Shown here: positions 1 to 64,000 of the stretch, in pieces
Layout of the letters: the number at the start of each line of letters is the position of its first letter
Numbering within the stretch: the stretch's first letter is position 1
Origin: Octopus sinensis
Taxonomy: Eukaryota
Assembly: GCF_006345805.1 (NCBI RefSeq)
Contig: NC_043005.1
Span: 14,880,001-14,944,000 of the forward strand
DNA length: 64,000 bases
Direction of reading: 5' to 3'
Notes under the pieces: model-generated
Told to the model about the DNA's origin: nothing
What the model saw: only the letters and a program-made list of their open reading frames with translations
Databases searched by the model: none
Position numbers and translations under genes: made by a program

Positions 1-318
1 TGACTCTCTGTCTGTGTGTGTCTGTATTGAGTACATCCCTAACACTCTAGAACTACCCAACCGATTTCATTCAAATTTTAAGCATGGACTACTTAGGGTC
101 CATTGAGTTTCATGAATCCCAAAAATTTTCAACATCTTGCCTAATGCGAGCTCGGAGCAATCCCTTAGATGGTTGCGGTATTACGTGTCAAAAGTGAAAC
201 TATAACATGTCTGTTGTTATGTAAACATAATAGTTTCACTATTAAAAGTATAACTATTGTTTCATTACATATATATACAAGCATATATATATATATATAT
301 ATGATATAAAAAATAAAT

Positions 319-564
319 GAGCCCTTTTAAAGCCTAGCAAGTCTCATGGGCCCGGTTTCCCGGTTTCAATGGCGTATGTGTTCCCCAGCTGGACGGGACG
401 CCAGTCCATCACAGCATTACTCATTTTTGCCAGCTGAGTGGACTGGTGCAACGTGAAATGAAGAGTTTTACTCAAGAACACAACGCGTCGCCCGGTCCAG
501 GAATCGAAACCACAATCTTACGATCATGAGGCTGACACTCTAACCACTAAGCGACGCGCTTCCA
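319..564 (-). mobile_element. tRNA-derived SINE family D (V-domain-like core GATGGACTGGCGTCCCGTCCAG)
   Basis: A/B-box-like head on the minus strand; near-identical copy at 20005-20250 (+) and a variant at 51770-52075 (-). Confidence 0.75.
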
Positions 565-695
565 CACACACACACGTATATATATTTATATACACACACA
601 CACGACAAGAATTAATATTTATCTCTTTTTATGGAAACGATAGGCTATATTGCACAGCAAAAAAGAAGTGGTCAAATGTAAATGAGATAAAGATA

Positions 696-712
696 TGGAT
701 ATATATATATAA

Positions 713-751
<39 letters not shown>

Positions 752-799
752 TATATATATGTGTGTGTGTATGTGTATATATATATGTGTGTGTATGTG

Positions 800-845
<46 letters not shown>
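696..845. repeat. Compound (AT)n/(GT)n microsatellite
   Basis: Read directly; one of dozens of such tracts in the window. Confidence 0.95.
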
Positions 846-846
<1 letters not shown>

Positions 847-1472
847 TAGCATCACAGTCCCAGCCACACCACCAGTACTCCAATGTGAGTCACATGTTTG
901 GAATTGCACTGCTACTACACACACATGTAAGTCACATTTCAGTTTTGCAGTCTGTAACTAACTAGGATCAAAGTTTTCTGGCCCTTCTGAAGGTGACGTC
1001 TTGTTTTTGCGATGTAGTTTTATGAATATGGTTGTTACTGTTTAGCTCTTGGCCAACTTTAATAGAGGCAATCCATTTGTGACCATTCTTTTTTTCTATA
1101 GATATACCTTAGATTACATTATCTAATGCATCACTTCCTTATTTTTGTATTTACTGAATTCAATCATTGGTCTGTGGCTATACTGGAGCATCACTTTTAA
1201 GGCTTTTCCTTTTTAGTTGACTATTTTGACCTCAGTCTAATACTTATTGACATTGATGGAAGACAAAAGATGATGTCAACTCAATGTAAGGGAGCCAATA
1301 TAGCCAAACCATTTTTGTTTAATGTACCAGTTTTTCAATATTAAATGTTAATCCAATTATGCAAATACATATACATGGACTTATGTATGCTCTACAGCCA
1401 GAAAGAAGTCCTGATATATGCCAGAAATGCTACCTGTCTTTCACTAAGTCATGTAAAAAAAGGATTAAAAAA

Positions 1473-1620
1473 AGTACAGTTTATCTTGATTTAGTTGGGT
1501 TTTTCCTATGCACGAAGGATTAAGAATCTATAGAATTTGTTCTTAAAAATAGTACAGTTTATCTTGATTTAGGAGGGTTTTTCCTATGCATGAAGGATTA
1601 AGAATCTATAGAATTTTTTC
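1473..1620. repeat. Local tandem duplication, period 78 bp
   Basis: agtacagtttatcttgatttag.. begins at 1473 and 1551. Confidence 0.9.
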
Positions 1621-1667
1621 ATTTGTACTATGCATTATTAATACATTTCTTTCTTTTTTCTTCAAAG

Positions 1668-1805
1668 ATCAACAAAATCTTAAAGAAGCCTGAACAAGAA
1701 AGAAGTGCTGAGGAGTCTGTAATTCTTGAAACAAATCCAGATCTTGTTAAAAAAGCTGTAGAAAGAGCAAAAATTCGATGTAAATTAAAAAGACGAGCAT
1801 TAGAG
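1668..1805 (+). CDS. SIRT7: SIRT7 exon ([16 protein letters not shown]...KRRALE), 138 nt, phase 0-0
   Basis: ttcaaag acceptor and gtaac donor; 46 aa similar to human VSRILRKAAAERSAEE...KRRQEE. Confidence 0.9.
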
Positions 1806-4169
1806 GTAACAAACAAACAATTTAATCCCTAGCAATATCTGTTTTATCATAAAGCTTTTAACTTTTTTTAAAAAAACAGGTGATACATGCATAACTCTAA
1901 GCATTCTAATTGCAAGCTTTGGTTTAAATAATGATAATGAAATTATTGTATACAGTGCTCAGGTGCACCACAACTTGTCAGAGTATATGCAGTAATGTAA
2001 AAATGTCTGGAAAGCAAACAATGTATGAGTCAGATACATGCTTGTGTGTGTATGGAGGGGAGAAAATCAGGTGTAGTGTTGGCGAATCTCAGAAAGCATG
2101 GAAGTTTTGAAGGATGCAGTGCTCCGACAACTAACAACTGATACCGGCAGTTTGTTCCATGCTTCAGCAACTCTCAGCGTGAAAAAATGTTTCCTGAAGT
2201 CATGGGAGCTGTGCTGTTTTCTGACTTTGTAAATATGGTGTTAATAGGTGTTAGGTGGAAGATAGACATATCTCTCCCGGGATAGGATACCAGTCAATCA
2301 CAAGTAACATTCCCAGGTGATCTGGTGGTACTCATTTGTTCCTTGCAACTATTAAGGCAATGTAGAATACATTTCTCTACTTGGAGACACAAAATGACAT
2401 ACAGCAGTGGATTTGAACTGACTACCTATGTGTATGTTGGTCAATACCTTGTTTTTTTTTAGCCACAGATCAGGCCTAAGGGGAGAAATTTCTGATCAAA
2501 GGTATTTCAGTCAACTTTTGTTCAGACAGTTTATCTAGGACTACATTGTCCAATGTACCTGTCTGCTTTTGACGTGGTAAAGTGTGATTGAAAGTAGATT
2601 TAACTACTGTTTCTAGTAAACCAAGCAACCCTGGAGAGGTTTCCTCATGTCACTCAAACTGGAATGACCAGAATTCATCATCATCGTTTAACATCCATTT
2701 TCCATGCTAGCATGGGTTGGACGGTTTGACCAGGGTCTGGGAAGCCAAGAGGCTGCACCAGGCTCCAGTCTGATCTGGCTGTGTTTCTACAGCTGGATGC
2801 CCTTCTTAACGTCAACCACTCCGCGAGTGTAGTGGGTGCTTTTTACGTGCCACCGGCACAGGTGCCAGGGGAGTCTGGCATCAGCCATGATCGGTTGGTG
2901 CGTTTTATGTGCCACCGGCACAGAAGCCAGTCGAGGCAGCGCTGGCATCAGCCACGTTCGGATGGTGCTTTTTATGTGCCACCGGCACAGGTATCACAAC
3001 TACTATTTCCATTGATATTTGTTTCGAATAATCTGGACCCTTTGCTGAAGTAATTTTTCTCATAACAATTCAATAGTTTACTTTAACAGGATTTAACATT
3101 TATTGATTTTTAATTGTGACAACTTATGTGTAAGTATATCTATGTGATAATTGGTTAACTCACTTATTGAATTAGTTTCCTAGTATTCTAGATTTTATTT
3201 AACTTATTTGTTGACCCTTTTGTGACCATGTTTCTTATGAAATACACCTTACATGTGTTAATTTTGGCATAAGGCCATCAAGATCGGGGAGGGAATAAGT
3301 CAATTACATCAACCCCAGTACTCAACTGGTACTTATTTTATTGACCCCAGGAGGATGAAAGGTAAAGTCAACCACAGCGGAATTTGAACTCAGGCTGTAA
3401 AGATGGCTGAAATGCCGTAAAACATTTTGCCCAATGTGCTAATAATTCTGCCAGTTTGTCACCTTAATTTTGAAAGTAATAATGAATAACTAATTTATTC
3501 ATTAAAATGATGTTTGGAACATAAATTAATGTGAATTCTTGGTGCAAGGTTTTTTTTAAATTTAAATACAAAGGCTTTAAAATGAAAGTTTTATTTTCAA
3601 CACTGCTGAGGTTATCTGTCAAGGATGGTCTCAGACATGTTGGCACCAAAAGTGTTGACTATTGTTTATTCTGAATCGTTTGTTTCAGATTGAAGATTCT
3701 GCTGAAGTACTCAAACAGAAATGTGATCAACTTGCTGAAGCTATTAAGAAGTCAAAAGGTATCTGTGTCTATACTGGAGCAGGAATCAGTACAGTGAGTA
3801 GAGATTTTGTTATAGTTTATTTTTGTATTTTTAATCATATGCTTTACAATTTGTCTTTCGTGCACCAGCAATTATGTAGCTTCCATTACTGTCTCTCCTC
3901 CATTACTCCCCCAGCATTGTCGCACTTCCATCAATTCAGCCACATGTGCCAATCACTGCATACCCTCCATACTTACCTCCTTTCTCTTCTACTCATTTCT
4001 AGTTGGTCATAGTGTCTTGAATGTATGGAGACACTGCAGGGTTGAGAACCTCTTTAGTCTTCTCATGGACACGTCAACCTCTCTAGTGCTAGTGGTTACC
4101 TACTGTGAAGTACCTTCAGCAATTTTCGTCTCTAAAGGAAATTTGATAGGCAGGAACTGAAAGATGTTC

Positions 4170-4202
<33 letters not shown>

Positions 4203-7200
4203 GTATTATATAAATATATATATATATAATGAATCTTTAAATACATTTTGAATTTTTCTTTTCACTAGGCTGCTTCAATTCCTGACTATAGAGGACCAAA
4301 CGGTGTATGGACACTTCTCCAAAAGGGACAAGAATTAAAGTAAGCTAATTTGTATCTTCATGGATATTGGTTATTTGATGCTTCCACGAGTCCTGAGTAC
4401 TTTTCTCTCTACCACCAATTACAAAAACAAATATATGTTTGAAAAATTCTTTAAAATAATAGTTTCAGATTTTGTTTGGCACAAAGCCAGCAATTTTTGG
4501 GGAGAGACTAGTTGATTACATTGCTTCCAGTGATCAACTGATACTTAATTACTGACCCTGAAATGATGAAAGGCAAAGTTGACTTCAGCAAGATTTGAAC
4601 TCAGAATGTAAAAAGCACGAAAAAAATGTTGCTAAGCATTTTGTTCATTTTGTACTAGCGATTCTGCTAGCTCACCAATCCACAAAATAATTTATATTTT
4701 TAACAATTTCAAATGATGATTAAAAATATCATCATTGTCACAAAATTAACCTTAAAAATCATCCCAAATATTTGTTGTCAACTTTCATGTGGGCCTGACT
4801 ATGTGGTTAAAAAATTTGTTTCACAACCATATGGTTCTGGGTTTGATCCCATTGCATGGCACTTTGGTCGAGTTTTTCCGGCACGTAAAAAGCACCATCC
4901 GAATCGTGGCCGAAGCCAGTGCCGCCTCGACTGGCTTCCATGCCGGTTGCATGTAAAATGCACCCATCCGACCGTGGCCGTTGCCAGCCTCGCCTGGCAC
5001 CTGTGCAGGTGGCACGTAAAAAGCACCCACTACACTCACGGAGTGGTTGGCGTTAGGAAGGGCATCCAGCTGCAGAAACATTGCCAGATAAAACTGGAGC
5101 CTGGTGCAGCCTTCCGGCTTCCCAGATCGCCGGTCGAACCGTCCAACCCATGCTAGCATGGAGAACGGACGTTAAACGATGATGATGATGATGATGTAAT
5201 GAGTGGGATTTGTGGAAACTATGTGAAAGCCCTTTGTGTGTACGTGTATGTGTCTGTGTGTGAGTGTGGAGTGCAGATGTGGTGACATTTGAATATTATT
5301 CATTCAATCTATTTTCTACATTGAAGAATGTTTTTGCCTTAAATCAACAGGCCTTAACTGGGTTGTAACAAGTGTTGACTGAAATATTTCAAAATGTTTA
5401 ATTTTTAAAGCTATAAATTATTATTGGAACTGATTTGAGATAGGAATGACCAACAAGACCACCGACAGGACTTGGTTTGTAGGTGACCATGTTACTGACT
5501 GCAATACAGTGTCTGTCATTTTCTTTTCTTCTCAATAATAATGTAAATGTTTAATTTGTTATTTTTGTAGGCCTCAACAATTTACTGATGCAGAACCAAC
5601 CAAAACACACATGGGTCTGCTAACGCTTTACAAGCATGGCAAGGTAAGTTATTACTTGTAATTTACGTTGATGTAGTTAAAATGGCAAATTTCTGTTTTC
5701 TGTAAAACATTGCTTCGTTTTTTTCGTTTCCAATTCTATTTTTCTTTCTTTTTCTTTTGCTTCCTGTGAACTGCAGTTAAAACATGTTGTATCCCAGAAT
5801 TGCGATGGACTTCATCTCAGAAGTGGTCTCTCGAAAAGAATCTTATCTGAGGTTCACGGCAATATGTACTTAGAGGTGAGACTCTTGCAAGTTTTTTTAA
5901 GCTTTATTTTATCATTGTTTTATATCATCGTAAGGCAGCAAACTGGCAGAATTGTTAGCATGCCAGGCGAAATGCTTAGCTGTATTTCATCTGCTGCTAC
6001 ATTCTGAGTTCAAATTCTGCCGAGGTTGACTTTACCTTTCATCCTTTCAGAGTCAATAAATCAAGTACCACTTGAGTACTGGGGTCACTGTGATCAACTG
6101 TCCCTCTCCTCACAAAATCCAGGACTTGTGCTCATAGTCGAAAGGTTTATTTTATATCATCACATTTCGTGAACAATCTCATAATTAGTTACAGGTATCA
6201 ATCACTGGTTCACTGCATCCACATTGATGAAAGTGACAAGAAAATAATTGTACAACTCATGCAGAACAAATACCATCCTATAAATGTTTCACTGATGTAC
6301 ATTATAATAATAATAATAATAATAATGAAATTATTGTATACAGTCCTCAGGTGCACCACAACTTGTCAAAAGTGCATATAAAGCATATGTAGTAATGTAC
6401 TAGCTGACCCTGTGTGCCGGCAAAAATGACGGCTAATTGTAGTATTTTATATATAAATAAGGTACAAAACAAGATACTTAATAATCACACATACAAACAT
6501 TCACATACTTCTCTTGTACATGCACACACATATACACAGAGTTGAAATGCTGTTTGATTTTTCTTTTCAGTGTTGGACGTTCACCATCCCATTTCCACTG
6601 CACACATGTAACCCCCCCCCCACAAACATTCACACAGCTCTCTTTTATATACTTACACAGAGTTGAAATGCTGATTTTTTTTTCACCCCTTCCTTTCTCC
6701 ATTGCTATTACTTTCTCTCACCCTCTCTCAGTCTGGGCTATTATTCTCACTACTTCTCCTTCACTGAATTACTATTTTCTCTCCTCTCCTTTCACTTATA
6801 CTACTCTTTCTCCTGCTCTGTCCTACTCCTACTCTAATTTTGAACAAATATATATATATACACATACACAAATATATTAAAGCACTATGCTCATTATTAT
6901 ATTAGGAGATTGCTTTGGGTCAACCAAAGCCTTGTGGGTGAATTTTGCTTGATGGAAACTGAAAGAAATCCATCATTCATATATATCTATGTGTGAGTGT
7001 TTCTCCATACCTTGACATCAAGTAATATTTGTAAATGAGCATCACCATCATTCAAGCAATGTCCTTTGTTTCCAATCTTCTGTGTAAACATGTCTGACTC
7101 AGTAAATTTTGTTTGGTCCATAGACGCATGGAAAAGTGGACGTTAAAACAATGATGAGGATGATATATGTATTAGGATCTTCCACACAGTTTCCAAATGC

Positions 7201-10200
7201 CACTCACAAAGCATTGGTCAGTCCAAGGCTATGTTGAACAACACTACCCTAAGTGTCATACAGTGGAAGTGAACCCAGAACCATGTGATTGCAAACTTCT
7301 TAATTACACAGCTATGTCTGCACCATCTATCACCCCCCCCCCCATCTTTCTCTTTAGTCATCTAATATACTTCTGCTAACCTCTCCCAGTTTGCTGTCTA
7401 TATGTTCAGAGCTTGTATTCCACTCACAGTCACTGAAATAAATATAAGTTGTCTTCTTGAATCGCAGGTCACACCTGATTGAGTAGATCTGCGATCTTAA
7501 GTGTTCCTGCTATTACTATGCCTTTTTCTGCTTGGTATAATGTGTTCCAGCCTACATTATCCAAATGTTAGTATACTAACCACACTAATCATTTTTTTCA
7601 GAATAGTAAGAGTTTCTAGAAAGAGAAGCTACCCAACAGAAGTCCTGTCATAAGGGCATAAGTCCCAATAATAAGCTGAGGTTGATTCAGTCAACTGAAT
7701 ATTTTTCCTTAAAAGACAATTGACCCTGAGTCAAACAAAAATTGATACATGTGTTATATATCTCATGTAATACATATATAAACATTGTGGCACATAAAAA
7801 GCACCATCCGTTCGTGCCCGTTTGCCAGCTCTGTCTGGCACCTGTGTGGGTGGCATGTAAAACGCACCCACTACACTCACGGAGTGGTTGGCGTTAGGAA
7901 GGGCATCCAGCCGTAGAAACACTGCCAGATCTGACTAGGCCTGATGAAGCCTTCCGGCTTCACAGACCCCAGTTGAACTGTCCAACCCATGCTAGTATGG
8001 AAAACGGACACTAAACGATGATGATGATGATATCTAAATTGCGGGAGTGGAACAGGTAAAATCAAGACTACATATGTTGCCTAGCTTGCAGATCCTCTGA
8101 TATAATAATTACTTTGCTACTCAGTAGGCTGAGGATACCTTAATTATATGAAGGTTACATTGTCATTTGGGAATCCGATATATTATGTATATTATATTTA
8201 TAAAAAAATATTGGGTTGTCTGGAAAGTTTGTGCTGATTTATTGTAGCTTACCTTTCGAGTTATTTTAGAACATGGTTGAGTTCATAAAATAGGATTTGA
8301 CTACACCTCCATTTAGAGCACAGTTTAAGCTATCTTTTCATGGAAGAAGGTTTATGTTCCTATGACCTGTGTTAATTCTGTAACCCTTTAAAATGGAAGA
8401 TAAGAAAGTTCATTTTCAGTACTTGATGCTTTGGGAACCAGACAAAAATTGCTGCAGCTTGGTTGGGATGTGTTACCCCACCCTTCATATTCACCAGATA
8501 TTGCTCCTTCGGATTTCCACTTATTCAGGTCTCTGCAGAATAGTCTTAATGATAAAAATTTCAATTCCTTGGATGACGTAAAAAGATACCTTGATGAATT
8601 CTTTGCCATGAAACCACCTCATTTCTAGGAAGAGGGTATTTTCAAGTTAAAGGAAAGATGGAGACGCATTGTGTAACAAAATGGTTCATATTTGGTTGAT
8701 TGAAAATGTAATGGCAAGTATTTATTGACCTTTTTCTTTCCTTTAAAAATCGGCATGAACTTTCCGGACAACCCAATATATATATTATATACTTAATGCA
8801 CGCTGGGCAAAATGCTTTGCAGTATTTCATCTGTCTTTGTGTTCTGAGTTCAAATTCTGCCCAGGTCAACTTTGCCTTTCATCCTTTTGGAGTTGATAAA
8901 TTAAGTACCAGTTGCGTACTGGAGTCGATCTAATCGATTGGTCCTCTCCCCAAAAATTTCATTGCTTTTTATTGGTCCTCTCCCCCCAAATTTATTGTTT
9001 TCTCTCTTTTCATTTTTTTCCAGATGTGTTACAAATGTAAACCTTTTAAAGAATACCTGCGCCTGTTTGATGTCACCGAGAAGACAGGTGTACGCAGGCA
9101 TCATACATCCCGACGCTGTCACTTCTGTAAAAACCTTCTTAGTGACACTATTGTCCATTTTGGTGAGAAAGGGCGCCTGTGTTCTCCATACCGGTGGAAA
9201 GAGGCTGCAGCAGCAGCCAAAAACTGTGATGTTATTTTGTGCCTTGGAACCAGTTTGAAGGTTGTTGTAACTTATAGTTATTTTTTGTTTTTGTTGTCTA
9301 AGGATATGTTCTGTTTCAATGCTTACCATTTTTATAACAATAATAGTAATAACTAGCAGTATCGCCCAGCGTTGCTCGGGTTTGTAAGGAAAATAACTAT
9401 ATAAGCATTTTTAGAGATGTAAAGTATAATAGTCATCTCAATATGGCTAACCACAAAGGGGGGGGGGTCTTACTGTAGCTTTTTATGTTCTGAGATTTAA
9501 TAATAAATTTTTAGAGAGTTACTTCCCTTATATATGCCAAAAATGCATTAAAAATGGGAAAAATTGATGGTAAATTTTTTTTAAAATCGTAGACTCATCG
9601 TAGATGCGTGCTAATACCCAGAAGGGCTCGATATGAATCACGACTATAAGATACCCGGTTTTGGTTAAACTGCACTGCAAAATGTGGGAGTAGTTAGGAA
9701 TCTAAATCATAGGAGACAGACAGCACACAACCTCACTTTTATATATAAAGATAGGGCAGCGAGCTGACAGAAACATTAGTATGCTGGGCGAAATGCTTTG
9801 CAGTATTTCATCTGTCTTTATGTTCTGAGTTCAAATTCTTCCCAGGTCGACTTTGCCTTTCATCCTTTTGGAGTCAATAAATTAAATACCAGTTGCGTAC
9901 TGGAGTTGATCTAATCAATTGGTCCCCTCCCAAAAAATTTCGGGCCTTGTGCCTTGAGTAGAAAAGAATAATAGTAATAATAATGATAACATCATCATCA
10001 TCATCATAAAAAAAAAATTTACTTACTAAACATTTGAATAGCTACCACAAATGTTTAATCAACAAAACCCTTCATAGACATTTTTACCTCTAAAGACCAA
10101 TGTAAAACTGAAAAAAAAAAAATTCAGTAAACACCATTTTTAGAATATTTTCTATTTAACTCTTAAATAGTTTAAAAAGAAGAAAAAAATATTAAAACTA

Positions 10201-11664
10201 ATAAATGTAAAATTTTACAGTTTTTTTTTGCTTTTCCTAAATGTTCTTAGGTACTAAAGAAATACACTTGTCTATGGTGTATGGACAGAAAACCTTCAAA
10301 ACGACCCAAACTTTTTATTGTAAATTTACAATGGACACCAAAAGATGTCTGTGCAACTTTAAAGATCAATGGTGAGATATATTTCAACGTACTATGCTTT
10401 CTTTCAGAACAGAATTAGATAAACTTATAATGTAAAATGTGTATCCGTTATTTATGCAATATAAAAAAAAAATGTTAAAACTAAACAGCTTATCCACCTA
10501 CCTACTTACCTACCTACCCACCCACCATTTCTTTCATGTCATCAATGTCCACATGATACATACATGAATATAGTTTCAGTTTCACCTCCTCTCCCTATAA
10601 GTCATGTGGCTGGGGTTATGTAGCTATTTATATCGTATAAATAGTTTATGTTCATTGATATTTTATTTATTATATTTGTAAGTTATTGTTTTTTTCTTCT
10701 TTTTCTTAAAAAGGAAGATGTGATGATGTCATGGATCAAATAATGAAAAAATTAGGGTGGAAAATTACTGAATATTTAAGGTAATGTGTTTTATCATATT
10801 TCATTAGTTACATTCACATATATATATATCGTGCCAGTGGCACGTAAAAGCACTCACTACACTCTCGGAGTGGTTGGCGTTAGGAAGGTCATCCACCTGT
10901 AGAAACTCTGCCAGATCAGATTGGCGCCTGGTGCAGCCATCTGGTTGCCAGTCCTCAGTCAGATCGTCCAACCCATGCTAGCATGGAAAGCGGACGTTAA
11001 ATGATGATGATGATGATATATATATATATATATATGTTTCTTTACTACCCACAAGGGGCTAAACATAGAGGGGACAAACAAGAACAGACAAACGAATTTA
11101 AGTCGATTATATCGACCCCAGTGCATAACTGGTACTTAATTTATCGACCCCGAAAGGATGAAAGGCAAAGTCGACCTCGGCGGAATTTGAACTCGGAACA
11201 TAATGGTAGACGAAATACGGCTACGCATTTCGCCCGGCGTGCTAACGGTTCTGCCAGCTCGCCGCCTTAATATATATATACACATGCACACACACACATA
11301 CACACACACGTGCATGCATGTGTGTGTATATCATCATTTAACATCTGTTTTCCATGCTGGCATGGGTTGGATGGTTTGACTGAAAACTGGTAAGCCAGGG
11401 GAGCTGCACCAAGTTCTGATCTGATTTAGCAAGGTTTCTACAGCTGGATGCCCTTCCTAACATCAACCACTCTGAGAGTGTAGTGGGTGTTTTTTGCGTG
11501 CCACTGACACAGGTGCCATTGACTTGACACTGGCATTGGACACGACTACCGTCTCACTTGGCTTGATAGGTCTACACATACACTCACACACACATATATG
11601 CACACACACACACATATGCACACACACACACACACTCTTTCTCTCTCTCTCTCTCTCTCTCTCA

Positions 11665-11697
<33 letters not shown>

Positions 11698-12340
11698 GTG
11701 ATTTCAGTAATTTAATTGTCATTTTACTGAAGCACTGCCTTCAAGCATTTCAATTGATCAGGTCAATTCTGTTATTCATTCCAGTCTGGATAATGCAACA
11801 CAATGTTTTACACAGCTAAAGTAACACCTTGACCTCATGCAAAACAGTGTTTAACAATTTATATATATATATAAGAGAGTTACTGTTAAGTGGTTAACTC
11901 TAGTGCTAAAAATAGCTCCTTATTCTGGTATAGCCACCGAAGTTGTTTCCACAAAGAAATAACATTACCTTCAATGTAAGGAAAGTGAAATACAACGAAA
12001 AGATAGATTAATGCTGAACAATTGTTTCTTTATCAATATAATATGCAATTATACTCACATATTTATCTATAAATCATCAGCAGCATTTGTCTTCGATACA
12101 ATTTATTAGACCCTCACGAGCGTCAATACCCATGCGGTCCAATCGATTGCATACATAGTTGTGGTTCAGGTTCCCCGCCAAAAGCATGGTAAGAGCACTA
12201 GAGTTAACCACTTAACGGTAACTCTCTTATATTTATGTATAAATTTGTATTGTCTCCCTGTTTTTTTATGTGCTAAGCCACTTGGTGTTAAACTGATGGT
12301 ATTATTAAATTAATATCTAATTTTTCACCCTTATTTATGA

Positions 12341-12373
<33 letters not shown>

Positions 12374-13695
12374 TATACGACAGGCTTCTTTCAGTTTCCG
12401 TCTACCAAATCAACTCACAAGGCTTTGGTCGACCGAGGCTATAGTATAGCCCAAGGTGCCATGCAGTGGGACTGAACCCAGAACCATGTGGTTGGGAACG
12501 AAGCTTCTTACCACGCAGCCACTCCTGTGCCTATGTATGTATGTGTGTGTGTGTGTGTGTGTGTGTGATTGTAAGAGTAAAAGTACACACATACATAAAA
12601 TGCAGGCATGGTTTGGGGTTATGGAGATTGTTTCCCAACATCATGGTTTTGGGTTCAGTTCCACTGCATAACATTTTGAACAAGTCTCTTCTACTATAGC
12701 CTTGGGTCTAACCTGTGAATGGATTTGGTAGACAGAAATATATAAGATTATATATTTCTGAGTTCATATACTGGTGTGTGTGTGTATGTGTGTATAATGT
12801 ATGTGTATGTGTGTTTACGGTATATTTATATATACATATGTGTTTTCAATTATATTTTGCAACAGGGAAAAGGATCCTATGTTCCGTTTTGCTGTCCCTT
12901 TACGTGCCCATGAATACAAGAGTACCACTTCTAAACAACTTAAAGTGCCTGACTCCATGAAGGAAAAATTTTGTATAAAGTCCAAGAAATCGAATTCTGA
13001 ATCTATGCAGAGTAAGGAAACTGAACAATCATCTCCTGCCGTGATATCTTCCATTAAAACCGAAATCCAAAGCCAACATTCTTGCCAAGCACTATCATCT
13101 TTGCAAAGTTCATCTGAAAAGAATTTCCCACATGACAAACACCACCTACCCAACGCCTTAGACTCCAGTTATGAGAACACGAATTTAAAATTAACTTTGA
13201 AAAGCAATATGTGTAGTTGTAGGTTTGTTGACAGCAGTGAATGTACGCTATGTTTTCTTAAGAACTCTTGTGATAAAGACCATTCCTATTGCCGCCGGCG
13301 GCAAAGGAATTTTCCATGTTCCTTAAACACCGTACAGAAAAAGTCCCTCCCTTTGCCTTGGTGCTCAGTTGCAAATATCTTGATGGAGCATGATTATCTT
13401 GCTTGGAATCAGTTTCACACTCTTGTCGAAGCTGCTGGTTTTGTAGTCAGTCAACCCCCGGCATTGGCTGATTGCAAACCTACCGTGTGCCAAGACGAAC
13501 AATTAGCCAACAGTAAATGTAACGTGGACTATCGTCCTAATTTTGAATCTTTGCACAGCTCTAAATCATTACCAAAGTTTTGTAACACTAGTAGCAATAG
13601 CAGTAGTAGTAGTAGTATTTGTAGCAGTAGTGGTAGTAGTGAGAGTAATAGCAGCAACCAAACTAACGAATCTCAAAGAAATACGACTTCCAAAC

Positions 13696-13728
<33 letters not shown>

Positions 13729-13805
13729 TTACTACTACTACTCCTCGTTATTGTGTTAGTTGTTTTTATAACAAAGTGAAGTTCTCTAAGTTGTTAGCTC
13801 TGCAA

Positions 13806-13842
<37 letters not shown>

Positions 13843-14090
13843 TGGGTCATTCCAGTTCGAATAATGCAGAGTCTGGTGATCGTGTTTCAGCAGCCAATAG
13901 TGTTCATATCAAAACAGAATCTGCTCAACCGGTTGCAGACCTCTGCAAAGAAGAGGGGGAAGGTGAAGAAGTAGATGCTAGTTTTAAGTCTTCTTCGCAA
14001 GGTAAATTATACACTCAGTCTCGATCTCGTTCAATTCCAGGATGGTTTGGTAAAGGTCTCAGCATTCGCAAGAAAAGAAAACGATTTTGA
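1668..14090 (+). CDS. SIRT7: NAD-dependent deacetylase sirtuin-7, spliced CDS, 5'-incomplete: join(1668..1805,3689..3793,4269..4339,5571..5643,5777..5875,9024..9260,10251..10371,10714..10780,12866..14090)
   Basis: Nine GT-AG exons join in frame (2136 nt, 711 aa plus stop). Motifs seen: [37 protein letters not shown], catalytic EVHGN, Zn-binding CYKC and [31 protein letters not shown] and C-terminal GWFGKG..RKKRK. All match SIRT7 as recalled from the human protein. No first exon was found in 1-1667. Confidence 0.96.
1928..2236 (-). mobile_element. CR1-type LINE 3' end (ORF2 C-terminus plus 3' UTR with (ATT)n tail)
   Basis: Matches the 3' end of the longer copy at 52604-53340. Further copies at 6305-6395 (-), 16410-16660 (-), 25846-26185 (+) and 56650-56997 (+). 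Confidence 0.85.
2676..3020 (-). mobile_element. Family A repeat (RTE 3' UTR-derived: tandem hairpin units, GGTTGGCGTTAGGAAGGGCATCC domain, (GAT)n tail)
   Basis: More than 20 copies, e.g. 4878-5196 +, 7786-8031 +, 10832-11016 +, 11331-11560 -, 14794-14969 +, 15392-15537 +, 15975-16397 +, 33972-34175 -, 39345-39700 +, 49085-49442 +, 50296-50660 +, 55202-55402 -, 59298-59640 -, 62076-62375 +, 62498-62870 +, 63661-64000 -. Confidence 0.88.
3689..3793 (+). CDS. SIRT7: SIRT7 exon ([11 protein letters not shown]...VYTGAGIST), 105 nt
   Basis: tttcag acceptor, gtgagt donor; sirtuin GAGIS NAD-binding motif. Confidence 0.96.
4269..4339 (+). CDS. SIRT7: SIRT7 exon ([23 protein letters not shown]), 71 nt
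   Basis: cactag acceptor, gtaagc donor; PDYRG motif; not in the ORF track because it is short. Confidence 0.96.
4878..5196 (+). mobile_element. Family A / RTE 3' end copy
   Basis: Ends in GGACGTTAAACGATGATGATG; inverted relative to 2676-3020. Confidence 0.88.
5571..5643 (+). CDS. SIRT7: SIRT7 exon ([24 protein letters not shown]), 73 nt
   Basis: ttgtag acceptor, gtaagt donor; AEPTxTHM motif. Confidence 0.95.
5777..5875 (+). CDS. SIRT7: SIRT7 exon ([17 protein letters not shown]...EVHGNMYLE), 99 nt
   Basis: ctgcag acceptor, gtgaga donor; QNCDGLH and catalytic HG motifs. Confidence 0.96.
6398..6910 (+). mobile_element. Second HINE-like element
   Basis: 5' ACTAGCTGACCC, 3' microsatellite then ATTATTATATTAGGAGAT. 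Confidence 0.5.
8211..8776 (+). mobile_element. Internally deleted mariner element, 566 bp, 29-bp TIRs, TA TSD
   Basis: TIRs ttgggttgtctggaaagtttgtgctgatt / aatcggcatgaactttccggacaacccaa, TA on both sides. N-terminal [13 protein letters not shown] is fused to C-terminal [27 protein letters not shown]. Confidence 0.93.
9024..9260 (+). CDS. SIRT7: SIRT7 exon ([11 protein letters not shown]...ILCLGTSLK), 237 nt, zinc-binding module
   Basis: ttccag acceptor, gttgtt donor; two CxxC motifs, [15 protein letters not shown]. Confidence 0.96.
9352..9752 (+). mobile_element. HINE/DINE-1-like non-autonomous Helitron-type element
   Basis: 5' ACTAGCAGTATCGCCCAGCGTTGCTCGGG, (GACA)-type repeat near the 3' end, terminus CTTTTATATATAAAGAT. 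Confidence 0.65.
10251..10371 (+). CDS. SIRT7: SIRT7 exon ([41 protein letters not shown]), 121 nt
   Basis: tcttag acceptor, gtgaga donor; [10 protein letters not shown] motif. Confidence 0.95.
10714..10780 (+). CDS. SIRT7: SIRT7 exon ([22 protein letters not shown]), 67 nt
   Basis: Polypyrimidine tract then aaaag acceptor, gtaatg donor; CDDVM motif; phases 1-2 fit the neighbouring exons. Confidence 0.93.
11037..11268 (-). mobile_element. tRNA-derived SINE family C with Nin/Deu-like domain (GCCTTTCATCCTTTCGGGGTCGATAAATTAAGTACC)
   Basis: Head GGCGAGCTGGCAGAA..GAGTTCAAATTCC. Copies at about 3290-3465, 4470-4680, 5930-6140, 8790-8960, 9753-9968, 14975-15180, 18476-18670, 18730-18910, 18973-19155, 21480-21695, 24975-25150, 37757-37960, 38112-38337, 41020-41220 and 60385-60600. 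Confidence 0.85.
11870..12231. mobile_element. MITE of about 360 bp with 38-bp TIRs (37/38), next to (TA)n
   Basis: tataagagagttactgttaagtggttaactctagtgct (11870-11907) versus agcactagagttaaccacttaacggtaactctcttata (12194-12231); the TIR may extend about 15 bp further out. Confidence 0.85.
12866..14090 (+). CDS. SIRT7: SIRT7 terminal exon, 1225 nt ([16 protein letters not shown] ... long low-complexity insert ... [19 protein letters not shown])
   Basis: caacag acceptor in phase 2; continuous ORF (track 12801..14090); both ends resemble human DPIFSLATPLR and GGWFGRG..KRKK. Confidence 0.92.
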
Positions 14091-14147
14091 CAAACTTTTA
14101 AATGATTAGGGAGAAAGCTCTTCATATTTGCAATAATAATAATAATG

Positions 14148-14178
<31 letters not shown>

Positions 14179-14198
14179 TAATAATAATATAAAAAAAA

Positions 14199-14421
14199 GG
14201 CATGATAAAAAAATATTCAGACAAATACATAACAAAAACACCAGGACTTACAAACACATATAACATACAGAAAATTGCACTACTAGGCACTGCACACATC
14301 CTACGCAGAACACTTTCCATACAATAACCATCAGAGCATCACAACAAATCACAGCACATACCCAAGGCACACAGAGCTGCGCTCGGTAGTGAAGTGAAAG
14401 CACGCTATAAAAATAAAACTA

Positions 14422-14425
<4 letters not shown>
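14199..14425 (+). mobile_element. 3' end of an R4/Dong-clade LINE inserted in (TAA)n just after the SIRT7 stop
   Basis: GMIKKYSDKYITKTPGLTNTYNIQKIALLGTAHILRRTLSIQ* (14199-14327) is the typical RLE-LINE C-terminus; (AAT)n tracts lie on both sides. Confidence 0.75.
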
Positions 14426-14464
<39 letters not shown>

Positions 14465-14509
14465 GATAATAATAATAATAATAATAGTAATAATAATAAT
14501 AATAATAAC

Positions 14510-14549
<40 letters not shown>

Positions 14550-16810
14550 TAGAAAAGATTGAGGTAACTCCTCCTGAAGATATAGAGTCAAAATTAAAAG
14601 AAGAGTGCCATTTTGACTCTATATATTCAGGAGGGGTTACCTCAATCCTTTCTGTATTAACCAAAATGAAGTAGATTGACAAATTTATTTTTTGAACCTG
14701 TTGAAGACACACAAGATGTCGAAATATCGTTCACTAGATAACAACGGCACTCTTCTTTTAATTTTGATTTTAATAATAATAATAATAATAATAAAGCACC
14801 CACTACACTCACGGAGTGGTTGGCGTTAGGAAGGGCATCCAGCTGTAGAAACATTGCCAGATAAGACTGGAGCCTGGTGTAGCCTTCTGGCTTCCCAGAT
14901 CCCCGGTTGAACCGTCCAACCCATGCTAGCATGAAGAACGGACGTTAAACAATGATGATGATGATGATGAATAATAAGGGTTTCAGATTTTGGCACAAGG
15001 CCAGCAATTTTAGAAGAGGGATTAAGTCGATTATGCTAACCTTAGTGTTCAACTTTACTTTATTGGCCCCAAAATGATAAAAGGTAAAGTTGGCCTCTGC
15101 AGAGTTTGAACTCAGAATGTAAAGATTGACAAAATACTGCTAGGCCCTTTTTGCAGTGTATTAACAATTCTGCCAACTTTCTGTTTTGGTAATAATAATA
15201 TGATGTTGATTTTTTTACTTTTCTTTTATGAGATAGTCAGAGGAAGGGAAATAGTCTCCATTACCTTTGTAGGTTCTCCCTGCTTGATAAAATTAGCATA
15301 AAACATCATGAGTCTGTGAAGAATATATACTGTTGATTCAGTCAATCCGAGTATATAACTGGTTCTTATTTCATTGAATTCTTCTCTACTGATTTGGTGT
15401 TAGGAAGGGCATCCAGCTGTAGAAACATTGCCAGATCAGACTGGAGCCTGGTGCAGCCTTCTGCCTTCCCAGACCCCAGTTGAACCGTCCAACCCATGCC
15501 AGCATGGAAAGCGGACGCTAAACAATGATGATGATGATTGATATTAAAAATATAGAAGATATTTGATGGTTTCTCACTATGGTAAAATGTTGTTAATTTA
15601 TTTGTCTCTGGTATCTGACCAAGACACTCTCTTTAACTGTTACAAGGACCGACCCCCTCTCTACTAAACAAAGCACAATGTATTACAATACAGTGCAAAA
15701 TAATATGATACAAACTTAATAAACAAAAAGTGATGGGGCATTACATAGAAGGGTGTGCATTTATACAGTCATAGTTATATACATTTGTATGAACGAGTGT
15801 GCATACTCGTGTATTTATGTAGATAAAGCTATAAATACCAATGTGTAGCGTATTAGTTTAAAAACCGTTTGGATGAAAAATAGTTGAAGGCTGCCTGGAG
15901 AGCTCAAACCCACATGTGTAAACACGACAGATATGCTAGCATGTCTGTCATGTTTATGTATGTATATAACCAATCCTATGACTGGCACCCGGCAGATGCC
16001 AGGACCCCTGGACTGGAGATACGTAAAAAGCACTATCCGAATCGTGGTCAATGCCAGCGCCGCCTCGACTGGCTTCCGTGTCAGTGGCACGTGAAAAGCA
16101 CCATCTGAATCGTGGCCGAAGCCAGTGCCGCCTCGACTGGCTTCCGTGCAGGTGGCACGTAAAATGCACCAATCCGACCGTGGCCGATGCCAGCCTCGCC
16201 TGGTTCCAATGCAGGTGGCACGTAAAAAGCACCCACTACACTCACGGAGTGGTTGGTGTTAGGAAGGGCATCCAGCTGTAGAAACATTGCCAGATAAGAC
16301 TGGAGCCTGGTGCAGCCTTTTGGCTTCCCAGATCCCCGGTCGAACCGTCCAACCCATGCTAGCATGGAGAACGGACGTTAAACGATGATGATGATGTATA
16401 TATATTTTTGTAATAATAATGAAATTATTGTATACAATGCTCAGGTGCACCACAACTTGTCAGAAAGTGCGTATAAAGCATATGCAATAATGTACAAATG
16501 TCTGGAAAGTGAACAATGTATGAGTCAGATACATGCTTGCGTGTGTATGGAGGGGAGAAAATCAGGTGTAGTGTTGACGAATCTCAGGAAGCATGGAAGT
16601 TTTGAAGGATGCAGTGCTCCGACAACTGATGCCGGCAGTTTGTTCCATGCTTCAGCAACTCTTATACAGGGAAACAGTTCTTGAAAAATACGAAACCTCT
16701 GATGTAGAAGAGTAACGAGAGAAAATCAATAACAATAAAACCCCTCCTGTCTCTGCCTTTTCACTACACCAGCTTCCGGCTGAAACTGGAGTCTCAAACA
16801 TTTTGCTTCC

Positions 16811-17076
16811 TTAACCTTTTAACATTTAAACCAGCCTTATCTGGCCAAAATATTATCTTTGTTTTATGATCAACCTGGCCCAATCTGGCCTCTTACACCT
16901 TCCCTACAGTATACTCTTTTACTTGTTTCAGTCATTTGACTGCGGCCATGCTGGAGCACCGCCTTTAGTCGAGCAAATCGTCCCCAGGACTTATTCTTTG
17001 TAAGCCTAGTACTTATTCTATCGTTTGCTGAACCACTAAGTTATGGGGACGCACGCACACCAGCATCGGTTGTCAA

Positions 17077-17118
<42 letters not shown>

Positions 17119-17427
17119 CACACATTTATACGACGGGCTTCTTTCAGTTTCCGTCTACCAAATCCACTCACAAGGCTTTGGTCGGCCCGAGGCTATAGTA
17201 GAAGACACTTGCCCAAGGTGCCACGCAGTGGGACTGAACCCAAAACCATGTGGTTGGTAAGAAAGCTACTTACCACACAGCCACTCCTGCGCCTATGTAT
17301 CATTCTAAAAATAAATAATCACATCATTGAAATCTCCAAGCTATAAAGCTAATGCATGATTTTTTCAAAACAATGTGAATAAATAAGCATTACATTTGAC
17401 AAAGTAATATGAACACTAAAGGTTTAA
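16811..17427. mobile_element. piggyBac-like MITE (TTAA ends, degenerate ccttt..aaagg termini) interrupted by SINE B
   Basis: ttaaccttttaacattt ... gaacactaaaggtttaa with SINE B at 16915-17295 inside. Confidence 0.55.
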
Positions 17428-18934
17428 AATATAATATTGTCACTCACATTAAACAGTTTGATTGTAGTCTTAAGTGAGACCCACCACAAAGTATTAATCC
17501 ACTTTTGGAACATTGCTGCTACTACAGATACATTCGTACACATCTCCCCAAATCCCTTCTTAACCAACTGATTGATACATGAAGCCTTCACTGACACACC
17601 TCGACGTCTTGCTCACAGACTCACTGTTTCCTCACTTCATTTCTTTTACCACTACTAGTGTAGTGGCCTCTACTCTTCATATCAGGTTGATCTTATTTCA
17701 CTTCCTAAATCAAAGTGTCTTTCTTCCTCTCACCACCCATATAATATAGCATTAACCTCTGTATACAATCCTTCTTCTCCAGATATCAGTCCTTTAGAAT
17801 TCCCTCTTGATGTTTTTCTGCAATCATCAGCTGAGTTGTATCAACAAGGATGCAACTGAAAGGACTGAGGACAGACATTTTACTCTCTGATCAAAATGTT
17901 TTAGACTTTTTCAAGTTTTACTTAGAGAAGATGCTTTCCTCCAGTAAATCTGTTGAAAGTTGAATGAGAATAGTGAGCATGGCATGAATGAATGGGTCCA
18001 TTCTCAGTATTTGGGAGTAGCAACTAGGAGAGTACATATACTTTTAGTCAGTAGGGTAATCTTAAGAGTGTAGGATTCTTTGATTGACCCCAAATAGTGG
18101 TACTCTGGGATATCACACATTTGTATACTGTGCATACAATTTTATTGACACTTTTTGCTTTGTAACTTGTCTCTTTAATATCTTCTCATCCATTGCCCTT
18201 GTGGCAATAAAAGGAAAGATTCATTGATGTTATTGACATCTCCGGCATCATGCCAAACGATCCCGGAGACATGCACCTGCCGACTGCTAGCCCTCAATAT
18301 AGTCTGGACCCCCTTGGGGTGCAACAGTCACCTAGAGCGTGACTATCCAGCGTGGGACGACCCGTAAGCTCACGGGTCTGTTTCCATTAACTTACGGGTC
18401 GGACCACATCGCTGTATTTATTCGGAGCATATCACCACAGACTCCCGGCGACTGACGGCATCGGTCGCGGCTATTATTGAGCTGGCAGAATTGTTATTGC
18501 ACAGGGAAAATTGCTTAGTGGCATTTCGTCTGTTCTGAGTTCAAATACTACCGAGGTTGACTTTGCCTTTCATCCTTTTGCGATCGATAAAATAAGTACC
18601 AGTTCAGTACTGCGGTTGATGTAGTGTTAGGGTTAAGGTTAGGGTTTGGCCTTGTACCAAAATTTGAAACCAATATTATTGTTGTTGTTGTTGTTGTTGT
18701 TTTTATTATTATTATTATTATTATACACTGGGAAAAATGCTAGCAGCATTTCTTTCGACTTTACATTCTGAGTTTGAATGCTGCTGGTGTTGACTTTGTC
18801 TTTCATCCTTTCAGAGTCGATAAAATAAGTACCAGTTGGACGCTGGGGTCGATGTAATCAACTTGTCCCCTCCCTCAAAATTGCTGGACTTGTGCCAAAA
18901 TTTGAAATCATCATTATTATTATTATTATTGTTA

Positions 18935-18974
<40 letters not shown>

Positions 18975-19961
18975 GGTGGTCAACTGGCTGAATTGTTAGC
19001 ATGCTGGACAAAATGCTGAGTGACCTTTCATCTGTCTTTACTATTTGAGTTCAAATTCTGCCGAGGTCAACTAAGTACCAGTTGAGCAATGGGACCAATG
19101 TAATTAGCTGTCACCTCCCCCTAATATTGCTGGTCTTGAACCAAAATCTGAAACCCTTATCATTTTCATCATCATTATTATTATTATTATTATTTAAATC
19201 TCACTGAAGTCAATTCTGTTTTTGGGGATGATAAAATAGTGCTAGATAGATCTGATGGGTTTTTTTCATTTCTTTTCCTTTTTTTTTTTTTTTTCACTCT
19301 ACCACTTTGTATACAAGTATCATAGAATCTGCTCTCCATTTGTATAGAGAATGCCTATGTTGTTGTGTAGCCCTTGGTCATCCCTGATCAAGCTGTCATA
19401 TGACCTGCAGGTAGATGACTAAATAACGACACAAAAATTCCAGATCTGTTTTCCTAGTTATATCATGTCTCCTCTTAGTTGAGGACCACACTGCAGACTC
19501 CAACATGCAATGATGAATTGCATAAGGTACAGTGTGACAGACTGGACTCATTGCACTCTTCCGATTGTCTAAGCTATTCTTATAAGGCCGTAGATTCTGA
19601 TGCTGGCCACAACAGATGTAAGGAAGGTAGACTCAGTTAGAATGTGGCTGTTGTTCCACTACACTTATAGTTGGTGGTATGCATTTCAGTTGAGCATTTT
19701 GGGCAGTAAGGCTATTTATATTGCTGCTATCAGCGTGTGTGTTTGTATGTAAGTTTTTCATGCTTGTCTGTGCTGAATGAGAGGGCCAGTGTTTTAGGAT
19801 GTTGTAGTCATGTTCCAGCTCACTATGTTCTGAGTTCAAAATCTTGTCTAGGACAAATTTGTTTTCATCATTTGTACCAATAAATTAAAGTATCAGTCAA
19901 TTACTAGGGTCAATGGAATTGTCTTACCTTTTCCCCTCAAAATTACTGTTCTTGTGCCAAA

Positions 19962-20003
<42 letters not shown>

Positions 20004-20004
20004 G

Positions 20005-20250
20005 TGGAGGTGTGTGGCTTAGTGGTTAGGGTTTCAGCTTCATGATCGTAAGATTGTGGTTTTGATTCCTGGACCAGGCGACGCGTTGTGTTCTTGAGCA
20101 AGATACTTCATTTCACATTGCTCCAGTCCACTCAGCTGGCAAAAATGAGTAACACTGCGATGGACTGGCGTCCCGTCCAGCTGGGGAACACATACACCAT
20201 TGAAACCAGGAAACTGGGCCCATGAGCCTGACTAGGCTTTAAAAAGGCAC
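20005..20250 (+). mobile_element. SINE family D copy between (TTA)n tracts
   Basis: TGGCTTAGTGG A box, GTTTTGATTCC B-box-like, same core and tail as 319-564. Confidence 0.75.
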
Positions 20251-20279
20251 ATTTATTTATTTATTTATTTTTATTTATT

Positions 20280-20333
<54 letters not shown>

Positions 20334-23119
20334 CAACATAAATGTACCTCTGAGCAATAATATGTTTTTCAATTCAAAAACTAATTGGGGGTTCCTGCAA
20401 TGCTAAAAATAGCAACCAATCCTGCTTTAAATTGCACCCTACCAATGTAAATAAAGGATATGTTGAATAATAATGTGTAATAGGAAAAAGATTATATAGT
20501 CATAGCTGGAATTCCGTTGATCACAGGACTAACCAAAGGCTAAACAACAACATCTTCCATGGGATTGCTTTAATTTACATTTTACTACATCAGTCCTGAT
20601 TAGACTTATTTATATTACTTTATATTTCATTTGCTATATTTAGTTAACACTCTAATTTTAATTATTTCATTAGCTACCACATATATTTAATTATATAGTT
20701 AACTATCATACCTATTTTTTATGATTTAGTTGGCTACTACATCTATTTTTAATTATTTGATATTCTACCACCTTTTTTTAATTCTTTATTTTATTTACAA
20801 AGATTTAAAAAAATAATAATGAAAATACATTTTTAACGAGCCCCCTAAAATATTGCTCTCTCTTTTTTACACATAATTTCTATTTATTTATTAACATTTC
20901 AACAAAATATCATTCTTCTGTTTGATATTAACGAAAGATATAATCCTTTTTTTCTTTCCCCATTTTAACTTGATTATTCTTCCTATTTTTTTTTCTAATT
21001 GAGCTGTCATAATTTTATCCTATTTAAGATAATTTTATCTTGGTATGTGTGTGTGTGATTTTTTAAAAATAAATTTAAAACAAGCAAACAATTGATTCTG
21101 TTGCTTATAAAATGTCTAAATTTTTTTGTTTTATATATTTCAGCTTTCTGTCTGCTTGTATATACACCACATGCATTTGTGTCTGTGTGCGTGTGTATGT
21201 TTAGCCATGCATATAATTCTTTGTTTTTCCTAATCCTTTATCAGAGACAAGTTCTCAGTGATTCACTTCATAACCTTTTGGGTCATAAAGTGAACTTCTT
21301 AAACTACATGGCTACACCTGTACCTGTAATGTCACACCTGGAACTGCTTTAAGCTCTCTCTGGTGCAAGTTGGTCATAGTCATGAAGAAAGTTCTACAGA
21401 ACACTATGGTACCTAAACCTGAGATTAACACTACTGTGTAGATATAGAATATTACTCTAAGTTGAAGTTAGAAATGTCTAGAAACATTAGCATCCTGGGC
21501 GAAATGCCTAGCCGTATTTCGTTTGCTGTTACGTTCTGAGTTCAAATTCTGCGAGGTCGACTTTGCCTTTCATCCTTTCGGGGTCGGTAAATTAAGTACC
21601 AGTTACGCACTGGGGTCGATGTAATCGACTTAATACCTATGTCTGTCCTTGTTTGTCCCCTCTGTGTTTAGCCTCTTGTAGGTAATAAAGAAATTAGAAA
21701 TGTCCACTCTTTAATTATGCATGCATATGTGTGTTCGAGAGAGAGAGAGGCAGGCAAGACTGGTTAAAAAGCTACCTTTGAAATCATGTAATCTGTGTTG
21801 CATGTTTGGTAAGTGTCTTCCAACAGAATCTCAAATTGCCCAATGCATTATAGGTGAAATTTGGTTGACAGAAGCTTGTGAGATATGTCATCATCATTAT
21901 AATTTTTATGTCTACCGCTCAATGGTAGCATAAGTTGGACAGTGATGCCCTTCTTGAAGCCAATCTTTTCAATTGCCTCTCATGACTTGCAGGGATATGA
22001 TATACCTATTCTAAAAACTGGGATACCCATGAACAGATACCAAAGTCAACATTGCTTTTCTTTTTTCTAGAGTGGATAAAGTATCAATCAAGAATTGGGA
22101 TAATTTCTTCTCTGTCTGTCTCTCTGAATTAGCTGTGCTGTTCCTTAAGAAATGTTTCACTGGACAACACATAACATCTCTTTCTCCAGAAATCGAAAAG
22201 GGTTGAATGAGGGGCTGGTAAGCTCTATAGAAAACCTGATATGCTACAGTATCCAGCCATACAGTATGGAATGAAAATAAAGAAGGAAACGATATATGCC
22301 ACGGAGCCTCCTAAAACTAGAAACCATTATCTAAGTGTTATTCAAGCCTTGTAAGATTATCTATGATTTAAAGCAATTACTATCTGTTTAAGTAACCACC
22401 ATAAACCATGAATCCAAAAACACTTTATTATAACAAAGGATAACTTGGAATAATGAGACCCCGAAATATAAAAAAAATTCACAAACAAGCACATCAAATA
22501 TACATTACTATCATCAATTCCTAATGAATTTCACTATGGTTTTGACACCTGGGTAGTACCATTCGACCCAGTGGAGTCAACAGCATTAAAAGCGTAAATG
22601 CTGCCTGAGCATCAACAGGAATTGGAAGTGGTGACACATTAGCACAATGGTTCTTAACACTAGCTTCATGATAACTAAGTTATTTTACTAAATTCTTGTT
22701 ATATTTAAAGTAATTGAAAGAAACACAGAGCATCTCAAAGTAAATACAGTAACGAAAGGGTTAACTTATAGTACAATGAGGAAAATCTATTCAATCACTG
22801 ATACATAATAACATGATAACACTAACACAAGGAACAACAAACCTAGAAATTAAAGCATATAGACTAATTAATTAACATTGTCTATTAGATATGTTGTTTC
22901 TCAGTCTACATCATATCACAAACATGAAACTACATCAAAAACAAGAAATTCCTGACTGATTAAAATGTTTTTCTTAATTGGAGAAAGGAAACAAACAAAA
23001 CAAAAATAACCTAACAGTAATTACGGTTTTATTTCACTAAAAGTATTACAGTAATCCCTTGCAATATCACAGTTTATTATTTAAGTTACGTTGATTCCTC
23101 GGTGGTGTTGTTTTCCATT

Positions 23120-23810
23120 TATGATAAAATAAACGAAGTGAGTTCATGGCTCGCAGGACTGTCTGCTGTGCTAACCTTGGTTCATAGGGTGACCTGCTGT
23201 GCTTGAGGAGACCTATTGAGTCAAGTTCATCAACATCAAAATAAAAATCAAATGGATATTGTAATTGAGATACCCGTGCCGGTGGCATGTTGGGCCTCAC
23301 AGAGGAAATGACGAAGTGACTGCGAAGACCCAACAAATGAAGTGAGTTCATGGCTTGCAGGATGGCCTGCTTTGCTAACTTTAGATCGTAGAGTGATCCA
23401 CTGTGTTTGAGGAGACCTATTGAGTCAAGTACGTCAACGTCAACACCAACATCAAAATAAAAATCAAATGGAAATTGTAGTTAAGATACCCTTGCCAGTG
23501 GCACGTAAAAGCACCATCCAAATGTGGCTGATGCCAGTGCTGCCTGACTGGCGTCCGTGTTGGTGACATGTAAAAAGCAGCAACCAATTGTGGCCGTTTG
23601 CCAGCCTCCTTTGGCCCCCGTGCCGGTGGCATGTAAAAAGCACCCACTACACTCACGAAGTGGTTGGAGTTAGGAAGAGCATCCAGCTGTAGAAACACTG
23701 CCAGATCAGACTGGAGCCTGGCGCAGCCTCTTGGCTTCCCAGAACCTGGTCAAACCGTCCAACCCATGCTATCATCGAAAATGGACGTTAAACGATGATG
23801 ATGATGATGA
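23120..23810 (+). mobile_element. Longer family A / RTE 3' UTR copy with an internally duplicated upstream segment
   Basis: The gagacctattgagtcaagt..caaaataaaaatcaaatgga segment occurs twice (about 23208 and 23411) before the standard units and tail. Confidence 0.8.
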
Positions 23811-24039
23811 TATAAATTTAAAAATAATATAAAAAATACACAGTGCAGTACTGTTTCTACTTCGCGGATTTTCACCTATTGTGGAACATAATACCCGCGA
23901 TAGTCAAGGGATTACTATATTATGCTAATTGGGGAAATCTGATCTTTGTTAAGGAGGCTTAGTGACTGCTAAGGACATGTTTCTGAATTATTGGGTTTCC
24001 TTGAAGAGACATTATCAAATTCAAACCTTAATCAGAAAA

Positions 24040-24167
24040 AAAAGTTATAAAGAGATTAAATCACTTCGCATTTTAATTTATTTCATATTCATTTTATTTC
24101 TTTAAAAGTTATAAAGAGATTAAATCACCTCCCATTTTATCTTATTTCATATTCATTTTATTTCTTA
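24040..24167. repeat. Local tandem duplication, period 64 bp
   Basis: aaaagttataaagagattaaatcac.. occurs twice. Confidence 0.9.
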
Positions 24168-24204
24168 TTGGTCCTCCATAGTTAAGTATCAGCTGGTTTG
24201 AGAA

Positions 24205-24250
24205 AACCGGAAGTGTACAAGAACGGGTATATAAAATCAACCAATCAGTG
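24205..24250 (+). promoter_or_regulatory. Candidate core promoter of the CCDC14-like gene: ETS-type CCGGAAGT (24207-24214), TATATAAAA (24228-24236), CCAATCA (24241-24247)
   Basis: Three canonical motifs clustered within 45 bp in a locally CpG-richer, repeat-free stretch about 260 bp upstream of a Kozak-like ATG and donor site. No TSS data. Confidence 0.5.
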
Positions 24251-24507
24251 AGCAGCTATATCGGATCTGCAGAGTTGCGTGGAAAATTCAAGCATTCGAT
24301 TTGTTTTGACGACACTTTCGATACCGACTTACGTGATAGATTTTTGGTACAGCTGTTGCTAATACTTATTCCAAGGGAATTTCAATAACATTCCTGTGTT
24401 ATTACAGAACTTCGTATCCAAGATATGAAGTTTAGCTCACCATAGCAAGCTCCATTCATTAAAACAAACAAACAAAATTCCCTTCAAGAGCAGAAGACGA
24501 CGACAAC

Positions 24508-24556
24508 ATGTTGGATCTTGTTTCAAGATGTTTTGGTCAACGAATTAAACACGAAG
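24508..24556 (+). CDS. CCDC14: Putative first coding exon of CCDC14-like (MLDLVSRCFGQRIKHE), phase 1 donor
   Basis: gacaacATG context, AG|gtaaat donor, downstream of promoter motifs; no homology support. Confidence 0.45.
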
Positions 24557-26152
24557 GTAAATTATTCTCCTTCAGCCCACCCTGACATCACTTATAGCCA
24601 TTAATAATAGCTTTTTTTGTGAAGGTAATACCATAAACTTCACTTCATTCCCATTTCTCTCTCTGTAGTTATAAATCAGAAACTTCGTGATATGTCAACA
24701 CAAAAGGCTTATTAACATTCCGAGTTCAAATCCCGTCCGAATGCCTTTCATCCTACCAGGGTCGATAAAATAAAGTACCGAGGTCGAAATTCCAGGTCTT
24801 GTACCTTTATTATTATTATTATTATTGATAATAATAATAATTATTATTATTGATAATAATAATAATAAGTATTATTATTAATAATAATAATTATTATTAT
24901 TGATAATAATAATAATTATTATTATTGATAATAATAATAATTATTATTATTGATAATAATAAACAATCCTTAATGGTTTTAAATTTTTGCACAAGGCCAG
25001 CAGTTTTTGAGGGGAAGGGAAAGTCGACTATGTCGACTGCAGTACTTGACTAGTACTTATTTTATCGATCTCGAAAAGATGAAAGGCAAAGTCAACCTTG
25101 GTGGGGTGTGAAGACGGACGAGATGCCCCTTAAGCATTTTGTCCGGTGTTTTTTGGCAAGAAGGGCGTGATATTGATGCTTGTCCAAAACTTTTTTTTAA
25201 GGCTTTACTATAATATTGATACTTATTTACTTCTATTGTAATTATTTATTTATTTACCGTAATGCATCTTGTCTAGCGCTGTATTGTTTGTGTCATTTTT
25301 TTTCTACAAACTGACGTGGGGGGAGTATGTGGCGCTTCACTCGCTAGAAACAGCAGCCAATCTTCCAAACCATGCCCTACCGCCTTAAAAGAGGTATACA
25401 CTGGATAATGTAGTCCAGGGTTTACTATAAACTAAAAAGGAAGAGGTGGAGGAATTTTAGTGGATGGAATGCGTCAGTCAAACCGAACTTGAGTTAAATG
25501 ACAAATATCTTTTTAAACTCGGCACAAAATCTGGTATTTGCAATGGAAAGAACGCAAATGATGTTCTGACGTTTATATATTTCTCGTGAACATTAAAGCA
25601 GTATAAATGAAATTAAGCAATTTTATTTCAACTTTTTCTTCACATAAGTGTAATGCCATTCTAAAAATTGTGCTGCCCATTGTGTTCAAGTCACGACGTG
25701 TCTCTTTATAAAGTCGTTAAAATACTGTTGAAATTACTCTAATATTTATAGTATTTAAATGAAATGGGACATTTTTTTTTATCTGGCTAAAATTGACATT
25801 TCTGCGTAATGCCAATTTTTATTGTTGGTACAAGGCCAGACATATTTACAAAGTCAGAAAACAGCACAGCTCCCATGACTTCAGGAAACATTTTTTTTCA
25901 CGCTGAGAGTTGCTGAAGCATGGAACAAACTGCCGGCATCAGTTGTTAGTTGTCGGAGCACTGCATCCTTCAAAACTTCCATGCTTTCTGAGATTCGCCA
26001 AAACTACACCTGATTTTCTCCCCTCCATACACACACAAGCATGTATCTGACTCATACATTGTTCGCTTTCCAGACATTTTTACATTACTGCATGTACTTT
26101 ATATGCACTTTCTGACAAGTTGTGGTGCACCTGAGCACTGTATACAATAATT

Positions 26153-26187
<35 letters not shown>

Positions 26188-28234
26188 TGGGGAGAGAGTG
26201 GGGTATAGTAAATTAATTCAACATCAGTCCTTCACTGATAATCTCACTTGAATTTGAACTCTACAACTATAATTCTGATTTTTTAAGTGTGTTTTCCCCT
26301 TTCCAATTAGACACAATGATGATATATTTTAAAAGAACCTAAATGAGAATCCTATTTGTGTCAAATCAAAATCCAATTATAGGCATATGTGAAGTTGAAT
26401 ACATCAGAAATTTATAATATTTTCTTAATATGACTCAACAAGGAAGCTTCTAAACAGTTGCACGACTTGCTAGAAACAGCAACAAGTCTCACTCAACCTA
26501 TACCCTGTCGTTTTAGAAAAAAAAAAAAACGTAATCCAGAGAATATAACAGCAAGTAAAAAAAAATATGATAGTCACAGCTGGAATGTCTGTGATCAGGA
26601 CCAACTTGTGGTCAAACCATATCCTTAATATTAATGATTAGAGGGATCCTAGTCGAGTAGAATCAATAGTTCTGGGTTTAATGTCATGTAATATTTAGTT
26701 AAATTCCTTAATGTTCTGAGCTTGAAGTCCTTGTTTCTGAATATTTCATACGTTCGGTGATTGACAGTCTGAAATAGTGAGGGTATATGCTATTGATGAG
26801 GTCACAGAAAGGACTCTGACGAACTCAGCTGTGCTTTTTTCTGACTTTGTAAATATGTCCACGGGTGTTAGACAGGTGGAGTTTGAAAAGGTGCTCAGAG
26901 TTATTGTTTGTAAGATCTCTTTACTCTTTACTTGTTTCAGTCATTTGACTGTGGCCATGCTGGAGCACCACCTTTAGTCGAGCAAATCGACCCCAGGACT
27001 TATTCTTTGGAAGCCTAGTATTTATTCTATCGGTCTCTTTTGCCGAACCGCTAAGTTACGGGGACGTAAACAAACCAATATCGGTTGTCAAGCGATGATG
27101 GGTTGGGGACAAACACAGACACACATACATATATATATAAATATATTTATATATACACGATGGGCTTCTTTCAGTTTCCGTCTACCAAATCCACTCACAA
27201 GGCTTTGGTCAGCCCGAGGCTATAGTAGGAGACACTTTGCCCAAGGTGCCACGCAGTCGTAATGAACCTGGAACCATGTGGTTGGTAAGCAAGCTACTTA
27301 CCACACAGCCACTCCTGCGCCTAAAGATGGTTAATAATTTTATGGGTGTCTGCCAAGTCAGCTGCCAGACGTCGGAGTTTCAATGTGTCCATGCCCAGGG
27401 AAGTAAGGCGTTCAGAATATGGCAAATGCCTGATGGAGGGTATTCTCTTGGTTACACGTTGCTGAACGGTTTCCAGACGATTAATATCCTGGGCAAGATC
27501 GGGGTTCCAGACCGGTGATGCAAATTCCAATCAATTAGTTAATTGGAAAATGATTAACTTGTTGACTAATAATAATGAAAGAAGTGAAACTGTGTGTGTG
27601 TGTGTGTTATTTGCTTAATGACCTTCCCAGGGTAAAACAAGTTTACTTTAAGAATCTTGCTAATCAAATAGAAAAACCAAATTGCTATTAATTAATTATT
27701 AGTGAGACAAAGAATTTATGCGTATAGTTTATATGCAGAAATTTTCTGTGTATGCATGCACGAGCACTTTCTCACCTCTCTCACAATACACAAAAAACTT
27801 TTGGCTGGGTTCAACAAGTCGCACCTTGGTGTGTACACACTTGACTTATTAGTTCAGAGAAGAATTTTACGGATACACGACGGAAAAATCTTGTTTAGCT
27901 GTGAAAGAATTAAATAGAGAATAACTTGAAAGAAATGTTAGGAATGTTGTTGCTAAACAGTTTGCTATTTTGTGGATGTGCACACACTTCAGGATTTTTC
28001 ATTTAACATGTCTTGAGCTGTTGAAAAAATTTCTTTTTTCTTATTCCCTTTCTAAGTACATTAATTTCAAATGTGTATATTGGCTGTTTGGTAAGTAGCA
28101 TGCTTACCAACCTCTTGGTCCCGGGTTCAGTCCAACTGCGTGGCACCTTGGGCAGGCCGACCAACGCCTTGTGAGTGGATTTGGTAGACAGAAACTGAAA
28201 GAAGCACGTCGTGTGTATATATGTAATATATATA

Positions 28235-28272
<38 letters not shown>

Positions 28273-31200
28273 CATACATACACACACGTGTATGTGTGTT
28301 TGTTGTCCCCGTCCCAACCCTTGATAGCCGATGTTGGTGTGTTTGCGTCCCCATAAATTAGCAAAAGAGACAGACAGAACAAGTACTAGGCTTACAAAGA
28401 ATAAGTCCTGGGGTTGGTTTGTTCGACTAAAGGTGGTGCTCCACAAGTGAATAGGAATTTTGTAAGAAGTTTCTATATAACTAGTTTTTAATCATCGAAT
28501 TGCTATTGGGGTTCACCAGAATAAAATAGTAATCAAAGGGATTCAAAGATAGGAAAAACAAATGGTTGAGAATAGCTGCCATAGATCTTTCAGTAAGCCC
28601 ACCAAAGTTGTTTCCCTTGGAAATGACGTTCTAGTTTTTGCTTTTGAGGAGTTTATCACTAACACTAAAATACGATTATTTCCGAATTGTGTACTTTATT
28701 CTAGCACCTATTTTCGCGCCTCGGATTAGTTAAAACAATTTGTCATTTATCATGTCAATACTGAAGAAGTTGAAGGATGGAGGAAATGGTAAAGGGTCAG
28801 ACAACATGTCCTATTTAGTTAATGTTTCTATATCTTTTATCTTTTGTTTTCAGTCATTTGACAGCAACTATGCTGGATCATCGTCTTGAAGGGTTTTTTG
28901 TTAAACAAATACACCCCAAGATTTATTTTAAAGCCTAGTACTTATTCTATCGATCCTGTTTGCCGAACTGCTTAGTTACAGGGGCATAAACACACCAATA
29001 CCAGTTGTCAAGAAGGGATTGGAGACAAACTCAGACACAAAGATAGAGATATACATGTATATATACGACGGGCTTCTTTCAGTTTCCCATTACCAAATCG
29101 ACTCACAAGGCTTTGGGGCTATAGTAGAAGAAACTTGCCTAAGATGCCACACAGTGGGATTGAACCTGGAACCATGTGGTTGGGAAACAAACTTCTTACC
29201 ACACAGTCTCTTTCTCTTTTATTTGTTTCAGTCATTTGACTGTGGCCATACTGGAGCACTGCCTTTAGTCGAGCAAATCGACTCCAGGACTTATTCTTTG
29301 TAAGCCTAGTACTTATTCTATATCGGTCTATTTTGCTGAACTGCTAAGTTACGGGGATGTAAACACACCAGCATCAGTTGTGAAGCGATGTTGGGGGGGA
29401 TAAACATATACACACACATACATGTATATATACATATATACGACGGGCTTCTTTCAGTTTCTGTCTACCAAATTCATTCACAAGGCTTTGGTCTGCTCCA
29501 GGCTATAGTAGAAGACACTTGCCCAAGGTGCCACACAGTGGGACTGAATCCTGAACTATGTGGTTCGTAAGCAAGCTACTTACTGCACAGCCACTCCTAT
29601 GCCTATGTTAAGATTTCCAGTCCCACCAGGGTTGACTTTGCTCTCATCTTTCTGAGATGGATAGACTTAGTATCAGGTTAGATAAGTGGCTAAGAAGTTT
29701 GCTTTGCAATATGTAGTTCCAAGATCGAATCCATAATATACCATCTTAGGAAAATTTGTTAAAAAATACGTTGTTAGAGGAATTTCGTAAAAGTAAAATG
29801 TATGGAAGCCCATTGTGTATGTAATGTGAGTGCATGCATTTGTCCCCTGTTTGTTTGAAAACCTATTAACTGGTTTCAAACGAAAATACTTTGTGTAATA
29901 TTTGTTCTGCTTGAGTTGCCAAATACTTCCGAGTCATTCTTGTAAATGAAGCAAACCCATGAAAATATTGATTACAGAAAACATGAGAAGAAAATAAAAT
30001 AAAAATAATTCAGTGGGCTGATATTATCTATTCTATCCCTTCCTAATGTGTGGGTTTGTACCAGTTTTAGAAATCAATATGTAAAGGTTGTGAACAGGTA
30101 GGAGTGGCTGTGTGGTAAGTAGCTTGCTTACGAACCACATGGTTCTGGGTTCAGTCCCACTGCATGGCACCTTGAGCAAGTGTCTTCTACTATAGCTTTG
30201 GGCTGACCAAAGCCTTGTGAGTGCATTTGTCAGATGGAAACTGAAAGAATCCCATCGTATATATGTATGTGTATGTGTGTGTATATATTCGTGTGTCTGT
30301 GTTTGTCCCCCCAATATCGCTTGACAACCGATGCTGGTGTGTTTACGTACCCCCGTAACTTAGCGGTTTGGCAAAAGAGACCCATAGACTAAGCACTAGG
30401 CTTACAAAGAATAAGTCCTGGGGTAGATTTGCTTGACTAAAGGCAGTGCTCCAGCATGGCCACAGTCAAATGACTGAAACAAGTAAAAGAGGTAGAATCA
30501 GTAGTGTTGGATAAACTGCCTTGTAAAAGATAGCTGTTCCCCTTTTAAGCTAGAGCTTCACTGGTTTGACCTTAGCTTTACAAATCTGCAGTTTTGTACC
30601 AAACATCGTTATTAAACAAATGAATTCAATATATAATTGATGTTGTCATTTTGCTTTTTGTTGCTTATACACTGCCAGTCAATTTTAACAACTTGACTCA
30701 CAGCTATAGCTGCTTTTCTTTGTGTTTTTCTTTTTTCTCCCTTTTGCTTTATGATGTATTGATGATGATGATGATTATGTAAAAAAAAATTTTTTAAATC
30801 CACATTAAAGAAAATATCTCCCATTCAGACTCAATTGAGTGAAGAAGCTGGATTTGTTGGGGAGGTAATTCCTACTGCTGAAGTTGAATTGAAGATATCA
30901 ATGGGAAGATGGATCTTTTCGGTTTGAACGGCAGTTTTTTCTAGTGGTGTCATATGAAATTGTCACCCATAATTATGACCCTAGTATCGATCTATGGCAT
31001 TTCAATCTGTTTTAGGGTTAGGGGTGGGGGAAGGGTATCTTTTTTTTCTTCAGAAATGTAAATAAACCCAATCTGTTTCTTAAACGAGGGACTTATTCAT
31101 ACGGCACAGAATGTTTTCACCTCAATAGACGTCACTGATTGGTTGAAATTGAAGAAAAAAAACAACAAATATCTTACAAACTATAGAATTTTCTCCATAA

Positions 31201-34200
31201 AGCCAAGAGAAAAAGATGTTTTATAAACACATTCTACCAGTATACGAAGTTTAAAAGTGTTTAGTTACGTGGAAATTATATTAAAAAACTGCTGGTCAAA
31301 CCGAAAAGATCCGGGAAGATTAAATGAAAACGTTTTTGGTATTTGTTACTTCTTTCATTGTATTTAGATTCTTATCAACACATGTCAAGCTACTTCCCTA
31401 ACTAAACAATGTGTGAAATTACTCTGGATTTGAAACATCGCAGAATTATCTACAGCTCGAGTTGGTTTCGCTATTATACAATGTCACCAGTCATTCAGCA
31501 AGGTATTCGTCGACAAACGAGGAAACAACTAAATGTAAATGTTTCTTTTCTCAACTTATACAACATATTTCATTGAAACAATATAGTTTGAAATTACATA
31601 GTTTACAAAAATTTTAAATATTTGGTATCATCATCATTATATCTGCTTTTCATGCTTACATGCAGTGGTTGAGTTTTCTCCAACACAGTATCCTGCCATT
31701 TATTGGGTTTGTCATCTCCTTTGTGAAATTAAGATCAGCTTTAACTACCTTGGCCCATGTCTTCTTTTATTTTGAACAGTTTCATTCCATTTGGATCTCT
31801 GTTGCATGCTACATTTGATTCTGCTCACATTCCTGTTTTTGTCTCAGTTTATTGTACTGCATTGCTTATGCACACTAACACACCCAGTAGAGCCTGCTGC
31901 CTTCATTTTTTTCCCACCCTTTGCACATAATCTGCATTTAATACTCATACTTCCACTACTATGCAACATTGCATTTTGTACGCAACTGTAAATTATTTCA
32001 TGTAGTAAGTAGCTTGCTTACCAACCACATGGTTCCAGTTTCAGTCCCGCTGCATGGGACCTTGGGCAAGTGTCTTCTATAGCCTTGGGTCGACCAAAGC
32101 TTTGTGAGTGGATTTGGTAGGCAGAAACTGAAAGAAGCCTGTCGTATATGTACGTGTGGGTGTGTGTCCCTCGCTCTAACATCACTTGACAACCAATGCT
32201 GGTGCGTTTACGTCCCCATAACTTAGCAGTTTGGCAAAAGAGTCTGATAGAATAAGTACTAGGCTTACAAAGAATAAGCCCTGAGGTCGATTTGCTCGGC
32301 TAAAGGCGGTGCTCCAGCATGGCCGCAGTCAAAATGACTAAAACAAGTAAAAATAAAAAAGAATATACAAAAAGAAGATATGGGTGGGGCAAGTTTTAAT
32401 AAATGTATTAGTTTAATGCTTACAACCAAGGTGGAGAATTTTGTTTTGAATGCTAGTCCTTCATCATAAAAATAAAGAATAACAAAAGTGTGTGTGTGTA
32501 TGTGTCATAAATTCCCCATAACATAACTAGCTAATATCTAACATAAAAATCCTGTAAACCACTAAATTTCTGATGGACTAATACTACTAATAAACTAAAA
32601 TCTTGATATAGATCCGCTTAAATATAAGACCCATATAAATCTTAACATAAAAATGTCAGAAACAATTAAACTAGACCTGATCCTGTAGCAGACAATGGAA
32701 GAGTCTTTAAGAATTAGTACTACAGTATAATTCTCAAATAATGATCAAGAAGACCACTTCTTAATAAAGGACATTTAACTCAATACATAATATAATTATA
32801 TTTTTCTATTTTAGATATATGACTTCCAGGAACCTGCATATTGTTTCAATGTACATCATAAATATCTTTATAAAGCAATATGTATAAAATGCTGGCCTAC
32901 CAATTACTCATTCAGGCTCATATCTCCATATTTAGAGATATTGTGAAAAACCTTTGTGTTAGAAAAAAAAAAAAAATTGCTCCATATTAGGAGTGGCTGT
33001 GTGGTAAGTAGCTTGCTAACCAACCACATGGTTCTGGGTTCAGTCCCACCTTGGGAAAGTGTCTGCTACTATAGCCTCAGGCCGACCAAAGCCTTGCGAG
33101 TGGATTTGGTAGACGGAAACTGAATATATGTATATATGTATATATGTATATATATATGCGTGTGTGTGTTTGTGTGTCTGTGTTTGTCCCCCTAGCATTG
33201 CTTGACAACCGATGCTGGTGTGTTTATGTCCCCGTTACTTAGCGGTTCGGCAGCATGGCCGCAGTCAAATGACTGAAACAAGTAAAAGAGTAAAAAGAGT
33301 AAAGAGAGTATTAAACTCTGTTCAGCTTTGCTTTATTATCGCTTTGCTTTTCTACCTTTCCTCTTTCTCGCATTTCTGTATATTATTTCATTCAAAACTC
33401 ACCTTCGTGTTCCCCCCACCTCTATTCTTTTCAACACTCTCTCTAATGATGATGTATAACCTGTTTTCAATCGTACCATTTGTTCTTCCTCAATTTTCAA
33501 CAGATTTTCTTTTCTTTTCCAGCATCGCCAATGCTAATTCTTGAGACAATCAAGGAAAAATAACTCACAATGACTATCTAAGAGTTATTCGCCTTAACAG
33601 AAGTGGAAACGTTTATAAATGTATTTTCTCAAAATATTTTTCGTAACTCTAAACATGTGGAGATACGGGGCCTGAATGAGTTGCTTGGCACGAAACATTT
33701 GGTAGCCTGATATTTTACTTCTATTGCTTTATAAATATATAAATACATCATTACTCGACATATTGAGTACTATATTATTTGATATTATTTATGTTATAGT
33801 TTATATATATATATATATATATATGTGTATTAAAAAGCAGCAAAAATATCAAACACTAATATTTTCTGTGATATTTTTGCTGCTTTTTAATAAATCATAT
33901 TACTCTACCTCTGGTATTCAAGTACTATTTTTTCCACTTTGTTTCACATTTATGTGCTTATTCTGGTATATCATCATCATCATCGTTTAACGTCCGTTTT
34001 CCGCGCTAGCACGGGTTGGACGGTTCGACCGGGGTCTGGGAAGCCAGGGCTGCATCAGGCTCCAGTCTGATCTGGCAGTGTTTCTACAGCTGGATGCTCT
34101 TCCTAACACCAACCACTCCTCGAGTGTAGTGGGTGCTTTTTACGTGCCACCTGCACAGGTGCCAGGTGCCACAGTGATGATGATTTTCATCACACACACA

Positions 34201-37200
34201 CACACACATATCTATATATATAATGTACTCTCATCTTTGAACATACACGTAAATACAGTTATTATTGAGGGCTGATGGATAGCAGAATTAATAGAAAATA
34301 CCTTGTGTTGTATGTGACTTGGCTTTACATTCTGAATTCAAATCTCATTATTGCTGATTTTATCTGTCAACTTTCTGGGTTTCATAAATTCAGAACTAGC
34401 TATGGACTTGGGTTGATGTAATTCCTAGTGCCTTTTCATGAAATGTTGTAATTACTTGTTTTTATTAGAAATTATTATCACCCACTTGCAACTTTCTTTG
34501 TGGATTACCATGATAATCTATTCACTAGAAAATATCCAAGCATTGTAAAAGTTCTTGTCCCTCAAAGAATATCTTAAAAATAGAATCAGTGAAAATGAAA
34601 AATATTATTTGTAGAACTTATTAGAAATTATTACCACCTACTTGCAACTTTCTTTGTGAATTACCATGATAATCTATTCACTAGAAAACATCCAAGCATT
34701 GTAAAAGTTCTTGTCCCTCAAAGAATATCTTAAAAATAGAATCAGTGAAAATGAAAAATATTATTTATAGAATTTACAAAGTAAAAAGAAAGAATGTTTT
34801 ATTTTAAAATTTTCATTTCATATTTTGTGTTATCTTTTATTTAAATTTTTTATATTTTTCATATCAAAGTTATTTTAATGTTAGTTTCTTGATTTTCTTT
34901 CTTGTTTTTTGTTTATAAAGCCAACCACAGGAGTCAGCAGAAGGTAAGCCATAGAAACCACTCCGGGTTTAAGTTTCTTATCTTTAATGTTTATTAACTT
35001 GTGTTTGAAGCCTCTTTCAGAGGACTTTTAGGTTTGAATCCTCTTTATTTAAACATGTATTCAAATGAGCCAACAAGGGAGCCTTTAGGTAGTTGATAGA
35101 CCTGCTACAAATAACAAATTTCCTTCACATCACAAGCCTACAAAAGTACCTCTACTCCAAACAGTCCTCAACCTATGGGTTTTGTATAATTCTGAAAGGG
35201 TCTCAGTGGCCTTTTTATTTTTACTTCTAAAATCTTTGATAAACTGTAAAAAGTTTGTGTGTATGTCATACAATATGCTACTGCACCTTCACTGTTAACA
35301 AAATTAGGAATATTAGACGTAGGAGTGGCTGTGTGGTAAGTAGTTTGCTTACCAACCACATGGTTCCGGGTTCAGTCCCACTGCGTGGCACCTTGGGCAA
35401 GTGTCTTCTACTATAGCCTCGGGCCGACCAAAGCCTTGTGAGTGGATTTGCTAGATGGAAACTGAAAGAAGCCCATCGTATATATGCATATATACATGTA
35501 TGTGTGTGTATATGTTTGTGTGTCTGTGTTTGTCCCCCCCCCCCAACATCGCTTAACAACTGATGCTGGTATGTTTACATCCCTGTAACTTAGCGGTTTG
35601 GCAAAAGAGACCGATGGAATAGGTACTGGGCTTACAAAGAATAAGTCCTGGGGTCGATTTGCTCGACTAAAAGTTGATGCTCCTGCATGGCTACAGTCAA
35701 ATAACTGAAACAAGTGCAGTATCTTGGGCATGTCTTCTACTATAGTTTCAGGTCAACCAAAGCCTTAATAAAAGAGAAAGTACCAGGCTCAATTCATTCA
35801 ACTGAAAATTTGTCAAGGCAGTGCCCTGGCATGGTCACAATCTAATGACTGAAATGAATGAAAGATACACTCATACTGAGAGGAATATTATAATTTTTTT
35901 ATGTCCCATGAATAGCATTCTCTTGATGTTATGATTTTGAGCAGACTGTGAAATGTTACATTTGAAGTTTAATATCTCACTTTTAATTTCCTTTTCTATT
36001 TATTTTCTTTGTTATAGTCATGATGCGAACCAGAAAAATAAAGAAATGACCCCAAAACCTAAAAGAAAAGTTATGCTAGCTGGAAAACGAAGTAGGCAAA
36101 TATGTTATCCTTTCTTTAGTGTTGTGTTGATTTTTTTATAATGCTAAAATACAAAGTCTGTTTGTCTGTTCCATGATTTTATTAAAACACACACACAACA
36201 TACACTTGGTCACAAACAAACATGATAAAGAAAGAAAGGGAGAAATCATACTATTTTGACCTGCATTCTGTCTTTGTGAATGGGTGTGGGTGTCAATGCA
36301 TCATCATCATCATCATCGTTTAACGTCCGTTTTCCATGCTAGCATGGGTTGGTCGGTTCGACTGGGGTCTGGGAAGCCAAGAGGCTGCCCCAGGCTCCAG
36401 TCTGATCTGGCAGTGTTTCTACAGCTGGATGCCCTTCCTAATGCCAACCACTCCGTGAGTGTGGTCGGTGCTTTTTACATGCCACCAGCACAGGGGCCAG
36501 AGGAGGCTGTCAATGGCCATGATCGGTTGGTGCTTTTTACGTGACACCGGCATGGAAGCCAGCCAAGGCGGCGCTGGCGTTGGCCACGTTCGGATGGTGC
36601 TTTTTACGTTCCACCGGCACGGGTATCACAACTACAATTTCCATTTGATTTTTATTTTGATGTTGATGTACTTGACTCAATAGGTCTCCTCAAGCACAGC
36701 AGGTCATCCTACGATCCAGGGTACTTTAAATGGGCTGGGGCTGGTTGTGTGAAGCAGGTTGTTGGATACAGCTATGAACTCACTTTATTTGTCAGGTCTT
36801 CGCAGTCACAGCATATCTCCAGAGGTCTTGGTTTTACGTCATTGTCTCTGAGGCCTAGTCTTCGAAGGTCATGCTCGACCACCTCATTCCATGTCTTCCT
36901 GGGTCTACCTCATTTTATATCCACTTTCCATGCTGGCATGAGTAGGATAGATAACCACGGTCAGAGTCAGTACATATTGGGGTGTTCTGCTTACTTGTTG
37001 GAAGGCTGCGTCTCACTTGTGTGTTTAATTTTGGAGTTGATTTCTATAGTTGGATGCCCTTTCTAACACATTACAGTGTGTGTGTGTGTGTGTACATAAG
37101 TGCAAGCATGCCTGTGTAGTTGAGAACCATATGGTTTCAGGTTCAGACCACTTGGGCAAGTGTCTTCTAGTATAGCCATGAACTGGCCAAAGTTTGTGTA

Positions 37201-37208
37201 TATATATG

Positions 37209-37240
<32 letters not shown>

Positions 37241-38764
37241 CATACACACATAAATAATATATGAATATGTGTGTGTGTGTGTGTGTAAATGAGTCACCAT
37301 TATACAATTAGTATTCTATGCTTCCAGTAGTCTGTAAAAAAACATTTGGGCATGGAAAAATATTACCTTACTTGGAAATGAGTTAGGCTTGGCAAGAGGA
37401 AGGGCATCTGGCTGTAGAAAGCCTGCTTCAGCAATCTTTGCCTAACCCAAGCCATGTGTGCACGGGAAAATGGACATTAAAATGATGTTTATGTATGTAA
37501 ATTTATTTATATAAAAATACACACACACACATATATATAGTTGAAATTTACAGAAAAACAAAAGACGAAGACAGGTGTATGAACAACAAGCAGGTGTATT
37601 AGTTTGATGCTTGGGAAAGTGAGAAAGTCTTTTGAGTGAGTGTATATGTGTTGGTGTATGTTTATTTAGAAAGATACATAGAAAATACAAATACAGACAC
37701 ATTCATATACACACACTTAAAATGGAAGGAGGGTGGGCTGTGACAATTTATATATGAGAGCTGGCAGAAATGTTAGCATGCTGGGCAAAATGCTTAGCAG
37801 TATTTCGTCTGTCTTTACATTCCGAGTTCAAATTCCACCAAGGTCGACTTTGTCTTTCATCTTTTTGAAGTTAATAAATTAAGTACAGTTGTGTACCGGG
37901 GTTGATCTAATCGACTGGCTCCCTACCCCAAAATTTCAGGCTTTGTGCCTAGAGTAGAAAATATATATGAGAAAGGATGAGCAAGAGGCAGCTAGTTACA
38001 TATATATTTGTTCATTTCTCTTCTCTTTTGATAACTTTATGTAATCATAATTCATATTTCTGTTTACAATTTGTAATAAGTTACTATATTTTAATAAGAA
38101 AGAAATATATATTTCTTTACTACCCACAAGGGGCTAAACACAGACGGGACAAACAAGGACAGACAAATGGATTAAGTATATTATATCGTCACCAGTGTGT
38201 AACTGGTACTTATTTAATCGACCCTGAAAGGATGAAAGGCAAAGTTGACCTCGGCAGGATTTGAACTCAGAACGTAGCGGCAGACGAAATACTGCTTAGC
38301 ATTTCGCCCGGCGTGCTAACACTTCTACCAGCTCACCTAAGAAAGAAATATAGGTGCTGCTTGGTTCCCAGGTCTTGTCAATTTTGAAAGTATTCACTTT
38401 GCCGAAGATAGACATTTTCCAGATTAAAAGTGAACATTTCAGTAACTTAAAGCTTGATTTAAATGGACATTTATCTTCGATTTTAATCATCACTTCAGCA
38501 ATGCAAATGGACATTTGTTTTATATCAAATTTTGTGTACAACAGCAATGTTACAAGATTCTAATCAGTCATTCACTGGTTCAATATATTTAAGGGTATTT
38601 TTTATTCAAAAGATGTTTTAAGTTACCCTGCAAATTACAGTTCCTGTGAATATCCTATGAATAGGCGTAGGAGTGGCTGTGTGGTAAGAAGCTTGCTTAC
38701 CAACCACATGGTTCCAGGTTCAGTCCCACTGCATGGCACCTTGGGCATCTTCTACTATAGCCTC

Positions 38765-38798
<34 letters not shown>

Positions 38799-39045
38799 TA
38801 TATAGCCCGTCATATATATATGTGTGTGTGTGTGTGTGTATGTTTGTGTGTCTGTGTTTTTCCCCCCAACATCGCTTAACAACTGATGCTGGTGTGTTTA
38901 CATCCCCGTGACTTAGCAGTTTGGCAAAAGAGACCGATGGAATAGGTACTGGGCTTACAAAGAATAAGTCCTGGGGTTGATTTGCTCGACTAAAAGGTGG
39001 TGCTCCAGCATGGCTACAGTCAAATGACTGAAACAAGTAAAAGAG

Positions 39046-39103
<58 letters not shown>

Positions 39104-39751
39104 TTCTCAGGTTCAGTTTCATGGTGCAGCACTTTGGCTAAGTGGCTCTACTGTAGCATCAGCCTGACCTGTTTGTTGGCAATTTCTTATCAATAAATTG
39201 TCGGCTGGCTTGTCACTTATGAAGATTAGTAGAATAAGAAATCTCATATTTGAAAAACAGTTAAAGGTTAGTGACAGGAAGGACATCTGGTAGTAAAACA
39301 ATTTCTCTACAAAATGGACATAAAGCAAACAACCAGCTAAATATATATCTGAATGTGGCTGATGCCAGTGCTGCCTTAACTGGCTTCTGTGCCGGTGGCA
39401 CGTAAAAGCACCATCCAAACGTTTATGATGCCAGCCCCCTCTGGCTCCCGTGCCGGTGGCATGTAAAAAGTACCATCCAAGCGTGATCAATGCCAGCCCC
39501 CTCTGGCCCCAGTGCTGGTGGCATGTAAAAAGCACCCACTACACTCTTGGAATGGTTGACATTAGGAAAGACATCCAGCTGTAGAAACACTTCCAAATCA
39601 GGCTGGAGCCTGGTGCAGCCTCCTGGCTTCCCAGACCCCAGTCGAACCATCCAACCCATGCCAGCATGGAAAGCGGACGTTAAACGATGATGATGATGAT
39701 ATCATCATCATTTAATGTCCATTGTCGATGCTGGCACACACACTCACACAA

Positions 39752-39783
<32 letters not shown>

Positions 39784-39874
39784 GGGAAGTGCCACTGCAT
39801 GAAACTCTCTGCCTTTGAGCCACTCTGTAAGTTCTGCCAGTAATTAATATATATATATACATACATACATACAT

Positions 39875-39921
<47 letters not shown>

Positions 39922-42900
39922 ATAAGTATGCACACCCATTTGCATATTATTGCATCAAACTGACTGAATGTTTGGAACAACTGTAAAATAATAGCTAGGA
40001 ATTTAGTTTTGCTTTGCTAAATATATTCTTTTCATGTTTTATATATAACATATATTGTAACTGATGTAAATAATAATGCCATATATATATATGTGTGTGT
40101 TTGACCAGCTTGTATTTTATTAAATACTTGAGCTAGAACCAACTTTTGAACCAACTTTTGTTCTGCAGAATTATTTTTATCTTGATTAGGAAGTTGGGTT
40201 TTAAGAATCTGGGAACTTCTGAGCATTAATCTGTTTCTCTATTGTATGCTATAATAGTGTTTTCTCACCCATTGAATGTCTGTGTGTGTGTGTGTGTGTG
40301 TGTGTCTCCATGCAGGATACTCTGTAAAGATGCAGGTGAGCAAGCAGAACTGTGGGATTGAGAAGGTCTTGTTAAGGTTGTGACAAACTCACCTGTGCTG
40401 GTGCCATGATAAAATGTACCTGGTGTAGTCTGTCAGGTAGTTGATGTGAGGACAGTCATTCCTACAATAGAATCCAACCCGAAACTGAAATATTTAGGAG
40501 AGTAGTATATCTGAGAACTCACTCAGACTGTGACAGTTCATCCAACCATCGAAAGTGGATGGAAAATGGTGATGATGATGATACGTACATACTCATATAT
40601 GAAGGTCTTCTGCTCAGTTTCTGTCTGTCAAATTTACTCACAAGGCATTTGTCAACCCAAGGTTGTGGTAGCAGAGACTAATCCTATAATCCTAGGTGCT
40701 GTTCAGTCATATTGAACCAAGAACCATATGGTTGTGAAGCAGGAAGATCTGTATGATGTCAGTATAGAAAAGTACATGTTAAATGACAATGATGACCTTT
40801 TAAGAAGGTTTTTTTCTTTATTTGATTGCTCTTAAATAATTATAATTGTTCTGTTTTTTCTTTTTCTCCTTTCATTTAGAGCTGGTTGGTTCTACTACTG
40901 ATTCCTCTGGGACCACTGAACATACATACCGTTCTGCTTCTCCAAGACTAATAAACCGAATTGAGACACAAAAGCCAACATCAAAAGGTTTACATTCACC
41001 TTAGTACCACTGTATAATATTGATTTCTAACATTGGCATAAGGTCACAAATTATGGGGTTGGATACAGTTGCTTAAATTGACCCCAGTACTTGATTGATG
41101 CTTGATACAGGGCCCGGAAAGCTGAAAAGTAATGGTGTTCATTGTAGGATTTGAACTCAGAACATAAAGGGCTATAACTATATACCATAAAGCCTTTCAT
41201 TACTGCATTAATGATTGCCCCAATCCCATGTATATAATAATGTCTTGATTATTTTACTTTTGATTTAATTAATGAATTATGTAGATTAAAAACAAATATG
41301 ATGGCTCTATGAATCATAGGACTAAGTGAAGCCAAATAAGGATTCTTTCCCCCTTGGAATTTCATCTTTCTAGTAAAAGCTCTTTGCCGATGATTCCCTC
41401 CTTTCAACACCAAATGAAAGAGCATGCTAAATGTCAACTGAATTAGCCTTACCAAGCTCTCCTCAGTTTAGTGTGGACTAAAGGTTTATGGGCTCTTTCT
41501 ATCCTTGGACTCATTACAAAATATGAAATATATTTAAAAAGAGATAATTTACTGTTTAAATAGATTGTTACAAGAAAAGCACTGATAGTATGGCAGAATC
41601 AAAAGTTCATATGTTGTGAAGGGAGGTGAGTTCTGATATTTCAGGGTGGGTTCTCTCTTTTAAAGAAATGAAAAGCGTGCTAGAAGAATGAATGAAGTTC
41701 AGGACTTTCCAACTCACCTTTTTTCTTCAAATAAGTGTTCTACCTGAAATATCAGAGCTCACCCTCCTCACAGAACACCAACATCACTAATTTCCATGCA
41801 TTTTGACTTTTCTTTCTTCACTGGACTAAAAACGCTTAGTTTCAATTTTCTACATTCTGAGTTCAGTTTTTGCCAGGTTTGATTTTTGCCTTTCAGGAGC
41901 TAGTTAGATAACTATTGGTAATGTAGTAGTTTGGTTCAGTCAGCCATATCTAATCGTCTACAAGTTTGTGAACGTGTTGTGATAAATCATAAGTTAGGCT
42001 GCTTTTGTTGATATTGCATTAGGAAGGGCATCCAGCCATAGAAACCATGCCAATGCAGACAATAGAACCAGTGCAGCTCTCAAGCTTGCCAGATCCAGTC
42101 AAACCATCCAATCTATGCCAGCATGGAAAATAGATATTAAATAATGATAATGATGATGATGAATTAGAGTGGACATATATTTTGTTCTTGTTCATTTGAT
42201 TATTATTTCGGTTTCTTTTTCCTAACTTGTGATTATTTTATTGTTAACAACAAATGAAAGAAAGAATAATCTGATTTTTCACAGAATTTGAAATTTGATA
42301 TATAAGGCTGATTTTCTCTATGAATCATCTGCGGGCTGTTGCTTATGTTCAGCTTCCATGATGTTAAGGATATGAGAAGCAAACCCCCATAGTTGGGGCA
42401 TAAATCTATTAGTGCAGGTGTCTTTGCTCTTGGGTGAAATTGAATCCAACAATGAAAAACACTGCAATACTCTTCACTTTACAGTACTGCCATTGCTTAC
42501 AGCAGTGACTTGTTTGTCTTTAGATCCAGACAGACATTTAGAAATGATGTTAATCAGGTAGAATTAATTCAAAGATTGTATGGAAATAAATATTTAAGTC
42601 AATCGTTGTGTGGTTAAATGTTCTATTCTAAATCCATTTATCTATTCCAATATGACAAAATGTATGCAATTTTCATGATGTTCCTAATTTGACTTTTCTT
42701 TAATTAAATCTATTGATCTTGTCTTTTTATTGTTTCACAGCTGAACCACTTCGTTATGTAGGCCACCCAATTAAAACTAGTGTGCCGTTCAATAGGATGT
42801 TGTCTACCTCAACACCTGATCCTGAAAAATGCTTAACAACCGCCAACTGGACCGACTGTGATGCAATTAATGATGGACTTGCTTCTAATACTCAAAGCAA

Positions 42901-45900
42901 GCCATTGCTACCCGTGAGACAGAAATCAAAGAAACTGACGCAAACTAATAAAGCACGTGTGACGTCTGTAACTGCCAAGCAATGCAAAACTGACCAGATC
43001 CTTAGAAAACAAAAATCTCCTACAAACATCACAAATAATGCAATTCAACAGAAGAAAAGAACTCATTCTGAAGTAGTAGAAAATCCCCAAACATCTTTGG
43101 GAATTAGAGTTTCTTCTTCCAGTCCATCTTATGGAAATGCTTACAGTTTCTCTGTTCACCAAGTTAATAAAATGTCACCCAAGCTGGATACTGCAAACAA
43201 CCAATCCGCATTTGACCCTGTTGTACCATCATCTAAACATGAGTGGAAGGTCACTGCAAACACTTCTTCAAATGCCACAAAGGTTTCAAATTCTGTAAAT
43301 CAATGCATTACATCTTCAAATGCTCAGAAACCCGTTTTAGAAACTATTCCTTTAGTTGTCCCATTAATTTCAACAGAATCAGATGCACCAAATTTGGATT
43401 CAAGGCAAGTTCCTTCATGTCCTAAAGAACAACCAACTTATTACCCACCTAATTTGCTCAACTATAAACTTCCAGATTATCCTGCCAAATCTACAAATAC
43501 TGCTGAAACACAACACCAAGTTCCAATTCAAGATCCCTTTCAGCTGATTTCAGAACGTCCCATATTTTTAGATAAAACTGTTCAAACAAGCCAGTCAAAA
43601 GAAGAATTTTTTACAGACACAATAAAAACCAAACGACAATCATCAGCTCCTGTTTCAACATCAAATCATCAAATCACATCACCAGTTTCTAGCCATTTTT
43701 TCACTCCTATAAACTCATCTCAGGGAAGTATGACAAATGTACGAGTATCTTTTGAAGAGCCTGTTCGTGACAACAATGTACCTGGCTATTCTGCACAACT
43801 TAATCAACCCAAAACTGTTCCTTCTTGTTCTAATAACTTAATTTCCGGTAATTCAAATCCTGCTGAAAAGTCTTTGAAAGGATTTCAGGCAAATAATAGG
43901 AATGGTTTTAATGATAATGCAAGTCCACCAGAATATACTTTAGGTACAGCCACAAAAACCCATCAGCCTATGCCAGGAATAAACTGTAAAGAAAATCCTT
44001 ATACTTATGGGTGTTCAAGTAATGGCTATGACATTCATCTCCAGTGGCAAAGTGTAGAAGCCTTAGCTGGAGCCAAAACTCTTAAGTTTATAATCAATGA
44101 ATTAAAAGAAACCTGTAAATCTACAAGTAAGTATGTATTTGTTTTTACTTCTGTGAAATTTTACTCCTAAAATCGTTGTTTAGCCCAGGTCAGCTCTGAT
44201 TGGGCATATTATATGATCAAAGGCATTTCATTAGTAATTACTCCCATTCATTGCATATCTAGGATTACATTGTCCAGTGTATCCTTAGTGGCATTTGAGC
44301 TTAGAGCATATCATCATCATTGTTTAACGTCCATTTTCCATGCTAGCATGGGTTGGACGGTTCAACCGGGATCTGGGAAGCCAAGAGGCTGCACCAGGCT
44401 CCAGTCTGATCTGGCAGTGTTTCTACAGCTGGATGCCCTTCCTAACGACAACCACTCCATGAGTGTAGTGGGTGCTTTTTACGTGCCACCGGCACAGAAG
44501 TCAGCCAAGGCAGTGCTGGCATCGGCCACATTCGGATGGTACTTTTTACATGCCACCGGCACGGGCATCACAACTACAATTTCCATTTGATTTTTATTTT
44601 GATGTTGATGTACTTGACTCAATAAGTCCCCTCAAGAACAGCTGGTTGCCCTACGATTTTCCATAATGATATGTAATTAAAATATGTAAATCATAGTACA
44701 GCGCTCTATTGCTCACTATGAAATAATTGTTTATATTTATTTATCATAAAGCACTAAGTTACTTAACAAGCCAACAAAGGAACCACTATGTAGTTATCCA
44801 GCCTGCTTTAAATAATAGGCAAATCACACTAACCATCTTAAAGAATGGACAATGTTGTGTTAGGTACATTGAATATAAAACATGATGGCTATGGCTGGAA
44901 TGCTTTTTGATTCTGGGTGTTTTGGATCAGGACTGATCTGGGCTAAATCTCACTGTCTTAAGCCAATGAGTGATGAGAGTGTCATAAAAAAAAAAGCCCC
45001 ACAAGTTATTTCAGTTTAATGATATTTAAACTTTTTTTCCTTATGAGCATTGATAAACTAAGAACCAGTAATACATTGGGGTCTATTCAATTGACTTTAC
45101 CACTCTTTTTTTACAAGTTGACTTTGAGCTTAAGGAAAACTGCATGTGGACACACACACACACATACACGGGTGAGCTGAAAAGTTCATTGGCTAAGAAG
45201 GAGTAATGTTAGAGCTGTGAAATCTTGCATGCATTAATTTCAATTCTTATTCATTAACAGTTGCATTGTTTCTTTCCAGGTAAACTGACATCAGACTGTT
45301 CAAAGAAGACTCCAAATGTAACTAGTAGCAACTTCTCTTGAAAATGGACGAAATTTTATCTCTATATATTTGATATTTGGTATTTTAATGGTTCCTTATT
45401 GGACTGTGGCTACGATGGGTTTTAAGTCAATTGTATCAATACTTGTTTGGTACTTATATTATTGATTTTGGAAGTAGGAAAACCAAAGGTGAACTGGATG
45501 GGATTTGAACTCTATTTTAATGTTTAATTATAATTCTGTTTTTTTTTTTTATTAAAATGTTTAGATCACCGTGAAATTATTCGAATGGTGAATCAGTTAG
45601 AAGACCTTGTAAATACATTGCCTCAGCTTCAAGACACCTTTGACCTTCAGACTGAATTTTGTTTAGCTTTACAGCCATTACGAACAGAAAATAACCGATT
45701 GCACAAGTAAGTTTGATTTACAATTTCTACTTGAGGAGACCTATTGAGTCAAGTTCATCAAAATAAAAATCAAATGGAAATTGTAGTTGTGATACCCGTG
45801 CCGGTGGCACGTAAAAAGCACCATCCGAACGTGGCCGATGCCAGTGCCACCTTAGCTGGCTTCTGTGCCGGTGGCATGTAAAAAGCACCAACCGATCGTG

Positions 45901-48818
45901 GCCATTGACAGCCTCATCTGGCCCCTGTGCTGGTGGCACATAAAAAGCACCCACTACACTCATGGAGTGGTTGGCGTTAGGAAGGACATCCAACTGTAGA
46001 AACACTGCCAGATCAGACTGGAGCCGGGGGCAGCCTCGTGGCTTCCCAGACCCCCGTCGAACCGTCCAACTCATTCTAGCATGGAAAACGGACGTTAAAC
46101 GATGATGATATACAAAAGCTCTCTCTCTCTTTTACTTGTTTCAGCCATTTGACTGCGGCCATGCTGGAGCACTGCCTTTAGTCGAGCAAATTGACCCCGG
46201 GACTTATTCTTTGTAAGCCCAGTACTTATTCTATCGGTCTCTTTTGCTGAACTGCTAAGTGACGGGGACATAAACACACCAGCATCGGTTGTCAAGCAAT
46301 GCTAGGGGGACAAACATGCACACAAACATACACGCACACATATATATATATATACATATATACATATATACGACGGGCTTCTTTCAGTTTCCGTCTACCA
46401 AATCCACTCACAAGGCTTTGGTTGGCCTGAGGCTATAGTAGAAGACACTTGCCCAGGGTGCCACGCAGTGGGACTGAACCCGGAATCATGTGGTTGGCAA
46501 GCAAGCTACTTACCACACAGCTACTCCTGTTGTGAAATCACCAAAAAGTTTCATTTTTGTGTAATAAATGGGCAAATCAAAAACTCTATGTATTCTTGTT
46601 TGTGTATTTTATTAAAACAAAAGCAGAGGTTGAACACTATCATCATTTTTTGACATAGTCTCCTTGTTTTTGATGCACTTCCAGTTGTCCACAAACTTGC
46701 TTTTCCTGTCAGTGAAAGTTTCCAGCTGGTCGTGCAGCCATTTATGCACTGCCTCCTGCACTTCTTCTGAAGAAATTTGATGACCTTGTAAAGGACGTTT
46801 AAGCCATCAGAAGAGATGATAGACAGATGGGGCGAGGTCTGGATTGTATGCAGGGTGTTCCAGTGACTCAAAAAAACATTTTTCAGTGGTTTCAATGGTG
46901 TGGCTAGCTATATGTAGGCATGTATTTCCATACAACAATAACACTTACTTTGAGAATAGACTTCAGTATTTGGTACAGGTAGCTGGTTTCAGTTTGTTGG
47001 CCAGAATTTCCCTGTGGCCTACATTTTTCAGGTAATGTTGCAGTATAGGCCTTTTTGTGTCCCCCAAATCTGTTAGCATCATTTTTTTTTTTTTGTCAAG
47101 GTTGAGTCTTGAATTACTTTTATGCTGGTGATTCTGGGTTGAGCTTGTTGAATCTATATGTCAGTGGTGGAAGTGGATGGATGTCCTGCTCCCTCTTCAT
47201 GCTTCACACGTGTCCAACCATTTTAAAACTTTTTGATCCACTCACACACACTTCTTGAAGGTGGTCGTTAAACAATGATAATGATATATAATGTGTTTGT
47301 GTTTGCTTATGCCTGTGATTACTTATACAAAAGACCAGCAAATGATGGTGTTGTCAGTCCTGTCAACTGGTCTCCTCATGGCTTTGAAGCCATGATGAGT
47401 AAGTTGTCCCTTACTTGAAAAACAGATGAGGGTTGGTGAAAGAAAGGGCATCCAACTGTAAAACTATGTATCAAAATAACATTTGTCCAGTCCATGATAG
47501 TCATATTGGAAACGTTTGATCATTGGTCTACTGACTCAGAATTGAGCTAAGATTAACTTTTTTGTTACCATATTTATTTTCAGAATCTCTGTGTTTCTTT
47601 TAATTACTTTAAATATAACAAAGAATTTAGTCAAATAACCTAGTTATTCAGCTAGTGTTAGGTACCTAAATTGTGACTAAGGTTTGGTGGAAGATTTTAA
47701 TTTAAAACTTATGAAAACAAAACATTTGTACTACAGAACCAGAGGCGGTTTCAGCCGGGTTGGTAATGAAAGGGTTAAACATCCATCACAAAGTAACTGT
47801 CCTTACTGAGTGAATTGTACATCACCATGGCATCTATTTAGAACTATAACAACTGAGCCATCAGTTTTCTAAGAGTCTTTGATAAATTTCTCAGTACTGC
47901 TCCTTTGATAAAATGCAAACTGTCCACTTGTTAATTAGTGGACTAATGCCTTATCTACTTGGTCAGCTACAATGTTTAGAGATAAATAACTTGGTAATAT
48001 TCAAATGTATTTGTCTTGCTTTGAAATTGGGTCCCATGTGGGTGTTTACAGGGGACTTGGATGAGGATTGAGTTACTGGTTTCATTGTTACTTAACAAGT
48101 CATTAAGATTCATTTACTTCTCTGACTCAAAATAGCAACCATAAATAGCAGATGACGGCTTATTAAAATGTAAATACGTGCTTACTCTTTTACTTGTTTC
48201 AGTCATTTGACTGTGGCCATGCTGAAGCACCGCCTTTTAGTCGAGCAAATCGACCTCAGGACTTATTCTTTGTAAGCCTAGTACTTATTCTATTGGTCTC
48301 TTAAGCCGAACCGCTAAGTTATGGGGGACGTAAACACACCAGCATCGGTTGTCAAGCGATGTTGGGGGGACAAACGCTGATGCACAAACATATACACACA
48401 GTACCATGGCCAATTTGTTAATCTCACAGACCAAAAGTGAATCTGATGTTAGTAAAGTGACCTTATTAGGTAATGTGAGGGAAGCTATATCAACCGTTGG
48501 TACACATTTCTTAAGTAATGACATGCAGGATGCTCATGAATGCTTGAACCAAGTCCTTGACTGTCTGAAAGAAGAAGGGGTCAAGTTGGCCACAAGTACT
48601 CCTACATCTAATAATTCCAGTTCCGATGATGATGACGACCCTAACTGCAGAGATACTTTCATTAACCCCACAGTTCAGAACTTCGAATTTGATATCAATC
48701 GCTCTATTACCTGTAAACGGTAAAAAGATACATCCTTAATTTTGACAAATGTATTTGAAACCATGTTTCCTGTCTCTTCTCTCTCTCTCTCTTTCTGTCT
48801 CTGTCTCTTCTCTCTCTT

Positions 48819-48853
<35 letters not shown>

Positions 48854-49442
48854 ATATATATATGTAACAAGGATAACCAGAGGTAATGCAGTACGATTGT
48901 TTTATGCAACTCTATGGAGTTGCATGAAACGATCGTACTGCATTACCTCTGGATAATATCCTTGTTGCTTATTTTGATTTTAATCACCTTACTTTGAAAT
49001 TGTATGGATAATACCATACTAAATTCTGGTGCCTTAAATTAAGTACCATATTCATCTGAATCTCTCTCTCTCCCTATATATATATCTGAACGTGGCCGTT
49101 GCCAGTGCCACCCTGATTGGCTTCCGTACCGGTGGCACGTAAAAAGCACCATCCGATCGTGGCCGTTTGCCAGCCTCGCCTGGCCTCCATGCCAGTGGCA
49201 CGTAAAAAGTACCATCCGACCGTGGCCATTTACCAGGCTTGTCTGGCACCTGTGCAGGTGGCACGTAAAAAGCACCCACTACACTCATGGAGTGGTTGGC
49301 GTTAGGAAGGGCATCCAGCCGTAGAGACATTGCCAGATCAGACTGGGCCTGGTGCAGCCTTCTGGCTTCCCAGACCCCAGTTGAACCGTCCAACCCATGC
49401 TAGCATGGAAAGCGGACGCTAAACGATGATGATGATGATGAT

Positions 49443-49513
<71 letters not shown>

Positions 49514-51727
49514 TACACACACACACGATGGGCTTCTTTCAGTTTCCTTCTACTAAATCCACTCACAAGGTTTTGGTCATCCTGAGGCTATAGTAGAAGA
49601 CATTTGCCTAAGGTGCCACGCAGTGGGACTGAACCCGGAACCATGTGGTTAGTAAGTAAGCTACTTACCACACAGCCACTCCTACGGCTAAAAGGTACAA
49701 CTCATTTTCAGAATTGCATGAATAGTTTTTTGCTTTCCCTGTCAAACATCCTGATTTCTATAGTGAACAGCTTGGTTTTAATTCTAATTCAAATTTAGTT
49801 CACCTCATTTTTATTTTTTATTGTTCTTTTGTTGTATTAATTGGTTGGAAGTGGAGTGGCAGTGCTTCTGTTTTTGTACATCCTCCCTAATTAGTGAGAA
49901 TTATCAAGTTGATGTTCAGCTTGAACTTTGTGAGTTTGTTCCTGCATGGAATTAACTCCAGAAGTGGGTTTCAGCTTAGGGAAGAAGATTCTTCCCTAAG
50001 TGCTGAGTGGCTTGTAGGATCTGAGTTTGGTGAATGTAGAGTAGTGGTGGTGGTGGTGGTGAATACATTAAAAAGGAAGGGAGCTGGTGCAGCAGGAAGG
50101 TTGAGTTGGAGAGCAGCATGTATCATGTTAGTTTAAGGGAGCAGTAGCTGTTGCAGTGAAAATAGAAGTCAGTGTTGTTGATTAGCATCTCTGTAATCCC
50201 CGATTGGGCTGACTGACGTGATCAGTGACACATCAGTTGTGACTTTCTTGCTTTTTCAGGGGTTATGTAGGATTACCTTATTTAATGTGAGGGAGATTTG
50301 AACTGGCTTCCATGCCGGTGGCACGTAAAAAGCACCATTTGATCATGATCGTTACCAGCGTCGCCTTACCGGCTCTTGTGCTGGTGGCACATGAAAAAAC
50401 ATTCATGCGAGGTTGTTGTCTGTGCTGCTGGACTGGCTCCTGAGCAGGTGGCACATAAAAAACACCATTTGATCATGGCTATTGCTAGTGCCACCTGACT
50501 GGCCCTCATGCCAGTGGCACGTAGAAGCACCCACTACACTCTCGGAGTGGTTGGCGTTAGGAAGGGCATCCAGCTGTAGAAACTCTGCCAGATCAGATTG
50601 GAGCCTGGTGCAGCCATCTGGTTCGCCAGTCCTCAGTCAAATTGTCCAACCCATGCTAGCATGGAAAGCAGACATTAAACGTGACTTTGTAGAGACTTCC
50701 TTGTGTGTTGATGAATGAGTAGGTCTATGCTAATCAACCAAATGGTCTTCTTTTGGAAGTGATCTAGGATGTGTGTGTATGCAAACACTGTCTTAGATAT
50801 TGGAGTTATATTCTAAGGTAAATGTAATACTAGCAACAGCTAAGAAGAAAAGTTTTTCTGGCCTTTGTGAAGAGGAAAACTCCTCTTTATAACACTTTGG
50901 CAGTGCTATAAAAATGTGAGGTCAGATTTGAAGAAACATGTGAACATCATTTTCAATTTTCTTAAAATATTTGTCAAAATAAAACCAAAAGCTATTCAAT
51001 ATTGAGGTATTAATATCCAGAGAGAAATTCTCTATGGTTGATCGAGATGCTGGAAATAGCAGCTAAATCTCATGCATATCATATCTTCCATTTTATAAAC
51101 TAAAAACTACACTATACTAAAAAGCAAGGCATGCTCATGGCTGGGATGCCTTTAATCATATATCTGCTAGATTTATCTTCGGGAGTGATTAACAACAGTC
51201 ATCACCAGTATCTTATTTACTACACATTTACATTCATAGTTACACCTGATATAAGGTTTTGTTCACTTTGCCTTGGTTATAATTTATTATTTTGTTTGTG
51301 ATTGCAGGAGTTTGAGGATGCTTGCCGAAGAGAAAGCTCAAGTGGAAAAGAAGATGGAGGAAGACCATAGACGTGAAAGTTAATATTTTCTGAGATTAAT
51401 TATATAAGTGCAGGCATAGAAACTGTGTAGTTAAGAAGTTAGCTTTACAATCACAAAATTTATATGACCTTTCGGGGAAAAAGCCTTTAACTATAGTCTT
51501 AAGATGACCAATGCTTTGTACATGGAATTTGTTAACTAGAAACTGTGTTGAAATATATTTTGTGTGTGCACATATGTGTGTATGTGTGTGTGTGTATTTG
51601 TGAATGTCTACCTGTGTAAACAGGTGTAAAATAATATTTTTGAGCTGTGTCTATTTACATCAATAGGTTACTTAATTATTTGGTAAATCAATCAATAGAG
51701 TATCAGATTCACATAAGTACTGGGGTG

Positions 51728-51771
<44 letters not shown>

Positions 51772-53813
51772 GCGCCCTTTTCAAGCCTAGCCAGGCTCAT
51801 GGGCCCGGTTTCCTGGTTTCTATGGCGTATGTGTTCTCCCCAGCTGGACGGGACGCCAGTCCATTGCAGCGTTACTCAAGAAACAGGAAGAAAGAGTGAG
51901 AGAAAGTTGGGGCGAAAAAGTACAACAGGGGTCGCCACCACCCCCTGCTGGAGCCTCGGGGAGCTTTAGGTGTTTTTGCTCAATGAACATACACAACGCC
52001 TGGTCTGGGAATCAAAACTGCGATCCTCTGACCGCGAGTCCGCTGCCCTAACCACTGGGCCATTGCGCCTCCACTGGGGTGATGCACTTAACTAAAATGT
52101 TTGAAAACTGTATCCCAGAATGCTGCAGTCTAATAGGTGAAATCAGTAAAAGAATATAAGTGCTGCAGATGGTTGAGTCTTTTAGTTACCAGACAAGTAA
52201 CCCAAACACTGAAGTTCATATTGTGAAAATACCGAGCATACACAACCAAGACACTTTACTCTCAACATTGCTCAGTCTCCTTCATTGTCTGGCACATTGT
52301 ACTGCACAGTGGAATAAACTAGAAGATTATGCCACAGGGTGGTTCAATGTGTTTTATAGTCAAAGAGTAGCAGTCTGTATTTTGTGATTGGCATTGTACA
52401 TCATCTATAGCCATAACATAAGTCTATCTAGCTGTAAGCAAACACTGCCTTGGTATTAAGATCTCTGCTGTAAGTAGAAGCAGCAGCCTTTTGTAAAATT
52501 AATCAGTTATTGATTTTGTAGTCTGAAGAGAAATTGGGGATAAATACTGGTCCTGTAAATTGTTATAATTCAGAAAATCCTTAACTAATCTTGTGCTGTA
52601 TTTAATAATAATGAAATGATTGTATACAGTGCTCAGGTGCACCACAACTTGTCAAAAAGTGCGTATAAAGCATATGTAGTAATGTACAAATGTCTGGAAA
52701 GTGAATAATGTATGAGTCAGATACATGCTTGTGTGTGTATGGAGGGGAGAAAATCAGGTGTAGTGTTGACGAATCTCAGAAAGCATGGAAGTTTTGAAGG
52801 ATGCAGTGCTCCGACAACTAACAACTGATGCAGGCAGTTTGTTCCATGCTTCAGCAACTCTTAGCGTGAAAAAATGTTTCCTGAAGTCATGGGAGCTGTG
52901 CTGTTTTCTGACTTTGTAAATATGTCCACGGGTGTTAGACGGGTGGAGTTTGAAAAGGTGCTCAGAGTTATTGTTTGTAAGATGGTTGATAATTTTATGG
53001 GTGTCTGCCAGGTCAGCTGCCAGACGTCGGAGTTTCAATGTGTCCATGCCCAGGGAAGTAAGGCGTTCAGAATATGGCAAATGCCTGATGGAGGGTATTC
53101 TTTTGGTTGCACGTCGCTGAACGGCTTCCAGACGATTAATATCCTGGGCAAGATAAGGGTTCCAGACCGGTGATGCAAATTCCAGGTGAGGTCTTACCAT
53201 AGCTATATAAAGCCGTAGATAGATAGCCGGAGAGCGGCTCACAAAGGACTTGGTGAGTGATGCCAAGACACCCTCAGCCTTCTTGGCAATTTTAGTGATG
53301 TGTTTTGTCCAACGCAAATCGCTGTCGGCAATAACACAATATTTCTTGTAGTTAACATATATAATGCTCCCTGCGTCAAATGTGTTAACACTAACTTAAC
53401 ATATTTAATGATCTTGAAAGAGTAATTTATTCTCTAAATATTTCTATTTATTTTCACCTTCAACTGTACAGTTTTATTATTTCTTTAGTAATTCCCTCCT
53501 TACTTCTTTGGTAGTGATGGTGAAGTTTATGCTTTGCTGATGGGGGACTAAAACTGGAACATATCCAGATTTGTTTCCTATGCTTTATGAAAGTACCAAA
53601 GACAATATTGGTCAGTGATTAATAAGAACATTTATATTGGTTTTTAAACATTAATTTGCAACAGTCTTGGAACTTCAGCTTCAGCTTTTAACTTTGGAGA
53701 AACATGTCGATGAAGAGAAATTACAGAACCAGTTGCAGATGCATCACCATGAACATGTAATTAAGGATCTGAAGAATGAACAAGAATATCTGGTGAAGGA
53801 CCTTGGTAAAAGG
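24508..53813 (+). CDS. CCDC14: CCDC14-like coiled-coil protein, 3'-incomplete: join(24508..24556,34931..34943,36018..36091,40880..40987,42741..44126,45565..45706,51308..51378,53665..53813)
   Basis: The proposed exons join in frame (1992 nt, 664 aa, no stop). AKTLKFIINELKETCKSTNHREIIRMVNQLEDLVNTLPQLQDTFDLQTEFCLALQPLRTENNRLHKSLRML aligns by eye with recalled human CCDC14 [77 protein letters not shown] matches LCTSTP. The first four exons have only splice and frame support. Confidence 0.8.
24806..24965. repeat. Palindromic AT-rich array of alternating (TTA)n and (TAA)n blocks
   Basis: Repeating ttattattattgataataataataa units, read directly. Confidence 0.9.
26800..27520 (-). mobile_element. CR1 fragment interrupted by a full-length SINE B (about 26926-27321)
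   Basis: Both flanks match contiguous sequence of the 52604-53340 copy; aagat is duplicated at the SINE junctions. Confidence 0.85.
30911..31312. mobile_element. 402-bp MITE, 30-bp TIRs beginning GG, 8-bp TSD GGGAAGAT (Merlin-like signature)
   Basis: ggatcttttcggtttgaacggcagtttttt versus aaaaaactgctggtcaaaccgaaaagatcc (28/30); GGGAAGAT at 30903-30910 and 31313-31320. Confidence 0.85.
34462..34773. repeat. Local tandem duplication, period 156 bp, near-identical copies
   Basis: ttagaaattatta.. begins at 34465 and 34621. Confidence 0.9.
34931..34943 (+). CDS. CCDC14: Putative 13-nt microexon of CCDC14-like (alternative 23-nt form from 34921)
   Basis: Long pyrimidine tract 34880-34914, two AGs (ending 34920 and 34930), strong AAG|gtaagc donor. 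The 13-nt form links the phase-1 upstream exon to the phase-2 downstream exon. Confidence 0.45.
35315..35715 (+). mobile_element. tRNA-derived SINE family B (CORE-like GCACCTTGGGCAAGTGTCTT, internal (TA)/(TG) microsatellite, tail GACTGAAACAAGTAAAAGAG)
   Basis: A box GTGGCTGTGTGG, B box GGGTTCAGTCC. Copies at 16915-17295 -, 26926-27321 -, 28080-28445 +, 28835-29205 -, 29210-29605 -, 30098-30492 +, 32003-32360 +, 32989-33300 +, 38666-39045 +, 46128-46525 -, 54486-54850 +, 63040-63425 -; half copies at 12370-12530, 48185-48400, 49525-49685 and 55068-55170. Confidence 0.88.
36018..36091 (+). CDS. CCDC14: CCDC14-like exon (HDANQKNKEMTPKPKRKVMLAGKR), 74 nt, phase 2-1
   Basis: Pyrimidine tract plus ttatag acceptor, gtaggc donor; frame fits the next exon. 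Confidence 0.55.
36298..36912 (-). mobile_element. 5'-truncated RTE copy retaining the end of ORF2 plus 3' UTR
   Basis: Minus strand reads GRPRKTWNEVVEHDLRRLGL near 36850-36910, followed by the family A UTR and (GAT)n. Confidence 0.85.
40880..40987 (+). CDS. CCDC14: CCDC14-like exon (LVGSTTDSSGTTEHTYRSASPRLINRIETQKPTSK), 108 nt, phase 1-1
   Basis: Strong pyrimidine tract, catttag acceptor, G|gtttac donor, open in the required frame. Confidence 0.7.
42741..44126 (+). CDS. CCDC14: CCDC14-like large exon, 1386 nt, phase 1-1, Ser/Thr/Pro/Asn-rich, ending in AKTLKFIINELKETCKST
   Basis: ORF 42713..44170; ttcacag acceptor and A|gtaagt donor; the C-terminal end matches the start of the CCDC14 conserved region. 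Confidence 0.88.
44176..44295. repeat. Older dispersed repeat family E (gtttagcccaggtcag..tgatcaaaggcatt..ctaggactacattgtcca..gctatttctag)
   Basis: Degenerate similar segments at about 2452-2640, 19365-19460, 20400-20560, 25340-25480, 26460-26610, 44790-44950, 51035-51180 and 54230-54340; class not determined. Confidence 0.5.
44310..44660 (-). mobile_element. Family A / RTE 3' end copy
   Basis: Extended UTR; inverted partner at 45730-46110. Confidence 0.85.
45166..45352 (+). mobile_element. 5' end of another mariner element (TIR-like cgggtgagctgaaaagttc, leader, start MDE)
   Basis: Mariner-like terminus after (CA)n; truncated just after the ATG. Confidence 0.5.
45565..45706 (+). CDS. CCDC14: CCDC14-like exon (HREIIRMVNQLEDL...LALQPLRTENNRLH), 142 nt, phase 1-2
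   Basis: gtttag acceptor, AA|gtaagt donor; LALQPLRTEN matches CCDC14 [10 protein letters not shown]. Confidence 0.9.
45730..46110 (+). mobile_element. Family A / RTE 3' end copy starting 23 nt after a CCDC14 donor
   Basis: Extended UTR complementary to 44310-44660. Confidence 0.85.
46600..47260 (-). mobile_element. Highly degenerate mariner transposase remnant
   Basis: Minus strand reads FESLEHPAYNPDLAPS.YHLF..LKRPLQG..EVQEAVHKWL..KCI at 46640-46870, and a decayed HTH VCEWIKKF near 47230-47250. Confidence 0.75.
47551..47778. mobile_element. piggyBac-like MITE ending ggtaatgaaagggttaa; partial opposite-strand copy at about 22645-22765
   Basis: TTAA-bounded; shared internal sequence (ctctgtgtttcttt..aattactttaaatataacaa.gaatttagt) between the two sites. 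Confidence 0.6.
48402..48719 (+). pseudogene. Orphan exon of a USP26/USP29/USP37-type ubiquitin-specific protease (QDAHE box region) inside a CCDC14 intron
   Basis: MANLL...LLGNVREAISTVGTHFLSNDMQDAHECLNQVLDCLKEEGVKL...NPTVQNFEFDINRSITCK aligns with recalled human USP37 FAHLL...LLKKVKNAISATAERFSGYMQNDAHEFLSQCLDQLKEDMEKL...CPVITNLEFEVQHSIICK. No stops; ends at CG|gtaaaa. Cys-box and His-box exons were not seen in the window. Confidence 0.8.
51308..51378 (+). CDS. CCDC14: CCDC14-like exon (SLRMLAEEKAQVEKKMEEDHRRE), phase 2-1; alternative same-phase donor after 51372
   Basis: attgcag acceptor; SLRML matches QLRIL; two possible donors 6 nt apart (gtgaaa, gttaat). Confidence 0.8.
51770..52075 (-). 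mobile_element. SINE family D variant with a different tRNA head and middle but the same core and tail
   Basis: Shares about 110 bp of tail and core with 319-564, then diverges into a different tRNA-like head (tggaggcgcaatggcccagtggttagg on minus). Confidence 0.7.
52604..53340 (-). mobile_element. 5'-truncated CR1/L2-clade LINE, intact ORF2 C-terminal 187+ aa
   Basis: DSDLRWTKH...VRPHLEFASPVWNPY..DINRLEAVQRRATK..LPYSERL..LRRLAADL..TRGH..R..FFTLRV...WNKLP, typical of the CR1 RT C-terminus. Confidence 0.92.
53665..53813 (+). CDS. CCDC14: CCDC14-like exon (LELQLQLLTLEKHVDEEKLQNQLQM...KDLGKR), 149 nt, phase 1-0, coiled-coil-like
   Basis: gcaacag acceptor, AGG|gtaagt donor; heptad-like Leu/Gln/Glu composition. 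Later exons were not found in the window. Confidence 0.8.
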
Positions 53814-53851
53814 GTAAGTTAGTTAATGACTCCTTCTTCTATTGTTGGCAA

Positions 53852-54071
53852 GGATGATGTTGGTGGTGGTGGTGATGGTGGTGATGGTGATGGTGGTGAT
53901 GTTGGTGGTGGTGGTGGTGGTGGTGGTGGTGGTGGTGGTGGTGGTGGTGGTGATGGTGGTGGTGGTGATGGTGGTGGTGGTGGTGGTGATGATGTTGGTG
54001 GTGGTGATGGTGGTGGTGGTGATGGTGATGTTGGTGGTGGTGGTGATGGTGGTGGTGATGTTGGTGGTGGT
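53852..54071 (+). repeat. (GGT)n/(GAT)n microsatellite, about 220 bp
   Basis: Read directly; source of the poly-G, poly-V and poly-H pseudo-ORFs. Confidence 0.95.
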
Positions 54072-55168
54072 GTATAGTGATAGTCATGGTGCAGTGTTGA
54101 AGGTTTGATGATGATGGTGACATGGTATGGAAGTGGTGTCTATTGATAATAGGGGTGATATAGTGTTGTTTGTGATGCATGGTGGTGGAGGTCTAGGCGA
54201 TATGGTACATAGTGAGTTGATGATGACTCTTTTTGTTTAGCTTCAGATTAACTCTGATTAAGCAAACCTCTAATTGAAGACATAGCATTCCAATCATGAC
54301 TGTCTCATTTTTTTTGTCCTTTAGGTATACCCCACCCTTACATTATTCTATGTGTCTTTTTTTACTTTTTAAGGTTGCAGAAATAATGTAGTCCTAGATC
54401 TGAAACCACAATCTTGTAATTATGAATGCAGCACTCTAGCCTCTAGACCATGTGCCCTCGTATATATAATTAATATATATATATAGGCGCAGGAGTGGCT
54501 GTGTGGTAAGAAGCTTGCTTCCAACTACATGGTTCTGGGTTCAATCCCACTGCGTGGCACTTTGGGCAAGTGTCTTCTACTATAGCCTCAGGCTGACCAA
54601 AGCTTCGTGACTGGATTTTGTAGATGGAAACTGAAAGAATCCTGTCGTGTGTGTGTGTGTATTTGCATCTGTGTTTGTCCTCCACCATTGCTTGACAACT
54701 GATGTTGGTGTGTTTATGTTCCTGTAACATAGCGGTTTGGCAAAAGGCACCGATAGAATAAGTACTGGGCTTACAAAGAATGTCTTGGGGGTCAACTAAA
54801 GGCAGTGCTCCAGTATGACCGCAGTCAAATGACTGAAACAAATAAAAGAAAAGAATATATATATATATATATATATATATAAGTAAATAAATGGTACAAT
54901 GAAGTACCGATATTTATTGGAAAATAGCAATCGTAATAAATATGACGCTATTGTATAGCTTCACTGCGTATGTACTAGCAAAGACGCGTGTGTGCAACAA
55001 ACATGAAAAAAATTTGTCTTACCTCTAGGAAGAACATCTGAAAAATGGAAAACCTAGAAAAGGATAATGTAAGTAGCTTGCTTACCAACCACATGGTTCT
55101 GGGTTCAGTCCCACTGTGTGGCACTTTGGCAAGTGTCTTCTACTATAGCCTCAGGCTGACCAAAACCT

Positions 55169-55205
<37 letters not shown>

Positions 55206-55401
55206 TCATCATCATCATCATCGTCGTTTAACGTCCGTTCTCCATGCTAGCATGGGTTGGACGGTTCGACCAGGGTTCTGGGAAGCCAGAAGGCTGCACC
55301 AGGCTCCAGTCTAATTTGGCAATGTTTCTACAGCTGGATGCCCTTCCTAACGCCAACCACTCCGTGAGTGTAGTGGGTGCTTTTTACGTGCCACCTGCAC
55401 A

Positions 55402-55448
<47 letters not shown>

Positions 55449-55450
<2 letters not shown>

Positions 55451-55798
55451 AAATTTAGAGGTATGACCACTAAAGTGGACACCCTATATGCTAAAAATAG
55501 ACATCAAATCATCATTACCATGAAGAATGTATTCTCATGAAAAAAATCTCAGCAAAACACCAAAATGTAAAAAATGAGCAAGACAAATGAAAACATACGA
55601 AATAAAAACGATTACCTACCTACCATTGGTTTGACTTGTTAATATCTACGTATGCAAATATGCAGATATCTGCAAGATCGTCAGCATAGTCTGTCGCTTA
55701 CAAAACACAATTTTCAGAACGCTCAACCAAAATCGCAATTTAACGTCTATGTTTAGCATATAGGGTGTCCACTTTAGTGGTCATTCCTCTAAATTTTG
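55449..55798. mobile_element. 350-bp Tc1/mariner-type MITE with TIRs of about 61 bp
   Basis: caaaatttagaggtatgaccactaaagtggacaccctatatgctaaaaatagac.. has a reverse complement at about 55738-55798 with 4 mismatches; TA at the right end, left end merged into (CA)n. Confidence 0.85.
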
Positions 55799-56293
55799 TA
55801 TGTATCATAATTTTTAATCTTTGGATTTTTAAAAATATGCTAAGCCACTGGTTTTAATTGATTAACATCAATTTCTACCCTTATTATTTAATTTTATATA
55901 TAGATATAAGTATAGAAGGTAATGCTCCAGCATGACCACAATTCCATAACTGAATCCTTTTGCATGAAAGAAAGCCCATTATACAGGCATGCCTCAGCTT
56001 ACATTGTTCCAAGTTACATCTTTTGAAAATTTACAAAATTTTTTTAAAGCAGTTAATGAAGAAAATAAACTTTGATTGATGTATCTGACTTTATGCCAGT
56101 CTCAACAGGCATATCTAAAAACCAAATCTAAACTGGAAAACCAAATAAAAACACTTGTGAAAATATGTATAAACCATTTATTAAAACAGATATAAGCTAA
56201 TAAAATATTTATTATGTTGTTTTTTTTTTTTGCGTTACATCGTTTTTCAAATGAAGTTGTATATCTTGGAACCAATTGCCAACGTAAGATGAG

Positions 56294-56324
<31 letters not shown>

Positions 56325-57105
56325 TTGGTTAATCAATGAAATTGCTAAAGTAGTAATTGTTTAGCAAATGACTTTATTTGAAACTGTGTTTGGAGACTAG
56401 AGCAGTTACATCATGAGGGATACATTTTTACCATTGAAGAAGGCATAAAAAATGTCATTCACTTTTCATTTGTTTCTTGGTGTCAAAATTTTCATTACAT
56501 AGCGACTAATTCCACTGTAACAATGTAAATGATATATATTACACACGCACACACACACATGTATATATAAAATAATAATTGTAGGGAATATAATTCCAAA
56601 CTTACAGGAAAATAATTCAATTTAGCAATTCTAAATCAAATTTCTCAAGCACCTCTTCAAACTCCACCCATCTAACACCCGTGGACATATTTACAAAGTA
56701 AGAAAACAGCACAGCTCCCATGACTTCAGGAAACATTTTTTCACGCTTAGAGTTGCTGAAGCCAAGAACAAACTGCCGGCATCGGTTGTTAGTTGTTGGA
56801 GCACTGCATCCTTCAAAACTTCCATGCTTCCTGAGATTCGCCAACACTACACTTGATTTTCTCCCCTCCATACACACACAAGCATGTTCACTTTCCAGAC
56901 ATTTGTACATTACTGCATGTACTTTATATGCACTTTCTGACAAGTTGTGGTGCACCTGAGCACTGTATACAATAATTTCATTATTATTATTATTATAATA
57001 TATGTATATAATTTAGAGAAAACACCCTAACCACTAAGCCATGCCCCTTCACATACACACATGCACACACATACACACGCACACACATACACACATGCAC
57101 ACACA

Positions 57106-58769
57106 CAGGGTTTACCAAAAGTCACCTGACAGTAAATCAAAACCATTTAATTCCAAGATTTATTTGTTTAACATCATCATCATTGTCGTTTAACATCCGC
57201 TTTCCATGCTGGTATGGGTTGGACGGTTTGACTGAGGGCTGGCAAGCCAGAAGGCTATATCAGGCTGCAATCCGATCTGGCAAAGTTTCTCCAGCTAGAT
57301 GCGCTTCCTTACACCACCCACTCTGAGAGTGTAGTGGCTGCTTTTTACATGCCTCTGGCATGGGGGTCAGTCAGGCAGCACTGGCAGCAACCACGCTTGA
57401 ATGGTGCTTTTTACATTCCACTGGCACGGGACTAGTCAGGTGGCATTTGCATCGACCACACTCGAATGGTGCTTTTAATGTACCACTGACACTGGTGCCA
57501 ATCAGGCTGTACTGTCATCAGCCATGACAACGATTTCATTTGCCTCAGCAGGTCTTCACAAGTGCAGTTTATTGCCCAAGAGTACTCTTAAATGGGCTGG
57601 TTATGCTGCACTGGCATAGGTCATGGTTACGGTCTCACTTGGCTTGCCAGGTCTTCTCAAGTGCAGCATATCTCCAAAGGTCTTGGTCACTTGCCATTGC
57701 CTTAATGAGGCCCAATGTTTGAAGGTTGTACTTCACCACCTCATCCTAGGTCTTCCTCTTCCACAGGTTCCCTCTACTGCTAGGGTTTGACACTTTTTCA
57801 CACAGCTGTCCTCATCCATTCACAACATATGACCATACCAGCACAGTCGACTCTCTTGCACACCACATTTGATGCTTTTTATGTCCAACATTTCTCTCAG
57901 GGTGCTTACACTCTGCCCTGTATGCACACTGACATTACACATCCAGCGGAGCATACTGCTTCATTCCTTGCAAGCTTACACATGTCCTCAGCAGTCATGG
58001 CCCATGTTTCACTGCCATGTATTATGGTAGTTCACACACATGCGTCATACTGTCTACCTTTTACTCTGAGTGAGAGGCCATTGTCACCAGCAGGGGTAGG
58101 AGCTTTCTGCGCTTCGCCCAGGCTATTCTTATTCTAGCAGCTACACTTTCAGAGCATCCACCCCTGCTACTGACTTGGTCACCTAGGTAACGGAAGTTAT
58201 CAACTACTTGTAGTTTTTTCCCCTGGAATGCACCAAAAGGTGTTTTCAGCTCATTTCCAGTGTTTATTGCTACTGAGCATTTGCCACGCACAAAAACTAT
58301 CTTTCCAGTTAACCTTCCTTTAATATTGCTGCACCTCTTATGTGTCCATAGCTTACACTGGTTACATCTTATGGAGTTTCTACTTATGCCTTTTCTACAG
58401 ATCGAACAGGGCTATCTACATGAAAGGATTTGTGGTTTGTTTGCCTTCCTACATATTAAGACTGTTTTTGCTAGGTTGACTCTAAGGCCCTTTGAATCTA
58501 GACCTTGCTTCCACACCTGAGATTCCTCCTCTTGTTCTGAGAGTGACTCAGCTATTAGAGCAAGGTCATCAGCATAGAGAAGCTCCCAGGGGCATCCTGT
58601 CTTGAATTCCTGAATGAATTTAATAAAAGCATGTAAATATGAAATATCATGAAATTTGTTCAAACTGAAGTCCTTCTTGAGTGACACATTTTCCATCCAA
58701 GTCAATACAGAATTGCAGATAGTATTTATGGAATTTTGATTTACTGTTGGGTGACTTTGGCCAACCCTG
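57106..58769. mobile_element. Tc1/mariner-type MITE (about 225 bp of its own sequence) split by the RTE insertion
   Basis: cagggtttaccaaaagtcacctgacagtaaatcaaaa (from 57106) versus ttttgatttactgttgggtgactttggccaaccctg (ending 58769) followed by TA. Confidence 0.75.
57173..58612 (-). mobile_element. 5'-truncated, degenerate RTE-clade LINE (RT C-terminus plus long 3' UTR with (GAT)n tail)
   Basis: QEFKTGCPWELLYADDLALIAES..WKQGLDSKGLRVNLAKT; VDNFRYLGDQVS..GGCSESVAARIRIAWAK; GRGRP near the ORF end; frameshifts present; the 3' UTR equals the abundant family A repeat. Confidence 0.9.
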
Positions 58770-60029
58770 TATGTGTATTATATATACACACACACACACT
58801 ATTCTTTTATTTGCTTGCTTTATTTGGTTATTGGATTACAACCGTACTTTTTCATCATCTTAAGGGTTTTAGTCAATCATATTAACCCTAGTACTTATAA
58901 TGATTTCTGTTTGAACATTGAAGTAACATGACATAGAAGCACCAAAACATAATCTGCACCAGTAAGCATACACACACACACTCTCTCTCTCTCTCTCTCT
59001 CTCACACACATACATATGAAACCTACACCAATCTGATTATATTAACAACTAGGCTAATGATACAGACATGTCAAATTTATACAGATGCATAGGGTGGCAG
59101 CTGCTTGGAATTTTGAACATCTGAAGAAAAATATCAGATTAGCATTACAATTTTACACTAGAGTGGTGGAGAATAACAGTTTTAGCATCTGCTAAAGAAA
59201 TACCAAGGGAAAATGATTTTTATTTACTGATAGTTTATCTAATCTAGAATTATATCAGTTAAGAAAAACAGGTTGTGTTAAAAGAAAAATTGAAAATCGT
59301 CATCATCGTTTAACATCCACTTTCCATGCTAGCATGGGTTGGATGATTTGACTGAGGTCTGGTGAACCAGATGGCTGCACCAGTCTCCAATCTGATCTGG
59401 CAGAGTTTCTACAGCTGGATGCCCTTCCTAACACCAACCTCTCTGAGAGTAGTGGGTGCTTTTATGTGTCGCCGGCACGATGGCCAGTCAGGCGGTATTG
59501 ACAATGGCCATGCTCAAATGGTGCTTTTTATGTGCCACCTGCACAGGAGCCAGTCCAGCGGCATTGGCAACGACCTCGCTCGAATGGTTTTTCACGTACC
59601 ACCAGGACAAATGCCAGTAAGGCGATGCAGGTAGCGATTAGGTGACGCAATACTGTTAAAAATATATTTATCTGAAAATAATATAAAAATAAGTGGTTTG
59701 GATATCAGATTGTACAGATATGGAAATCAAAAAGTAGATGGATTAGCAAAAAAATATATAAGAGAAAAAAGAGTTCAAAAGAAATGTCATATATTATATT
59801 CCATCATCATGATGGTCATTTAATGTCAACTGTTCCATGCTTGCAAGGATCATATACAATTTATTGAGGTAGATTTTGTACGGCTAGATGCTCTTCATGT
59901 TGCCAACCCTCACTGTTTTCCAAGCAAGGCTATATTTCCCCAGAACTAGATAGATTTCTCACAGAACACTGCAAATGAACAACAATGCTTGCATGATGAT
60001 GATGATGTTAATCTACAGCAATGAACCAT

Positions 60030-60375
60030 ATGGTCTTGAGTTCAGTCTCACTGTGTGTCACCTTGGGCAAGTGTCTTCTACTATAACCCCAGGCTCAGCA
60101 AAAGCCTTGTTAGTGAATTGGTAGATAGAAACTGAAAGAAGCCTGTTGTGTATGTGTACTTGACTTGGCATCATGTGATGGTTGTAAATGAGCATCACTG
60201 TCATACAAGCGACACTGTTTCTTTCCTGTCTTCCATGAAAATCATATCTGGCCATGGGGAAATATCACCTTGCTTGGAAATAGGTGGGGGTCAGTGACAA
60301 GAAAGGTATTTGGCTATAGAAGACCTGCCTCAACAAGCTCTGATTTATGCAAGCATAGAAAAGTGGACATTAACC
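60030..60375 (+). mobile_element. SINE B head/CORE joined to a different, RTE-like tail (subfamily B2)
   Basis: Head as in family B; the tail has GTGACAAGAAAGGTATTTGGC..GCAAGCATAGAAAAGTGGACATTAA, similar to the RTE 3' end. Related degenerate copies at about 6905-7165, 37100-37490, 40250-40580 and 47300-47500. Confidence 0.65.
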
Positions 60376-60825
60376 AATAATTATTTCTACTCCAGGCAGA
60401 AGGCCTTGAAAATTTTTTGGTGGGGAAGGGGGCTAGTTGATTACATCGTTCCCAGTGTGTGATTGATGCTTATTTCATCAACCCTGAAAGGGTGAAAGGT
60501 AAAGTCAACCTTGGTGGAATTTGAACACAGAATGTAGCAGCAGACAAAATACCACTAAGCATTTTGCCCGACTTGCTAACAATTCTGCTACCTTGCTGCC
60601 TTGATATTAACCAATAATAACATCATTCTATTAATGTAATAAATTTCCTTTGGAATCTGGCCTATCATTTAATCCTTGTCTTATTATTTGTCATTTGTAT
60701 ATTCCATTGAATGGATCTAGAGATGCCAGTGGTTGTTGGAAAGTGATGACGGTTTCCTTTGTTTGTTTTTGAAGTACTGAGATTTGGTTTGGCATCTGTA
60801 TGCTCTATATCTATATGCATGTGTA

Positions 60826-61146
60826 TCTATCTATTTATCTGTCTGTCTCTCTCTCTATCTATCTCTTTCTCTCTCTATCTATCTCTTTATCTGTCTATCT
60901 ATTTATCTCTCTATTTATCTCCCTATCTCTCTCTCTCTCTATCTTTTTCTCTATCTCTTTCTCTCTCTATCTATCTCTTTATCTATCTGTCTATCTATCT
61001 TTTTCTCTCTCTCTCTATCTTTTTCTCTCTCTCTCTATCTTTTTCTCTCTCTATCTATCTCTTTCTCTCTCTATCTATCTCTTTCTCTCTCTATCTATCT
61101 CTTTATTTATCTGTCTATCTATCTTTATCTCTATTTATCTCCCTCT
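60826..61146 (+). repeat. Mosaic (CT)n/(ATCT)n pyrimidine-rich tract followed by (GT)n/(AT)n/(AC)n
   Basis: Read directly; source of the ORFs at 60759-61329. Confidence 0.95.
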
Positions 61147-61215
61147 CTCTCTTTCTCTATCTCAATCTGTGTGTGTGTGTGTGTGTGTATACACACACAC
61201 ATGTTTGTGTGTGTA

Positions 61216-61266
<51 letters not shown>

Positions 61267-64000
61267 CTATATGTTGATGGACTATGTGTAGTCATATGTG
61301 TCTATGTATGTGTGAACGGCTATTTGTAGTGTGTATATATTTGTCCATATATATTTTGAAGGGATTGCTTGTTTATCAGAATACAAAGGAGTATACTACT
61401 TATTGCTTCATTCTGTTATTGCTCTAATTACTGGTATACAAAGATTAATCAAGTTCCATCTTGATTAGTGAACCTTGAGTATTCTAAGACTGGACATTGA
61501 TTAGAAATACATCCTTCAATCAAATGGCATTGTTATCCTTTAACAATAACTGAAAGATTATTTTCAGCTTTTGTGTGTGTATATATATGTTGGGTATTTG
61601 TTCATGAATGCGCTTGTGTGTATGTATATGTGTGAATATTTGTATTGCATACTCTCAGATAAGTGAAAGTATTTATGTGTCTCTCACATAAGTATACTTG
61701 TCTCCACGATAGGAAGTGTTCAATGAGTGCACATGCTCCCACACAGTTTTGCCAGTCTTATAAACCTATATTTCAACAATGAATGGCTATAATAGAAAAA
61801 AACTTTGTGTGTTAAATGTGATATTTACTTCCCAGCCTCTCTTCTCAGTGAATTACATTAAGTTTGATTACTCTCTCTCTCTCTCTCTCTCCTTTTGTCT
61901 TTTCCCTCTCCCCTTACCACCAGTGCAAAACTATTACAGCTGGTAATAATAGTAATACTAGTCTGTCAGTTGACAAGTTGTGCTCTTTATCTTTTTATCT
62001 CAAATCAGTGTCTACCTATATATATTTCACATAGAAGCCTGTCATATATATATATATATATATATATATATTTCCTGGCACGTAAAAAGCACCATCCATT
62101 CGTGGCCGTTGCCAGCCTCGCCTGGCCCTTGTGCCGGTGGCACATTAAAAGCACCATCCGATCGTGGCCGTTTGCCAGACTCGTCTGGCACCTGTGCCAC
62201 GTAAAAAGCACCCACAACACTCATGGAGTGGTTGGCATTAGGAAGGGCATCCAGCCGTAGAAACATTGCCAGATCAGACTGGGCCTGGTGCAACCTTCTG
62301 GCTTCCCAGACCCCAGTTGAACCGTCCAACTCATGCTAGCATGGAAAGCGGACGCTAAACGATGATGATGATGATATATATATATATAAATATTTAGCAG
62401 AAGTAACAGAGTGACTCTAGGTCTGAGAGTTTTGTGCATTCAGTGCATGTAGCTCTTGGACCATGAGTCTCTCTGTTACTTCTGCTAAATATTAATAAAG
62501 GCACGTAAAAAGCACCATTTCAGCATGGTCAATACCAGTGCCACCTGACTGTCTCCTGTGCTGGTGACACATAAAAAGCACCATTTGAGCATGGTCAATA
62601 CCAGTGCTACCTGACTGTCTCCTGTGCTGGTGACACATAAAAAGCACCATTTGAGCATGGTCGTTGCCAGTGCTGCCTGACTGGCCCCTGTGCCAGTGGC
62701 ACATAAGTACCCACTACACTCTTGGAACGGTTGGCATTAGGAAGGGCATCCAGCTGTAGAAACCTTTCCTGGACAGATTGAGGTCTGGCGCAGTCTCCTG
62801 GCTTACCAGTCCTTAGTCAAACCGTCCAATATATGCCAGTACTGAAGGCGGACATTAAAAGCTGATGATGTATACTCATATTTTGAGTTCTATTTTTTGT
62901 GTTTGCAAAATATATATATATATATATATATGAAATACAAAATGGGACAAGAACCAAAACATCCAGAAGATGATACAAAAAAATGAAAAAAATATATGTT
63001 TATATGTTATACTTTTACTTTCTTATATTCTATTATTTTTTTCAGTCATTTGACTGTGGCCATGCTGGAGCAACACCTTTAGTTGACCAAATTAGCCCCA
63101 GGACATATTTTTTGTAAGCCTAGTACCTATTCTATCAGTCTCTTTTACTGAATTGCTAAATTACGGGGATGTAAACACACCAGCATTGGTTGTCAAGTGA
63201 TGTTGCGGGGGCATAAACACACACACACACATAAATATATATATATGTATATATATATACACACACACATGATGGGCTTCTTTCAGTTTCCATCTACCAA
63301 ATCCACTCAAAAGGCTTTGGTCGGCCCGAGGCTATAGTAGAAGACAATTGCTCAAGGTGCCACTCAGTGGGACGTAACCTGGAACCATGTGGTTGGTAAG
63401 CAAGCTACTTACCACACAGCCATGTATATATTTTTTTGAGGTTGAATGCAAATTCGTCCTTTAATTGATGTAATTTCCAATGATTTCTAATGTTGTTTCT
63501 TCATACATTACTTTTGAATTTACTAGTTTAAATTAGTGTAGATATAAAAACTGATATAGAAATATTAAGTTTATGATTTACATGTATATATAACGTTTAC
63601 ATAAATATGAATGAATTTGTTGAACTGTGTTTAATAAGTTATCTATATATATATATATATCATCATCATCATCATCGTCGTTTAACGTCCGTTCTCCATG
63701 CTAGCATGGGTTGGACGGTTCGACCGGGGTTCTGGGAAGCCAGAAGGCTGCACCAGGCTCCAGTCTAATTTGGCAATGTTTCTACAGCTGGATGCCCTTC
63801 CTAACGCCAACCACTCCGTGAGTGTAGTGGGTGCTTTTTACGTGCCACCTGCACAGGTGCCAGGCGGGGCTGGCAACGGCCACGGTCAGATTGGTGTATT
63901 TTATGTGCCACCGGCACGGAAGCCAGACGGGCGGTGCTGGCATCGGCCACGAGTTGGATAGTGCTTTTTACGTACCAGTGCTTTTTACGTACCACCAGAC

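What the first reader, a model, noticed from the sequence alone, without database searches (positions are those of the whole stretch)
13278..13397. Two HCF-1-binding-type motifs (DHSY, EHDY) inside the SIRT7 insert
Seen: DHSY at 13278-13289 and EHDY at 13386-13397, 36 aa apart. Established: (D/E)HxY is the HCF-binding motif recognised by the HCF-1 Kelch domain in VP16, LZIP, E2F and THAP proteins. Two hits so close together in an otherwise low-complexity insert seem unlikely by chance (not computed). Inference: this SIRT7 may dock directly on HCF-1 chromatin complexes, physically wiring an H3K18 deacetylase to HCF-1/OGT/MLL/Sin3.
Basis: partly seen in the sequence, partly recalled or inferred. 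Interest (0 to 1): 0.7.

Follow-up and report, generated by a model that had tools for sequence, protein, structure and literature searches.

The report
Conserved HCF-1-docking-type motif in SIRT7 tail
The two short DHSY/EHDY peptides really sit in the long, mostly disordered tail of an octopus SIRT7 deacetylase, and one of them is the single element of that tail kept from molluscs to arthropods, in the context that the chromatin scaffold HCF-1 prefers, so a direct SIRT7-HCF-1 link (absent from vertebrate SIRT7) is a credible, untested prediction.

Summary
DHSY (13278-13289) and EHDY (13386-13397) lie in frame in the 1225-nt last exon of an octopus SIRT7 gene. Two hits are unlikely from composition alone: 0.025 expected, P(>=2) = 2.4e-4.

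- Both motifs are kept in Octopus, Argonauta and one squid-like transcript. A second squid-like transcript has DHSM plus DHDY.
- EHDY is the orthologue of a [VI]-x-x-[DE]-H-[CSND]-Y motif found in 24 of 27 lophotrochozoan SIRT7 tails. DH.Y is the top pattern of an unbiased k-mer scan (0.41 expected, z = 37).
- The motif also occurs in scorpion, tick, copepods, thrips and Orthoptera.
- It is absent from the 26 other SIRT7 tails checked (12,907 aa): vertebrates, other deuterostomes, Diptera, Hymenoptera and others.

The flanks match the extended HCF-1 determinants of a 2026 mutational scan: hydrophobic H-4, small x, uncharged Y+1.

Best reading: a real HCF-1-binding-type linear motif, ancestral in protostome SIRT7, with a second cephalopod-specific copy.

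Caveats:
- Binding is untested.
- EHDY-L is a mediocre context.
- The squid-like forms carry a disfavoured Pro at Y+2.
- EHDY sits in a weakly structured island.

No paper in the searched library links SIRT7 to this motif.

The parts
1668..10780 (+). SIRT7 coding exons 2-9: 1668-1805, 3689-3793, 4269-4339, 5571-5643, 5777-5875, 9024-9260, 10251-10371, 10714-10780. They encode the N-terminal helix and the Sir2 catalytic core. Exon 1, with the start codon, lies upstream of the window.
   Evidence: tblastn with human SIRT7 (sequence recalled from memory, used only as a probe) locates each exon. All borders are AG/GT and the joined CDS is in frame, 711 codons. The product is 93% identical to O. 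bimaculoides SIRT7, P0003, which carries Pfam SIR2 at E = 1.2e-25. Exon 1 was not found in the window.
12866..14090 (+). Last SIRT7 exon (407 codons plus stop). It encodes the long C-terminal tail ('insert') between the conserved [10 protein letters not shown] start and the [18 protein letters not shown] end.
   Evidence: The frame must stay open through about 370 codons to reach the conserved C-terminal motif. Homologous tails are present in intron-less transcript contigs of related species. No Pfam domain was found. AlphaFold2 pLDDT is below 50 over most of it.
13278..13289 (+). Motif 1, DHSY. Context [13 protein letters not shown]: H-4 = Cys, x = Ser, Y+1 = Cys. It is restricted to cephalopods.
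   Evidence: DKDHSY is identical in Octopus, Argonauta and Logan transcript A; transcript B has TDHSM. It lies in a fully disordered segment, pLDDT about 30. The crude human-derived PSSM score is 8.1, the 80th percentile of human binders.
13377..13400 (+). Motif 2 with its extended context, I-L-M-E-H-D-Y-L. The EHDY core is 13386-13397, and H-4 = Ile is at 13377-13379. It is the orthologue of the pan-protostome SIRT7 tail motif [VI]xx[DE]H[CSND]Y.
   Evidence: H, D, Y and L are invariant in the five cephalopod sequences. PSSM score 2.1: 27th percentile of human binders, 94th of sampled non-binders.
13368..13448 (+). Conserved island around motif 2: V-x-x-[IV]-L-[MI]-[ED]-HDYL-x3-Q-[FY]-x-TL-x3-AG-x2-V. 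It is the densest block of invariant columns in the cephalopod tail. AlphaFold2 predicts two short helices flanking the EHDY turn.
   Evidence: Alignment A1. The island of pLDDT 54-68 is at P0003 residues 511-540, with helices at 512-517 and 524-533. Bivalves share Y-L-x3-Q-M-x2-L downstream.
13589..13839 (+). Homopolymer-rich stretch of the tail: Ser-rich run (13589-13640), Thr run (13696-13742) and Asp run (13806-13839). These are codon microsatellites whose length varies between octopus species. The S/T runs are possible O-GlcNAc acceptor sites (inference only).
   Evidence: Tandem Repeats Finder. Length differences against P0001, P0002 and P0003.
14034..14087 (+). Conserved SIRT7 C-terminal motif [18 protein letters not shown], a basic, NLS-like end.
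   Evidence: Matches human GGWFGRGCTKRTKRKK. GW[FY]G[KR]G is present in nearly all SIRT7 orthologues scanned.

Best explanation
The window carries an octopus SIRT7 gene. Its last exon encodes a tail of about 370 aa that is largely disordered.

Within the tail, EHDY (context ILMEHDYL) is a conserved short linear motif of the HCF-1-binding type (HBM, [DE]HxY). It was inherited from the protostome ancestor of SIRT7. DHSY, 36 residues upstream, is a second copy that arose in cephalopods.

Proposed mechanism:
- One or both motifs insert their Asp/Glu, His and Tyr anchors, and for motif 2 the Ile at H-4, into the pocket of the Kelch beta-propeller of the host-cell-factor orthologue.
- This tethers the deacetylase to HCF-1 assemblies.
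- Likely consequences are delivery of SIRT7 to HCF-1-occupied promoters, and/or presentation of its Ser/Thr-rich tail to HCF-1-bound OGT for O-GlcNAcylation.
- Vertebrate SIRT7, with a tail of about 35 aa and no motif, lacks this direct link.

Shown here: gene identity, coding frame, presence of the motifs, their conservation, their flank preferences, and predicted disorder.

Inferred: binding to HCF-1, and everything downstream of binding.
For: (1) Gene and frame.

(2) Conservation in cephalopods.
- The tail has 29 invariant columns out of 346. Three lie in DHS of motif 1, and the densest 12-aa window starts at the His of motif 2.
- Identity of octopus to squid-like transcript A is 56% inside the two islands and 22% outside.

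(3) Conservation beyond cephalopods.
- [DE]HxY occurs once or twice in the tail of 24 of 27 lophotrochozoan genera and never in the N-terminal or catalytic part.
- In an unbiased scan of all 3-fixed-residue patterns, DH.Y ranks first among gapped patterns (24 sequences against 0.41 expected, z = 37). DHCY and DHSY are the top 4-mers.
- The motif is also found in Centruroides, Ornithodoros, Tigriopus, Lepeophtheirus, Megalurothrips and Anabrus.

(4) Negative control: the 26 SIRT7 tails without it, 12,907 aa in all and including tails of 900-1700 aa, have zero [DE]HxY, [NQ]HxY or [DE]HxxY. The motif is therefore not a by-product of long tails.

(5) Positions not used to pick the instances behave as in true HBMs.
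- H-4 is I, V, L or M in 32 of the 35 instances, and Ile or Val in 27 of 35 against a background of 0.097 (binomial 4.7e-21). Binomial values are nominal because the sequences are related.
- x is C, S, D or N in 30 of 35.
- Y+1 is never charged.
- The 2026 mutational scan of HCF-1 Kelch binders reports exactly these determinants.

(6) A crude PSSM was built from 64 human binders and 52 sampled non-binders of that study (leave-one-out AUC 0.93).
- The SIRT7 motifs have a median score of 4.6. Binders have 4.3, non-binders -3.0, and random flanks 0.6.
- Octopus motif 1 scores 8.1 and motif 2 scores 2.1.
- Human binders with near-identical contexts include ZNF639, PSMD7 (DHDYL), THAP2, THAP5, N4BP2 and KANSL3.

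(7) Motif 1 lies in a segment with pLDDT about 30.

(8) Recognition of the HBM by HCF proteins is conserved from worms and flies to humans (PMC2082077). HCF-1 recruits OGT to its Kelch-domain binders.
Against: - No binding experiment and no complex model could be run. Whether the octopus HCF Kelch pocket is conserved was not checked.
- Only 66 of 347 human [DE]HxY peptides from disordered regions bound in the display assay.
- Motif 2 has features that are suboptimal in human assays. Glu at H-1 imposes tighter constraints, and Leu at Y+1 is disfavoured in some contexts: E2F1 improves with L+1A, and MEIOSIN VSLDHCYL is a weak hit.
- The squid-like orthologues have Pro at Y+2 (DHDYLP). Pro there is strongly disfavoured in every background tested, and the human DHDYLP peptide of VWA5B2 did not bind. 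Yet the block is strictly conserved there, which hints at a constraint other than, or additional to, HCF-1.
- Motif 2 sits between two predicted short helices in an island of pLDDT 54-68 rather than in plainly disordered sequence. Cephalopods and bivalves share extra conserved residues downstream (YLxxxQ[MF]xxL) that the HBM model does not require.
- Motif 1 lacks a clearly hydrophobic H-4 (Cys in octopods, Asn in transcript A) and has lost its Tyr in transcript B.
- Many protostome lineages have lost the motif (Diptera, Hymenoptera, decapods, amphipods, some bivalves), so it is dispensable.
- The Kelch pocket binds one motif at a time, so a SIRT7-bound HCF-1 cannot use the same pocket to hold a DNA-bound factor.
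Confidence: 0.6

Rival explanations
1. The conserved block is a real functional element but not an HCF-1 dock. It could be a small helix-turn-helix module, or a folding-upon-binding segment, that binds another partner. Candidates are the SIRT7 catalytic domain, nucleic acid, or another chromatin protein. It could also serve as a Tyr phosphorylation site or a His/Cys metal site. On this reading the resemblance to [DE]HxY is coincidental.
For: - AlphaFold2 predicts two short helices flanking EHDY, with pLDDT 54-68.
- Cephalopods and bivalves conserve extra residues downstream, YLxxxQ[MF]xxL, and V/I at H-7.
- Squid-like orthologues keep DHDYLP, with the Pro that the human HCF-1 pocket disfavours.
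- x is Cys in 12 of 35 lineages, next to an invariant His.
Against: - Across phyla, only the features that define an extended HBM survive: H-4 hydrophobic, acidic H-1, His, small x, Tyr, uncharged Y+1. The downstream helix residues are not kept in gastropods, brachiopod or arthropods.
- x varies among C, S, N, D and A, so a Cys ligand is not required.
- The contexts are near-identical to validated human binders.
- No Pfam domain was found.
Confidence: 0.25
2. The motifs do dock on HCF-1, but their main role is not to place a deacetylase on chromatin. HCF-1 acts as the substrate adaptor that brings OGT to SIRT7, so that the Ser/Thr-rich tail, or the core, becomes O-GlcNAcylated. This would control stability or localisation.
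For: - HCF-1 promotes O-GlcNAcylation of many of its Kelch-domain binders.
- The preprint's reference list cites a 2022 paper whose title reports O-GlcNAcylation and stabilisation of SIRT7. That paper was not read here.
- The octopus tail carries long Ser and Thr runs about 200-350 nt downstream of the motifs.
- One Kelch pocket cannot hold a DNA-bound factor and SIRT7 at the same time.
Against: - Nothing here bears on glycosylation.
- The homopolymer runs are poorly conserved, even among octopus species.
- Other chromatin enzymes with HBMs (SETD1A, KMT2A/B, KANSL3, PHF8) are regarded as recruited effectors.
- This rival shares the untested binding step with the best explanation.
Confidence: 0.3
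3. Chance: the tetrapeptides have no function. The tail drifts freely, and two matches to a degenerate pattern were picked out after the fact.
For: - The pattern is short, and a reader scanning for many motif classes will find some.
- Most human [DE]HxY peptides do not bind.
- Motif 1 is degenerate in one squid-like transcript (DHSM) and absent outside cephalopods.
Against: - P(>=2) = 2.4e-4 for this exon.
- 24 of 27 lophotrochozoan tails carry the motif against 0.41 expected.
- There are zero occurrences in 12,907 aa of the other 26 tails checked.
- H-4, x and Y+1 are constrained as well.
- DKDHSY is identical between octopods and a transcript whose tail is otherwise about 22% identical.
Confidence: 0.04
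4. Artefact: the 'insert' is not translated. It would be a retained intron or a mis-joined gene model, so the motifs are never part of SIRT7 protein.
For: - The O. vulgaris annotation splits this exon. P0002 is a 239-aa 'hypothetical protein' that starts at the Met of MEHDY.
- No RNA-seq from this species was examined.
Against: - The open frame runs for 407 codons in AT-rich DNA and ends in the conserved SIRT7 C-terminal motif.
- The O. bimaculoides and Argonauta gene models include the region.
- Homologous tails with both motifs lie on intron-less 2-3.6 kb transcript-type contigs in 45 blocks of the sequencing-run collection.
- Long tails are the rule in mollusc SIRT7.
Confidence: 0.02

Closest known systems
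HCF-1-binding motif (HBM, [DE]HxY) of chromatin enzymes and cofactors such as SETD1A, KMT2A/B, KANSL3, THAP proteins, E2F1/4 and PGC-1
   Same: - The same anchor residues are present.
- The same extended preferences hold: hydrophobic H-4, small x, uncharged Y+1.
- The motif lies in a long non-globular region of a nuclear chromatin-modifying enzyme.
- Contexts are nearly identical to validated human binders. Octopus ILMEHDYL resembles THAP2 VLLEHSYA. Insect SIRT7 [LF]Q[LI]EHNYSK resembles SETD1A ILLEHNYA and THAP5 VLQIEHSYC. Gastropod VSLDHSYC and ITFDHSYAK resemble KANSL3 VFLDHSYAK.
   Different: - No sirtuin has been reported with an HBM in the searched library.
- Binding is untested.
- The cephalopod version has Leu at Y+1, and Pro at Y+2 in squid-like forms.
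- It is embedded in a weakly structured island with extra conserved residues.
Vertebrate SIRT7 (class IV sirtuin, nucleolar/nuclear H3K18ac deacetylase)
   Same: - The catalytic core is orthologous, 35-79% identical per exon to human.
- It has the HGN catalytic His motif and two CxxC pairs.
- It has the same start (DPxF..PL) and end (GWFG[KR]G plus a basic run) of the C-terminal region.
   Different: - The vertebrate tail is about 35 aa and has no [DE]HxY anywhere.
- Octopus has about 370 aa with two motifs.
- From my own knowledge of the literature, not checked here, vertebrate SIRT7 reaches promoters through partners such as ELK4, MYC and NRF1.
C. elegans SIR-2.1/SIRT1 and HCF-1 acting together on DAF-16/FOXO
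   Same: It is a precedent for a sirtuin and an HCF protein working in one pathway. This comes from my own knowledge of the literature; review papers containing both terms were listed but not read for this point.
   Different: - It involves a different sirtuin class (SIRT1-type).
- To my knowledge the link is genetic or via 14-3-3 and DAF-16, not via an HBM in the sirtuin.

Membership tests
HCF-1-binding motif (HBM; [DE]HxY short linear motif) | Core tetrapeptide: Asp or Glu, then His, any residue, then Tyr. | tested here: met
   DHSY at 13278-13289 and EHDY at 13386-13397, in frame.
HCF-1-binding motif (HBM; [DE]HxY short linear motif) | Lies in an accessible, intrinsically disordered region. 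| tested here: inconclusive
   Motif 1 lies in a segment with pLDDT about 30, which meets the criterion. Motif 2 lies in an island of pLDDT 54-68, in a turn between two predicted short helices. The model comes from a 41-sequence alignment and has low confidence.
HCF-1-binding motif (HBM; [DE]HxY short linear motif) | Extended determinants from mutational scanning: hydrophobic H-4, small x, uncharged Y+1, no Pro at Y+2. | tested here: met
   - Octopus motif 2: Ile, Asp, Leu, Ala.
- Octopus motif 1: Cys, Ser, Cys, Arg.
- Family-wide: H-4 is I, V, L or M in 32 of 35; x is C, S, D or N in 30 of 35; Y+1 is never charged.
- Exceptions: Leu at Y+1 is suboptimal, the squid-like orthologues have Pro at Y+2, and motif 1 of transcript A has Asn at H-4.
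HCF-1-binding motif (HBM; [DE]HxY short linear motif) | Conserved in orthologues above the level of the flanking sequence. | tested here: met
   The motif is in 24 of 27 lophotrochozoan genera against 0.41 expected. It is the densest conserved window in the cephalopod tail. It occurs zero times in 12.9 kaa of motif-less tails.
HCF-1-binding motif (HBM; [DE]HxY short linear motif) | Scores like experimentally verified binders rather than non-binders. | tested here: inconclusive
   A crude PSSM from 64 binders and 52 sampled non-binders has a leave-one-out AUC of 0.93. Motif 1 scores 8.1 (80th percentile of binders). Motif 2 scores 2.1 (27th percentile of binders, 94th of non-binders). The training set is small and based on the human Kelch domain only.
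HCF-1-binding motif (HBM; [DE]HxY short linear motif) | Physical, His- and Tyr-dependent binding to the HCF-1 Kelch domain. | not testable with these tools
   No complex modelling or experiment was available.
HCF-1-binding motif (HBM; [DE]HxY short linear motif) | An HCF orthologue with a Kelch pocket exists in the same organism. | not tested
   Not looked up for octopus. Conservation of HBM recognition in fly and worm HCF is established (PMC2082077).
SIRT7 (class IV sirtuin) | Sir2 catalytic domain with the catalytic His and Zn-binding cysteines. | tested here: met
   Pfam SIR2 in P0003 at E = 1.2e-25. The window exons encode [32 protein letters not shown] and RRCHFCKN.
SIRT7 (class IV sirtuin) | Orthology to SIRT7 rather than to SIRT6 or other sirtuins. 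| tested here: met
   Most of the best database matches that carry a source name are named sirtuin-7 or Sirt7, across molluscs, arthropods and vertebrates. The SIRT7-specific C-terminal GWFGKG plus basic motif is present.

The most novel reading that the evidence does not exclude
Direct docking on HCF-1 through a C-terminal HBM is the ancestral way in which protostome SIRT7 is coupled to promoter-bound HCF-1/OGT assemblies. Cephalopods reinforced it with a second motif. Deuterostomes and several insect and crustacean lineages lost it together with, or independently of, the long tail, and replaced it by indirect tethering through transcription factors that themselves bind HCF-1. If so, SIRT7 joins SET1/MLL, NSL, BAP1 and Sin3 as an HCF-1-organised chromatin enzyme, and the vertebrate SIRT7-MYC/NRF1 connection would be a remnant of that wiring.
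Probability: 0.35. Interest if true: 0.72.

Novelty: new member of a known kind. Interest (0 to 1): 0.6.

Why it matters
SIRT7 is the least understood nuclear sirtuin. How it is targeted to particular promoters is known only through a few vertebrate partners.

HCF-1 is a hub that gathers histone methyltransferases, acetyltransferases, deacetylases, a deubiquitinase and OGT. No sirtuin is among its known motif-bearing clients in the literature searched here.

A motif kept for more than half a billion years in an otherwise free-drifting tail gives a concrete, cheap test: a peptide binding assay. It would add an NAD-dependent deacetylase to the HCF-1/OGT nutrient-sensing node in most invertebrate phyla. 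It would also explain why invertebrate SIRT7 proteins carry long tails that vertebrates lack.

It is also a clean example of finding a linear motif by conservation inside unalignable disorder.

If binding fails, the block still marks an unknown conserved function of invertebrate SIRT7.

Tried and rejected
1. A database search with the tail alone returned only two octopus sequences. The tail is too diverged, so orthologues were reached through the catalytic core instead.
It was replaced by tblastn with human SIRT7.
3. Exon 1 was searched for in the window and not found.
4. The species of the two squid-like Logan transcripts could not be established. No paper mentions the run accessions. They are called decapodiform-like only because their cores are 87% identical to each other, 72-76% to octopods and 65% or less to other molluscs.
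5. Pfam finds no domain in the tail. A Zn-finger reading of the Cys-rich surroundings of motif 1 was rejected, because of the cysteines near motif 1 only one (C118) is invariant across the five cephalopod sequences.
6. Non-canonical forms ([NQ]HxY, [DE]HxxY, [DE]Hx[FW]) were looked for in motif-less lineages. There were none, apart from one DHEF in an amphipod.
7. The idea that any long SIRT7 tail would carry the motif by chance was rejected.
8. The last large protein search was not spent on an HCF-1 Kelch query. Vertebrate hits would have filled the list, so the octopus HCF pocket remains unchecked.
9. The full position matrix of the preprint was not available as such. A crude one was rebuilt from Table S1, using all binders and two sampled blocks of non-binders.
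Full report
**What is at the coordinates**

Window 13278-13397 on the + strand translates to [40 protein letters not shown]. DHSY (13278-13289) and EHDY (13386-13397) are therefore real, and they start 36 codons apart.

They lie in a 429-codon open frame. The part from 12866 onward is a last exon. It follows a canonical AG. It starts with [15 protein letters not shown] (human SIRT7: DPIFSLATPLRAGEE) and ends with [18 protein letters not shown] (human: GGWFGRGCTKRTKRKK).

A tblastn with human SIRT7 places eight further exons between 1668 and 10780. All exons have AG/GT borders, and the joined CDS is in frame.

- The product is 93% identical to the O. bimaculoides protein P0003, which has a Pfam SIR2 domain, and 78% identical to the Argonauta hians protein named 'sirtuin-7-like'.
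- The first coding exon lies upstream of the window.
- The 'insert' is the stretch of about 370 aa that in human SIRT7 is about 35 aa.

**Chance**

The composition of the exon product predicts 0.025 matches to [DE]HxY. In 200,000 shuffles P(>=1) = 0.025, P(>=2) = 2.4e-4, and two hits within 36 residues occur at 4.5e-5. A reader could have looked for hundreds of motif classes, so on its own this is suggestive, not decisive.

The insert is also not uniformly low-complexity. The Ser, Thr and Asp codon microsatellites lie downstream at 13589-13839, and the motifs sit in ordinary sequence.

**Is the tail translated?**

- The frame has to stay open for about 370 codons to reach the conserved C-terminal motif.
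- The annotated O. bimaculoides and Argonauta proteins include the region.
- Two more distant relatives, P0005 (670 aa) and P0006 (593 aa), are encoded without interruption on 2.2-3.6 kb contigs assembled from sequencing runs, which is what spliced transcripts look like. P0005 is indexed in 45 blocks of that collection.
- Their catalytic cores are 87% identical to each other, 72-76% to octopods and 65% or less to other molluscs. I treat them as decapodiform-like cephalopods. That is an inference, because the run accessions could not be traced.

**Conservation within cephalopods**

In the five-sequence alignment the tail has 29 invariant columns out of 346.

- Three of them are D, H and S of motif 1. 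DKDHSY is identical in Octopus, Argonauta and P0005. P0006 has TDHSM.
- The densest 12-residue window of invariant columns in the whole tail begins at the His of motif 2. The block reads V-x-x-[IV]-L-[MI]-[ED]-H-D-Y-L-x3-Q-[FY]-x-T-L-x3-A-G.
- Octopus against P0005 is 56% identical inside the two islands and 22% outside.
- The spacing between the motifs varies: 29, 36 and 39 residues. That fits two separate linear motifs better than one rigid domain.

**Conservation beyond cephalopods**

This was the unexpected result. Mollusc SIRT7 proteins all have long tails of 230-790 aa, and these tails cannot be aligned with one another.

- Scanning 121 SIRT7 homologues showed exactly one [DE]HxY (two in cephalopods and Patella) in the tail of 24 of 27 lophotrochozoan genera: chiton, gastropods, bivalves, cephalopods and the brachiopod Lingula. 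There is none in the N-terminal or catalytic parts of any protein.
- An unbiased count of all patterns with three fixed residues in a four-residue window, all 3-mers and all 4-mers puts DH.Y first among gapped patterns: 24 sequences against 0.41 expected, z = 37. DHCY and DHSY are first among 4-mers. Nothing else comes close.
- The motif is also present in a scorpion, a tick, two copepods, a thrips and an orthopteran. It also occurs in several unnamed transcripts.
- It is absent from 26 other tails totalling 12,907 aa. These have zero canonical or non-canonical variants. They are vertebrates, amphioxus, a hemichordate, echinoderms, Limulus, Strigamia, Hymenoptera, Diptera, a damselfly, hemipterans, a lobster, amphipods, and the molluscs Dreissena, Mya and Gigantopelta. 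Several of these tails are 900-1700 aa long.

The motif is therefore not a side effect of tail length. The simplest history is one origin before the protostome radiation, followed by repeated loss.

The octopus EHDY is the orthologue of this ancient motif: [16 protein letters not shown] against bivalve VLKDHCYLNKDQMQKL. DHSY is a cephalopod addition.

**Do the flanks look like a real HCF-1-binding motif?**

A 2026 preprint (doi 10.64898/2026.03.19.712392) screened all 347 human [DE]HxY peptides from disordered regions against the HCF-1 Kelch domain. Only 66 bound.

Mutational scanning in that study defined extra determinants:
- a hydrophobic residue at H-4, with Val or Ile required in one background;
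- a small residue at x;
- no charge at Y+1, with Leu, Gln and Trp disfavoured in some contexts;
- no Pro at Y+2;
- tighter constraints when H-1 is Glu.

I anchored 35 SIRT7 instances on the motif. The positions that were not used to select them show the same pattern:
- H-4 is I, V, L or M in 32 of the 35 instances, and Ile or Val in 27 of 35 against a background of 0.097 (binomial 4.7e-21). The binomial value is nominal because the sequences are related.
- x is C, S, D or N in 30 of 35.
- Y+1 is never charged.

From the preprint's Table S1 I took the 64 distinct binders and 52 sampled non-binders and built a crude log-odds matrix. Its leave-one-out AUC is 0.93.

| Peptide set | Score |
|---|---|
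| SIRT7 motifs, median | 4.6 |
| Human binders, median | 4.3 |
| Human non-binders, median | -3.0 |
| Random tail flanks, median | 0.6 |
| Octopus motif 1 | 8.1 (80th percentile of binders) |
| Octopus motif 2 | 2.1 (27th percentile of binders, 94th of non-binders) |

Several human binders have almost the same context as SIRT7 instances: ZNF639 IFSDHCYS, PSMD7 FLDHDYL, THAP2 VLLEHSYA, THAP5 VLQIEHSYC, N4BP2 IFKDHNYS and KANSL3 VFLDHSYAK.

**What speaks against, or complicates, the HCF-1 reading**

- Binding was not and could not be tested here, and I did not examine the octopus HCF pocket.
- Motif 2 combines Glu at H-1 with Leu at Y+1. The human peptide closest to the bivalve form, MEIOSIN VSLDHCYL, is only a weak hit.
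- The squid-like orthologues have DHDYLP. Pro at Y+2 is disfavoured in every background, and the human DHDYLP peptide of VWA5B2 did not bind. Yet this block is strictly conserved between P0005 and P0006.
- AlphaFold2 was run on P0003 with a 41-sequence alignment (mean pLDDT 61). It gives pLDDT below 50 for almost the entire tail, including motif 1. Residues 511-540 form an island of 54-68, with short helices on either side of EHDY.
- Cephalopods and bivalves share downstream residues that an HBM does not need. The block may therefore be a composite element, or may serve another partner.
- The motif has been lost many times, so it is not essential.
- The Kelch pocket holds one motif at a time. 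A simple 'SIRT7 rides on promoter-bound HCF-1' picture therefore needs more than one HCF-1 molecule or other contacts. The alternative outcome, HCF-1 presenting SIRT7 to OGT, is at least as plausible.

**Comparison with what is known**

HBM recognition by HCF proteins is conserved from nematodes and flies to humans (PMC2082077). HBMs are typical of chromatin enzymes such as SETD1A, KMT2A/B and KANSL3.

Three full-text searches found no paper that connects SIRT7 with an HBM or with direct HCF-1 binding. The one preprint containing both terms cites SIRT7 only in a reference title about O-GlcNAcylation.

I therefore file the finding as a new candidate member of a known motif class, carried by a known enzyme family. 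It is not a new kind of system.

**Verdict**

- Binding and its consequences remain inference.
- My confidence that at least one of the motifs is a functional HCF-1 dock is about 0.6. My confidence that the EHDY block is a functional conserved element of some kind is above 0.9.

Noticed in passing
window 13749-13787 (+): There is a second conserved island in the tail, [13 protein letters not shown]. It is identical in Octopus and nearly identical in Argonauta (one substitution, V to M), and one Cys is invariant in the squid-like transcripts (C..C.C[DN][KQ]V). Its function is unknown, and it is not an HBM.
   Followed up: partly
window 13589-13640, 13696-13742, 13806-13839 (+): Coding trinucleotide microsatellites (Ser-rich, Thr and Asp runs) lie inside the SIRT7 last exon. 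Their lengths differ between octopus species. For example, the window has longer Thr and Asp runs than O. bimaculoides.
   Followed up: partly
window 13383 onward; protein P0002: The O. vulgaris database entry for this region is a 239-aa 'hypothetical predicted protein' that starts at the Met of MEHDY. That gene model seems to cut the SIRT7 last exon in two and to start inside motif 2's context.
   Followed up: no
SIRT7 orthologues P0030 (Dreissena) and P0034 (Mya): These two bivalves lack the motif. Instead they share a different, long, Gln/Glu/Lys-rich (helical or coiled-coil-looking) insertion in the tail, together with a conserved C-x-F-L-K-N-Y-G-V-x-K-[KR]-K-C-Q-N-C-Q block. The unionids (P0007, P0008) carry a related C-P-A-C-L-F-L-R-N-Y-G-I-Q-K-R-S-C-S-V-C block upstream of their motif.
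   Followed up: no
window 42713-44170 (+) and 48349-48723 (+): A 485-codon open frame rich in Ser, Thr, Pro and Gln has no Pfam match. Further downstream, an exon-like frame with a weak ubiquitin carboxyl-terminal hydrolase (UCH/USP) match contains ...QDAHECLNQVLD... (E = 7e-5, just under the curated cut-off). Together they probably belong to a neighbouring USP-type gene on the same strand.
   Followed up: partly
window 58412-58705 (-), 52754-53317 (-), and many sites such as 2604-3050, 44213-44590, 45727-46074, 49052-49393, 55244-55540, 62042-62329: There are retroelement remains. One is a reverse-transcriptase fragment (Pfam RVT_1, E = 5e-5). Another is an adjacent 187-codon frame without a Pfam match. 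There are also numerous copies, on both strands, of a SINE-like repeat that reads ...LQSDLA[VM][13 protein letters not shown][MV][12 protein letters not shown]... when translated. Introns and flanks are also full of (TG/CA)n and (TA)n-type simple repeats.
   Followed up: no
SIRT7 orthologues of thrips (P0128) and Orthoptera (P0217/P0254): Two distant insect orders share the form [LF]-Q-[LI]-E-H-N-Y-S-K, which is very close to the human SETD1A and THAP5 motifs. The Diptera, Hymenoptera, Hemiptera and Odonata sampled have none. Insects would be a good group for dating losses.
   Followed up: partly

What the first reader, a model, noticed from the sequence alone, without database searches (positions are those of the whole stretch)
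48402..48719. Orphan USP37-type deubiquitinase exon positioned to splice in frame into CCDC14
Seen: a stop-free 318-nt segment with clear USP26/29/37 QDAHE-box similarity, bounded by cacag| and CG|gtaaaa. It is phase 2-2 and a multiple of three, lies on the same strand as CCDC14, and sits in the CCDC14 intron 45707-51307, which is phase 2. Inclusion would read ..NNRLH-N-TMANLL..SITCK-R-SLRML.. with no frameshift, inserting 106 aa into the conserved coiled-coil start. No other USP exons (Cys box, His box) were found nearby, and the 3' end looks like a genuine exon-intron boundary, so this is a genomic rather than a retro-copied fragment. Inference: exon shuffling caught in progress, or a lineage-specific cassette exon. 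The acceptor lacks a pyrimidine tract, so inclusion may be rare; an internal ctcacag at 48429 would frameshift. The fragment alone cannot be a catalytic USP.
Basis: partly seen in the sequence, partly recalled or inferred. Interest (0 to 1): 0.8.

Follow-up and report, generated by a model that had tools for sequence, protein, structure and literature searches.

The report
Partly spliced USP37 copy inside CCDC14 intron
The "orphan exon" is a young RNA-derived copy of two already-spliced exons, plus some following intron, of the neighbouring octopus USP37 gene; it was patched into a repeat inside a CCDC14 intron, and nothing available here shows that it is spliced into CCDC14.

Summary
Window 48402-48719 is a stop-free 318-nt USP37-type segment, in phase with the CCDC14 intron around it, and no other USP exon lies in the window.

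The window is Octopus sinensis chromosome CM016867.1. The parent USP37-like gene lies about 92 kb upstream on the same strand. The segment is not one genomic exon. It is two adjacent parent exons (127 + 191 nt) joined exactly where the parent has a 0.3-14.6 kb intron, followed by about 367 nt of the next parent intron. That points to a partly spliced transcript as the source.

The supposed "cacag" acceptor equals the last bases of the preceding parent exon, overlapping the (CA)n core of a SINE-like repeat that received the insert. It scores like a random AG.

The insert is absent from O. bimaculoides and Argonauta. O. vulgaris has the repeat intact, plus a 112-nt patch copied from this insert. 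All three annotated O. sinensis CCDC14 isoforms skip the segment.

One oddity remains: the copy has 3 synonymous and 0 non-synonymous private changes (p about 0.01).

Verdict: a semi-processed, RNA-templated pseudo-exon, and an ordinary kind of event.

The parts
45566..45706 (+). CCDC14 exon upstream of the host intron. It ends ..CAC AA|gtaagt, so the intron is phase 2.
   Evidence: It matches XP_029641164.1 (..RTENNRLHK).
45707..51307 (+). Host CCDC14 intron, 5.6 kb in O. sinensis. The orthologous intron is about 2.1 kb in O. bimaculoides and about 0.35 kb in Argonauta. The extra length is repeat insertions.
48185..48400 (.). Left part of a SINE-like repeat ('X'; a full copy lies at 46127-46528), ending in its internal (CA)n tract. 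It is the recipient of the insert.
   Evidence: Repeat families D7-D9. Many copies occur in all loci. O. vulgaris has this X copy intact at the orthologous site, L005 40485-40919.
48396..48401 (+). 5' junction, ACACAG. It equals the last 6 nt of the parent exon that precedes the copied ones (ancestral ..TTACACAG|gt) and overlaps the repeat's (CA)n tract.
   Evidence: Only 'cag' matches the parent intron end (..cctgttgcag).
48402..48528 (+). Copy of the USP37 exon encoding residues 181-223 of XP_029640850.1 (127 nt).
   Evidence: 99.2% identical to L002 20558-20684.
48529..48719 (+). Copy of the next USP37 exon (residues 224-287, QDAHE box, first Cys of the finger CxxC; 191 nt). It is joined to the previous exon exactly at the splice junction (..ATGCAG|GATGCT..).
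   Evidence: The parent intron between these exons is 14.6 kb (L002), 2.3 kb (L006), 2.05 kb (O. vulgaris) and 313 nt (O. bimaculoides).
48720..49086 (+). Copy of the first ~367 nt of the parent's following intron. It holds the native donor GTAAAAAG, a (CT)n tract and a palindromic element (48866-48950), and ends in (CT)n(TA)n.
49084..49443 (+). 5'-truncated copy of a second SINE-like repeat ('A') with a (GAT)n tail, directly 3' of the USP37-derived piece. It is part of the same 1,054-nt block (48401-49454) that O. vulgaris lacks.
   Evidence: Families D2-D4. Sequence. Absence in O. vulgaris.
49444..49692 (.). (TA)n(CA)n core and right part of repeat X.
   Evidence: Family D5. Collinear with O. 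vulgaris L005 40691-41066. The end of the block absent from O. bimaculoides is at 49692.
51308..51376 (+). CCDC14 exon downstream of the host intron (..attgcag|GAGTTTGAGG..).

Best explanation
The segment is a lineage-specific, semi-processed copy made from a USP37 transcript, not from USP37 DNA.

Proposed sequence of events:
1. The template was a nuclear, partly spliced USP37 pre-mRNA from the gene about 92 kb upstream on the same strand. Two introns had already been removed and the next one was still present.
2. That RNA was reverse-transcribed, or used directly as a repair template.
3. The product was patched into a break in the (CA)n(TA)n microsatellite core of a SINE-like repeat sitting in a CCDC14 intron.
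4. The 3' junction lies in (TA)n, which the USP37 intron and the repeat share. The 5' junction lies in ACACA(G), which the end of the preceding USP37 exon and the repeat's (CA)n share.
5. A 5'-truncated SINE abuts the 3' side. It may belong to the same event, through a LINE reverse transcriptase switching templates.

Dating: the event falls after the split from O. bimaculoides and around the O. sinensis / O. vulgaris split.

The piece encodes part of the USP thumb and the first Cys of the finger. It has no Cys box or His box, so it cannot be a deubiquitinase.

It lies in frame with CCDC14 by chance of phase. It kept the parent's donor but lost the parent's acceptor. It is most likely an unused pseudo-exon that still looks intact because it is young.

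Shown: the anatomy, the parent, the missing introns, the retained intron, the empty sites in relatives, and the poor acceptor. Inferred: the RNA intermediate, the break-repair or template-switch mechanism, and the lack of function.
For: Source and parent:
- The window is O. sinensis CM016867.1 (100% match to L004).
- The parent is XP_029640850.1 at L002 on the same chromosome and strand, about 92 kb upstream.

RNA origin:
- Two parent exons abut exactly at the splice junction, while every parent locus has an intron there.
- Homology continues about 367 nt into the next parent intron.
- The 5' junction ACACAG matches the end of the preceding exon over 6 nt, against 3 nt for the parent intron.
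- There is no poly(A). Both junctions lie in microsatellites or microhomology. These are the traits of class 2 templated sequence insertions (PMC5110952).
- Semi-processed pseudogenes are a known class (PMC4151081).

Presence in relatives:
- O. bimaculoides lacks the whole block 48185-49692, with a single insertion point.
- O. vulgaris has repeat X intact without block 48401-49454.
- The Argonauta intron is about 350 nt and has no USP match.

The copy is real and not brand new:
- It has 8 private substitutions.
- An independent O. vulgaris assembly carries a 112-nt patch with three of those private states.

No sign of use:
- The acceptor scores -6.8 bits, against 1.8 to 15.7 for 23 real local acceptors.
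- No alternative in-frame acceptor is free of stops.
- Isoforms X1-X3 all read ..NNRLHKSLRML...

Proximity: landing within 92 kb of the parent has probability of about 0.2% for a random site on this 109.7-Mb chromosome alone. This favours a local, nuclear RNA template.
Against: - All 3 private coding changes of the copy are synonymous. That is 0 of about 250 non-synonymous sites against 8 of about 325 synonymous plus intronic sites (Fisher p=0.010; about 6 non-synonymous changes expected if neutral). This is not what a dead fragment should show. It could mean constraint or gene conversion. It rests on three substitutions and on a fragment that was picked because it looked intact.
- The upstream exon-exon junction rests on 6 nt, of which 5 could belong to the (CA)n repeat.
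- No transcript data could be examined, so rare inclusion is not excluded.
- Exact intron removal can in principle be mimicked by a DNA deletion between the AG|G microhomologies at the splice sites.
- The O. vulgaris state (intact repeat plus a displaced 112-nt patch) needs either ancestral polymorphism or two further events.
Confidence: 0.75

Rival explanations
1. One reading: a genomic copy of one USP37 exon that now serves, or is about to serve, as an in-frame cassette exon of CCDC14. This would be exon shuffling caught in progress.
For: The geometry is in frame and the native donor is kept. The copy has 0 non-synonymous against 3 synonymous private changes. It has been stop-free for about 2.5% neutral divergence.
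Against: - It is two spliced exons, not a genomic exon.
- The acceptor lacks a pyrimidine tract and scores like a random AG. A better internal acceptor at 48430 shifts the frame.
- No annotated isoform includes it.
- Insertion would split the conserved Pfam CCDC14 segment that spans the exon junction.
- The main copy is absent from the O. vulgaris reference.
- The fragment ends in the middle of the finger CxxC motif and has no catalytic boxes.
Confidence: 0.1
2. Canonical LINE-driven retroposition (target-primed reverse transcription). Reverse transcription started on SINE 'A' RNA at a nick in the TA-rich repeat core. It then switched template to a USP37 pre-mRNA at its (UA)n tract, giving a bipartite chimeric retro-insert. 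This is a sub-variant of the RNA-mediated explanation.
For: A 5'-truncated SINE A with a (GAT)n tail lies directly 3' of the USP37 piece in the same orientation. Both are absent together from O. vulgaris. Chimeric retrogenes made by template switching are documented (PMC2104539, PMC5470649, PMC13174262).
Against: No clear target-site duplication can be read in the microsatellite. The parent lies only 92 kb away, which a cytoplasmic RNP route does not predict. SINE A could equally be a separate later insertion into the same (TA)n tract.
Confidence: 0.3
3. Purely DNA-level origin. Replication template switching or a small segmental duplication from the nearby USP37 locus, with the introns removed by microhomology-mediated deletion at the AG|G splice-site motifs.
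For: The donor and the copy lie on the same chromosome arm, 92 kb apart. All junctions show micro- or microsatellite homology. Microhomology-mediated intron loss is discussed in the literature.
Against: This needs two independent breakpoints to fall exactly on splice junctions (a 2.3-14.6 kb and a 3.3 kb intron removed to the base) while a third intron is kept. Splicing explains the pattern in one step.
Confidence: 0.05
4. Assembly chimera in the O. sinensis reference.
For: The same assembly holds a second, 99.3%-identical, inverted USP37 locus 0.6 Mb away that looks like an uncollapsed haplotig. Local assembly quality is therefore imperfect.
Against: The copy has 8 private substitutions against both O. 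sinensis parent loci. The independent O. vulgaris assembly carries a 112-nt piece with the copy's private states in the same intron.
Confidence: 0.02

Closest known systems
Semi-processed (partly spliced) pseudogenes or retrocopies, e.g. rodent preproinsulin I and the TMF1 insertion in CYBB intron 1 (PMC4151081)
   Same: It is a copy of a transcript in which some introns are gone and at least one is kept. It lies in an intron of another gene. In the TMF1/CYBB case such an insert was exonised.
   Different: It has no poly(A) tail and no readable target-site duplication. Only two exons plus 6 nt are present, not a long run of the mRNA. It inserted 92 kb from its own parent. The orientation is sense and the phase fits the host, but there is no evidence of splicing.
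Class 2 templated sequence insertions (RNA-derived patches at double-strand breaks; Onozawa et al., reviewed in PMC5110952)
   Same: It is a short patch copied from a transcript (spliced exons and intronic sequence). Junctions show microhomology. There is no TSD and no poly(A).
   Different: Those were described in human cells and populations with donors scattered over all chromosomes. Here the donor is the neighbouring gene, the recipient is a microsatellite inside a SINE, and the event is fixed in an octopus reference genome. The mechanism is inferred, not shown.
Bipartite chimeric retrogenes from LINE reverse-transcriptase template switching (PMC2104539, PMC5470649, PMC13174262)
   Same: The order is 5'-cellular RNA copy, then retroelement copy-3', in one orientation, with a 5'-truncated 3' partner.
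   Different: The 5' partner here is a pre-mRNA fragment, not a small nuclear RNA or a full mRNA. A single origin for the two parts is unproven.
Exon shuffling or exonisation of inserted sequence into host-gene introns
   Same: A foreign coding segment with symmetric phase (2-2) sits in a phase-2 intron, on the sense strand, with a working-type donor.
   Different: There is no competent acceptor, no annotated inclusion and no autonomous domain. The segment is part of the USP thumb and is cut inside the finger CxxC motif.

Membership tests
USP/UCH deubiquitinase (Pfam PF00443) | Complete catalytic core with Cys box and His box | tested here: not met
   Only model positions 72-135 of 254 are matched, at 22.2 bits against the 23.9 cut-off. 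The Cys box (GNTCYLNA) and His box of the parent lie outside the fragment. No other USP exon is in the window.
USP37 orthologue-derived sequence | Closest relatives are USP37 proteins and the parent locus is identifiable | tested here: met
   E=1.4e-54 to O. bimaculoides USP37. 100% aa identity to O. sinensis USP37-like. 99.2% and 97% nt identity to L002 exons and intron.
Processed or semi-processed retrocopy | Parent introns precisely absent at exon-exon junctions | tested here: met
   The junction ..ATGCAG|GATGCT.. lacks the 0.3-14.6 kb intron. The upstream junction ACACAG|TACC is compatible with the spliced form, but only over 6 nt.
Processed or semi-processed retrocopy | At least one parent intron retained (the semi-processed form) | tested here: met
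   About 367 nt of the following parent intron are present.
Canonical LINE-mediated retrocopy | 3' poly(A) tail and flanking target-site duplication | tested here: not met
   There is no poly(A). The USP37 piece ends in (CT)n(TA)n, followed by a SINE. No TSD can be read in the microsatellite flanks.
Class 2 templated sequence insertion | RNA-derived patch, microhomology at junctions, no TSD and no poly(A) | tested here: met
   Criteria taken from PMC5110952. That the recipient site suffered a double-strand break is inferred and not testable here.
Cassette exon of CCDC14 | Frame-preserving length and phase | tested here: met
   318 nt, phase 2-2, in a phase-2 intron.
Cassette exon of CCDC14 | Competent 3' splice site (pyrimidine tract plus AG) | tested here: not met
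   PWM built from 23 local acceptors: candidate -6.8 bits, real sites 1.8-15.7 (leave-one-out). 60% of all AGs in the window score at least as high.
Cassette exon of CCDC14 | Inclusion in transcripts | tested here: inconclusive
   Annotated isoforms X1-X3 lack it. No gene call with the ORF product exists in the collection. No RNA-seq could be searched. The metagenome scans were uninformative because the positive control also failed.
Cassette exon of CCDC14 | Conservation in related species | tested here: not met
   Absent from O. bimaculoides and Argonauta hians. The main insert is absent from O. vulgaris.
DNA-level (segmental) duplicate of a genomic exon | Parent intron sequence on both sides of each exon | tested here: not met
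   No parent intron lies upstream of the first exon beyond 'cag', and none lies between the two exons.

The most novel reading that the evidence does not exclude
The fused two-exon USP37 piece is translated and under purifying selection in O. sinensis. It could act as a rarely included in-frame cassette of CCDC14 or as part of another transcript. It would then be a datable case of exon shuffling in which a partly spliced transcript of the neighbouring gene was used to patch a broken microsatellite in the recipient's intron.
Probability: 0.08. Interest if true: 0.7.

Novelty: new member of a known kind. Interest (0 to 1): 0.3.

Why it matters
As it stands, this is a well-resolved example of a known process: an RNA-derived, partly spliced gene fragment captured in an intron.

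Its value is documentary. Donor, recipient, both junctions, the empty sites in three relatives, and a secondary 112-nt patch in the sister species can all be read to the base.

The closeness of the donor (92 kb, same strand), together with a pre-mRNA-type template, argues for a local nuclear RNA-templated repair event rather than ordinary retroposition. Such events are poorly documented outside human cells and yeast.

If the hint of constraint proved real and transcripts included the piece, it would be a rare dated snapshot of exon shuffling. Nothing available here shows that.

For annotation, the practical message is not to call this a USP gene or a CCDC14 exon.

Tried and rejected
1. The word-indexed protein search with the fragment found nothing. 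It again missed USP37 when the fragment was embedded in a chimeric query. The exhaustive HMMER search found the parent at once. The negatives are tool misses, not evidence.

2. phmmer against PDB gave only chance hits.

3. I first read the 5' end as a breakpoint that coincides with the parent's acceptor, and considered lariat intermediates, cap-derived G, and a cryptic donor in an upstream repeat-X copy of the parent gene. The upstream X copies show no CACAG|GT donor. The puzzle dissolved when the preceding parent exon proved to end in ..ACACAG.

4. Exact-product look-ups of the 105-aa and 124-aa ORFs found no gene call anywhere.

5. Metagenome scans for the hypothetical CCDC14-cassette junction and for the exon-exon junction (as a positive control) were both empty. 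That collection holds no octopus sequence of this kind and says nothing.

6. ARAGORN found no tRNA-like gene in the repeats. The SINE label rests on copy number, tails and truncation pattern only.

7. An alternative in-frame acceptor inside the repeat (48306, 6.3 bits) is ruled out by an in-frame TAA at 48331 (sequence).

8. An O. sinensis + retrocopy literature search found nothing. USP37 + CCDC14 co-mentions are incidental.
Full report
**1. What is in the sequence**

- Window 48402-48719 (+) is 318 nt. In the frame starting at 48403 it reads TMANLLISQ...QDAHECLNQVLD...SITCK without a stop, while the other two frames are full of stops.
- The open frame runs 48349-48723.
- At the window's stop-codon frequency a 124-codon open stretch has a probability of about 8e-4.
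- The peptide hits Pfam UCH at model positions 72-135 of 254, with E=1.2e-4 and 22.2 bits, just below the 23.9 cut-off.
- An exhaustive HMMER search gives 41 hits, all USP37-type. The best is E=1.4e-54 at 96% identity.
- The flanking CCDC14 exons are real. Joined, they score 34.3 bits on Pfam CCDC14 against a cut-off of 27, and they match the annotated protein.
- The intron is phase 2.
- Inclusion would read ..NNRLH-N-TMANLL..SITCK-R-SLRML...
- tblastn of whole USP37 proteins finds no other USP exon in the 64 kb.

**2. Source and parent**

- The fragment and 711 nt around it are 100% identical to locus L004, the O. sinensis CCDC14-like gene LOC115215940 on CM016867.1. Window position p corresponds to chromosome position p + 14,880,000.
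- The large CCDC14 exon in the window is identical to the O. sinensis protein and differs from the O. vulgaris protein.
- The fragment is 100% identical in protein to O. sinensis USP37-like XP_029640850.1, and 96% identical to O. bimaculoides USP37.
- That parent gene (L002, CM016867.1 14.81-14.86 Mb) lies on the same strand. The copied exons lie about 92-107 kb upstream of the copy.
- The same gene order (USP37, then CCDC14, same strand) holds in O. bimaculoides and O. vulgaris.

**3. Anatomy**

DNA alignment to the parent shows that the '318-nt exon' is two parent exons.

- Window 48402-48528 equals L002 20558-20684 (127 nt, 1 difference).
- Window 48529-48719 equals L002 35302-35492 (191 nt, 3 differences).
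- The two are joined exactly at ..ATGCAG|GATGCT...
- Every parent locus has an intron there: 14.6 kb in L002, 2.3 kb in L006, 2.05 kb in O. vulgaris and 313 nt in O. bimaculoides.
- Exon-only ORFs from other cephalopods break at the same point.
- Downstream of 48719, homology to the parent continues for about 367 nt into the next parent intron. This stretch holds the native donor, a (CT)n tract and a palindromic element at 48866-48950. It ends in (CT)n(TA)n, as in the O. vulgaris parent.
- Upstream, the parent intron ends ..aaattcctgttgcag, of which only 'cag' is shared with the window.
- The preceding parent exon ends ..TTACACAG|gt (ancestral form). The window's ..ACACAG|TACC therefore matches the spliced mRNA over 6 nt.
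- Those bases also overlap the (CA)n tract of the repeat that precedes them.
It is not a retained splice acceptor.

**4. The recipient site**

- Window 48185-48400 and 49444-49692 are the two halves of one SINE-like repeat ('X'). A full copy lies at 46127-46528, and there are many copies in all loci.
- That repeat is split at its internal (CA)n(TA)n core by a 1,054-nt block (48401-49454). The block is the USP37-derived 690 nt plus a 5'-truncated second SINE-like repeat ('A') with a (GAT)n tail.

**5. Relatives**

- O. bimaculoides lacks the whole of 48185-49692 at a single point in an otherwise collinear intron.
- O. vulgaris has repeat X intact at the orthologous site, without the 1,054-nt block.
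- The Argonauta hians intron is about 350 nt and has no USP match.
- Order of events: repeat X inserted after the O. bimaculoides split, and the USP37 patch then went into its core.

**6. A secondary patch in O. vulgaris**

- About 146 nt downstream of repeat X, O. vulgaris carries 112 nt that are 100% identical to window 48707-48818. This covers the last 13 nt of the second exon, the start of the retained intron, and (CT)n.
- The patch replaces about 195 nt that O. sinensis and O. bimaculoides share.
- The patch has the copy's private states (48711 C, 48744 G, 48747 A) and not those of the O. vulgaris parent. It was therefore templated from the copy.
- This shows the copy existed in the ancestry of O. 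vulgaris, so it is real and about as old as the species split.
- It also means the O. vulgaris reference either lost the main insert or descends from an allele without it. I cannot tell which.

**7. Age and selection**

- O. sinensis and O. vulgaris differ by 3.0% substitutions in this intron.
- The changes were polarised with both O. sinensis parent loci, the O. vulgaris parent and the O. bimaculoides parent. The copy has 8 private substitutions.
- Three are in the 318 coding nt: 48480 A>G, 48636 T>C and 48711 T>C. All three are synonymous.
- Five are in about 260 aligned intronic nt.
- This gives 0 changes at about 250 non-synonymous sites against 8 at about 325 synonymous plus intronic sites. 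Fisher p=0.010, with about 6 non-synonymous changes expected under neutrality.
- It rests on three substitutions, and the fragment was flagged because it looked intact.
- Gene conversion from the nearby parent is an alternative.
- I treat it as a hint.

**8. Can it splice?**

- The donor is the parent's own donor.
- I built a position-weight matrix from 23 non-redundant acceptors of the local USP37 and CCDC14 genes. Boundaries were fixed by exact reconstruction of the annotated proteins.
- The acceptor at 48402 scores -6.8 bits. Real sites score 1.8-15.7 (leave-one-out, median 7.4). 60% of all AGs in the window score at least as well.
- The internal AG at 48430 scores 3.4 but shifts the frame into stops.
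- The only decent in-phase AG further upstream (48306) is followed by an in-frame TAA.
- All three annotated O. sinensis isoforms read ..NNRLHKSLRML...
- Insertion would split the conserved CCDC14 segment that spans this junction.
- The fragment itself ends inside the C-K-R-C finger motif and lacks both catalytic boxes.

**9. Mechanism**

- Exact loss of one intron (probably two), retention of the next, and absence of poly(A) and of a readable target-site duplication point to a partly spliced nuclear transcript as template.
- The 3' junction is in (TA)n, which is present both in the USP37 intron and in the repeat core. The 5' junction is in ACACA(G).
- This is the pattern of class 2 templated sequence insertions, which are RNA-derived patches at double-strand breaks (PMC5110952).
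- The product falls in the class of semi-processed pseudogenes (PMC4151081).
- A variant is LINE reverse transcription primed on SINE A, followed by a template switch to the USP37 RNA (PMC2104539, PMC5470649, PMC13174262). The adjacent 5'-truncated SINE A fits this variant, but the data do not decide.
- The donor lies 92 kb away. For a random site on this 109.7-Mb chromosome alone, that closeness has a probability of about 0.2%. This favours a local, chromatin-associated RNA over a cytoplasmic retroposition route. This step is inference.
- A DNA-only route would need breakpoints to fall on splice junctions twice. The AG|G microhomology makes this possible in principle (literature), but it is far less economical.
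- An assembly chimera is excluded by the private substitutions and by the O. vulgaris patch.

**10. Verdict**

The orphan status, the in-frame geometry and the native donor hold. The claims of a single genomic exon and of a usable acceptor do not, and there is no evidence of use.
- The finding is a new member of a known kind, a semi-processed, RNA-templated insertion.
- It has three notable details: the donor is the neighbouring gene, a secondary patch exists in the sister species, and non-synonymous change is unexplainedly absent.
- Transcript data, which I could not reach, would settle the remaining question.

Noticed in passing
L005 41065-41176 (O. vulgaris OX597823.1), orthologous to window ~49830-50024: O. 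vulgaris carries a 112-nt patch 100% identical to window 48707-48818. It has the copy's private substitutions and replaces ~195 nt that O. sinensis and O. bimaculoides share. This is a deletion filled by a short templated copy of the nearby USP37 insert, which O. vulgaris otherwise lacks.
   Followed up: partly
L006 (CM016867.1 15483133-15518629, reversed) versus L002: The O. sinensis assembly has a second USP37-like locus (XP_029640958.1) 0.6 Mb from the first, in inverted orientation. It is 98.3-99.4% identical to the first, introns included. It looks like an uncollapsed haplotig or a very recent inverted duplication.
   Followed up: partly
L002 21186-33133: In L002 the intron between the two copied exons is 14.6 kb, against 2.3 kb in L006 and 2.05 kb in O. 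vulgaris. It contains about 12 kb of extra sequence, beginning with a tandem array of ~114-nt units (L002 20851-21500) related to the right half of repeat X.
   Followed up: no
window 9350-9735: A 386-nt stretch in an intron of the sirtuin gene is 95.9% identical to the USP37 intron just downstream of the exon that precedes the copied ones (L002 17309-17693; also L006 and O. vulgaris L007). No other full copy occurs in ~0.4 Mb of loci. It may be a low-copy repeat or a second transfer from the USP37 locus; this is unresolved.
   Followed up: partly
window 3662-9356 (+): Exons of a sirtuin gene (Pfam SIR2, E=4.7e-8 for the 9024-9353 ORF) lie upstream of CCDC14 on the same strand. A 429-aa ORF at 12801-14090 has no Pfam hit.
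   Followed up: no
L005 10001-52507 (O. vulgaris): The O. vulgaris annotation splits CCDC14 into two gene models (CAI9728734.1, 546 aa, and CAI9728733.1, 415 aa). The two conserved exons that flank the intron studied here are left unannotated, although both are present at 100% aa identity (L005 37865-38002 and 42501-42569).
   Followed up: partly
window 48866-48950: A ~100-nt near-perfect palindrome (MITE-like) was copied along with the USP37 intron. The same element sits in the parent intron of O. sinensis and O. vulgaris.
   Followed up: no
window 45727-47186, 47557-47775, 50290-50681: The host intron grew from ~2.1 kb (O. bimaculoides) to 5.6 kb (O. sinensis) through at least four further repeat insertions. 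These include a second pair of SINE A plus repeat X at 45727-46528.
   Followed up: partly
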